32,190 nucleotides of DNA. Source: Ktedonobacterales bacterium (lineage in GTDB: Bacteria > Chloroflexota > Ktedonobacteria > Ktedonobacterales > JACDGC01). Positions 1 to 32,190 of this stretch are shown piece by piece. The position numbers and the translations under genes are program-made. How positions within the stretch are numbered: position 1 is the stretch's first letter; every line of letters begins with the position of its first letter. Under the pieces are notes generated by a model that did no database searches, had not been told where the DNA came from, and was given only the letters and a program-made list of their open reading frames with translations. The stretch lies in contig JBBQSR010000002.1 of the NCBI GenBank assembly GCA_038234855.1, positions 1 to 32,190 of the forward strand, in the 5' to 3' direction.

Positions 1-1
1 C

Positions 2-301
2 AAGGTCGGGCGGATCGATCCCGCGACGGGGGCCATCACGGAATACGCCGCGCCGACCGACCACGGCCCGGCGGCGGAACTCTATGACATCACCGTCACG
101 GCGCAGGGGATCGTCTGGGTGACGAGCAGCGGCGCGAACGCGCTCTTTCGCTTCGACCCGGCGACGGGGACCTGGGCGACGGTGGCGCTGACCCACCCTG
201 GCAGCGTGCCCTTTGGCATCGTCACCGCCCCCGATGGCGCGCTGTGGTTCACCGAGGGCGCGGTGGGGGCTAACCGCATCGGGGTTCACCGAGGCGCGTG
301 A
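2..301 (+). CDS. C-terminal fragment of a Vgb-like (virginiamycin B lyase-type) beta-propeller repeat protein; 5' end lies outside the window
   Basis: Frame is open from the window edge to TGA at 299-301. Repeated blade-like units (KVGRIDPATGAITEY, ALFRFDPATGTWATV, PFGIVTAPDGALWFTE) resemble Vgb/streptogramin-lyase-type propellers. Confidence 0.5.
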   Translation, partial: KVGRIDPATGAITEYAAPTDHGPAAELYDITVTAQGIVWVTSSGANALFRFDPATGTWATVALTHPGSVPFGIVTAPDGALWFTEGAVGANRIGVHRGA

Positions 302-319
302 CGGGGGCGGGGTCCGTGC

Positions 320-1588
320 TCACGCCCGCGCGGGCAAGCGGCGCTGCACCAGCACGACCAGCGCGAAGACCAGCGTGGTCGCGGCGGCATACCACAGGCT
401 CGGCAGACTCGCCGCCACCAGCACGACGACCGCCAGCGATGCGATGATGAGCGACCCGCGCAACCGCCGTCCGCGCAGCAGCCGCCACGCGGCGAGGAAG
501 ATCACCACATACGTCGCCAGAAAGTTGGCGCTGGAAAGCTGAATGAAGGTTTCGATGCGCGCCCCCGCCAGCGCAAAGATCAGCAGCGCGACGCCCCACA
601 CGCCCGCCAACGCCAGCAGCGCCGCGCGCGGCGTGCCGCTGGCGGGGTGAATCCGCCGCAGCCGCGCGGGGAAGAGGCCGTCGCGGGCCAGCGCCACGAC
701 CAGCCGACCACCGCTGCGCGTCCAGGTGAGCATCAGCAAAAAGATCAGCACCACCGCCAGCAGCGCGCCCACCTGTGCCGCCGCGCCGCCCACCGCGAAG
801 CGCAGCAGGTCCGCCAGCGAGGCGTCGCTCATCGCGACGGTCGCGCGGTCGAGGCTGCCGACCACCACGATGCTCAGCAGCAGGAAGAGCGCGCCCACGG
901 CGACCACTGCCGCCCGCAGCGATTTCACCAGCGTCAGGGGATCGGTGAATTCCTCGCCCGCGAAGGCCGCGTTTTCCCAGCCGACGAAGGCGAAGAACGC
1001 GATCAGCGCCGACGACGCCACGCCCGTTGGCCCATAGCCCCCCACGTCGGTCAGGCGGTCCGGCACCACGTGCGGCAGCGCCAGGCCGATGGTCACGATG
1101 ACCGCCCCCAGGCACAGGAAAAAGATCCAGCGTTGCCAGCGCATAATGGCCGTCACATCGAAGAGGTTGATGGCGACCAGCACTGCCAGTTCCGCGCCCG
1201 CCACGGGCACGTCCCATTGCGGCGCTAGCCCGGTCAGTTTGCGCAGATACTCCGCGAAGATGAGGGCCGTGCTGGGGGCACCGACGGCCATCGCCGTCAG
1301 ATATAGCACGCCCGTCAGTTGCCCCACGCGCGTGCCCAGCCCCTGCGCGATGAAGGCCGTGACGCCCCCCGCCGAGGGATACCGCGATCCCAACTCGGCC
1401 ATCACCCGCGCCATCGGGTACGAGATCGCCGCCAGCGTCGCCCAAATGAGGATGGACCATGGCCCCGCGTGCCGTGCCGCAATGGAGGGCAGCACGATCA
1501 GGCTTTGCCCCAACACGGCGGTGGTGTAGAGCACGAAGCCATCCGTGACGCTGAGATGCTTGCGAAACTGGACCGATGTCGTCGCCAT
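320..1588 (-). CDS. APC-family amino acid permease (multi-pass membrane transporter)
   Basis: ORF 320..1771; ATG at 1588 (MATTSVQFRKHLSVTDGFVLYTTAVLG...) is the likely start. About 12 hydrophobic segments and an N-terminal region typical of amino acid/polyamine permeases. Divergent from an Lrp/AsnC regulator. Confidence 0.85.
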   Translation of the reverse strand: MATTSVQFRKHLSVTDGFVLYTTAVLGQSLIVLPSIAARHAGPWSILIWATLAAISYPMARVMAELGSRYPSAGGVTAFIAQGLGTRVGQLTGVLYLTAMAVGAPSTALIFAEYLRKLTGLAPQWDVPVAGAELAVLVAINLFDVTAIMRWQRWIFFLCLGAVIVTIGLALPHVVPDRLTDVGGYGPTGVASSALIAFFAFVGWENAAFAGEEFTDPLTLVKSLRAAVVAVGALFLLLSIVVVGSLDRATVAMSDASLADLLRFAVGGAAAQVGALLAVVLIFLLMLTWTRSGGRLVVALARDGLFPARLRRIHPASGTPRAALLALAGVWGVALLIFALAGARIETFIQLSSANFLATYVVIFLAAWRLLRGRRLRGSLIIASLAVVVLVAASLPSLWYAAATTLVFALVVLVQRRLPARA

Positions 1589-1681
1589 GGGGGTACCCGC
1601 GCCTCTCTTGTTTCTCTCTGATAGGATACAAGAGAAACCGGCGATACTGAAGGGGAAAGCGAAAGGATATAGACCAACACC

Positions 1682-2212
1682 ATGCAGAACCGTAAGGAAA
1701 ATCACGCGATCACTATCGATGTCGCGGGTGGCCCGGATGAGGTCGATTGGCGCATCTTGGGGGAGTTGCAAGCGAACGCGCGTGTGACCTTCGCTGAGGT
1801 GGGGCGGCGCGTGGGGCTGACGGCCCCGGCGGTGGCCGAGCGGGTGCGGCGGCTAGAGCAGGCGGGCATCATCAGTGGCTATCACGCCCACATCGATACC
1901 ACTCGCCTGGGGCTGACGCTGGAAGCCTTCATGCGCTTCACCGTCACCAGCAGCACGTATCCCCAGATGAATCAGCTCTTGCGGTCGTACCCCGAGATCT
2001 TGGAATGTCACCGCATCACCGGCAGCGATTGTTACATCATGCGGCTCGCTGTCGTCTCGGTGGCGCACCTAGAGGACCTGATCAATCGCCTGACCCCCTA
2101 TGGGACCATGACGACTTCCATCGTCCTCTCGTCGCCCATCACGCGGCGCGACGTCACCCCCGCGAACCTGACCTGGGCGGGTGAGACGCCAGAGGTGCCG
2201 CGCGGCAAATAG
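1682..2212 (+). CDS. Lrp/AsnC family transcriptional regulator
   Basis: DWRILGELQANARVTFAEVGRRVGLTAPAVAERVRRLEQAGIISGYHA is a canonical AsnC-type HTH, followed by an RAM/ACT-like C-terminal domain. Divergent from the permease gene. Confidence 0.9.
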   Translation: MQNRKENHAITIDVAGGPDEVDWRILGELQANARVTFAEVGRRVGLTAPAVAERVRRLEQAGIISGYHAHIDTTRLGLTLEAFMRFTVTSSTYPQMNQLLRSYPEILECHRITGSDCYIMRLAVVSVAHLEDLINRLTPYGTMTTSIVLSSPITRRDVTPANLTWAGETPEVPRGK

Positions 2213-2263
2213 CCGCCAGCGACAGAGACGCGCTGGCGGCTGGTGTAACGTGCTGGGTGGCGC

Positions 2264-3088
2264 TCAGTCGTTGAGGTTCAGCACCATCTGGGGCGTGGCG
2301 ATCTCGTGGTCGGCGCGGGTCTGCACCACCGCCGTGCCGATGGAAAAGAACTCGATGACGTGGCTATCCCAGCCATGGCTCGACTCCACGATGCGTGTGC
2401 CCACGATGCCATCTGCCCCGATGCCCTCGGCCTCGGCTTGCATGCGGCCCATCGCCAGTTCGCGGGCGTCGTAGAGCGCCTGGGTATAGTTCGCCATCTC
2501 GATGTTTTGGCCCATCGTCTGCGAAAACCACTGGCGCATCGACTGTATGCCCACGTGGTAGACGCAGCTTCCCATTGTCAGTGCCAGGGGCCGATAGCCC
2601 GCCGCCAGCAGCGTGCGGAAGTCTTGCCCCGACAGATCGCTGGTGAAGGGCTTGCCCGCTGGCGTGCGGTGGCTGGTGCCGTCGCGCGAACGCACCGCCG
2701 TGCCGATGGCGATGAACTCGGCCAGATTCTCGCCCCAACTATAGCGGCCCACGTCCAGGCGGACGCCGACGATGCCATCCGCGCCGAGGGTGTCGGCCTC
2801 TTCCTCCATGCGGGTCATGGCGAGTTCGCGGGCGGCATACATCGCCTGGGTCAGCACGCCCAGCTCTTGATTTTGCATCATGTTGGCGTATTGAAAGCCG
2901 ACATGATAGATGGAGCTTCCCACCACCATGCCCAACGGATCGAACCCCGCCTCTTTGACCAGCAAGAATTCATTGACCGACAGATCGCTAGTAAAAAGCG
3001 GCTTCACGCCACCGCCGCCGCGCATGCGCAGCAGACGGTTACGCGCATCCGCGGGGATGGCCGGTTGTGGTTGATTCGCTTGTGCCAT
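2264..3088 (-). CDS. Tandem-duplicated YbjQ/UPF0145 (DUF74, putative heavy-metal-binding) family protein
   Basis: Two internal copies of the YbjQ pattern (FTSDLS..F......G..P.G.V.GS.VYH.G ... ARELAM.RM..EA...GADGIVG.R ... EF..IGTAV). ATG at 3088 is preceded by GAGGA. Confidence 0.8.
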   Translation of the reverse strand: MAQANQPQPAIPADARNRLLRMRGGGGVKPLFTSDLSVNEFLLVKEAGFDPLGMVVGSSIYHVGFQYANMMQNQELGVLTQAMYAARELAMTRMEEEADTLGADGIVGVRLDVGRYSWGENLAEFIAIGTAVRSRDGTSHRTPAGKPFTSDLSGQDFRTLLAAGYRPLALTMGSCVYHVGIQSMRQWFSQTMGQNIEMANYTQALYDARELAMGRMQAEAEGIGADGIVGTRIVESSHGWDSHVIEFFSIGTAVVQTRADHEIATPQMVLNLND

Positions 3089-3124
3089 GGGGGAAATCCT
3101 CACTTCATTGGTAGGTCGCATCGG

Positions 3125-3499
3125 CTAGGTGAGTAAACGGCGAATGGCCTCGCCCTCGCGCGCGCTCTGGGCGGCGAGGTCGGCCAGCGTCGCGGCCAGA
3201 TCGGCGATCCAGGCATCCAACGCGACGGCCTCGGTCTTTAGGGCGATGCCCCGCACGACGTGCACGCGCGCGGCACTGGGGCGACCATGGTCTAGCCGCA
3301 ACGTATAGCGCCATTCGCCCAGGTCGGCCTCTAGGCCATCGACCGTGCCGCCGCCAAAGAGGCCGCTGTGGTGCAGCCGCACCTGGGTGGGCAGGGCATC
3401 GGCCAGCTTGTGGCCCAGCACCGCGACCCAGGTGCCCATGTCGTGCATATCGGCCCGCAGCGCCGCCGCCAGCAGGTCGAAGTCTAGGGGTTCCATCAT
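3125..3499 (-). CDS. Hypothetical protein (about 124 aa), same strand and closely spaced with the YbjQ gene
   Basis: ORF 3125..3508. ATG at 3499 lies 8 nt after GAAGAGG; GTG at 3508 is an alternative start. Coding-like composition but no recognisable motif. Confidence 0.5.
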   Translation of the reverse strand: MMEPLDFDLLAAALRADMHDMGTWVAVLGHKLADALPTQVRLHHSGLFGGGTVDGLEADLGEWRYTLRLDHGRPSAARVHVVRGIALKTEAVALDAWIADLAATLADLAAQSAREGEAIRRLLT

Positions 3500-3559
3500 C
3501 GCGCGCACCTCTTCTTTTGCATCATAGCACGGTGGCGAGGGCGACAGCCGGACAGCGGC

Positions 3560-4528
3560 TCACCCGCGCGCCCATTGCTGCACCAGGCCATAGACGATGT
3601 CGGCGTACCGTTGGGGGTCGTTGTGGTCCGAGGCGGGGGCGTAGATCGGCGTCACATCGTAGATGTCGCGCGTCCCCGCGTTCAAATAATACGTGCGGAT
3701 GACCCAGTACCAGTCCTCCGCGCCGTCGCGCCACGAGGCATATTGCCGGAAGCCGTTGTACTGCGTATACGTGACGGGGCTGCCGCTGGGGTTATAGCGC
3801 ACGTTGCCGAGTGAGCGCGTGGTGACGGCGATGCCCGCCGTCCCGCACTGCGACTCGAAGGCGAAAAACCCCAACGCATACGCCGGATTCACCCCATATT
3901 TGATGCCCAAGTCGTAGAGGTCGGCGGCGAAGTCGGCGGTGGCGGCGGGGCTGTTATACGATTGCAACACCTGCAAAATCTTGATGGCGCTGATCGAGGG
4001 CTGGCCATCCAGCGTCTCGCCAGCGGCGGCGCAGTTCGCGCGGGGCAGCGAACAGGCGCTCGGCGGCGCTTTATAGGCCACCACGCCATGTGGGCGCAGA
4101 TTCGGCCAGTGCGCGCGGGCGAACGCGCCGACCGTCCCCCAGGCGGGGTACGACCCGGCGAGCAATGCCACCACCAACACCCATCCGGCGATCTCGGTGC
4201 CGCGCCCCGTCAGCCGCCCGCCGCTGACCCTGCCCGCCAGCCAGCCCAGCCCACGTGCCAACGACCGCACCGCCCAAAAGATCAGCCGCGCGACGCCCGT
4301 CACCGCCCAACTGACGAAATGCAGTACCGACAGCCCCAGGTCGCCCAGCACGAAGGTCGCTTCATCCAGCCGACCGCGTGGCCACGTGCGCGGCGTGTCG
4401 GGCAAGATGCGGCGGCGCGGCGCGGGGGGCGACATGGTCGCGGTCGGCGTTTCCCCGGCGGCGGTGGGTGGGGCGAGTGGCTGGGTGGGCATGGCGGCCT
4501 CGGTGCGTGGTGGTGGCGAGCGGGGCAT
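3560..4528 (-). CDS. Membrane-anchored glucosaminidase-domain protein (peptidoglycan hydrolase-like)
   Basis: C-terminal half (YGVNPAYALGFFAFESQCGTAG...RSLGNVRY...YASWRDGAEDWYWVIRTYY) resembles the mannosyl-glycoprotein endo-beta-N-acetylglucosaminidase domain. N-terminus is Pro/Ala-rich with 2-3 hydrophobic segments. Alternative start at 4492. Confidence 0.7.
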   Translation of the reverse strand: MPRSPPPRTEAAMPTQPLAPPTAAGETPTATMSPPAPRRRILPDTPRTWPRGRLDEATFVLGDLGLSVLHFVSWAVTGVARLIFWAVRSLARGLGWLAGRVSGGRLTGRGTEIAGWVLVVALLAGSYPAWGTVGAFARAHWPNLRPHGVVAYKAPPSACSLPRANCAAAGETLDGQPSISAIKILQVLQSYNSPAATADFAADLYDLGIKYGVNPAYALGFFAFESQCGTAGIAVTTRSLGNVRYNPSGSPVTYTQYNGFRQYASWRDGAEDWYWVIRTYYLNAGTRDIYDVTPIYAPASDHNDPQRYADIVYGLVQQWARG

Positions 4529-4800
4529 CCCCTCGCCTGGGTGATGTCGTCCCTCACAGCCTAGCGCACATCACGCGTCGTGTCTAGTGCTACGCTTCAC
4601 AGGCGACAGACGACGGTGGCGCGGCAGCGTGCGGCGAAATTTGGCGCGGCTCGCATTGTCGTGTTTATGTCCCCTGGCGATCACCCCGTCTCGCGGATGC
4701 TTTCCCCACGCCCCAGCGATCGCCCCATTCTTCTTGTAGGCTAGACGATAGGACACGAAACCGCTACAATGGAGGGGAAGCGCCGCAAGGAAAGGGAGCA

Positions 4801-5901
4801 GTGATGCAGGAAACCACGACAGCCACGCGTTCTGAGATCCCCCACGGCCCGGCGCGTCAGGCGGGGTGGCGCGAACGCTGGCGGGCACTGCGGCAGGTGA
4901 TGGCGGCACTGGTGGTGGGCGCGGCGGTGCTCGCGCAGCTCGGCTGGTGGGGGCTGTCGGCGAAGGCGACTGATGACGTCGGGTCGCGCTTCAACCAGGG
5001 GCAAAACGCCACCTGGGTCGCGCACACCTGGGTCGGTGAGTCGCACAGCGCCAGCGAATATGACGACCTGGCGGCGCGGTTGTCGCGCGAGCAGATCGCC
5101 TTTATCTACGCGCATGTGGGGCCACTGACGGGGGATGGGGGCATCCCGGTCACCCGATACCCGAATGCCTTCACCTTCACGACGGAGATGCATGCGCGGT
5201 TGCCCCAGTTGCACATCCTCGCGTGGATCGGGCAGATCTATCGCGTCGGTGCTGACCCCAATGAGGACGTCATCGATCTGGCGCGGTCGCAGACGCGCGA
5301 CAACATCACCACCATCGCGGGGATCTTTACCAATGCCCTCGGCTTCGATGGCATCCACTATGATATCGAGCCGGTGCCCAACAACGACAATCACTTCCTC
5401 GATCTGCTCGATGGCACGCGGGCGCGCATCGGGACGGGCAAGGTGCTCTCCCTTTCCACGCCAAACTGGATTCCCGTGGCGCGCGTGACGGATGTGCTGC
5501 AAACCCTGCGCAACCAGCCCAACGTCTGGTGGACAACGTACTATTATGGTGTCGTCAGCAAACACGTCGACCAGATCGTCGCCATGATGTATAACACCGG
5601 CATGCCCACCGCGCCGCTGTACGAGCTGGTCGTGCAGCAAGAGACGGCGCACATCTTGCGGGCCACCGCCGCCGCGTCGCCCACCACGCGGGTCATCGTC
5701 GCCATCCCCACCTATACGCAACCGCCGTCGCGCGCCTTCCACGCGGCAGCGGAAAACATGCAGACGGGGCTGCACGCGGTCATCAGCGGGCTGAACGAAG
5801 ATGACGGCCTCGGTGCCTTCGCGGGCCTCGCCATCTATCCCGAATGGCTGACGAGCGATGCCGACTGGGCGCTCTATGAGCAGCAGTGGCTGGGACGCTG
5901 A
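4801..5901 (+). CDS. Membrane-anchored GH18-like (chitinase-fold) glycoside hydrolase-like protein
   Basis: N-terminal TM segment (VMAALVVGAAVLAQLGWWGL). Motif FDGIHYDIE resembles the GH18 DG.D.D.E catalytic strand. RBS AAGGGAG lies upstream of GTG 4801 / ATG 4804. Confidence 0.55.
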   Translation: MMQETTTATRSEIPHGPARQAGWRERWRALRQVMAALVVGAAVLAQLGWWGLSAKATDDVGSRFNQGQNATWVAHTWVGESHSASEYDDLAARLSREQIAFIYAHVGPLTGDGGIPVTRYPNAFTFTTEMHARLPQLHILAWIGQIYRVGADPNEDVIDLARSQTRDNITTIAGIFTNALGFDGIHYDIEPVPNNDNHFLDLLDGTRARIGTGKVLSLSTPNWIPVARVTDVLQTLRNQPNVWWTTYYYGVVSKHVDQIVAMMYNTGMPTAPLYELVVQQETAHILRATAAASPTTRVIVAIPTYTQPPSRAFHAAAENMQTGLHAVISGLNEDDGLGAFAGLAIYPEWLTSDADWALYEQQWLGR

Positions 5902-5902
5902 G

Positions 5903-6400
5903 CTACGGCGGCGTCGGCAATTCGCGCAGCGGCGAGGCGCGGTCCGTCCGCAGCAGATGCAGCAGGCGCGGGCCGGGCCGCGTGGCGACGGGCGGCGCGC
6001 TGGCGAGTACCTGGGCCAGCGTCGCCGTGTCGAGCACCGTCATGGGGTCCCAGCCATGCAATTTCAAATCCACCGTTCCCTCTTCCGAGACGGCGACGCC
6101 CTCTGCGGTGAGGCGTTGCGCCATGGTGCCACCGGGACCAAAGGCCCAACTGCCGGTCAGCGCGCCCGTGCTGCTGACCACGCGCTGCGCGGGCACACCC
6201 TCGGGCGATTCATTCATAAACCAGCCGATCATGCGCGCCCCACGCGGGTACCCAAGCGCCTTGCCTAGCCAGCTATACGTCGTCACGCGCCCGGCAGGGC
6301 AGGCCCGCACCAGCGCGAAGGTCTGCGCCATCAGGTCCGCGACGGCGCTTTCCGTGAAGACCGTGAGCACGATCACCCCTCCTTGACCAGCATCGACCAT
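5903..6400 (-). CDS. MGMT-family / alkyltransferase-like (ATL) protein lacking the acceptor cysteine
   Basis: GRVTTYSWLGKALGYPRGARMIGWFM....VPAQRVV matches the DNA-binding domain of O6-alkylguanine-DNA alkyltransferases, but PCHRV is replaced by PAQRV. There is about 55 aa of extra C-terminal sequence. Confidence 0.75.
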   Translation of the reverse strand: MVDAGQGGVIVLTVFTESAVADLMAQTFALVRACPAGRVTTYSWLGKALGYPRGARMIGWFMNESPEGVPAQRVVSSTGALTGSWAFGPGGTMAQRLTAEGVAVSEEGTVDLKLHGWDPMTVLDTATLAQVLASAPPVATRPGPRLLHLLRTDRASPLRELPTPP

Positions 6401-6452
6401 CCGCCAAGACGACCTGTCACAGCGACGGATCGGTGCGGCTCATCATTTGAGT

Positions 6453-6481
6453 ACTATAGTACTCGCTGGCCGAATGGTCAA
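6453..6481 (-). promoter_or_regulatory. Candidate sigma70-type promoter for the ATL gene (TTGACC-17-TATAGT on the minus strand)
   Basis: The minus strand reads TTGACC (6481-6476), a 17-nt spacer, then TATAGT (6458-6453), about 50 nt upstream of the start at 6400. The -10 box sits inside a perfect 16-bp palindrome (6449-6464). Confidence 0.45.
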
Positions 6482-6639
6482 TGCCCCTGTGCCGCCGCCG
6501 CGCTGTCCTAGTGATGGCCCACCGCCAGGCCGCTCTGCGCCGAACCCATGTGAACGATGCGCACGATATCTCTTGTATAAAATAACAAAAATAGACGCTG
6601 ATCCCGTTGAATGCACAAGAAAACTCCCGAGAAAAACTC

Positions 6640-6668
6640 TTGACAAGGTTGAGCCTCGTGCTGATAAT
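6640..6668 (+). promoter_or_regulatory. Candidate sigma70-type promoter (TTGACA-17-GATAAT) for the 6780 gene
   Basis: TTGACA at 6640-6645, 17-nt spacer, GATAAT at 6663-6668, in a lower-GC intergenic region. Implies a 5' UTR of about 100 nt. Confidence 0.5.
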
Positions 6669-6779
6669 GGGGGCACTGAGCGAGTAGGCGTTCAGTTGGC
6701 TTAGTGTTCTAAAAGTTGTCGTCACATTCTCGGTCAGCTTCTTGACCACGTTTGACCACATTGGTAGGAAGGTACATTC

Positions 6780-8522
6780 ATGTCCTTTACTCTGTCGCGC
6801 GCCCGCGTGAAAGCAATTGGAATTGCAGCGGTCGCCCTGCTCACCCTCGCCAGCGCTCTTTTTATTGGTGCCCGTGGGGCGCTCGCTGGCCATCCTCAGG
6901 CCGCCAAGGCTGCCCCACCACCCGTTCTTTCTGCTGGCTCGCGTGATGATAGCGTCACCCTCACCGCGCAGCACTTGTCCGCCGTCGATGCGGCACAGGT
7001 CGCGCAGGGCACGCCCTATAGCGGCCCCGCCCATAATGTGAATCGTCGTCTGCCCGCGCGCTCGAACGTCAAACATAACAGCGCGCCCGCGCCCACTGGG
7101 CCAGCCACGTCGCTCAACGTCAGCCCCAATGCGCCGACCCCGCTGGGCACCTTCCAGGGTCAGGCGCAAACGAACCTCGTCCCCTCCGACATGGGCTTGG
7201 CCGCTGGCGGTGGCTACATCGTTCAGGCGGTCAACGCCTCCATTGCGGTGTATAACACCAATGGCGCGCTACAATCGGGCTGGCCCAAGACGCCTCAGTC
7301 GCTGTTTGGCCTGTCTAGCTCCGAATTCATGTACGACCCCCGCGTGCTCTTCGACTCGATCAGCGGCCACTTCTTTGTGCTCTTTGACGATGACAATGAC
7401 ACCGCTGGACATCTCTCGTCGACCTACTACCTCGCGGTCAGCGCCACCGCGAACCCCACGGGCACCTGGTATCGCTATGCCTTCAGCGTGGGTGAAAACC
7501 TGACCAATGCGAACGCCGCCTTCGCGGATTTCCCCATCGCGGGCATCGACGCGCAGGGCTTCTATTTCAGCGGCAACCGCTTCTACTTCACGGCGAATGG
7601 CGGCGGCTTCGCGGATTCTTTCGTCGCCTCCACTGGTCTCGCCGCGCTGGAAAAGAACCTGACCACACAGATCAACTACACGATATTCAACAATCTGACC
7701 ACGGCGACCGGGAAAGCTTTCTCGGTGGCCCCAGCGACCTCGTTTGGCTATCCCCGTGCGGAGCCGTTGATCAGCACCGACCTCGCCGGCTGCACCACGG
7801 ACCCCTGCACTACGTATTATGTGTGGGCCATCAGCTACCCCACGAATACCACCGCACCAGGCCCGCGTCTCAGTTGGGTGCAGATCACTGGCCCAGCGTA
7901 CTCGCTCAACATTCCCCTGGCTGACCAGCCCGGCACGGGTGGTGCGGGCTCCATCGACTCGGGCGATGCGCGCGTGGCCAGCTTGCCCTCCTTCCGCGCT
8001 AATTCGCTGTACTTCACCATCGGCACCGCCATTAACAATGGCACGCAAACCGTTGCCGCCGTCGAGTGGGCCAACCTGGCCATCGTCCTCGACACGGGTA
8101 ACGCCGCGTGTGGTGCCGTCCCCAACCGCTGCGTCGATATCACCAGTGCGTATGCCAAAGAGTATGGGTCTGTCTGGTACAACGGCTCGACGCATGCCTT
8201 CGACCCCTCGGTCGCCATCACCAGTGATGGTGATATGGTGATGGCCTACAGCGTGTCGTCGCTGACGACGCGCCCCGTCACCATCATCTTCGCGCGGCGC
8301 TCGACCTCTAACCTCGGCGACACGCAAATCGTTCCGGGTAGCCAGAGCCTGGCGTTCTGGTCCTTCGGGCGGTGGGGTGACTACAGCGCGGTCGCGCTCG
8401 ACTCCACCACGTGCAGTTCCGCTGGCTGTTTCCGCCTGTGGGATAGCGCCATGTACGTCCGGTCGAATGGCACCTGGGGCACGACGATCAGCAGCGAACT
8501 CTACAACGTGCTGATCCCGTAA
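6780..8522 (+). CDS. Secreted protein of unknown function, probably a sialidase-fold beta-propeller
   Basis: Signal-peptide-like N-terminus (KAIGIAAVALLTLASALFIGARGALA). RBS AGGAAGG upstream. Motifs DPRVLFDSISGHFFVLF, TGTWYRYAF and GRWGDYSAVALD are of the kind seen in uncharacterised secreted propeller proteins. Confidence 0.75.
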   Translation: MSFTLSRARVKAIGIAAVALLTLASALFIGARGALAGHPQAAKAAPPPVLSAGSRDDSVTLTAQHLSAVDAAQVAQGTPYSGPAHNVNRRLPARSNVKHNSAPAPTGPATSLNVSPNAPTPLGTFQGQAQTNLVPSDMGLAAGGGYIVQAVNASIAVYNTNGALQSGWPKTPQSLFGLSSSEFMYDPRVLFDSISGHFFVLFDDDNDTAGHLSSTYYLAVSATANPTGTWYRYAFSVGENLTNANAAFADFPIAGIDAQGFYFSGNRFYFTANGGGFADSFVASTGLAALEKNLTTQINYTIFNNLTTATGKAFSVAPATSFGYPRAEPLISTDLAGCTTDPCTTYYVWAISYPTNTTAPGPRLSWVQITGPAYSLNIPLADQPGTGGAGSIDSGDARVASLPSFRANSLYFTIGTAINNGTQTVAAVEWANLAIVLDTGNAACGAVPNRCVDITSAYAKEYGSVWYNGSTHAFDPSVAITSDGDMVMAYSVSSLTTRPVTIIFARRSTSNLGDTQIVPGSQSLAFWSFGRWGDYSAVALDSTTCSSAGCFRLWDSAMYVRSNGTWGTTISSELYNVLIP

Positions 8523-8551
8523 ACCCGGCGACGTTCGCGCCACAGACGCGG

Positions 8552-8590
8552 AATCACCCACTCAGCGATTGAGTGGGTGATTCTTTCTAT
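8552..8590 (+). terminator. Rho-independent terminator downstream of the 6780..8522 gene
   Basis: Perfect 14-bp stem GAATCACCCACTCA / TGAGTGGGTGATTC with a 5-nt loop (8552-8584), followed by TTTCTATT. Confidence 0.6.
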
Positions 8591-8626
8591 TCGCGTAGCC
8601 GCACGCATGTCGCGGGGGGTGGTGTG

Positions 8627-9019
8627 TCAGCCCATGTGGGTGGTGCGCTGCGGCTCGACCACGATCACCACGCGCTCGTCGCCGGGGTTGTGCCAGGGAT
8701 AGCGCTCTTGCTTCAGATATTTCTGCGCCATCGCGTTGATGAAGTCGAGGTTGGGGTCCTCATCGATGCGGGTGACGGTGCCGCGAATTTCGAGATAGCG
8801 ATACGGGTTCGCTGGGTCGACGATGGAAAGGGCGATGCGCGGGTCGCGCTGGAGGTTGCGATACTTCTGGCGCTTCTTCGTCACGCTGAACCGCACATGG
8901 GTGCCGTCCCAGCCAAACCAGACGGGGGTCGTTTCCGGTTCGCCGTTGGGGCCGATGGTGGCGATATGGGCCAGCGCCTCAGATTCCAGCAGGTCACGAT
9001 GCGTCGCGGGGATGTCCAC
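8627..9019 (-). CDS. PPOX-class (pyridoxamine 5'-phosphate oxidase-like) probable F420-dependent oxidoreductase
   Basis: LAHIATIGPNGEPETTPVWFGWDGTHVRFSVTKKRQKYRNLQRDPRIALSIVDP..PYRYLEIRG is the typical PPOX split-barrel pattern. GTG at 9019 lies 9 nt after AAGGAG. The ORF is also open to ATG 9097 and TTG 9115, which are alternative starts. Confidence 0.75.
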   Translation of the reverse strand: MDIPATHRDLLESEALAHIATIGPNGEPETTPVWFGWDGTHVRFSVTKKRQKYRNLQRDPRIALSIVDPANPYRYLEIRGTVTRIDEDPNLDFINAMAQKYLKQERYPWHNPGDERVVIVVEPQRTTHMG

Positions 9020-9207
9020 GGGGGTAAGCTCCTTGGTCGAATTGCCGTCTCGTTCGTTTGCTTCACAAAATGAAGCATCATGGATACGATACGTCATTTG
9101 GGGTACCCGCGTCAACCCGCGCGCGGCGGCCTATGCCCTGCTGGCGCGCTGATGACGCGAGGCCCCGCCACAGCAGCCTGTGACGGGGCCTCGCGGTGCG
9201 ACACGCT

Positions 9208-10113
9208 TTATTTTCCAGGGGTGGGCGTCGTGCCGACATTGGTGCCAGGGACGCCCTTGGCATCGTAGGTGATGGTGATCGAACTGATCACATCGCCCTG
9301 CTGGATGGATTTCGCATTGGCGAAGGTGTCGGTGGTGATGCGGCCAAGGTAGTTGTAAGAGAGGGGCAACGATGTGTTGTCGCCCGTGTTGATGAAGAAT
9401 TGGGAACTGGTGGTGCCCGATCCCTTGTTGGCCATCGCGACATCTTGCACACGGTAAGCATCCGTCGTTTTGGGTAGCTCATCGGGGATGACATAGCCCG
9501 CGCCATCGGGGCTGCTGGGGCCATTGCTCAGCCCTTTGGTCAGATCCGCCTTGGGGTCGACGGTGCGCGGGTCGCCTGCCTGAGCCACCATGGGGTTGCT
9601 GACGACGCGATGGAAGGTCAGCCCATCATAGAAGTGGTGCGTCGCCAAAAAGACGAAGCTGTTGGTGGTGAGGGGTGACGATACTTGGTTGAGCTGGATC
9701 ACGACCACACCATGTTTCGTGAAGAGATTCGCCTGATAGTTGCCGAGCGTCTTGTCGTTGATGCACAGTTGCGGCGCGCTGGTGTAGGTGCGCGTGATCT
9801 TCGCGCCATTCGCCGGACCCGAGGATTTTTTCGCCCAGGCACAGGCGTCCACCGGGGCTTTGACGGCGAAAAGGGGCGTCAGATGGTTGGCCGACAGCGT
9901 GTAGAGCAAGCCACCGATGATGGCGAGGGTCAAGAGCGTCGTCGCTAGAGGAAACTCGCTCACAAAGCCATTGAAGCCGCCAGATGTCTGGCGCTTCTGC
10001 GCGGCGCGGCGCACGGCGTCATTGGGCACGCGCTGTACCGGTTCGGTCTGGTGGGCCTGGCGATAGCGTTCGGCCTGACGCGCGGCGGATTTATTGGCGG
10101 TGGTCTTGGGCAT
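9208..10113 (-). CDS. Membrane-anchored cyclophilin-type peptidyl-prolyl cis-trans isomerase
   Basis: Cyclophilin core (FVFLATHHFYDGLTFHRVV....AQAGDP...GYVIPDE......VAMANKG..TTSSQFFI) after a basic N-tail and a TM segment (LATTLLTLAIIGGLLY). ATG at 10113. It occupies only the last 301 codons of the 892-aa track ORF. Confidence 0.85.
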   Translation of the reverse strand: MPKTTANKSAARQAERYRQAHQTEPVQRVPNDAVRRAAQKRQTSGGFNGFVSEFPLATTLLTLAIIGGLLYTLSANHLTPLFAVKAPVDACAWAKKSSGPANGAKITRTYTSAPQLCINDKTLGNYQANLFTKHGVVVIQLNQVSSPLTTNSFVFLATHHFYDGLTFHRVVSNPMVAQAGDPRTVDPKADLTKGLSNGPSSPDGAGYVIPDELPKTTDAYRVQDVAMANKGSGTTSSQFFINTGDNTSLPLSYNYLGRITTDTFANAKSIQQGDVISSITITYDAKGVPGTNVGTTPTPGK

Positions 10114-10278
10114 GGGGGGCTGGTGCTCCTTCGCCGCCGGCCTGTGCGCCTCCGGTGCGCGTCGCGGGCGGGGATGTTTTCGTGATATGCTCAATAAGCG
10201 ATTGGGCTTATCATACGCCTGAGGTCGGGCGGTGGTCAAGCGGATGAGACTTTTCGGCAAGGGGCACGACACCTGGCT

Positions 10279-12333
10279 ATGAATGAACAGATGCAAGCGA
10301 CCCTGGACAATCTGCCACACAAACCCGGCATCTACCTCTATAAAAACGATGAAGGCACGATCATCTATGTCGGCAAGGCGACCTCGCTGCATAGCCGCGT
10401 CCACCAATATTTCGCCGCGGGGGCTGACCTCAGCCCCAAAAATCGCGCGTTGGTCAGCCACATCACCAGCATCGAATTCATCGTAGTGGGCAGCCCGGTC
10501 GAGGCGCTCATCCTCGAAAACGAATATATCAAGCGTCACCAGCCCAAATATAACGTCCGCCTGCGCGACGACAAGAACTATCCCTACATCAAGGTGTCGC
10601 TGACCGAGGACTTTCCGCGCGTCTACCGCGTGCGATCCTTCCGGCAAGATGGCAACCGCTATTTCGGCCCCTATACTAACGCGGGCGCGGTGGACGCGAC
10701 GCTGGATCTGCTGAACAAGATCTTTCCCTTCCGCACCTGTCGCTATGATGGCTGGTCCTGGGCACCGCCCAGGGAGGGCAAGCTGACCCGCGCCCAAGCC
10801 GCCGCAAACAATGCCGCCCCAGCCAAGGGCAAGCGTGGCGCGCACCCCGCCGCGAGCGAGTGGCGACAAAAGCTGCTGCCGCGCCCCTGCATGCAATACA
10901 CCATCCATCGCTGCGTCGCGCCGTGCGTGGCGAAGGTGACGCGCGAGGACTACGACGGCATCATTCGCCAAGTGGTGCTCTTTTTGGAGGGCAAGCACGA
11001 GGCGGTGCAGGACGACCTGCGCGCCCAGATGGAGACCGCCGCCGAGGCGATGGAGTTCGAGCGCGCCGCCGTGCTGCGCGACCGCATCGACGCCGTCGGC
11101 CAACTGCTGGCGAAGCAAAAGATCATCAACACCACCGCCAGTGGCGATCAAGACGTGGTGGCGCTCGCCAGCCTCGACGATGAGACGTGCGCGCAGATCT
11201 TCTTCTTTCGCGGCGGCAAGCTGGCGGGGCGCGAATCGTTCATCCTGAAGGGCACGCGCGACACGACGGCGGGCGAGATCATGACCTCGTTCTTGCAACA
11301 GTTCTATGACCAGGCACCCGCGATACCGGGCGAGATCATCTTGCAAACGGAGCCAGAGGAGGGCGAGGATCTGACGGCGTGGCTGCGGCAAAAGCGCGGC
11401 GCGGCGCTGGCGCTGACGGTGCCACAGCGGGGCGACAAGGTGCGATTGGTCGAGATGGTCGCGCAAAATGCCACCGAGGCGCTGGAAATGGAGCGCATCC
11501 GTTGGCTGTCGGATTCGCAGAAGACGATGCTGGCGCTGCAAGAGGTGCAAGAGGCGCTGCACCTGCCCGCGCCGCCGCGCCGCATCGAGTGCTACGACAT
11601 CTCGAACATCCAGGGGACGGCGAACGTGGGGTCGATGATCGTCTTCGAGAATGGCAAGCCCAAGCCAGCCGACTATCGCCGCTTTCGCATCAAGACCGTC
11701 GACGGCGCGGATGACTATGCCAGCCACCGCGAGATGCTGCGCCGCCGCTTCAAGCGCATGGAGGCGGCCCCCGACGACGCGCCGATGGAAGAGGTCATCG
11801 AGGCCGCGATGGGTGGCGAGGCGGCCCCGGTCGATTCCTTCCAGGCGATGCCCGACCTCGTCATCATCGACGGTGGGCGTGGCCACCTGAACGCCGACCT
11901 AGCCGTGCTGGCTGAACTGGGCATCCGTGTGCAGATGGTCGGTGTGGCGAAGGAAAACCACGGGGCCATCGGCGAATACGAAGACATCTATCTGCCCGAC
12001 CAGCCCGAGCCGCTGGTGCTGCCACGCGGCTCGCAGGGGCTGTACCTCATCCAGCGCATCCGTGATGAGGCGCACCGATTCGCCATCACTTATCATCGCC
12101 AGGTCCGCAGCACCAAGGCCTTCACCTCGCTGCTGGATGAAGTGCCGGGCATCGGTCCCAAGCGCAAGAAGGCGCTGATCCTGCACTTCGGGTCGGTGCG
12201 CGCCATCGCCGCCGCCAGCGTCGACGACCTCGCCGCCGTCGAGGGTATGACGCGCGACGCCGCCGAGAAGGTGAAAGAGTTCATTGGTGCCCGCCCGCCC
12301 GCCGACGCCGCGAGTGGGGAAGCAAGCGTGTAA
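10279..12333 (+). CDS. uvrC: Excinuclease ABC subunit C
   Basis: N-terminal GIY-YIG (PGIYLYKNDEGTIIYVGKATSLHSRVHQYF), UVR domain (FERAAVLRDRIDAV), the UvrC endonuclease region and a C-terminal HhH pair (LDEVPGIGPKRKKALILHFGS). Confidence 0.95.
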   Translation: MNEQMQATLDNLPHKPGIYLYKNDEGTIIYVGKATSLHSRVHQYFAAGADLSPKNRALVSHITSIEFIVVGSPVEALILENEYIKRHQPKYNVRLRDDKNYPYIKVSLTEDFPRVYRVRSFRQDGNRYFGPYTNAGAVDATLDLLNKIFPFRTCRYDGWSWAPPREGKLTRAQAAANNAAPAKGKRGAHPAASEWRQKLLPRPCMQYTIHRCVAPCVAKVTREDYDGIIRQVVLFLEGKHEAVQDDLRAQMETAAEAMEFERAAVLRDRIDAVGQLLAKQKIINTTASGDQDVVALASLDDETCAQIFFFRGGKLAGRESFILKGTRDTTAGEIMTSFLQQFYDQAPAIPGEIILQTEPEEGEDLTAWLRQKRGAALALTVPQRGDKVRLVEMVAQNATEALEMERIRWLSDSQKTMLALQEVQEALHLPAPPRRIECYDISNIQGTANVGSMIVFENGKPKPADYRRFRIKTVDGADDYASHREMLRRRFKRMEAAPDDAPMEEVIEAAMGGEAAPVDSFQAMPDLVIIDGGRGHLNADLAVLAELGIRVQMVGVAKENHGAIGEYEDIYLPDQPEPLVLPRGSQGLYLIQRIRDEAHRFAITYHRQVRSTKAFTSLLDEVPGIGPKRKKALILHFGSVRAIAAASVDDLAAVEGMTRDAAEKVKEFIGARPPADAASGEASV

Positions 12334-12413
12334 GATTCCGCTCCCGCTCAACGTATAGTTCATAAGAAGTGATGTTCTGTGAAATGCGTTATCGCACAGG
12401 AAGGAGCGGGGCG

Positions 12414-12998
12414 ATGCGATCTCATGTCCGTAACATATTCGCCTTACTCGGCATCTGTGGCGTGTTACTTATGGGGTGTGGGTCCTCTGCCGTGGGCCTA
12501 CAGCCAGCACGGTTCGTCGTGCCCAACACGACGCCAACGGGCAAGCCCCTGCTGACGCTGCAAGTGCGTGACAACGCGCAAGATACCCTGCTCGTTCCCA
12601 CGATGGCACCCAGCACAGGCGTCAGCACGACCAGCATCGCCCAGTATCGGCTGGCGCGCTCAGCGGATGGCTCTTGGGGCACGTACACGCTCACCGCTTC
12701 GTCTTCCAGCCCCGGCGGCATGAAAGATATCGCCGTGCGGTACGATGGGCTGTTCAAGGGCTGCGCCTATAGCTTGCCCCCCAGCACCGTCACGCAGGGA
12801 CGAGACGCCAACGGCAATGTCTCGACGCTGCTGACCACTACCCTTTCCGTCGATCTCACGCGCAGGGGTGTGCCCCTGACGTGCTTCCAAAACCTGAAGA
12901 CGGGTTTCGCCTCGGTGACGGTCGTCTCCCACGATTGGGCGGATGAAGCCAGCGTGGTCGAGGCCAAGCTGTGCCTCGATGCCACATGCAAAGCGTAG
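12414..12998 (+). CDS. Putative lipoprotein, unknown function
   Basis: ATG 12414 follows GGAAGGAG. Signal peptide with lipobox (FALLGICGVLLMGC-GSS). Confidence 0.65.
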   Translation: MRSHVRNIFALLGICGVLLMGCGSSAVGLQPARFVVPNTTPTGKPLLTLQVRDNAQDTLLVPTMAPSTGVSTTSIAQYRLARSADGSWGTYTLTASSSSPGGMKDIAVRYDGLFKGCAYSLPPSTVTQGRDANGNVSTLLTTTLSVDLTRRGVPLTCFQNLKTGFASVTVVSHDWADEASVVEAKLCLDATCKA

Positions 12999-13008
12999 GG
13001 GGGAGACG

Positions 13009-13606
13009 ATGCAACGGAATCCGGTCAACCCGAGCAAGCAGGAAGCGGCGGATGCGCGCATCAATCGCCGCACGCAACGGCTGCAATTTTGGGGTGCCAT
13101 CCTCGGCATCGGCATCACCATCTTGGGGTTCTTAGGGGTCAGTGGCAAGGTGTCGAGCGTGCTCTTTCCGTCGCCCCCGACGCCGACGGCGCTGCCCCCG
13201 CCCACGGTCAGCGTGGCGGGCACCTGGGCGCCCCCCCCAGCAAGGGGATGACCATGGCGACCAATGGACGCTGTCGCTGACGCAACGGGGCAAGAGCCTG
13301 GGGGGCAAGATCGGCTATACGCCCAACCTAAACTCATCGACCGATATTTCACCGACCCCGTTGCCCATCCAGACGGCGACCTATTCGTATCAGGCGGTGG
13401 TGCTGAATGACAAGAGCACCATCGCCATCGACGACCCCAGCGCGACCGCCGTTCTCGTGATCGTGGCCGATTTCGAGACGAAGCCCAACTGTGAGGTGAC
13501 GTTCACCCTCAGCTACGCCAACAGCGATCAGCGCACCATGTCGGGGGCAATCGAAACGGGCTGCTCTGATAACGCCCGCCGCGCCGTCACCCTCGTGCGC
13601 GCGTAG
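13009..13606 (+). pseudogene. Single-pass membrane protein gene split by a +1 frame change at a C8 homopolymer (13231-13238); either a frameshifted gene or a sequencing error
   Basis: Frame-1 ORF (MQRNPVNPSK..., TM segment FWGAILGIGITILGFLGV) stops at 13249-13251, right after the C8 run. Frame 2 then continues as coding-like sequence (QQGDDHGDQWTLSLTQRGKSLGGKIGY...) to 13606, with no credible start of its own. Upstream frame-2 text is Arg-rich junk. Confidence 0.5.
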
Positions 13607-13697
13607 CCGGGGCTGTCGTGTGACGCCATAGCGCGGCCATAGGGGCGCTGGGGGTGTGGCATCGACCTGACGGGCGGTTTACCCGCTGGCTCCCTCC

Positions 13698-14456
13698 TCA
13701 CTGCGCGTCTTCCACCGCGATGATGCGGTCGGGCAGGTGCACCTCTAGGGTATAGGTACCGCTGGGGACGGGGCCGAGCAGGAACGTCCCGCCCTCCGCC
13801 ACATCCTCGGCGACGAGCCGGGGCGGAGCCTCCGCCGTGATGGCGTAGAGGCGCACGGGCAGGGTCGCCAGGGCCAGGCTGGCATCATTCGCGGCGCTCA
13901 CCAGCCCCTCGATCTCGATGCGCCCTTGGGGGGCCGGGGTCGCGCGCAGCGAGAGGGTGACATCTTCCGCGCGGTAAAGGATCGGTCGGGTCGTGCTGCC
14001 CGCGCCCGCGCCGCGCAGTTGCAGCGCGGGGGTCGGGGCGGGCGCGCCGGGGGCCAGGGCGTCGGCCAGCGCGGCTAGCACGCGACGCAGTCGGTTCGGC
14101 GTGGTGGGGGCCGTCCAGTCAAGGATCGGGTCGTGGTCGTCCAGCGCGGCGGTCACCAGCGCCAGTTCCTCGCGGCAGCGGGCGCAGGTGGGCAAGTGCG
14201 CCTCGGTCGTGGCGCGCGTGCTGGCGCTGATCGTCCCGGCTGCCAGCGCGGTGAGGTCCTCACTGGGCGGGCAATCGACGCGATACAGTCGCCCCCGCAG
14301 CGTGGTCGTGAAAGCGCCGATGGCGGCGACCTCACGCTGGCACGCGGGGCACGTGGCGATGTGCCGCACGATCTCGGGCGGGGCATCCGATGGATCAGCG
14401 GCATACGCCCCAAGCTGCTCGGGTGTGACGATGGTGGGGTCGATGCAAGGTTCCAT
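13698..14456 (-). CDS. Putative zinc-binding anti-sigma factor (ZAS-like) with two HxxxCxxC motifs and no TM segment
   Basis: ATG 14456 after GGAGGG. Motifs HIATCPAC and HLPTCARC. Located downstream of a sigma factor gene. The C-terminal region (GTFLLGPVPSGTYTLEVHLP) looks like a carboxypeptidase-regulatory/Ig-like beta-sandwich. Confidence 0.6.
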   Translation of the reverse strand: MEPCIDPTIVTPEQLGAYAADPSDAPPEIVRHIATCPACQREVAAIGAFTTTLRGRLYRVDCPPSEDLTALAAGTISASTRATTEAHLPTCARCREELALVTAALDDHDPILDWTAPTTPNRLRRVLAALADALAPGAPAPTPALQLRGAGAGSTTRPILYRAEDVTLSLRATPAPQGRIEIEGLVSAANDASLALATLPVRLYAITAEAPPRLVAEDVAEGGTFLLGPVPSGTYTLEVHLPDRIIAVEDAQ

Positions 14457-14637
14457 GGTTATCCCTCCGGTGGCTGATGGCGGCGATGGGCACACTCCTT
14501 GGGCGTGCGGCAGACAGCATCAGCGCGCCAGCCCCCATTTCGGTATTTTACGGCGGCGGGGGCCTTCTCTTCCACATAAACGGCGGGGCGCGATCTTTTT
14601 TGGGTATTGCTTCACAAAAGTTGTGCTCGCCGTGCGC

Positions 14638-15318
14638 TTATGCAGTTGGGGGGGTGGGGCGATATTTGCGGCGCAGACGGTCAACGAGGTTGGCGATGCA
14701 GCGCCGCACCTCGGCGATGTCGGGGAAGTCGTCGGGCAGCAACGCGGGAATCTCGCGCGGGCGATATTCCTCGACCCACAGGGCGTGGGCCAGGCGCAGT
14801 TCGCGGGGCGAGGCCACCTGACGCACCATCTCCCACAGTTCCTGGCCGGCTATCGCGTCTAGCACGCTGTCGGTGTCGTCAGGGTGCGCGAACTCATGGG
14901 CGTCGGGCATCGGCACCTCGCGGCGCTTCCCGCGCAGGGCGTCGAGCATCACCCAATTGACGCTGGTGTGCAGATAGGTCAAGATGGCCCCCAACGACGA
15001 CACATCGAGCGGGTGCTTGCGGTTCGAAAAGAGCAGCCGCTCAAAGACCTCGTGGGCATAGGATTCCAGCGAGTCGCGCAGTTCGACGGTGCGCGCGGCG
15101 GGGTGCCGCTTCACCCAACCTAGGACCATGCGATAATACGCCTCGTACATCGCGGACCAGGCATCCGACGCGTCCTCGCTCAGGGCACGGCGAAAGATTT
15201 CCAGGCAATAGCGTGGATCGGCGGGCGTCCCTCCCCCATATTTCGCGCGCTCATCCGCGCAATGCAGCACCAATTCGTCTAAGGCCTGCTGCGACGCCTC
15301 ACTCTGCACACTCGCCAT
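14638..15318 (-). CDS. Sigma-70 family RNA polymerase sigma factor (ECF-like)
   Basis: ATG 15318 after GGAGG. Region-2-like segment (CLEIFRRALSEDASDAWSAMYEAYYRMVLGWVKRH ... LTYLHTSVNWVMLDALR) and region-4-like HTH (PRELRLAHALWVEEYRPREIPALL...RRCIANLVDRLRR). Confidence 0.65.
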   Translation of the reverse strand: MASVQSEASQQALDELVLHCADERAKYGGGTPADPRYCLEIFRRALSEDASDAWSAMYEAYYRMVLGWVKRHPAARTVELRDSLESYAHEVFERLLFSNRKHPLDVSSLGAILTYLHTSVNWVMLDALRGKRREVPMPDAHEFAHPDDTDSVLDAIAGQELWEMVRQVASPRELRLAHALWVEEYRPREIPALLPDDFPDIAEVRRCIANLVDRLRRKYRPTPPTA

Positions 15319-15475
15319 ACCTGCCTCCGCGCGACCGACGCGCAAAGCGACCGCTGAACTGATCATTGCTACTATCGCGCCTCGGCTACCTATTGTCAAG
15401 CTGTTGAGACGCATGGCCTCTGTAGAAAGGTACGCTTCCCATCGAAGACCGTTCTCAGCGATTGCTCCAAAAGGG

Positions 15476-15504
15476 TTGACTATTCTTGATGCCTATGGCA
15501 TACT
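15476..15504 (+). promoter_or_regulatory. Candidate promoter (TTGACT-17-CATACT) with an embedded palindrome ATGCCtatGGCAT, a possible ArsR operator
   Basis: TTGACT at 15476-15481 and CATACT at 15499-15504. The palindrome at 15489-15501 spans the spacer and the -10 box, about 35 nt upstream of the ArsR start at 15539. Confidence 0.35.
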
Positions 15505-15538
15505 TGATCTATCAAGAAAATTTGATCGGTCGAAACGA

Positions 15539-16426
15539 ATGGAAGATATCGCCGAGGTCTTTTACCTCACCTCCATCGAGCAGGTACGCGCCATCGCCGA
15601 CACCCTGCGTCTGCGTCTGGTCGAGGCTCTGCAAAAAGCGCCCCTGACGGTGACGCAACTGGGCGAACGCGTCGGCGAATCGCCCGCGAAGGTCCATTAC
15701 CACGTGCGTGAGTTGGAACGCATCGGCGTCGTGCGCCTAGTCGAGACGCGCGAACGGGGCGGCATCCTCGAAAAGTATTATCGCGCCGTCGCCAAATCCA
15801 TGCAGATGTCGCCCGATCTCTTGCAGACCGCCCCCCACGACGAGGTGACGGGCATGGTGAATGAGTGGTTTCAGTTGGTCATGCGCGAGGCCACGCGGGC
15901 GCTCACCTATCGCACCGAACACCCCGAGCTTGATGAGCCGCTGACCCTGGCGAGCAAGACCATTCACGCGACCACGGGCGAGTTTCGCGCGCTGCTCAAC
16001 CCATTTTGGGAAAGGTCGGATACCTATGCGGAACCGCGCGGCATCGAAGATGAGCATGAATGGATCGTCAGCCTCGTCGCGCACCGTTGGCGCTCCCCCG
16101 ACGCCGACGCTGTGGTGGACCCCATCGCGCAGATACCGCCCATTCCCCCCGTGCCCCCCGTCGCGCCCGCACCACCCAAGGTGCCCGCGCCATCCATTGA
16201 GCGGTCATTTATCTTAGGTGGGGGCGATTTCAGCCGCAAGGCGCTAGAAGAGGCCGTCGCCAGCAACCGCCCGCTGAGCATCATGGTCATCGGCGTCTGT
16301 CACTTCCCAGAGGACATCCCAGCGGAACTGGTAGACCGCGCGGTGGTGCGCTTTCGCCATTGGGGCCAACTCGTCGCCTCGCCCGAGGTGCGCGAGGTCC
16401 TGCGCCGCAAGGGGGGTGATGCGTAA
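15539..16426 (+). CDS. ArsR-family HTH transcriptional regulator with a long C-terminal extension
   Basis: RAIADTLRLRLVEALQKAPLTVTQLGERVGESPAKVHYHVRELERIGVV is a winged-helix ArsR/SmtB-type HTH. It is followed by about 200 extra residues including a Pro-rich linker (IPPIPPVPPVAPAPPKVPAP). Confidence 0.75.
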   Translation: MEDIAEVFYLTSIEQVRAIADTLRLRLVEALQKAPLTVTQLGERVGESPAKVHYHVRELERIGVVRLVETRERGGILEKYYRAVAKSMQMSPDLLQTAPHDEVTGMVNEWFQLVMREATRALTYRTEHPELDEPLTLASKTIHATTGEFRALLNPFWERSDTYAEPRGIEDEHEWIVSLVAHRWRSPDADAVVDPIAQIPPIPPVPPVAPAPPKVPAPSIERSFILGGGDFSRKALEEAVASNRPLSIMVIGVCHFPEDIPAELVDRAVVRFRHWGQLVASPEVREVLRRKGGDA

Positions 16427-16540
16427 CGCGCTCGCCTTGCCACAAAAAAGCGTGCCGCTGTCTCTTACCCCAGCAGCACGCCCGCGAAGACCCTGGCCGT
16501 CACATCAACTGCAAAAACCGATGAACGAAGGAGCCTTACC

Positions 16541-17962
16541 ATGGATTCTACCACCGCCGCGCCCGACGCGCGCAAACCGGGTCTGCTGATCAATCGCAAC
16601 TTTGGCCTGCTCTTCGCGGGCGGGGCCATCTCGGTCTTTGGCGACATCATCTTCGATTTTACCCTGGTCGTGTGGATCACGCTGGGCCTGGCACACAATG
16701 CGAGCTGGGCACCGTTGGCGGTCAGCGGCGTCTTGTTGGCGGCGGCGGTGCCGCTTTTCATCTTTGGCCCCATCGCGGGCGTCTTCGTGGACCGCTGGGA
16801 CAAGCGCCGCACCATGCTGCGGATGGATGCCATCCGCGCGGTGCTGGTGGGCGTGCTGGTGCTGGCGACGAACATCGTCCCCCTGCCCTTCCTGCCGGAT
16901 GGGCGGCTGCCGCTGGCGGCGCAGCTTTCCATGATCTATAGCATCGTCGTCATCAACACGATCTGCGCCCAGTTCTTTAATCCCGCGAAGATGGCGCTTA
17001 TTGGTGACATCGTGCCGCCGCCGCAGCAAGCACGGGCGGGGGGGCTGAGCCAGACCATCCAGATGCTGTCGCTGGTGCTGGCCCCGCCCATCGCGCCGAT
17101 CCTCTATCTTGCCACGGGGGCGCAGTGGGCCATTGGCATTGATGCACTGTCGTTCCTCGTCTCGTTTCTGTTGGTTGCGGCGGTGCGCGCGCCCAAGGCC
17201 GCCAGCAGCGTCGCCGAGGGGCAGCAGCCCCACTTCCTGCGCGAATTCATGGCGGGGCTGCGCTTCAGTTTTGGCAACCGCACGATCTCGACGCTGATCG
17301 CCTCGGTCGCCATCATCATGTTCGGTGCCAGCGCCCTCAACGCGCTCGATCTCTTCTTCGTGTTGGGTCCGCTGCACACCACGGTGGGCCTCTATGGCTT
17401 TTTGACGGCAGCCATGGGGATTGGTGCTGTGCTGGGGGCCATCTTCGCAGGCATCTTCGCCCAGCGAATTGGCTTGGTGCGTACGCTCAACGTCAGTTTG
17501 CTGGTGGTGGCCGTCGCCATCTTGATCTATTCGCGGTTGACGAGCTTTTGGCCCGCCGTCGCGGTCATGGGGGTCGCGGGCATCTTCCAGTCGGCGCTGA
17601 ATGTGCCGCTGGGGCCATTGCTGCTGCGCATCACCCCGCGCGAGATGATCGGGCGCGTCGCCGCGACCATTAACCCCGTCACGGGCCTCGTCTCGATGCT
17701 GGGCACGGTGCTGGCGGGCTATCTGGCGAGCGAGGTGCTGGTCAACCTGCACGCGAACGCGCTGGGCATGACCTTTGGCCCCATCGATACCATCTTTACC
17801 GGCAGCGCGATCATCGCCATCCTCGGGTCGCTCTACAGCATCGCGCGGCTGGGCTTTCGCGATCCGGCCCCCCGCGTGCCGCCCGCCGCGCCGTTGCCCG
17901 TCGGGGCGGACGCCCCTGCGCTGACGACGGTGGGGGTGCCCGAGACGATCACGGCGGCGTGA
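16541..17962 (+). CDS. MFS transporter (drug/siderophore-exporter-like)
   Basis: About 12 TM segments and the signature GPIAGVFVDRWDKRRTM after TM2. Downstream of the ArsR regulator. Confidence 0.9.
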   Translation: MDSTTAAPDARKPGLLINRNFGLLFAGGAISVFGDIIFDFTLVVWITLGLAHNASWAPLAVSGVLLAAAVPLFIFGPIAGVFVDRWDKRRTMLRMDAIRAVLVGVLVLATNIVPLPFLPDGRLPLAAQLSMIYSIVVINTICAQFFNPAKMALIGDIVPPPQQARAGGLSQTIQMLSLVLAPPIAPILYLATGAQWAIGIDALSFLVSFLLVAAVRAPKAASSVAEGQQPHFLREFMAGLRFSFGNRTISTLIASVAIIMFGASALNALDLFFVLGPLHTTVGLYGFLTAAMGIGAVLGAIFAGIFAQRIGLVRTLNVSLLVVAVAILIYSRLTSFWPAVAVMGVAGIFQSALNVPLGPLLLRITPREMIGRVAATINPVTGLVSMLGTVLAGYLASEVLVNLHANALGMTFGPIDTIFTGSAIIAILGSLYSIARLGFRDPAPRVPPAAPLPVGADAPALTTVGVPETITAA

Positions 17963-18096
17963 ATCTGGCTGCGCCTGGTGCCAGAACGCCAGTTCGCATG
18001 TGTGACTACCTTTTGCCACCCACAGCACCATCTTTGGCTGTGGGTGGCATTCTTATTCTCAAGAGCGACATGCTAGCGCACAAGGGAGGGCACACC

Positions 18097-18456
18097 ATGA
18101 GACTGGGCAGCAGCATCATCAGCACGTCGGATAAAGAGCGGATGAAGCGTTTTTACCATGACATCTTGGGCGTTCCATTCAACGCGGCGGGCAAGCTAGA
18201 GAGCCAGGGCGTCATCATCCATCCCGCCTTCCATGACGCCATTCACCAGCCACCGATTGAGCCATATCGCGTCATGATGACTTTTGACGTTGAGGACGTC
18301 CACCTCGCCGCGAGCCGATTGCAAGCACAAGGCGTCATCTTCATGCGACAGTCAGAACAAAAATCATGGGGAGGATGGATCGCTACGTTCCTCGACCCCG
18401 ATGGGAACTATCTGCAACTCTTGCAGCCCGCAGATAATGGGAGCGATAACGCGTGA
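18097..18456 (+). CDS. VOC (glyoxalase/bleomycin resistance/dioxygenase) family protein
   Basis: ATG 18097 after AAGGGAGG. FYHDILGV...F.V.DV......L...GV........WGGWIATFLDPDGNYLQL is the typical VOC pattern. Confidence 0.75.
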   Translation: MRLGSSIISTSDKERMKRFYHDILGVPFNAAGKLESQGVIIHPAFHDAIHQPPIEPYRVMMTFDVEDVHLAASRLQAQGVIFMRQSEQKSWGGWIATFLDPDGNYLQLLQPADNGSDNA

Positions 18457-18548
18457 GCCTCAGTCATCACGCATCTCGCCGACTTACCGCATCAGAACAG
18501 TGGGTCTGCTGGGAACGCCACCTGTCGATGCGGTACCTGCCGCAGGAG

Positions 18549-18812
18549 TCAGCCGCCAGAAACCGCCATCAGGACGCGAACGACCGAGCGCGGGTGTAGC
18601 ATGGTGCTGAGCATGGCGCGTTCTCCATCGACATATACGTTGATGTGGGGACGTAGGGTCATGTGCGAGTTGCACAAACAGTTGGCAAGGCCCGCCCACC
18701 GCTGATCGAGCTTGGCGATCAGTTCCTGTACGGCCTGTGCGTCCAGTTCGACGCGCAGCGGCAGTCCCGGTACGAGGGCGGTGAGCGCGCGTGGCAGATG
18801 CACCTGTGCCAT
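18549..18812 (-). CDS. MoaD/ThiS-family ubiquitin-like (beta-grasp) small protein ending in Gly-Gly
   Basis: 87 aa with C-terminus ...VLMAVSGG-stop. INVYVDGE is typical of ThiS/MoaD. The start lies 1 nt after the upstream gene's stop, with GGAGG inside that gene's 3' end. Confidence 0.7.
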   Translation of the reverse strand: MAQVHLPRALTALVPGLPLRVELDAQAVQELIAKLDQRWAGLANCLCNSHMTLRPHINVYVDGERAMLSTMLHPRSVVRVLMAVSGG

Positions 18813-18813
18813 G

Positions 18814-19887
18814 TCAGGCCTCCACTAGCGCCGTTTCAACCGACAAAATGGGCGGTAAATTTGTGCAGATCTGCTGCCAACTCTCCCCCTCATCATGACT
18901 GCCAAATACTTGGCCCGTGCTAGTGCCCACATAGATGCCCACGGGGTCTAGGGTATCTACCGCCATCCCTTCACGCAGCACGCCTAAGTAGGCATGCTCC
19001 TCTGGTAATCCCCGTGTCAGCGGACCCCATGAATCGCCGCCATCAGTGCTGCGCCACACCACCATTCGCCCTTCTGGGACGTAACGGCCCTTATCGCCGC
19101 CATTGAGGGGGATCACATACAGGGTATTCGGATCGCGCGGGTGAAGTGCGAGCGGGAAGCCGAAATCCGATGGCAGGCCGGCGGTGATCTCTTGCCAATG
19201 CACGCCAGCATCATCGCTGCGATAGACGCCACAGTGATTTTGCTGGTAGAGTTGTGCGCCATCCGCTGTCAGCAGCAGTTTGTGAACGCACTGGCCAAAC
19301 TCTGGATAGCGCTCGGGATGAAATTCGGCGCGCACACCCTGGTTCCGTGTTGCCCACGTCTGGCCGCCATCCGCTGTCGCGAAGGTTCCAACCGCCGAGA
19401 TGCCCACCCACATGCGGTCAGGCTCGGTGGGATGCACGACGATGGAATGCAGACATAGCCCACCATAGCCAGGTTGCCACTGTGCACACGTGGGATGGTT
19501 GCGGAGTCCCTCAACATGGGTCCAGGTCAGCCCCTGATCGGTGCTGGCAAATAGCCCAGCGGGATCGGCACCGGCATAGATCACGTCTCGCGCCGGGGTG
19601 AGATGCCAAATGGTCGAGATTCCCGGCCCCGCCTCGCCATAGGTCAGGCCGATATTCGTATGCGACCACGTCTCCCCTACATTCTCGCTGCGCCAGATGC
19701 CGGGGCCAAACCACGGATTGCCCCCAGCCGCATAGAGAAGATGGGTGGCGTCGTCGTAGACCATGTGATAAATGGGCGACGCCTCGCAGAATGGACCCCG
19801 CAGGTGCCATTCCGTTCGTCCCTCGTTGCCTGTGAGCAGAAACGCGCCTTTCTTCGTCCCCAAGAGCACCAAGACTTGTGCTGTCAT
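18814..19887 (-). CDS. BNR/Asp-box repeat beta-propeller protein (sialidase/xyloglucanase-like fold), cytoplasmic (no signal peptide)
   Basis: Six Asp-box-like motifs (SENVGETW, STDQGLTW, TADGGQTW, SDDAGVHW, STDGGDSW, SHDEGESW). Starts MTAQVLVLLGTKKGAF with no signal sequence. Confidence 0.8.
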   Translation of the reverse strand: MTAQVLVLLGTKKGAFLLTGNEGRTEWHLRGPFCEASPIYHMVYDDATHLLYAAGGNPWFGPGIWRSENVGETWSHTNIGLTYGEAGPGISTIWHLTPARDVIYAGADPAGLFASTDQGLTWTHVEGLRNHPTCAQWQPGYGGLCLHSIVVHPTEPDRMWVGISAVGTFATADGGQTWATRNQGVRAEFHPERYPEFGQCVHKLLLTADGAQLYQQNHCGVYRSDDAGVHWQEITAGLPSDFGFPLALHPRDPNTLYVIPLNGGDKGRYVPEGRMVVWRSTDGGDSWGPLTRGLPEEHAYLGVLREGMAVDTLDPVGIYVGTSTGQVFGSHDEGESWQQICTNLPPILSVETALVEA

Positions 19888-19957
19888 CCGTCTACTCCTT
19901 CAGCGAAATATCGCTTCTATCGCTCAGTCCACCACTGCGCCCATAGAACTTACGTAC

Positions 19958-19987
19958 AATATAGCCAGGGAACGATCCATTTGTCAA
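19958..19987 (-). promoter_or_regulatory. Candidate sigma70 promoter (TTGACA-18-TATATT, minus strand) for the BNR / MoaD-like pair
   Basis: The minus strand reads TTGACA (19987-19982), an 18-nt spacer, then TATATT (19963-19958), about 70 nt upstream of the start at 19887. Confidence 0.4.
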
Positions 19988-20174
19988 TAATGCTAGCTTA
20001 TTTCGCTTAGGCATCCCATTTCACCAGTCACCAGGGAGAGCGTCCATCCCCGCTGTCCTTTCGGTTCAGCAAGGGGCCGCGAGCATCGTGTGGGCCGCGC
20101 TGGGGCCACCGTCAGGCCCCAGCGGCGGCTTCTTGCGCGATGGGCAACCCTCGCCCTGGTGCTGTCCGCCCCGC

Positions 20175-21764
20175 CTAGCGTGTGGCGGCGGGCATGGGCA
20201 CCTGGCGGCCTGACGGGTCGGCCTCGTCGCGGCGGGCACCCTCGTGATATTCCGCGTCGGTGTTGACGCGCCAGGGATCGTACTGGGTGCCCAGGGCGAT
20301 GTTGCGCGCCGCCAGCAGGGCCGTCATCATTGAATGGTCCTGGTTGTTGTAGTGGTGCATGCCATTGCGGCCCACCAGATGCAGATTCGGCAGGTGCGCT
20401 TCCAGGTAGTCGCGCACCACCGCGACGTGCTGCTTGTAGGTCGCGTCATAGACGGGGTAGGCCTTAGGCTGGCGCACCACCGTCCCCCCGGTGATGTCTT
20501 GCGGGCGGCACATCCCCAGCTTCACCAATTCTTCGCCGCCGAGCCGCACCAGATCCGCGTCGGCTTGCTCCCACAGGCCGTCGCCCGCGAAGCAGAAATA
20601 TTCCAGCCCCAGGCAGGTCGTCTGCGGGTCGGGCACCATGGCGGGACTCCAATTCTTGAAGTTCTGGATGCGTCCGGCGATGATGCCAGGGTCATGTAGA
20701 TAGATCCAATTATCGGGGAAGACCTCGGCCTGGTTCAGGATGAGCGCGATGGTGAGGAAGTCGCGGTAGCGCAACGACCGCGCGGCCTCGACCACCGCTG
20801 GCGGCAGGGCGGGGTCGCACATCTCGACCAGATTGCGCATCGGCAGGGTCGAGATGAAGTGGTTGCCCCGGATGGTGCGCTCCGCGCCCGTCGTGGCGTC
20901 GCGCGTGACTACCGCCGTCACGCGCCCGCCGCTGTGGCGCACGCGCACGATCTCTTGTCCTAGGTGCACCTGGCCGCCCCGCCCGCGAATCAGATCGCGC
21001 GTGCGGTCCCACATCTGCCCAGGGCCGTAGCGTGGGTAGCGGAATTCGTCGATCAGAGTCTTGATGACCTCGCCATCCTTGCCCTTTTGGCCGGGGAAGA
21101 GCGCGCCCTTGATCGCCTGAGTCAGGTTCAGCCCTTTGATGCGCTGCCCTGCCCAGTCCGCCGAAAGTTCCTTGGTGCTGATGCCCCAGACTTTCTCGGT
21201 GTATGTCTTGAAGAAGATCGAGAAGAGGCGCTCACCGAATTGGTTGCTGACCCAATCTTCGAGATTCTGCGGGTTCGCGACGGGGTGCAGCCGCGCGCCC
21301 GCGTAGCTGGCGAGGCAGCGCACCGTCTCGCCGATGCCCAGGTTGCGCAGCGCGTTCATCGCCTTGAGCGGATAGTCGAAGTATTTGCCGCGATAGAGGA
21401 TGCGCGACAGGCGGGGCCGCTTCAGCAATTCGTCACCGAGGATCTCGGTCCACAGATCCTCGATCTCTTGGCTTTTGGAAAAGAAGCGGTGGCCGCCGAT
21501 GTCGAAGCGATAGCCTTGATATTCCGCCGTGCGGCTGATGCCGCCGACATAGTGGGGGTCGGCTTCGAGCACCGTGACGGGGGTGGCATGGCGCGTCAGT
21601 TCATACGCGGCGGTGAGTCCCGCTGGCCCCGCGCCCAGTACCACGACGGGGGACCGCTCGCCCGAGGGCACCTGGGCGGCGGGGAAGGCGATGTCGGGGG
21701 CGAGTTGGTCGGCTCCCCGACCGGCGATGAGGGCATCCTGCTGGTTGAGCATGGTCTGTTGCAT
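20175..21764 (-). CDS. NAD(P)/FAD-dependent oxidoreductase (amine-oxidase / UDP-galactopyranose-mutase-like superfamily)
   Basis: Rossmann dinucleotide motif VVVLGAGPAGLTAAYEL....VTVLEA....GG, then RFDIGGHRFF and a long conserved C-terminal body. The exact start (21764 or the ATG 12 nt downstream) is uncertain. Confidence 0.85.
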   Translation of the reverse strand: MQQTMLNQQDALIAGRGADQLAPDIAFPAAQVPSGERSPVVVLGAGPAGLTAAYELTRHATPVTVLEADPHYVGGISRTAEYQGYRFDIGGHRFFSKSQEIEDLWTEILGDELLKRPRLSRILYRGKYFDYPLKAMNALRNLGIGETVRCLASYAGARLHPVANPQNLEDWVSNQFGERLFSIFFKTYTEKVWGISTKELSADWAGQRIKGLNLTQAIKGALFPGQKGKDGEVIKTLIDEFRYPRYGPGQMWDRTRDLIRGRGGQVHLGQEIVRVRHSGGRVTAVVTRDATTGAERTIRGNHFISTLPMRNLVEMCDPALPPAVVEAARSLRYRDFLTIALILNQAEVFPDNWIYLHDPGIIAGRIQNFKNWSPAMVPDPQTTCLGLEYFCFAGDGLWEQADADLVRLGGEELVKLGMCRPQDITGGTVVRQPKAYPVYDATYKQHVAVVRDYLEAHLPNLHLVGRNGMHHYNNQDHSMMTALLAARNIALGTQYDPWRVNTDAEYHEGARRDEADPSGRQVPMPAATR

Positions 21765-21951
21765 CCTTTCAACATCCGTACAGTACTAGCATAGGTACGC
21801 AAGCCAAACACCAACATTCGGCAATCGCTGGTTGAGTTTCACTCTCTATGGCACTGGATAGGAGGTTGCAAGATGTGCTAGATTGCGTCCATGTGAGACA
21901 CCGAATGCCCACAGTGCCCGTGTGGCCGTGTTTGTATTTGTGATAATTTTC

Positions 21952-21980
21952 TTGACAATTACAAAATGCCATGTTATACT
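21952..21980 (+). promoter_or_regulatory. Near-consensus sigma70 promoter (TTGACA-17-TATACT) driving the island cassette
   Basis: TTGACA at 21952-21957, a 17-nt spacer, TATACT at 21975-21980, about 30 nt upstream of the ATG at 22013. AT-rich upstream tract. Confidence 0.6.
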
Positions 21981-22012
21981 AGCAATGTAACAGCGTAATC
22001 TTCATAGGGGGA

Positions 22013-22693
22013 ATGGGCAGCATGCCGATGACAAGGGAAGAATTTGTTGCAGTATTAGCGCCAGCACAATTGGGCTTTATCATCGAAAGCATCCAGTTGG
22101 GTCTAGCGGATTATACGAATCCGCTTAACTATAGTGCTACTGCGAAAATTGCTCATACTCCTAGTGTTCGGGCGCAGATCCGCAACGCCCATATTGTGTA
22201 TCGCGCTAAAGAGTTGTTGAATGGACAAGATGGTGTTGGCATTGTTCCCAGAACTAGTGGGCAACGGCTCCTATTTTATGTCGCTGAGAATATCCGTTTA
22301 TCTTTTAAGAAGCTGAATACCAATCTGCGTTCGCAAAACTATCCAACCAAACAGGCAATAGCATTCAATGCACAACAATGGCCCTCAGATCTCGATTATG
22401 CGGCACAGCCTACTAAGCCAGAGCAACTTCCATTATGGTCGCAAGATATCGTGCCACAACTCACGAATCTGATTGGTGGATATGTGTATAATCAAGCTGA
22501 AACAAGCTTTATCGCTTATGTCGTGTGCCCAGATGGTGAACGTAACGTATGGGACTGGCCGTTGACAACGCACGATATCATTGAACTTGCTCATGCTGAG
22601 AATATCGCCGAGACGGAAGCAGTAACAAAAATTCGCAGCCGACCGATCCGCATTCGCCCAGGCGCGTCAAACACGCGAAAGAAGTCAGGGTAA
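22013..22693 (+). CDS. Hypothetical protein (226 aa), no recognisable domain; first gene of the island cassette
   Basis: Single long ORF in a low-GC context, where spurious long ORFs are unlikely. RBS AGGGGG upstream; alternative ATGs at 22022 and 22028. Basic C-terminal tail (RSRPIRIRPGASNTRKKSG). TAA stop abuts the next ATG. Confidence 0.7.
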   Translation: MGSMPMTREEFVAVLAPAQLGFIIESIQLGLADYTNPLNYSATAKIAHTPSVRAQIRNAHIVYRAKELLNGQDGVGIVPRTSGQRLLFYVAENIRLSFKKLNTNLRSQNYPTKQAIAFNAQQWPSDLDYAAQPTKPEQLPLWSQDIVPQLTNLIGGYVYNQAETSFIAYVVCPDGERNVWDWPLTTHDIIELAHAENIAETEAVTKIRSRPIRIRPGASNTRKKSG

Positions 22694-23779
22694 ATGGCAC
22701 AGCGTTACCAGCGTACCCACAATCAAACGATCAACCCCCAAATGATCGTACTTGCACGAGAATCACGGGGCCTCTCGCAAAAAGAGTTGGCTGCAAAGCT
22801 TGGCGTCCCACAAAGCCGTATTTCGATGATCGAGATGCAACTGCGCCCCATTTCTGATGATCTCATTGGCATGATCGCTAAAATTTTAGATTACCCACTC
22901 GCTTTCTTCTGGCAAGTGGGAGCAATTAATGGCATCGGTATCGCCGAGATATTTCATCGTAAGCGCCATGCCGTTCCCAAACGCACGCTTGATACTATCT
23001 ACGCCCGTTGCGAAATTCGCTTCAAACATCTTAATGCGCTTCTCATTTCTGTTGATGTGGAAACGACAGTCAATACAATTGACGTGAACAATTTTCCCCA
23101 GGAGCCAAGAGAAATCGCGCAGATGGTGCGCGCAAGTTTACACATTCCTAGAGGGCCTATCATAGATGTAACCGATGTTCTTGAAAATGCCGGTATTATT
23201 GTCATTGCCTTTGATTTTGAGACGACACGAGTAGATGCTCTCAGTCGGTGGATTCCGCATATGCCTCCGATTATTTTCGTTAATACGCAATGTCCCAAGG
23301 ATCGCCTTCGCTTCTCTTTAGCCCATGAATTAGGACACGTTGTCATGCATACTTCACCCAACCCTTATATGGAACAACAAGCGGATGATTTTGCGGCAGA
23401 GTTTTTGTTGCCTGAAAGAGAGGTGCGCTTAAATCTAGCAGCAGTTGATCTGGCTCAACTTGCGGTTCTCAAGCAGTATTGGAAGGTTTCGATGGCGGCG
23501 CTCTTGAAGCGGGCTGAGGATTTGGAAATCATCACGCCAAATAGGGTGCGTTATTTATGGGCACAAATGGCACGTCTTGGTTATAAAACGCGTGAACCAG
23601 TTGAGTTAGATATCAAGGGGGAAGAACCCAAACTGGTAAAGGAGATCATTGATGCGCATCTGAATGAGCTTGACTATACGATGCATGATCTCTTAGAGAT
23701 TCTGCCCCTACATGAGAACGAGCTAAAGACTTACTATTGGGAAGAGTCACGGCGAAAACATCTGAAACTCGTAAAATAA
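22694..23779 (+). CDS. XRE-family HTH domain fused to an ImmA/IrrE-family (M78, COG2856) zinc metallopeptidase
   Basis: N-terminal HTH (ARESRGLSQKELAAKLGVPQSRISMIEMQLRPIS). HEXXH motif with downstream acidic partner (RFSLAHELGHVVMH.......EQQADDFAAEFLLPE), characteristic of ImmA/IrrE peptidases. Confidence 0.9.
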   Translation: MAQRYQRTHNQTINPQMIVLARESRGLSQKELAAKLGVPQSRISMIEMQLRPISDDLIGMIAKILDYPLAFFWQVGAINGIGIAEIFHRKRHAVPKRTLDTIYARCEIRFKHLNALLISVDVETTVNTIDVNNFPQEPREIAQMVRASLHIPRGPIIDVTDVLENAGIIVIAFDFETTRVDALSRWIPHMPPIIFVNTQCPKDRLRFSLAHELGHVVMHTSPNPYMEQQADDFAAEFLLPEREVRLNLAAVDLAQLAVLKQYWKVSMAALLKRAEDLEIITPNRVRYLWAQMARLGYKTREPVELDIKGEEPKLVKEIIDAHLNELDYTMHDLLEILPLHENELKTYYWEESRRKHLKLVK

Positions 23780-23818
23780 ACCATCACCAAGGATACGATA
23801 AGAGGAGGCAACGGCAAG

Positions 23819-24178
23819 TTGGCGCTGAAAGACGTCCTGGGGCGATTCGTGGCGATTGATGGCGTGCGGGCGCTGATCGTGGCCGGGCGTGATGGCCTGG
23901 TCATCGGCCAGACGGATCTGCCCCTGCCCGACGCGGAGGCGCTGGCGGCCTATGGTGCCCAGGCGCTCGGCGCGGCGGAGGGGCTGGGCAGCGAGACGCG
24001 CCGTACCGCGCTGGTCGGCCTGATCGTGGAATATGGCGACGCGCTGGTCAGCATAGACCCGCTCGGTGAGTTGGCCGTGACGGTAGCGCGGCTCGACACG
24101 GCGGCGGCGCTGGTGCCGCTGCGGCAAAATTTGCGGCAATGGCGCGGCGACCTCTTGGCAGCCCTCGACGCCATGTGA
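23819..24178 (+). CDS. Roadblock/LC7 (MglB-like) domain protein
   Basis: TTG start 10 nt after AGGAGG. The pattern L......GV.A.IVAGRDGLVIG...........ALAAYGA......E.L....L....VEYGDALV...P is typical of Roadblock/LC7 proteins. Confidence 0.7.
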   Translation: MALKDVLGRFVAIDGVRALIVAGRDGLVIGQTDLPLPDAEALAAYGAQALGAAEGLGSETRRTALVGLIVEYGDALVSIDPLGELAVTVARLDTAAALVPLRQNLRQWRGDLLAALDAM

Positions 24179-24191
24179 GATACTGCCCATT

Positions 24192-25262
24192 ATGAATGAA
24201 CCCACGAACCCCAACTCCGGCGCGTATGCCGCGTCGGGCGTCGAGATCGACGCGCTGAACCGCGCCAAACGGCTGATCGGTGAATCCGTCGCCAGCACGC
24301 GCCGCCCCGAGGTGCTCGCCGACATGGGGGCCTTTGGGGGCCTCTTTGCCCTCAGCCCGCTTGGCATGCGCGATCCCGTGCTCGTGACCTCCATCGATGG
24401 CGTCGGCACGAAGCTGAAGGTCGCCTTCGCGCTGAACCGGCATGGCTCGATCGGCGCGGATCTGGTGGCGCACTGCGTCAACGACATTCTCACCACGGGC
24501 GCGCGTCCGTTGATGTTCCTCGACTATCTGGCGCTGGGCGACCTCGCGCCCGAGACCATCGCGCTGATCGTCGCGGGAGTGGCCGAGGGTTGCGCGGCGG
24601 CGGGCTGCGCGCTCATCGGTGGCGAGACGGCGCAGATGCCTGGCTTTTACCCGACGGGCGAATATGATCTGGCGGGCACCATCATCGGCATTGTGGAGCG
24701 CGACGCCATCGTCACCGGCAAGACCGTTGCGGCGGGCGATGTGGTCATCGGCCTGCCCGCCGTGGGGCTGCACACGAATGGCTATGCGCTGGCACGCCAG
24801 GTCTTCGCGGCGGATGACTGGTCCGCCGTCGTCCCTGAACTGGGGATGAGCCTGGGCGACGCGCTGCTGCTGCCGCATTCGTCCTATCTGGCTCCGGTAC
24901 GACGCGTGCTGGATGACCCGGCGCTGGCGGGGGTCGTGACGGGGATGGCGCACATCACGGGCGGCGGCTTGCTCGAAAACATCCCCCGCGTGCTGCCCGA
25001 TGGCCTGGGGGCCGATCTGGATGCGACGCGCTGGGACGTGCTGCCGCTCTTCCGGCTGATACAGCGGCGCGGCGATGTCGCATGGGACGAGATGGCGCGC
25101 GTCTTTAACCTGGGCATCGGCTATACCCTGCTGGTGCGCCCCGCCCAGGCCAACGCCGTGCTGGACGCGCTGAATGACGGTGGCATGCTGGGCCGCACCA
25201 TCGGCACGGTGGTGGCGCGGGCAGGCGAGCCGCGCGTGCGGGTGGAGGGTTTGCCGCGATGA
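24192..25262 (+). CDS. purM: Phosphoribosylformylglycinamidine cyclo-ligase (AIR synthetase)
   Basis: YAASGVEIDA.N, GAFGGLFAL, LVTSIDGVGTKLKVA, DLVAHCVNDILTTGARPLMFLDY and AHITGGG are canonical PurM motifs. Confidence 0.95.
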   Translation: MNEPTNPNSGAYAASGVEIDALNRAKRLIGESVASTRRPEVLADMGAFGGLFALSPLGMRDPVLVTSIDGVGTKLKVAFALNRHGSIGADLVAHCVNDILTTGARPLMFLDYLALGDLAPETIALIVAGVAEGCAAAGCALIGGETAQMPGFYPTGEYDLAGTIIGIVERDAIVTGKTVAAGDVVIGLPAVGLHTNGYALARQVFAADDWSAVVPELGMSLGDALLLPHSSYLAPVRRVLDDPALAGVVTGMAHITGGGLLENIPRVLPDGLGADLDATRWDVLPLFRLIQRRGDVAWDEMARVFNLGIGYTLLVRPAQANAVLDALNDGGMLGRTIGTVVARAGEPRVRVEGLPR

Positions 25263-25897
25263 CCGACGCGCCACGCATCGGCGTCCTGGTGTCGGGACGC
25301 GGCACCAATCTCGCTGCCTTGATCGACGCCATTCGCGTGGGATCGCTCTTCGCGCGCATCGCGTTGGTGATTTCGAGCAAGGCTGATGTGCCCGCGCTCC
25401 GCATCGCCGGGGAGGCGGGCATCGCCACGCAGGTGATCGCGCCGCGCGCCTTCGCCTCGCGCGCCGAGGAGGGCGCGGCCATCGTGACAGCACTGCGGGC
25501 GGTCGGCGCGGAGGTGGTGGTGACGGCGGGCTACGCGCGCATCTTCGACGCGTGTGTGGTCGAGGCGTTTCGTTGGCGCATCATCAACATCCATCCCTCG
25601 CTGCTGCCAGCCTTCGCGGGCAGCATGGCACCGGGGCCACAGGCGGCGGCGCTGGCCTCGGGCGTCAAATTCACCGGCTGCACCACCCATTTCGTCACGG
25701 AGGCCACTGACGCGGGACCGATCATCGACCAGGCCGTCGTGCCGGTGCACGATGACGACACGGTCGAGACGCTGGCGGATCGCATCTTGGCTGCCGAGCA
25801 TCGCTTGCTGCCCGCCAGCGTCGGTGCCGTGCTGGCCGATCAGGTCATCATCGATGGCCCGCGCACGCGCCGAAAGCTCGCCCATGCGCGCGATTGA
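25259..25897 (+). CDS. purN: Phosphoribosylglycinamide formyltransferase
   Basis: RIGVLVSGRGTNLAALIDA, IINIHPSLLPAFAG and GCTTHFVTEATDAGPIIDQ are canonical PurN motifs. ATGA overlap with the purM stop. Confidence 0.95.
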   Translation: MTDAPRIGVLVSGRGTNLAALIDAIRVGSLFARIALVISSKADVPALRIAGEAGIATQVIAPRAFASRAEEGAAIVTALRAVGAEVVVTAGYARIFDACVVEAFRWRIINIHPSLLPAFAGSMAPGPQAAALASGVKFTGCTTHFVTEATDAGPIIDQAVVPVHDDDTVETLADRILAAEHRLLPASVGAVLADQVIIDGPRTRRKLAHARD

Positions 25898-26126
25898 TGA
25901 CCCGACCGCCGCCTATCTCGAGGTGCTGCGGCTGCTGCGAAGCTGGGGCGCGCTCCCCGAAAGCGACCTCAGCCGCATGACCGCGCACTGGATGCTCACC
26001 ACCAACGACTTCCGCGAGATGGAAGAGCAAGGCTACGTCGACCTCACCTTCGCCGGGGATGAATACGTCGTCGCCATGTCGCTGCTCGGTCGCCTGTGGC
26101 TGGAACGCGAAGAGACGCCGCCCTAG
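25884..26126 (+). CDS. Small hypothetical protein (80 aa) overlapping the purN 3' end by 14 nt
   Basis: ATG 25884. The sequence (MRAIDDPTAAYLEVLRLLRSWGALPESDLSRM...EEQGYVDL...) has normal composition, possibly winged-helix-like. No clear RBS. Confidence 0.35.
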   Translation: MRAIDDPTAAYLEVLRLLRSWGALPESDLSRMTAHWMLTTNDFREMEEQGYVDLTFAGDEYVVAMSLLGRLWLEREETPP

Positions 26127-26185
26127 ATCTTTTTGCGACAAGACCAGAGACGCATCCCTAGCAATCTCATCACCGAGGAGCAGCC

Positions 26186-27304
26186 ATGACCGCCCAGCAG
26201 ACCGATACCACGACGCCGACCACCACGACCGCCCAACTTTTCACCCCCTACCCGATCAAATCGCTCACCTTGCGCAACCGCGTCATGGTGTCGCCAATGT
26301 GCCAATATAGCTCCGTCGATGGCTTCGCCGATGAGTGGCATTTGGTGCACCTGGGCGGCTTCGCGGTCGGCGGGGCGGCGGTCGTCATGACCGAGGCAAC
26401 GGCGGTGGAGGCGCGTGGGCGCATCTCGCCGCAAGACCTGGGCATCTGGGATGACGCGCACATCGCCATGCTGGCGCGCATCACCGCATTCATCCGCGCG
26501 CAGGGGGCGTTGCCCGCGATCCAGTTGGCGCACGCGGGGCGCAAGGCCAGTACGCTGCGTCCGTGGTCGGGGCACGGGGTGGCCGATGTCGCCGCTGGTG
26601 GCTGGCCCGAGGCGGTCATCGGCCCCAGCGCGCTCGCCTTCGCCCCTACCTATCCCATGCCCCAGGCGATGACGCACGCGGACATCGCGGCGGTCATCGC
26701 GTCCTTTCGCCAGGCGGCACGGCGCAGCCTGGCGGCGGGCTTCGAGATCATCGAATTGCACGCCGCGCATGGCTACCTCTTCCATGAATTTTTGTCGCCA
26801 GCGGCGAATCAGCGCGACGATGCATACGGCGGTTCGCTGGCGAATCGTGCGCGTTTCCTGCTGGACGCGGTCGCCGCCGTGCGCGAGGAATGGCCCGCGA
26901 CGCTGCCGATCTTCGTGCGGGTGAGCGCGACGGACTGGCTGCCATCGGGCCAGGGCTTCACGGTGGATGAGTGCGTGCAGGTGGCGGCGTGGCTGCGCGC
27001 GGCGGGCGTGGACCTGGTCGATGTTTCCAGCGGCGGGCTGGACGCACGACAGCAGGTGGAGGTCGGCCCTGGCTATCAGGTGCCCTTCGCCGCGCGGCTG
27101 CGCCACGAGGGCGGCATCCCCGTGGCGGCGGTCGGGATGATCACGGGTTCTGCTCAGGCCGAGGCCATCGTGCGAGACGGTCAGGCCGACCTCATCGCCC
27201 TGGCCCGCGAACTGCTGCGCGCTCCGCATTGGCCGCTGCGGGCGGCGCGCGAACTGGGTGCCGACATCACCTGGCCCGTGCAGTACGAGCGCGCCAAAGC
27301 GTAA
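26186..27304 (+). CDS. namA: NADPH dehydrogenase / Old Yellow Enzyme family flavin oxidoreductase (YqjM/NamA type)
   Basis: LRNRVMVSPMCQYSS.DGF..EWHLVHLG..A.GGAAVVMTEATAV...GRISP.DLGIWDD and IELHAAHGYL.HEFLSP..N.R.D.YGGS are canonical OYE motifs. RBS GAGGAG. Confidence 0.9.
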   Translation: MTAQQTDTTTPTTTTAQLFTPYPIKSLTLRNRVMVSPMCQYSSVDGFADEWHLVHLGGFAVGGAAVVMTEATAVEARGRISPQDLGIWDDAHIAMLARITAFIRAQGALPAIQLAHAGRKASTLRPWSGHGVADVAAGGWPEAVIGPSALAFAPTYPMPQAMTHADIAAVIASFRQAARRSLAAGFEIIELHAAHGYLFHEFLSPAANQRDDAYGGSLANRARFLLDAVAAVREEWPATLPIFVRVSATDWLPSGQGFTVDECVQVAAWLRAAGVDLVDVSSGGLDARQQVEVGPGYQVPFAARLRHEGGIPVAAVGMITGSAQAEAIVRDGQADLIALARELLRAPHWPLRAARELGADITWPVQYERAKA

Positions 27305-27379
27305 ACCACGCCGTCACCGTGGGGGCATCGTGCCCCAGTGGTGGTAAGCAACGATAGACACGTGAAAGGATGCTCCATC

Positions 27380-27778
27380 ATGGATTGGCGACTGGAAGTC
27401 ATCGTCGTCCCCGTCTCGGATGTGGACCGCGCGAAGCATTTTTATAGTGAGCAAGTCGGATTCGTCGTGGACGTGGATCGGACGATGAGCGATACCTTTC
27501 GGGTGGTGCAGATGACCCCGCCCGGCTCCGCATGCTCCGTCACCATCGGCATGTCTACCATGCCACCAGGGTCGATGCAAGGGCTGCAACTGGTCGTCAG
27601 CGACATCGAGGTCGCGCGGGCGGAACTGGTCGCGCGTGGCGTCGATGTCAGCACCATCAAACACTTCGATAACGGCGTCCAGGCCGATGGACCAGGCGGC
27701 GACTGGAACTCCTTCATCTTCTTCAGCGACCCTGACGGCAATAGCTGGGCCGTGCAGCAAGCCCCCAAGCGGGGCTGA
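27380..27778 (+). CDS. VOC (glyoxalase) family protein
   Basis: LEVIVVPVSDVDRAKHFYSEQVGF...LQLVVSDIEVARAELVARGV......FFSDPDGNSWAVQQ. ATG 27380 after AAAGGA. Confidence 0.8.
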   Translation: MDWRLEVIVVPVSDVDRAKHFYSEQVGFVVDVDRTMSDTFRVVQMTPPGSACSVTIGMSTMPPGSMQGLQLVVSDIEVARAELVARGVDVSTIKHFDNGVQADGPGGDWNSFIFFSDPDGNSWAVQQAPKRG

Positions 27779-27980
27779 CGAGCCACCACGCGCGGGCGTT
27801 GGCAGCGCCGCCAAGGTGTGACGGCTCCCCGACCTGGGCGCATGCGTCCATCCTGTCTGTGACCATGAACCTTTTGCCCATCCATTCTCTTTGCCGCGCG
27901 GCGCAAGGGGGAGGGTGGGCATGTTCTTTGTGGCGTTTGTTGCCAGCCAACCAGATAGGGAGCCTCCGCAAAACACGATG

Positions 27981-28008
27981 TTACAAATAGCGCATTCGTG
28001 GATATTAG
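27981..28008 (+). promoter_or_regulatory. Weak candidate promoter (TTACAA-16-TATTAG) upstream of the ECF sigma gene
   Basis: Hexamers at 27981-27986 and 28003-28008 in a lower-GC intergenic region, about 55 nt before the ATG at 28063. Confidence 0.3.
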
Positions 28009-28062
28009 CTTATGGAGCGCGTGCTGTGTCTGCCACCCTGTATGGAATGAGGATGCCGAAAG

Positions 28063-28584
28063 ATGACGGCTCAATCTCAGGCCGAGAGCTTTGAGAGTTT
28101 CTTTCGCCGCTATCAAGCCCAAGTTTCGGGGTACCTGTGGCGAATGACCTGCAATGAGCAAATCGTCCTCGATCTGTGCCAAGAAACGTTTTTCCGTGCA
28201 TGGCAGCATTTTGAGCAGATTCGCACCTATCCGCACCCGGCGTCATGGCTATTTCGCGTCGCCACGAACCTTGCCTTGCAAGACATCCGGCGGCGGTCAT
28301 CACCCGTCGGGGCAGCCACGCCCTTTGCTGATGACGAGCGCGACCCGGCGGCCAGCGACCCTGGTCGACGCGTCGCGGAAAGCGAACTGGTGCGCCAAAC
28401 GCTGTTGGCCCTGCCCCCCAAACAGCGCGCCCTGCTGGTATTGCGCGAGGTGTATGACGTGCCCTTCGAAGAATTAGCGGAAATGATGGAGATGAGTGCA
28501 TCGGCGACCCGCATGGCGCTCTCACGCGCACGCGAACAGTTTCGCCAGATCTATCGCCGAAAGGATGGTGGGAAAGATGCATGA
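28063..28584 (+). CDS. ECF-family RNA polymerase sigma factor
   Basis: Region 2 (FFRRYQAQVSGYLWRMT.N.....DLCQETFFRAW..........SWLFRVATNLALQDIRRR) and region 4 (LPPKQRALLVLREVYDVPFEELAEMMEMSASATRMALSRAREQFR). Confidence 0.9.
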   Translation: MTAQSQAESFESFFRRYQAQVSGYLWRMTCNEQIVLDLCQETFFRAWQHFEQIRTYPHPASWLFRVATNLALQDIRRRSSPVGAATPFADDERDPAASDPGRRVAESELVRQTLLALPPKQRALLVLREVYDVPFEELAEMMEMSASATRMALSRAREQFRQIYRRKDGGKDA

Positions 28585-30100
28585 CCTCGTGCGCCATTGC
28601 ACCCAAAACATGTCCGTCGATGCGCTCTCGGGCTGGCGCGATGACACGTTAGGGCCAGAGGTGGCTGAGCGGGTGGCCACCCATTTGCCGACCTGTCGCG
28701 CGTGCCAGGCCTATCTCCACGAATATGAGCAAGATGCGTTACGGTTGCGGCGTTTCACCCCACCGTCGCTGCAAGCGGAAGCGTGGCAGTTGATCGAAAG
28801 GCGAATGCGGCAACCACCGGCACCGCCTCCCCGCTTACGCGTGATCTTCACGCGGTGGAGCGTGCCGTTTGTCGTCCTGACGCTGATCGTGCTCTTTGCC
28901 CTGCTGCTCAATAATGGCGGGCGGCGACCGAGCCCGGTGACGCAGGTTCCCACCACAACCGTCGCTCATGGCACGCCCAATGGTGCGCCAACGGGTACCC
29001 CAAATGCCCGGCAAGGGTGGACCGACATCCCCGCGCTGAGTTTTGGCAAGTCGGTCGCCTTTGCGGCGAGCGATCCCCAAACGGGGTATGTCTGCGGCAA
29101 TAATCCGGCGGCGGGTGCGACCGCGTCGTTGCAGATCGCGGCGACCCATGATGGCGGACGAACCTGGGGACAGCCGCTCACGAGCGGCATTGCCAACCAG
29201 GCTGCCTGTCGGCTAGCGGTGAATCCCAGCGATCCTCAAGAGGTAGCGATGAATGTCTCGGCATGTTGGGAAGGATGCAGCGGCAGCGGTCAATATGGCC
29301 CAGATCTGTATCGCTCTTTCGATGGCGGGCGGACCTGGCAACCATCGACCTTCCCCACGAGCGGTGGCAATGTGGGGATCAGTGCGCCAGTCTGGGCGAA
29401 AGGCGCGATGTTCGTGTATACGACGACAACGGGCGCGAACTCCGTCGTGCCCTTTCAGCGCGGGGCACACTCGGTCGCGGTCAGCCTCAACAACGGCCCG
29501 CTGGGCTGGGTCAACGATGCCACGATGTTCGCGGGCATGAGCGATCTCTCGGTCGAGATCACGAATGCGTTTACCTACAATGGCGCGTATTTCGTGCAGG
29601 TGAATGGCGCGACCTTCAAGACCACGGATTATGGTGCCACCTGGTCGCGGCTGGCCTCCGTCGACACGATCGTCATCACCGCTGTCGCCGCCGATGGCAG
29701 CACGCTCCTGGGCCAGCATACCGCCGACCACCAATACATCCGTTCGGTCGATGGCGGGGTCAGCTGGACGCCATTCGCTGTGCCACCAAATACCACGCGC
29801 ATCGTCACGACACCGAATGGCACGTACTATGTCTGGCAGGACGATGCGTCCGCGACGACGCCAAAGACCATTTATCGGCAGACCCCCGGCGGTACCACCT
29901 GGACGCCCGTCGCGGTGATCGATCCGTTGCAACGCCCGACCCTGACCTGGGCGGTCGTGTCGTGGGATGCCCATGGTCAACCACAGCACCTGTGGGCGAC
30001 GGAGGCGACGGAGGCGACGAGTGCCGTCTCGGTCGCGTCGTCGCATATTCCCGCGAGTGCGAGTGGCTATCTGCCGGGCATCGCTCAGCACGCGCCCTGA
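28577..30100 (+). CDS. Membrane-spanning anti-sigma factor (zf-HC2) with an extracytoplasmic BNR/Asp-box beta-propeller domain
   Basis: 8-nt overlap with the sigma gene stop (ATGCATGA). HLPTCRAC zinc-finger motif, one TM segment (VPFVVLTLIVLFALLL), then four Asp-boxes (THDGGRTW, SFDGGRTW, TTDYGATW, SVDGGVSW). Alternative ATG at 28565. Confidence 0.75.
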   Translation: MHDLVRHCTQNMSVDALSGWRDDTLGPEVAERVATHLPTCRACQAYLHEYEQDALRLRRFTPPSLQAEAWQLIERRMRQPPAPPPRLRVIFTRWSVPFVVLTLIVLFALLLNNGGRRPSPVTQVPTTTVAHGTPNGAPTGTPNARQGWTDIPALSFGKSVAFAASDPQTGYVCGNNPAAGATASLQIAATHDGGRTWGQPLTSGIANQAACRLAVNPSDPQEVAMNVSACWEGCSGSGQYGPDLYRSFDGGRTWQPSTFPTSGGNVGISAPVWAKGAMFVYTTTTGANSVVPFQRGAHSVAVSLNNGPLGWVNDATMFAGMSDLSVEITNAFTYNGAYFVQVNGATFKTTDYGATWSRLASVDTIVITAVAADGSTLLGQHTADHQYIRSVDGGVSWTPFAVPPNTTRIVTTPNGTYYVWQDDASATTPKTIYRQTPGGTTWTPVAVIDPLQRPTLTWAVVSWDAHGQPQHLWATEATEATSAVSVASSHIPASASGYLPGIAQHAP

Positions 30101-30197
30101 TCCAGGGCATGCCAGGTAAGGATACATCCCGTTATCATCATCGTCTTGGTCGCTTCCACACGACCCAGATATCCACACCAGAAAGTGACAGTGCAAG

Positions 30198-31577
30198 ATG
30201 GTCAATGATCCCTTTGGTCTGCGCCGCAAGCTGCGGCATCTCTCCGCCATCGCGTTGACCCTGGTGGGTGCGCTCATCATCAGTGGATGCAACCGTGCCA
30301 GTACGGCGGTCGGTTCGACGGCGACACCGACACCGACGGCGACGTTTGCGCCGACATTGCCCCCCAACAGCCAGGTGGTATACACACTCATCCCCAACAG
30401 CCAGGCTTCACCGACGAATCCAGCATTCTATCTGTTGAATGCTTACGATGGCGCGAATGGACACCTGCGCTTTTCGCACGCGGTAACGGGGGCCATTGGC
30501 AACCTCGTTGCCATGCAGCATTTCCTGGTGATTCCGGCGCTCTTAGCCTCCGTTGACCCCAAGACGAAGGCCTCTGGTTTCTTCCTGCTGAGCTACGATG
30601 CCAGCGGCAACCAGGTGCGGCAGATCCCCCTCGGCGCGTTTGTGCCACCACAACTCTTGGCGGCGAATGACACCCTTTACGTGGCGAGCCTCTCGCAAGG
30701 TGTCGATATCACGGCACAGTTCAGCGCCTTTGATGCCGCCACAGGAGCGCGGCTCTGGCAGAAGCCGATTGCCAACGCGACGGGGCTAGAGACCTTCACC
30801 ATTGTCGGCCAGGAACTCGTTGGCAATGTGCACACGCAAACAGGTTCCTTGCTCACGGCTATCGACCGAGCGAGTGGCGCACAGATCTGGCAGGCGACCA
30901 CCAATAGCAGCGACAACACCAATGTCGTCGCTGGCGGCGATGTGGTCTATGCCGTTCAATACGCTCCCTCGTCGAATCCCACGCAAAAAGTGAGTCACGC
31001 GCTCGTCGCCCTCGCCGCCACGACTGGCACGCCACGCTGGAGCAAGCTCTTCACCCCTGGTGCCGCACCAGGCGCGGCTACCCAGGTGCAGATCATCGCC
31101 GCTGACCAGCGGGCGGTCTATTGCGAGATCAGCAGCGGCACGAGTGGCACGAACACGACGACGATGCTCACCGCCTTCGCCGCCAGCGATGGGCATCAGC
31201 TTTGGGGCGTCACAGAGACGGCATCGCTGGGCATCAGCGGCAATGGCCTGGCAGCGCCAGTCACGCAAGGCACCCTCTATGGCACGGCACTCGGCCAAGC
31301 GGCTAGCTCCATCGGGACGACACCGCTCTATGTGTTGCTGGCGGTGAATGTGCTGACTGGCGCGACGCGCTGGCACACCCCGCTCGCCACCGCCCCTACG
31401 ACCCCACTCATCGGCGCGGGCACACGGCTCTTTGTCGCGCTGGCCGGGCCACCATCAACGAGCGCCGCGAGTGGTCAAGGGAATGCGACCATCGCGGCGT
31501 TCGATGCTGCCACGGGGTCACCCCTCTGGCAGGTGCCAGCGCCTATCTCATCGCTCAACCAACTGGTGACATTGTAG
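30198..31577 (+). CDS. Lipoprotein with PQQ-like (BamB-type) beta-propeller repeats
   Basis: Lipobox LVGALIISGC. Recurrent blade motif (ATGARLWQ, ASGAQIWQ, TTGTPRWS, SDGHQLWG, LTGATRWH, ATGSPLWQ) typical of PQQ-like repeats. Confidence 0.75.
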   Translation: MVNDPFGLRRKLRHLSAIALTLVGALIISGCNRASTAVGSTATPTPTATFAPTLPPNSQVVYTLIPNSQASPTNPAFYLLNAYDGANGHLRFSHAVTGAIGNLVAMQHFLVIPALLASVDPKTKASGFFLLSYDASGNQVRQIPLGAFVPPQLLAANDTLYVASLSQGVDITAQFSAFDAATGARLWQKPIANATGLETFTIVGQELVGNVHTQTGSLLTAIDRASGAQIWQATTNSSDNTNVVAGGDVVYAVQYAPSSNPTQKVSHALVALAATTGTPRWSKLFTPGAAPGAATQVQIIAADQRAVYCEISSGTSGTNTTTMLTAFAASDGHQLWGVTETASLGISGNGLAAPVTQGTLYGTALGQAASSIGTTPLYVLLAVNVLTGATRWHTPLATAPTTPLIGAGTRLFVALAGPPSTSAASGQGNATIAAFDAATGSPLWQVPAPISSLNQLVTL

Positions 31578-31583
31578 CCCGTG

Positions 31584-32190
31584 CTAGATGGGCAAAATCT
31601 GGGGCAGGCGCAGGGCCAGCCGCCAGTCGCCATTGATGCGCAGACGGCGGTTCAGCACGGCGCGCTGCTGGTTGAGCCGCCCGCCCGCGACGCGAAACCA
31701 ATCCGCTGCCGTGCAGCGCAGGGTGAGGGTCGGCTCGTCGGCCAGGCCATCCGCGACATAGGGGCGGCCCGACTCGCCCAGGACGAGATAGCGCGGCTCC
31801 GCGCCCTCAAAGATCCACTGGATCGTCGCTTGCACGCCGCCCTGCTTGGGGTACGTCCAGCGTGCGATATCTTGCATGCTGGCAAAGATCGCGGCCATGC
31901 CGACCTCGCTGACGTGTGGCTCGCTCAGCGTGCCGATGACGCCGCCCTCCACCAGGGCGATGGCTCGTGCTGCCTGCGTGGTGGGCAACGTGGTGATGCC
32001 TAGCTTCACGAAGCCCAGCACCTCGCCCGGCTCGATGCCCGCGCGCCGCAGCTTCGTCTCGACGGAGCGCAACCCAAAGGCGAAGACCTCTTGCGGGGTG
32101 TAGCCCAGGTCGTTCAGGTAGTCCCATTGCAAGTTGGGCGGGGTGAAGGTGCCGGCTGCCCAGGGCAGCACGCGATTCAGCATCTCGATG
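31584..32190 (-). CDS. SCP2 sterol-binding-fold domain protein (C-terminal part; the ORF may continue beyond the window edge)
   Basis: C-terminus TLTLRCTAADWFRVAGGRLNQQRAVLNRRLRINGDWRLALRLPQIL resembles SCP2-type domains, as found at the end of Eis-like acetyltransferases or alkyl-sulfatases. The frame stays open upstream of ATG 32183 to the window end. Confidence 0.45.
   Translation of the reverse strand, partial: IEMLNRVLPWAAGTFTPPNLQWDYLNDLGYTPQEVFAFGLRSVETKLRRAGIEPGEVLGFVKLGITTLPTTQAARAIALVEGGVIGTLSEPHVSEVGMAAIFASMQDIARWTYPKQGGVQATIQWIFEGAEPRYLVLGESGRPYVADGLADEPTLTLRCTAADWFRVAGGRLNQQRAVLNRRLRINGDWRLALRLPQILPI

Follow-up and report, generated by a model that had tools for sequence, protein, structure and literature searches.

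The window, the whole stretch of 32,190 bp that was analysed, is a single metagenome contig from a Ktedonobacterales-like (Chloroflexota) chromosome and carries a low-GC island with two abutting genes, the ATG of ORF2 following directly on the stop codon of ORF1. The island lies between a gene for an oxidoreductase and the roadblock-purM-purN genes (Table 1). ORF1 encodes a candidate toxin and ORF2 a protein combining a helix-turn-helix (HTH) domain with an ImmA/IrrE-type (M78) peptidase domain.

Table 1. Features of the island and of the native genes on either side (positions in the window).
Feature	Position	Strand	Basis or remarks
FAD amine-oxidase-type oxidoreductase, native left flank	20175-21764	-	Pfam Amino_oxidase 4.6e-18
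Foreign low-GC island	21818-23803 (1986 bp)		Composition; break in blastn homology with L047
Operator-like elements	21937-21964	+	TTTGTGA at 21937-21943; imperfect palindrome TTGACAATTACAA at 21952-21964
Cassette promoter	21952-21980	+	TTGACA, 17 nt, TATACT; TG at 21972-21973 ahead of the -10
ORF1, 223 aa, candidate toxin/effector	22022-22693	+	RmrT-like by position
ORF2, 361 aa, RmrA-like antitoxin/regulator	22694-23779	+	Pfam, PADLOC, AF2
ORF2-roadblock junction, 39 nt	23780-23818	+	ORF2 stop to roadblock TTG start
Roadblock/LC7, native right flank	23819-24178	+	Pfam Robl_LC7; TTG start
purM, native right flank	24192-25262	+	
purN, native right flank	25259-25897	+	

The DNA of the island is compositionally foreign. 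Its GC content is 0.462 compared with 0.644 for the remaining stretch, while 525 other windows of the same size average 0.640 (sd 0.023, minimum 0.585), and in 200-nt windows a GC content of 0.62-0.72 outside gives way to 0.42-0.53 from about 21770 to 23800, the only dip of its kind across the 32 kb. The tetranucleotide distance reaches its maximum, 0.67, at the island as against 0.15-0.31 elsewhere, and GC3 is 0.43 in ORF1 and 0.46 in ORF2 as opposed to 0.83-0.85 in the oxidoreductase, roadblock, purM and purN genes. An earlier note on this DNA had described a sharp fall in GC together with a switch in codon choice and had proposed these GC, GC3 and tetranucleotide analyses, which agree with it in showing a strongly foreign composition. 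Its counts per 60 nt (45/60, 45/60, 27/60 and 21/60) were reproduced exactly, but its value of about 75% GC for the flanks is a local maximum, the flank average being 64-70%. The left edge of the island falls at 21817/21818, where blastn homology with the closest relative found, L047, stops (at 21817), and the right edge lies within 23780-23803, the homology restarting at 23804. Exactly two long ORFs are contained in it, both on the plus strand, which together with a sigma-70 site upstream of them corresponds to the two genes and own promoter that the note had ascribed to the island.

L047, a Ktedonobacterales MAG, is the one close relative in which this locus was found; the DNA identity is about 80-82%, and its flanking genes share 83-92% amino acid identity with those of the window (oxidoreductase 83-88%, roadblock 92%, purM 86%, purN 84%). 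There the oxidoreductase and roadblock-purM-purN genes are divergent and adjacent, separated by a spacer of 296 bp and lacking the insert, in line with the position between these two units claimed for the island before. The homology extends through the 53-nt leader upstream of the oxidoreductase (21765-21817), which is therefore native as well, and roadblock-purM-purN now lie immediately downstream of the cassette. About 224 bp of the intergenic region as present in L047 is replaced by the island, and the event was, by this comparison, an insertion with replacement. The suggestion of a minimal, cargo-only insertion of the toxin-antitoxin (TA) or defence type is supported by the foreign composition, the empty site, the RmrA match, the lack of a target-site duplication, tRNA and integrase, and the recurrence of the module described below, but not in the form of a clean insertion. 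Leftover native intergenic DNA inside the island was considered and discarded, local alignments past the junctions scoring like shuffled sequence, as was a riboswitch or other non-coding RNA lost or gained at the site: no credible Rfam match was obtained in 21000-24600, and L047 gave one sub-threshold match to a snoRNA model, outside its intergenic region.

No direct or inverted repeats were found at the island borders, where the search for a target-site duplication or terminal inverted repeats returned only short repeats at chance level; a tRNA search found no tRNA gene, and neither the island nor the 10 adjoining long ORFs (13993-19887 and 26123-31577, Pfam) encode an integrase or transposase. 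The locus has no recombinase, tRNA or other attachment site, or flanking direct repeats as expected of an integrase-borne island, and within the window there is no transposase gene, terminal inverted repeat or target-site duplication as in an IS or transposon passenger cassette. The earlier note, too, had found neither integrase nor tRNA nor flanking repeats, and the search for duplications that it proposed revealed none. At 13 other loci, more distant cassettes are flanked by an IS1-like gene.

ORF2 comprises an XRE-type HTH domain (aa 21-72), an M78 ImmA/IrrE Zn-peptidase domain (aa 164-274) and a C-terminal helical domain, the first two matched in Pfam above the cut-offs (HTH_3 1.5e-12, Peptidase_M78 6e-19). 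Fourteen RmrA models of PADLOC match it, with PDLC03947 reaching 7.9e-59 over aa 7-344 (positions 5-357 of the 383 in the model), which surpasses the match to CapP by about 40 orders of magnitude, and among phage families it matches phrog_2439 (“transcriptional regulator,” 1e-79); to HTH-M78 genes of Gordonia-phage and plasmid origin it is about 33% identical. The HEXXH motif is retained as HELGH (aa 211-215), and the residues H211, E212, H215, E227 and E236, invariant in 22 homologues, are all kept. In Foldseek searches its AF2 model (pLDDT 84) retrieved CapP (7t5t, E 5e-4) and IrrE (3dti, 1.4e-3) with a probability of 1.0 each. By these matches ORF2 is an RmrA-type protein with an intact predicted M78 Zn-peptidase site. 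PDB entry 9vzy was set aside, as the match to its HTH-peptidase chain is weak at the sequence level and the describing paper was not found.

The longest reading frame of ORF1 begins at 22013, and the ATG at 22022, preceded by a ribosome binding site (GGGGGA, 22007-22012), is invariant in four cassettes. Searches of Pfam, NCBIfam, PADLOC and PDB sequences gave no match for the protein, its sole PHROG match is non-significant (phrog_15813, E 0.41), and ORF1 together with 60 family members returned nothing from the PADLOC models at E<=0.01 except two stray Cas4 matches. ORF1 lies outside the catalogued RmrT families as represented by the PADLOC RmrT models, but such membership is an operational rather than an essential criterion, because RmrT proteins are heterogeneous by definition and the Kita RmrT is also without relatives (PMC10440598). 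At E<=1e-3 the family of ORF1 consists of 212 representative clusters (50% identity), and it occurs in soil and sediment metagenomes. Neither a scan of viral contigs with the single sequence nor tblastn against phage and plasmid collections produced a match, although the family HMM does recover a member on a Roseicitreum plasmid. Among the conserved residues of the protein are K96, Q118 and Y154 (counted from the ATG at 22022), and its basic tail is conserved as well. The AF2 model is confident (pLDDT 86.8) and has no Foldseek neighbor at E<=0.001, so that the fold offers no hint at function; the protein is soluble, without a transmembrane segment, and has a pI of 8.97. ORF1 belongs, by its sequence, to an undescribed, sizeable and unannotated protein family. 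EcoRV, Hjc, VRR-NUC and Cas4 are among its very weak Foldseek or PADLOC matches; a PD-(D/E)XK nuclease is not supported, with TM-scores below 0.3 and a would-be acidic catalytic column that is not conserved, and a membrane toxin like the Kita RmrT was rejected for want of a transmembrane segment.

The cassette promoter matches the sigma-70 consensus at 11 of 12 positions, has an extended -10 element and is the top site in 21500-24300; the positions of its -35 and -10 are conserved across homologous cassettes. The palindrome overlaps the -35 hexamer and is near-perfect in relatives, e.g., TTGCATTTTGCAA in L007, while repeated half-sites 5' of the -35 recur throughout the cassette family. In an alignment of four cassettes the operator-like columns are invariant, although the ORF1 proteins of these cassettes are just 43-50% identical. 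We infer that these elements are bound by the HTH domain of ORF2.

The two genes recur as a unit: of 65 metagenomic loci with an ORF2-like gene, 57 have an ORF1-family gene that ends where the ORF2-like gene starts, and all 13 distinct cassettes obtained by protein or plasmid look-ups contain both genes. Judged by these loci, the ORF1 family stands almost always immediately upstream of this RmrA subclade. The contexts are otherwise unrelated: some cassettes lie among housekeeping genes, one is on a plasmid and one in a prophage-like region, and those in L007, L091, and L096 are close to restriction-modification genes, an indirect hint at a possible role in phage defence. The homologous cassettes in L005, L099, and L089 are likewise low-GC islets in high-GC hosts. 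The accessions of the plasmid pair had no match in a portion of the NetFlax supplement. A second pair in L001, of a 223-aa protein and an HTH-M78 protein, was excluded from the module, its 223-aa protein lying outside the ORF1 family. Across cassettes the ORF2-like proteins are 44-60% identical versus 26-50% for the ORF1-like proteins; this is the opposite of many classical TA pairs and was counted against a TA reading. Three cassettes lie beside pur genes, namely that of the window (purMN) and those in L089 (purM-purH) and L099 (purE), and a link to purine metabolism was dismissed as coincidence, with none of 80 further metagenomic loci having purM, purN, purE, or purH in the flanks.

The junction between ORF2 and the roadblock gene contains the ribosome binding site of the latter (GGAGG, 23804-23808) and no terminator-like site or stable hairpin; strong stem-loops occupy the same position in the cassettes most closely related to this one (L007, L097, and L005). 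The intergenic region of L047 holds a promoter-like site that is missing here, and the replaced segment likely included the native promoter of roadblock-purMN. With no terminator present and the native promoter gone, transcription of these genes now probably depends on read-through that starts at the cassette promoter. The purMN operon is required for de novo purine synthesis. If the takeover is true, a cell that lost the cassette or repressed it tightly would be starved of purines, and the takeover would therefore constitute a transcriptional route to “addiction” besides the toxin. That ORF1 is an effector of new fold with a toxic mechanism unseen in TA and defence systems, and that the cassette in addition controls purMN transcription as a second, transcriptional addiction, is a combination that we consider unlikely.

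RosmerTA systems (RmrT/RmrA; Millman et al., 2022; Ernits et al., 2023, NetFlax node D25) are defined by diverse toxins paired with an antitoxin of HTH and ImmA-peptidase domains, and in 58% of the pairs the toxin gene comes first; the Kita RmrA neutralizes RmrT, and attempts to delete rmrA were unsuccessful (10.1101/2022.05.11.491447; PMC10440598). An HTH-M78 protein matching RmrA profiles, an intact predicted active site and a partner gene co-oriented in an operon are all found at the present locus. We consider it likely that the island was acquired horizontally as an autonomous TA or abortive-infection cassette of the RosmerTA type, which inserted into a divergent promoter region and replaced part of it. 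The missing RmrT match of ORF1, its functionally uninformative fold and the lack of border repeats and a recombinase weigh against this reading. ORF1 is then best read as a new candidate toxin family in a recently acquired module.

How such a cassette might work can be sketched by analogy with RosmerTA, ImmR/ImmA, DdrO/IrrE, and CapH/CapP. Through its HTH domain ORF2 would bind the palindrome and repeats overlapping the -35, autorepressing the operon, and would also restrain the ORF1 toxin. A signal derived from phage or DNA damage might then activate the M78 peptidase, or lead to inactivation or depletion of ORF2, a step modelled on CapH/CapP and DdrO/IrrE because there the M78 protease inactivates an XRE repressor upon a DNA-damage signal. 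ORF1, a soluble, basic and probably enzymatic effector, would be released and could arrest the growth of the infected cell.

The same domains allow the pair to be seen as a switch of the ImmR-ImmA, DdrO-IrrE, or CapH-CapP type, either a remnant of a degraded mobile element or a stress regulator, with ORF1 as non-toxic cargo or accessory. ORF2 looks like CapH and CapP, or DdrO and IrrE, fused into one protein, and its AF2 model has the M78 fold according to Foldseek; the phage family it matches is annotated as a transcriptional regulator, some relatives reside in prophage-like regions, and ORF1 has no recognizable toxin domain. However, the HTH is part of the same protein instead of a separate repressor gene with an adjacent regulon, the island contains no further genes to regulate beyond ORF1 and ORF2, the two-gene unit recurs in dozens of unrelated contexts without a mobile element or effector operon, and RmrA is the top PADLOC match, far above CapP, so that we regard a switch as unlikely. 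Less probable still is an assignment of toxicity to the M78 moiety, with the fused HTH as antidote or regulator and ORF1 as accessory or sensor. The association of COG2856 with Xre was indeed predicted to be a TA pair in which COG2856 is the toxin (Makarova et al., 2009; PMC2701414), and the conserved active-site residues of ORF2 are intact, but the HTH-peptidase gene of RosmerTA acts as the antitoxin (10.1101/2022.05.11.491447; PMC10440598), and the company that ORF1 keeps with the ORF2 subclade (57/65) fits a cognate toxin-antitoxin pair.

Two further explanations concern the history of the DNA rather than the function of its genes. An assembly chimera, in which reads of foreign origin became part of the host contig, would account for the very sharp break in composition and the absence of insertion scars, and the records of both proteins point to a single metagenome contig, the 32,190-bp contig of the window. 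Both flanks, however, are collinear with one locus of L047, so that two exact joins, on either side of a complete promoter-plus-operon unit, would have to be assumed, and homologous cassettes are low-GC islets in three other high-GC hosts; we hold an artifact of this kind to be very improbable. Hardly more credible, and if anything less so, is an ancestral presence of both genes at the locus, followed by their loss in the L047 lineage. It gains from the number of close relatives with the locus, which is one, but the GC3 values of both genes display no amelioration toward the approximately 0.84 of the host, and the L047 spacer is an ordinary intergenic region that retains a promoter-like site and shows no trace of the cassette.

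The RosmerTA-type cassette, our preferred reading, is of wider interest in that RmrA-type HTH-peptidase antitoxins form a hub of a combinatorial TA and defence network, in which every new partner family enlarges the catalogue of effectors and exposes gaps in the detectors; at this locus PADLOC would report just an orphan RmrA. With its many clusters and a confidently modelled fold without structural neighbor, the ORF1 family offers a concrete target for assays of toxicity and mechanism. The locus would moreover be a clean natural example of a defence or TA islet landing in a promoter region and changing the wiring of a housekeeping operon (purMN), which bears on how such islets become fixed.

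Compared with known systems, the cassette resembles classical type II TA loci such as HigBA and HipBA in being bicistronic, translationally coupled and probably autorepressed, with an HTH antitoxin; it is also often a low-GC islet, and one member of the cassette family is plasmid-borne. However, classical antitoxins are small and labile whereas ORF2 is predicted to be a three-domain enzyme of 361 aa, and the candidate toxin has no family or fold match. With the ImmR/ImmA modules of ICEBs1 and phage immunity the cassette shares the logic of an M78 anti-repressor protease and an XRE repressor, as well as the strong match of ORF2 to phage family phrog_2439, but the island has no integrase, excisionase or other element genes, and the pair behaves as an autonomous cassette. 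The nearest structural counterparts of the ORF2 peptidase domain are CapP (7t5t) and IrrE/PprI (3dti, 8sln), and the HTH of ORF2 resembles the N-terminal domain of CapH and SinR-type HTH domains; unlike in CapH/CapP and DdrO/IrrE, HTH and protease are fused, no CBASS or repair regulon follows downstream, and regulation would concern one small partner protein. From RosmerTA the cassette departs in that ORF1 has no significant match to the PADLOC RmrT models or other profile libraries and is soluble, whereas RmrT-D5 of Kita depolarizes the membrane (PMC10440598). It shares with RosmerTA the two-gene operon, the XRE HTH and ImmA/M78 antitoxin with a full-length RmrA match, a variable adjacent partner, the common toxin-first order and the occurrence in phages, plasmids and chromosomal islets. 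The locus is otherwise an ordinary instance of a well-known phenomenon, in which the RosmerTA system is known and the ORF1 family is undescribed.

The low-GC segment that holds ORF1, a candidate toxin gene, and ORF2, a gene for an RmrA-like antitoxin and regulator, is a well-supported event of an ordinary kind, namely a small toxin-antitoxin (TA) or defence islet acquired via horizontal transfer. The four 60-nt counts from which the earlier note had claimed a drop in GC were reproduced exactly, and the sliding analyses that it proposed set the island apart in GC, GC3 and tetranucleotide distance alike. In 200-nt steps GC falls from 0.62-0.72 outside to 0.42-0.53 within ~21770-23800, and no second dip of comparable size occurs elsewhere in the 32-kb window. 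With the borders set by comparison with a relative, GC is 0.462 in the island and 0.644 in the remainder (525 other windows of island length: mean 0.640, sd 0.023, minimum 0.585). Tetranucleotide distance reaches its maximum of 0.67 at the island versus 0.15-0.31 elsewhere, and GC3, at 0.83-0.85 in the four flanking genes, drops to 0.43 and 0.46 in ORF1 and ORF2. A milder anomaly at 18000-20100 (GC 0.51-0.60, tetranucleotide distance up to 0.31 around 18001-20000) covers a BNR/Sortilin-Vps10-repeat gene and a non-coding stretch ahead of the 3' end of the oxidoreductase gene.

Matches to the oxidoreductase protein across genomes put the host within Chloroflexota/Ktedonobacterales. The closest locus (L047, from the MAG Ktedonobacterales MGR_bin402) shares the divergent gene arrangement of the window, with amino acid identities of 83-88% for the oxidoreductase, 92% for roadblock, 86% for purM and 84% for purN. 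Its spacer measures only 296 bp and ORF1 and ORF2 are absent from it, so that oxidoreductase and roadblock-purMN are adjacent without the insert, in keeping with the insertion proposed from the sequence earlier. Homology by blastn covers window positions 20196-21817 and 23804-25480, and beyond the junctions at 21817 and 23804 local alignment to L047 is no better than that of shuffled sequence; 1986 foreign bp therefore occupy the place of ~224 bp in the relative. Like the first reading, which had seen no integrase, tRNA or flanking direct repeats, we found no tRNA at the island and neither direct nor inverted repeats at its borders; the island and 10 long ORFs beside it, all scanned, contain no recombinase or transposase domain. 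Entry may have been by illegitimate recombination or by double crossover from a strain already bearing the cassette.

The sole promoter-like site between the divergent genes of L047 (CTGCCA-18-TATACT with TG) falls in the segment absent from the window, and the insertion, judging by this comparison, removed the native promoter-like site of roadblock-purM-purN. Only 39 nt (23780-23818) separate the ORF2 stop from the roadblock start, and they contain neither a terminator nor a hairpin. Since the promoter-like site is gone as well, transcripts begun at the cassette promoter probably read through into roadblock-purM-purN and supply its expression. Strong stem-loops directly follow ORF2 in the three closest cassettes (L007, L097, L005). 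Purine genes adjoin three independent cassettes, that of the window included; this looks like coincidence, because purM, purN, purE and purH are absent nearby in all 80 further loci.

Coordinates of the cassette features and of compared loci
Feature	Locus	Position	Remark
Island	window	21818-23803	
Cassette promoter TTGACA-17-TATACT	window	21952-21980	TG before -10; best site of the region
ORF1	window	22022 (best start)	223 aa
ORF2	window	22694-23779	361 aa
BNR/Sortilin-Vps10-repeat gene	window	18814-19887	minus strand
Promoter-like site	L047	1696-1725	~34 nt upstream of roadblock
purMN	window	23819-25897 (including roadblock)	
purM-purH	L089	2815-3825	
purE	L099	1558-2058	
Roseicitreum antarcticum pair	L182	2432-4092	= pRA04 NZ_CP061499.1 8313-9973
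IS1-like gene	L091	5816-6652	
IS1-like gene	L095	5867-6706	
IS1-like gene	L113, L123, L127, L128, L136, L139, L150, L151, L155, L163, L165		

The cassette antitoxin is a clear RmrA. ORF2 carries the Pfam domains HTH_3 (aa 21-72) and Peptidase_M78 (aa 164-274) and is matched over nearly its full length by 14 RmrA models of PADLOC (best 7.9e-59), the CapP match reaching only 4e-16; it also matches phrog_2439 (1e-79) and, below cut-off, the NCBIfam spr1629 repressor/antitoxin model. More than 2000 homologues were found at E<=1e-20, many in Chloroflexota MAGs, and relatives of 30-40% identity occur in phages, those of Gordonia among them, and on 282 plasmids. H211, E212 and H215 (HEXXH) and E227/E236 are invariant across a 22-homologue alignment and present in ORF2. 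In its AF2 model (pLDDT 84) an HTH at the N-terminus is followed by an alpha/beta peptidase core and a helical C-terminal domain; Foldseek matched the core to CapP (7t5t), IrrE/PprI (3dti, 8sln) and the M. tuberculosis regulator 6cz6, and the HTH to SinR, C.BclI and CapH. The public gene call of 345 aa begins at Met17 (22742). Upstream of it, N14 is invariant and P15 conserved in the 22 homologues, which indicates that the longer form is the right one and that ORF2 starts at 22694, immediately after the ORF1 stop codon.

ORF1 belongs to an undescribed, fairly widespread family without structural neighbour. Neither ORF1 nor its family members match Pfam, NCBIfam, PADLOC or PDB sequences, and the sole PHROG match is non-significant (E 0.41). 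A word-indexed search returned only five other clusters, and an exhaustive HMMER search 212 representative clusters (E<=1e-3), mostly of 195-235 aa. The near-invariant residues (Y31, Y37, H45, H57, R82, K96, T109, Q118, G153-Y154, P170, W177, numbered from 22022) are for the most part polar or aromatic, and all are kept in the window copy. ORF1 encodes a soluble, basic protein (pI 8.97) with a conserved, disordered basic C-terminal tail. Its confident AF2 model (pLDDT 86.8, pTM 0.78) comprises four N-terminal helices and two three-stranded meanders, for which searches of PDB and BFVD gave nothing at E<=0.001 and only TM-scores <0.3. Judging from the basic tail and from the polar residues kept across the family, our best guess is a cytoplasmic enzyme that would act on nucleic acid or nucleotides.

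The two genes travel together. In every readable contig, the gene of the ORF1-family protein has directly behind it, in the same orientation and with ends that abut or overlap, an HTH_3 plus Peptidase_M78 gene (358-387 aa). Each of the three ORF2 homologues nearest to the window copy has an ORF1-family gene ahead of it. When metagenomes were scanned with the ORF2 alignment, 80 loci came up, 65 with enough upstream DNA, and in 57 of these 65 an ORF1-family ORF ends at the ORF2 start; the others are an orphan and the remotest ORF2 relatives. The cultured Roseicitreum antarcticum carries the pair on plasmid pRA04 (WP_092891858.1 with WP_092891856.1), annotated merely as 'hypothetical protein' and 'ImmA/IrrE family metallo-endopeptidase', and offers a convenient experimental source; its ORF1-family member was missed by tblastn with the window ORF1 and found by the family HMM (6e-35). 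In several other high-GC hosts the cassette is again a low-GC islet, and its neighbourhoods are otherwise unrelated (restriction-modification genes, glycosidases, kinases, pur genes). Another neighbourhood, a prophage-like metagenome region (L001 12049-13849, minus strand, and 11401-11910), combines the ORF1/ORF2-type pair with a Fic gene and a second, different HTH-M78 pair. The latter consists of a 378-aa HTH-M78 protein and a 223-aa one without relationship to the ORF1 family, an example of how RmrA-like antitoxins swap partners. In 13 independent loci the cassette has as its immediate neighbour a divergent gene resembling IS1-family transposases (~279 aa; products 50-63% identical between loci). 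This gene lies either just downstream in the same orientation or upstream and facing away, and could be a vehicle of mobility or a third component; the window holds no remnant of it.

Across cassettes with ORF1 proteins of only 43-50% identity, conservation extends to the -35, the -10, a TTTGTGA upstream of them, the start ATG and a palindrome that covers the -35 (TTGCA-N3-TGCAA in L007, TTGACAATTACAA in the window), and more distant cassettes retain the layout with different repeated half-sites. Of 66 regions upstream of cassettes, 17 have a promoter of at least 10/12, versus 5 of 57 control regions. This layout fits a presumed autoregulation via the ORF2 HTH.

Position, architecture and profile match suggest that the window cassette works as RosmerTA does, the steps past the architecture being argued by analogy. 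ORF2 would repress the operon and neutralise ORF1; upon a signal the protease would be activated, or ORF2 depleted, and released ORF1 would stop growth. CapP and IrrE are responders to DNA damage or ssDNA, and by analogy the trigger here could be a phage-induced signal. RosmerTA is described as a TA system for defence, in which a Zn-peptidase/HTH protein is the antitoxin and the toxins are unknown and diverse in type, and a deletion of rmrA was not obtainable (bioRxiv 10.1101/2022.05.11.491447). The RmrA of phage Kita neutralises a family-less toxin, and that pair protects against some coliphages (PMC10440598). With its RmrA antitoxin and a partner from a new, undescribed family, the pair in the window thus counts as RosmerTA in the field's own usage.

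Follow-up and report, generated by a model that had tools for sequence, protein, structure and literature searches.

A pair of adjacent genes from a Ktedonobacterales bacterium is best explained as an autoregulated, horizontally acquired toxin-antitoxin or abortive-infection cassette of the RosmerTA type, carrying a putative new toxin family; we put the probability of this reading at roughly 0.65. The genes lie in a stretch of 32,190 nucleotides (contig JBBQSR010000002.1, positions 1 to 32,190), hereafter called the window. The original prediction had proposed them as a candidate for an undescribed system, and this claim is not supported, because the product of the downstream gene (gene 2) matches, over its full length in PADLOC, RmrA, the antitoxin of the published RosmerTA systems, which occurs with many unrelated toxins; a related pair, RipAB, has also been studied experimentally. 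RosmerTA has been described as a system in which RmrA pairs with many unrelated toxins that often resist annotation (Millman et al. 2022; Ernits et al. 2023, where the antitoxin is node D25 of the NetFlax network). Novelty is limited to the partner encoded by the upstream gene (gene 1), a putative toxin family, while the logic of the system is already known. The toxicity of gene 1, its neutralisation by gene 2, binding to an operator, the trigger, a role in defence and the target of the toxin are all inferred; toxicity, neutralisation and defence are extrapolated to the gene 1 family from Rosmer systems whose toxins are unrelated to it.

Gene architecture and promoter region

Gene 1 (22013..22693, forward strand) opens with an ATG and closes with a TAA at 22691-22693, and gene 2 (22694..23779, forward strand) encodes a putative RmrA-type antitoxin/autorepressor of 361 amino acids. 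The two co-oriented ORFs abut, the TAA of gene 1 being followed directly by the ATG of gene 2, exactly as had been described. Judged by homology, both are real genes and not chance ORFs, because a gene 1 profile finds 576 protein clusters and gene 2 matches models of the RmrA and phrog_2439 type. The length originally given for gene 1 needs a correction: an ORF of 226 amino acids does run from 22013, but the true start is probably the ATG at 22022, which would give a protein of 223 amino acids. This start is preferred because the public gene call has 223 amino acids, because the alignment begins at an M-x-M-T-R motif in all homologs, and because the Shine-Dalgarno sequence GGGGGA ends at 22012, which leaves 9 nt to 22022 but none to 22013.

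Upstream of the pair is a sigma-70-type promoter (21952..21980, forward strand), composed of TTGACA, a spacer of 17 nt and TATACT, with a TG before the -10 element. It agrees with the consensus at 11 of 12 positions, no other strong site was found in the region, and its position is conserved in the homologous loci. Operator-like elements (21927..21965, forward strand) consist of TGTGA-type direct repeats and of the palindrome TTGACAATTACAA, which overlaps the -35 element; the arms of the inverted repeat are at 21931-21941 and 21955-21965, and the palindrome takes the form TTGCA-N3-TGCAA in relatives. Seven loci keep this non-coding motif although their gene 1 proteins share only 34-50% identity, and it would be bound by the HTH domain of gene 2.

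Gene 2 encodes an RmrA-type protein

The fusion of an XRE-type HTH to an M78/COG2856 peptidase, recognised in the original prediction, is borne out by both Pfam and conservation. The HTH (22754..22909, forward strand; residues 21-72) matches HTH_3 with E = 1.5e-12, and the ImmA/IrrE-type peptidase domain (23183..23515, forward strand; residues 164-274) matches Peptidase_M78 (PF06114) with E = 6e-19. The HELGH motif is encoded at 23324-23338 on the forward strand, and the third ligand, E236, is found within AAEFLLPE. In fact, all 10 aligned homologs keep H211-E212-x-x-H215 and E236 unchanged, which means that the HExxH...E site is intact.

Among PADLOC models, 14 of RmrA are matched by gene 2, the best with E = 7.9e-59 over residues 7-344 of 361. 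In PHROGs the protein matches phrog_2439 with E = 1e-79; for RmrA, phrog_2439 and similar models the E values range from 1e-59 to 1e-80. PADLOC also reports weaker matches to capP (E = 4e-16) and capH (E = 8e-6), the RmrA models outscoring capP by about 140 bits, and in the PDB gene 2 matches CapP (7t5t) and IrrE. The NCBIfam model NF052239, which describes the spr1629-family repressor/antitoxin, is matched over residues 22-344 with 121.3 bits (E = 5e-35), below its equivalog cutoff of 335 bits. By sequence, gene 2 is thus related to the spr1629 (RipB) family, yet it is not an equivalog or ortholog of it.

Gene 1 belongs to an unnamed protein family

Taken alone, gene 1 has no match in Pfam, PADLOC or NCBIfam, and its best match in PHROGs has E = 0.41. 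A search of 1.84 billion representative proteins with a gene 1 profile gave 576 clusters at 50% identity (E <= 1e-3). When 120 of these relatives were compared with Pfam, PADLOC, NCBIfam and PHROGs, the sole consistent match was phrog_15813, a PHROG that has no functional annotation and is matched by 51 of the 120; no consistent NCBIfam model was found for gene 1 or for its relatives, and a search of the PDB with the gene 1 sequence profile gave no match. The claim that gene 1 has no recognisable motif and maps to no described functional family therefore stands after searches of Pfam, PADLOC, NCBIfam, PHROGs, PDB and BFVD: homology and Foldseek searches led to no well-characterised family, but to the unnamed family of 576 clusters.

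Apart from four scattered single-member matches to Cas and Avs models, no PADLOC-DB v2 model was matched by gene 1, the 120 relatives or the remote phage homolog gp30 presented below. No Rosmer toxin model of that library could therefore fit the family, and a rule-based tool would not call the locus Rosmer; PADLOC recognises one half of the pair, gene 2, and has no model for the other. Direct searches for relatives in genome collections were also negative: one of the family alignments, run against 185,579 GTDB species genomes, found none, and tblastn with gene 1 found nothing in 50,697 phages and 72,556 plasmids. Two further queries, P0067 and P0143, had no phage match, and P0104 had none in IMG/VR.

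The gene 1 protein is soluble, basic and free of membrane segments. Its strongly basic C-terminal tail, pointed out from the start, is confirmed by a pI of 11.5 for the final 31 residues. Across the 120 sequences K99, on strand beta3, is conserved in 97%, and K99, T112, Q121 and Y157 are all near-invariant in the family. No acidic residue is conserved in the same 120 sequences, and a canonical metal-dependent nuclease site is consequently unlikely, as far as conservation can tell.

Predicted structure of the gene 1 protein

An AlphaFold2 model of gene 1 (pTM 0.78) has a helical N-terminal domain and a six-stranded sheet; another model reached a pTM of 0.75. Foldseek searches of the two models against the PDB (twice) and BFVD returned nothing at E <= 1e-3. 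The top non-significant matches were EcoRV, TSEN, ACE1 and the SPARDA nuclease, with E = 0.05-0.5 and TM 0.17-0.26, and the best matches to nuclease folds, none of them significant, had E = 0.05-0.08 and TM of about 0.2-0.26. A reading of gene 1 as a PD-(D/E)xK or EndA-like nuclease was considered on account of these weak recurring matches; with TM of about 0.2 and no conserved acidic residue, it was set aside and kept as a lead only.

In the favoured reading gene 1 encodes an alpha/beta protein, basic both on a conserved surface and in its C-terminal tail, and our best guess for its target would be nucleic acid or a machine that is bound to it. A bolder proposal, speculative and rather improbable, is that gene 1 founds an unrecognised toxin superfamily of at least 576 clusters, with phrog_15813 of Acinetobacter prophages included. 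Its fold may be new, and so may its activity, which would need no metal and be directed at nucleic acids or at a nucleic-acid machine. Its putative site would be formed by K99, T112, Q121 and Y157 together with H48 and H60, and its conserved basic tail may be bound or clipped by the M78 domain of RmrA. If this were true, such binding or clipping would give the protease domain of Rosmer antitoxins its purpose. The putative site loosely recalls the Tyr-His-Lys site of the tRNA-splicing endonucleases, a group that turns up repeatedly in the weak fold matches.

Linkage and co-divergence of the two genes

In each of the 11 sequence-distinct loci examined, the most remote at about 20% identity, an RmrA gene directly follows a member of the gene 1 family. 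These loci are the window, five close relatives, four distant relatives (22-34% identity) and the Acinetobacter phage vB_AbaM_ABMM1. The genes abut in the window; in nine loci they share 1-35 nt, and in the phage, where gp30 and gp31 represent the pair, 4 nt. The gp30/gp31 pair is kept in 29 of 29 prophage contigs with at least 18 flank contexts. In an hhalign comparison the gene 1 family matched gp30 with a probability of 98.6% and E = 6e-16, at about 18% identity to the family consensus; Q121, G156 and C172-P173, near-invariant in the family, are absent from gp30.

The two proteins also diverge together, the pairwise identities of gene 1 proteins correlating with those of gene 2 proteins (r = 0.92). 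The RmrAs that accompany gene 1 relatives are 49-58% identical to gene 2, and an RmrA-like protein that has an unrelated upstream partner on the same contig is only 31% identical. A second pair in one locus (L001), composed of a 223-aa protein and an RmrA-like protein, was considered as a homolog of the module and rejected; the protein upstream in this pair has no relation to gene 1, which points to partner swapping. The toxin TD3 of Acinetobacter guerrae, from NetFlax, was also dismissed as not relevant, since it pairs with an AAA ATPase and not with RmrA.

Several expectations about the pair are supported by these data. Homologs of gene 1 consistently neighbour XRE-M78 genes, in 11 of 11 loci and in the 29 prophage contigs. 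The abutting stop and start codons, the linkage and the co-divergence agree with a tight, probably translationally coupled module. The linkage and co-divergence also uphold the view that the fusion is a regulator or antitoxin-like component to which the orphan upstream of it is obligately tied, and they lend indirect support to the putative toxicity of gene 1 and its predicted neutralisation by RmrA.

The surroundings of the relatives vary. They occur in prophage accessory regions, near repressor and antirepressor genes; one pair, on a viral contig from IMG/VR, has a Fic gene and a further RmrA pair as neighbours, and another (L012) adjoins DISARM-like genes. For a possible role in phage resistance these surroundings are contextual evidence.

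Insertion of the cassette in the window genome

The promoter and the two genes form a low-GC cassette of 1,986 bp (21818..23803, forward strand), which is an insertion relative to a related genome. Its GC content is 46% and its GC3 0.43-0.46, against about 62-68% and about 0.85 for the flanking genes, in a host chromosome that is Ktedonobacteria-like with 63% GC. The module has a lower GC content than its flanks at most other loci too. In a Ktedonobacterales MAG (L056), which shares 83-92% identity with the window in the flanking proteins, the order oxidoreductase-Roadblock-purM-purN is found without the module. Nucleotide homology between this MAG and the window ends at 21817 and restarts at 23804, with the cassette standing in place of about 224 bp. 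The MAG carries the empty site, and the pair was inserted as a cassette; its low GC content and the empty site in a relative give it a mobile, selfish-like character.

No tRNA, integrase, transposase, terminal repeats or structured RNAs were found around the cassette. The neighbourhood in the window is a housekeeping one (uvrC, purM, purN and transporters), with no defence island and no CBASS-like, ICE or other phage genes, and we counted this setting against an anti-phage Rosmer role. For the window genome the cassette would simply be a recent selfish or defensive acquisition.

Proposed mechanism and alternative explanations

According to the Rosmer-type reading, the strong sigma-70 promoter would produce a bicistronic mRNA, from which gene 1, the putative toxic effector, is translated first and gene 2, the translationally coupled RmrA, second. 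RmrA would repress the operon by placing its N-terminal XRE-HTH on the palindrome over the -35 element, and would keep the gene 1 protein in check, whether it binds that protein directly or acts on it with the M78 Zn-peptidase domain. Phage infection or DNA and replication stress, for example, would be the trigger for inactivation, titration or auto-cleavage of RmrA; the gene 1 protein, released or over-made, could then arrest the cell, with abortive infection or addiction as the outcome.

Published work on Rosmer systems supports the logic of this reading. [quoted passage not shown] A survey of Rosmer systems found diverse RmrTs with RmrA, 58% of the pairs being toxin-first. Phage Kita RmrTA defends against phage, and anti-phage activity has been measured for several Rosmer systems; D25 of NetFlax has been validated as an antitoxin (Ernits et al. 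2023). The pneumococcal RipB, also an XRE and ImmA protein, neutralises RipA in trans, even when RipA is expressed from a foreign promoter, and it is essential only where RipA is present. RipAB acts in competence, and it is a precedent for a possible non-defence role of a Rosmer-family pair.

The module might instead have no part in defence against phage, being a selfish addiction system, retained because cells that lose it die, or a stress module, retained because it tunes a stress response. Such an alternative departs from the best explanation in biological role only, the molecular logic being shared. The isolation of the cassette among housekeeping genes, with no defence gene as a neighbour, would suit it, as would the low GC content and the empty site in a relative, which are classic signatures of mobile toxin-antitoxin systems, and the RipAB phenotype. 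We nevertheless regard it as rather unlikely, given the anti-phage activity measured for several Rosmer systems and the presence of relatives in prophage accessory regions and beside defence-type genes. Somewhat less credence goes to a purely transcriptional switch, with XRE-M78 as a stress- or ssDNA-responsive, auto-cleaving repressor of gene 1 and gene 1 as an effector that is turned on after cleavage, post-translational neutralisation having no part. The matches of gene 2 to capP and capH in PADLOC and to CapP and IrrE in the PDB, the conserved palindrome over the -35 element and the analogy with LexA drawn by Makarova et al. are all in keeping with such a switch. However, gene 2 lies downstream in the same transcript, so de-repression would raise the repressor too; moreover, the XRE-ImmA protein of RipAB counters a toxin made from a foreign promoter, and the co-divergence of the two proteins suggests protein-protein co-evolution and not DNA-protein co-evolution alone.

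Two other possibilities fit the data poorly. The polarity of the pair could be reversed: toxicity or effector function would then reside in the M78 peptidase, and gene 1 would serve it as a sensor, adaptor or inhibitor. Early comparative genomics did list COG2856 as the predicted toxin and Xre as the antitoxin, and gene 1 has no recognisable catalytic motif; but the fused HTH-M78 proteins behave as antitoxins (delta-rmrA, RipB, NetFlax D25), and the many unrelated partners of RmrA-like proteins are the behaviour of a hub antitoxin, which makes a reversal very improbable. Least probable of all is that the XRE-M78 protein is a relic of prophage immunity, once the repressor of a phage or an ICE, and gene 1 a passenger with no functional coupling to it. 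The members of phrog_2439 are indeed annotated as transcriptional regulators, and relatives are found in prophages near repressor and antirepressor genes. Yet the cassette holds exactly two intact genes and a promoter, with a clean empty site in a relative, and the window has no other phage genes; linkage and gene overlap persist in relatives as distant as about 20% identity, and the two proteins diverge together.

For the Rosmer-type reading, the gene 1 family has some practical consequences. Homology-based finders that require a catalogued RmrT would miss loci such as this one. The activity of most toxins paired with RmrA-type hub antitoxins is not known, and the gene 1 family may offer a route to a new toxin activity and to the role of the M78 domain in Rosmer antitoxins. 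It is experimentally tractable, being large, soluble, strictly linked to RmrA and provided with a reasonably confident model, and gp30/gp31 of vB_AbaM_ABMM1 is a cultured representative, widespread in A. baumannii prophages.

Comparison with known systems

The locus resembles RosmerTA in being a two-gene, toxin-first operon with a single-protein antitoxin, composed of an N-terminal XRE-HTH and a C-terminal ImmA/M78 Zn-peptidase, and with a partner that has no detectable homology to known families; both are found in phages and prophages. It shows the fused RmrA architecture, the intact HExxH with its downstream Glu and a tightly adjacent, co-oriented partner. Gene 1 and its relatives, however, match none of the Rosmer toxin models of PADLOC-DB v2, although Rosmer toxins are described as diverse. 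The RmrT(D5) of Kita has a membrane segment, whereas gene 1 has none.

RipA/RipB (Spr1630/Spr1629) of Streptococcus pneumoniae has the same XRE and ImmA antitoxin, with the toxin gene upstream in one operon. It differs in that gene 2 reaches only 121 bits against the cutoff of 335 of the family model, and no consistent NCBIfam match marks gene 1 or its 120 relatives as RipA-like or DnaN-targeting.

With ImmR/ImmA of ICEBs1 and DdrO/IrrE of Deinococcus the locus shares an M78/COG2856 protease, an XRE-family HTH and the logic of a stress-responsive switch, which is predicted here. In those systems protease and repressor are separate and control a mobile element or a regulon, whereas in gene 2 they are fused; moreover, the co-transcribed partner appears to be the sole controlled gene here, there is no second XRE gene in the cassette, and the window offers no ICE, phage or regulon context. 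CapH/CapP is likewise a module of an HTH repressor and an M78 protease, to which gene 2 is connected by its capP, capH and 7t5t matches. Its two genes, however, regulate a separate multi-gene defence operon, of CBASS or another kind, while gene 2 is a fusion and no CBASS or effector operon adjoins it. A counterpart of gene 1 itself among phage proteins is the phrog_15813/gp30 protein, a remote homolog whose gene likewise overlaps a downstream RmrA gene.

Gene 2 matches the RmrA antitoxin

Gene 1 (22013-22693, +, an ORF of 226 aa) and gene 2 (22694-23779, +, 361 aa) lie where the original prediction had placed them, in a bicistronic layout in which the ATG of gene 2 does directly follow the TAA stop of gene 1. 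The ORF of gene 1 stands, but its proposed start at 22013 probably does not: the ATG at 22022, giving 223 aa, is favoured because it lies 9 nt beyond the end of a GGGGGA Shine-Dalgarno ribosome-binding site, all homologs start at an aligned M-x-M-T-R, and the public gene call is 223 aa long.

The peptidase motifs quoted for gene 2 are real: Pfam recognises both an HTH_3 domain (residues 21-72) and a Peptidase_M78, IrrE N-terminal-like domain (residues 164-274). H211, E212, H215 and E236 are invariant among 10 aligned homologs, and the peptidase site is intact. All 14 RmrA models of PADLOC match gene 2 (best E = 7.9e-59, residues 7-344 of 361), as does phrog_2439 (E = 1e-79); the NCBIfam spr1629-family repressor/antitoxin model gives 121 bits, under its equivalog cutoff of 335. 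Matches of gene 2 to capP, capH, CapP (7t5t) and IrrE (3dte) are much weaker. Judged by these matches, gene 2 is an RmrA, the antitoxin of the published RosmerTA system. PDB entry 9vzy, a 393-aa HTH cro/C1-type domain-containing protein for which we found no associated paper, is a solved full-length XRE and M78-like fusion; it is matched by the RmrA-clade profile (E = 2e-11, residues 2-314) and could be used as a template for studies of RmrA mechanism.

Gene 1 belongs to a large unnamed family

As claimed, gene 1 has no recognisable motif (Pfam, PADLOC and NCBIfam give no match, PHROGs only one at E = 0.41) and carries a basic C-terminal tail (pI 11.5 over the last 31 residues); no membrane-like segment was found in it. 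A word-indexed search returned only five relatives (40-51% identity); when 1.84 billion representative proteins were searched with a profile, 576 clusters passed E <= 1e-3, of which 129 also passed E <= 1e-10, almost all of about 200 aa. The ten members looked up are all named only "hypothetical protein", and nine are known solely from metagenome or read-archive assemblies. When 120 diverse members were compared with PADLOC, Pfam, NCBIfam and PDB sequences, no consistent match emerged and therefore no Rosmer toxin model was among the matches; 51 of the 120 match phrog_15813, a phage family without functional annotation (best E = 5e-12). These searches indicate a family that is real but unnamed.

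Through phrog_15813 the family is connected to gp30/gp31 of Acinetobacter phage vB_AbaM_ABMM1. gp30 belongs to this phrog (E = 1e-139) and aligns with the profile of the gene 1 family (98.6% probability, E = 6e-16), at about 18% identity to the family consensus; gp31, overlapping it by 4 nt, is an RmrA (PADLOC E = 1e-56), and among phage proteins gene 2 matches it best. The same pair occurs on 29 IMG/VR prophage contigs, which differ in their flanks (at least 18 contexts) but come down to only about 3 sequence variants. Complete RosmerTA systems have been reported in A. baumannii prophages and may include this pair.

The AlphaFold2 model of gene 1 is reasonably confident (pTM 0.75 with 6 sequences, 0.78 with 12). 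Residues 8-71 are predicted to form a bundle of helices at the N-terminus. Three beta-strands (77-101) and a helix (113-119) come next, then a loop at about 122-150 that is disordered and rich in indels, three further strands (151-184), a helix (186-194) and, after it, the disordered basic C-terminal tail. Foldseek gave no significant match in PDB or BFVD; among its best matches below significance, nuclease folds recur (EcoRV, tRNA-splicing endonuclease subunits, the Cas4-family ACE1, the SPARDA nuclease and Eco15I; E = 0.05-0.6, TM 0.17-0.26). Over 120 sequences, conservation is highest at G156 (100%), Y157 (98%) and K99, T112 and Q121 (97%), followed by P173 and W180 (94%), C172 (88%), K100 (85%), H48 (77%), and H60 and R53 (72%). 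In this set none of the conserved positions is acidic, which leaves a canonical PD-(D/E)xK metal site without support; our guess is a basic site that binds or cleaves nucleic acid, perhaps independently of metal.

Gene 1 and RmrA diverge together

Relatives of gene 1 comprise five close loci (40-51% identity), four distant ones (22-34%) and the phage locus. The linkage considered in the original prediction is obligate: wherever gene context could be read, an XRE-M78 gene lies directly 3' and co-oriented, the two genes of the relatives overlapping by 1-35 nt. Across nine loci the pairwise identities of the two proteins are correlated (r = 0.92), with gene 1 evolving faster than gene 2. The RmrAs partnered with gene 1 relatives are 49-58% identical to gene 2, whereas an RmrA-like protein with an unrelated upstream partner, on the same viral contig as one of these relatives, reaches only 31%. 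Co-divergence and partner identities thus argue that the pair evolves as a unit, within a broader setting in which RmrAs swap partners.

The contig in question (L001, a 69.6-kb IMG/VR viral contig) carries this second Rosmer-like pair, an unrelated 223-aa protein overlapping an RmrA (PADLOC E = 2e-71), about 2.3 kb from its gene 1 homolog. The 223-aa protein has no match in PADLOC or PHROGs and is a candidate for another unrecognised RmrT. The two pairs are separated by a gene with a Fic domain and one with PF28206 (Vpar_1526), and the region (L001:12049-13849, -, and L001:11401-11910) resembles a prophage hotspot of TA/defence modules. A distant homolog of gene 1 (L012, GCA_010102415.1; neighbour regions L012:2617-7250 and L012:11789-16642) has imuB/dnaE2-type error-prone polymerase genes on one side. 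On the other are an IS1595 transposase and two genes that look like DISARM-type defence components, a PLD+SNF2 helicase gene and a DUF1156 gene.

Promoter and operator-like elements

A near-consensus promoter (TTGACA, 17 nt, TATACT; 21952-21980, +; 11 of 12 consensus positions, TG before the -10) sits 33 nt upstream of the ORF at 22013 and is spanned by an inverted repeat (21931-21941 and 21955-21965). Seven loci whose gene 1 proteins are 34-50% identical retain the same non-coding layout, TGTGA-type repeats and, after them, a TTGCA-N3-TGCAA-like palindrome overlapping the -35 element, which fits the operator expected for the cognate HTH. The most divergent clade lacks this palindrome and has a different conserved element, GAGGAATGrTTyyrGGAwTAAAAC and then TTGACA...GTACACT, upstream of its gene 1 homologs (L012:7870-7960, L016:~790-880, L018:~2300-2390); such clade specificity suggests that the operator has co-evolved with the HTH.

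The pair was acquired as a cassette

In base composition the pair stands out sharply as an island, not noticed by the original prediction, with 46% GC and GC3 of 0.43-0.46 in a chromosome of about 63% GC whose genes have GC3 of about 0.85; in most other loci, too, module GC is below flank GC. The flanking genes are ordinary: an FAD amine-oxidase-like gene on the left (20175-21764, -), Roadblock/LC7, purM and purN on the right, and uvrC, transporters and oxidoreductases farther away. The GTDB genome closest by the flanking oxidoreductase, a Ktedonobacterales (Chloroflexota) MAG, has oxidoreductase-Roadblock-purM-purN at 83-92% protein identity and neither module gene. Nucleotide homology with this empty site stops at 21817 and restarts at 23804, so that a 1,986-bp segment stands in place of about 224 bp of intergenic DNA. 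No integrase, transposase, tRNA, terminal repeat or Rfam RNA was found in the cassette.

The cassette replaced native intergenic DNA upstream of Roadblock/LC7-purM-purN (23819-25897), which in the MAG has a TATACT -10-like box. The 39 nt between the gene 2 stop and the Roadblock TTG start (23780-23818) hold no terminator-like site. The purine-biosynthesis genes may now be read through from the cassette promoter and hence come under RmrA control.

Elsewhere in the window, an 892-aa ORF (9208-11886, -) antisense to uvrC (10279-12333, +) was rejected as a gene, its GC1 > GC3 pattern being that of a shadow ORF typical of GC-rich genomes; uvrC is the real gene, with GIY-YIG, UvrC RNase H and HhH domains. 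Two BNR/Asp-box, Sortilin-Vps10-like repeat proteins (18814-19887, -; 28496-30100, +), unrelated to the module, flank the cassette region, one per side.

Comparison with known systems

We read the locus as a Rosmer-type TA module, with a probability of about 0.65. By the precedents of Rosmer, RipAB and ImmA, RmrA would repress the promoter through its HTH and neutralise the protein made from gene 1; once a signal from phage or stress had inactivated RmrA, the freed toxin would stop growth. The same domains might instead form a purely transcriptional switch like CapH/CapP, which we hold to be unlikely. That the roles of the two genes are reversed is very improbable, and that the locus is a prophage relic even more so. 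Whether a TA module here lacks a defence role, serving mere addiction or stress control, is a separate question, to which we give a minor though appreciable chance.

The claim of an undescribed system does not hold, since its logic is already published: Millman et al. described RosmerTA, in which a Zn-peptidase antitoxin is partnered with a functionally uncharacterised toxin, and did not succeed in transforming a delta-rmrA mutant; in pneumococcal RipA/RipB (Spr1630/Spr1629), which is placed in this large Rosmer family, the toxin is counteracted in trans by an XRE+ImmA protein; and a fused Xre-COG2856 protein beside toxins was noted in 2009. The architecture would not surprise a specialist, and the novelty is a new family of presumed toxins partnering a known hub antitoxin: large, soluble, modelable and strictly RmrA-linked, with no known fold or activity and with a representative in a cultured phage. 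By its RmrA the locus is RosmerTA and would work like it; it differs in one operational membership feature, gene 1 matching no RmrT model catalogued in PADLOC-DB v2. This makes annotation as Rosmer less likely, but does not weaken the expectation that the pair works like Rosmer, because that family is defined by the diversity of its toxins.
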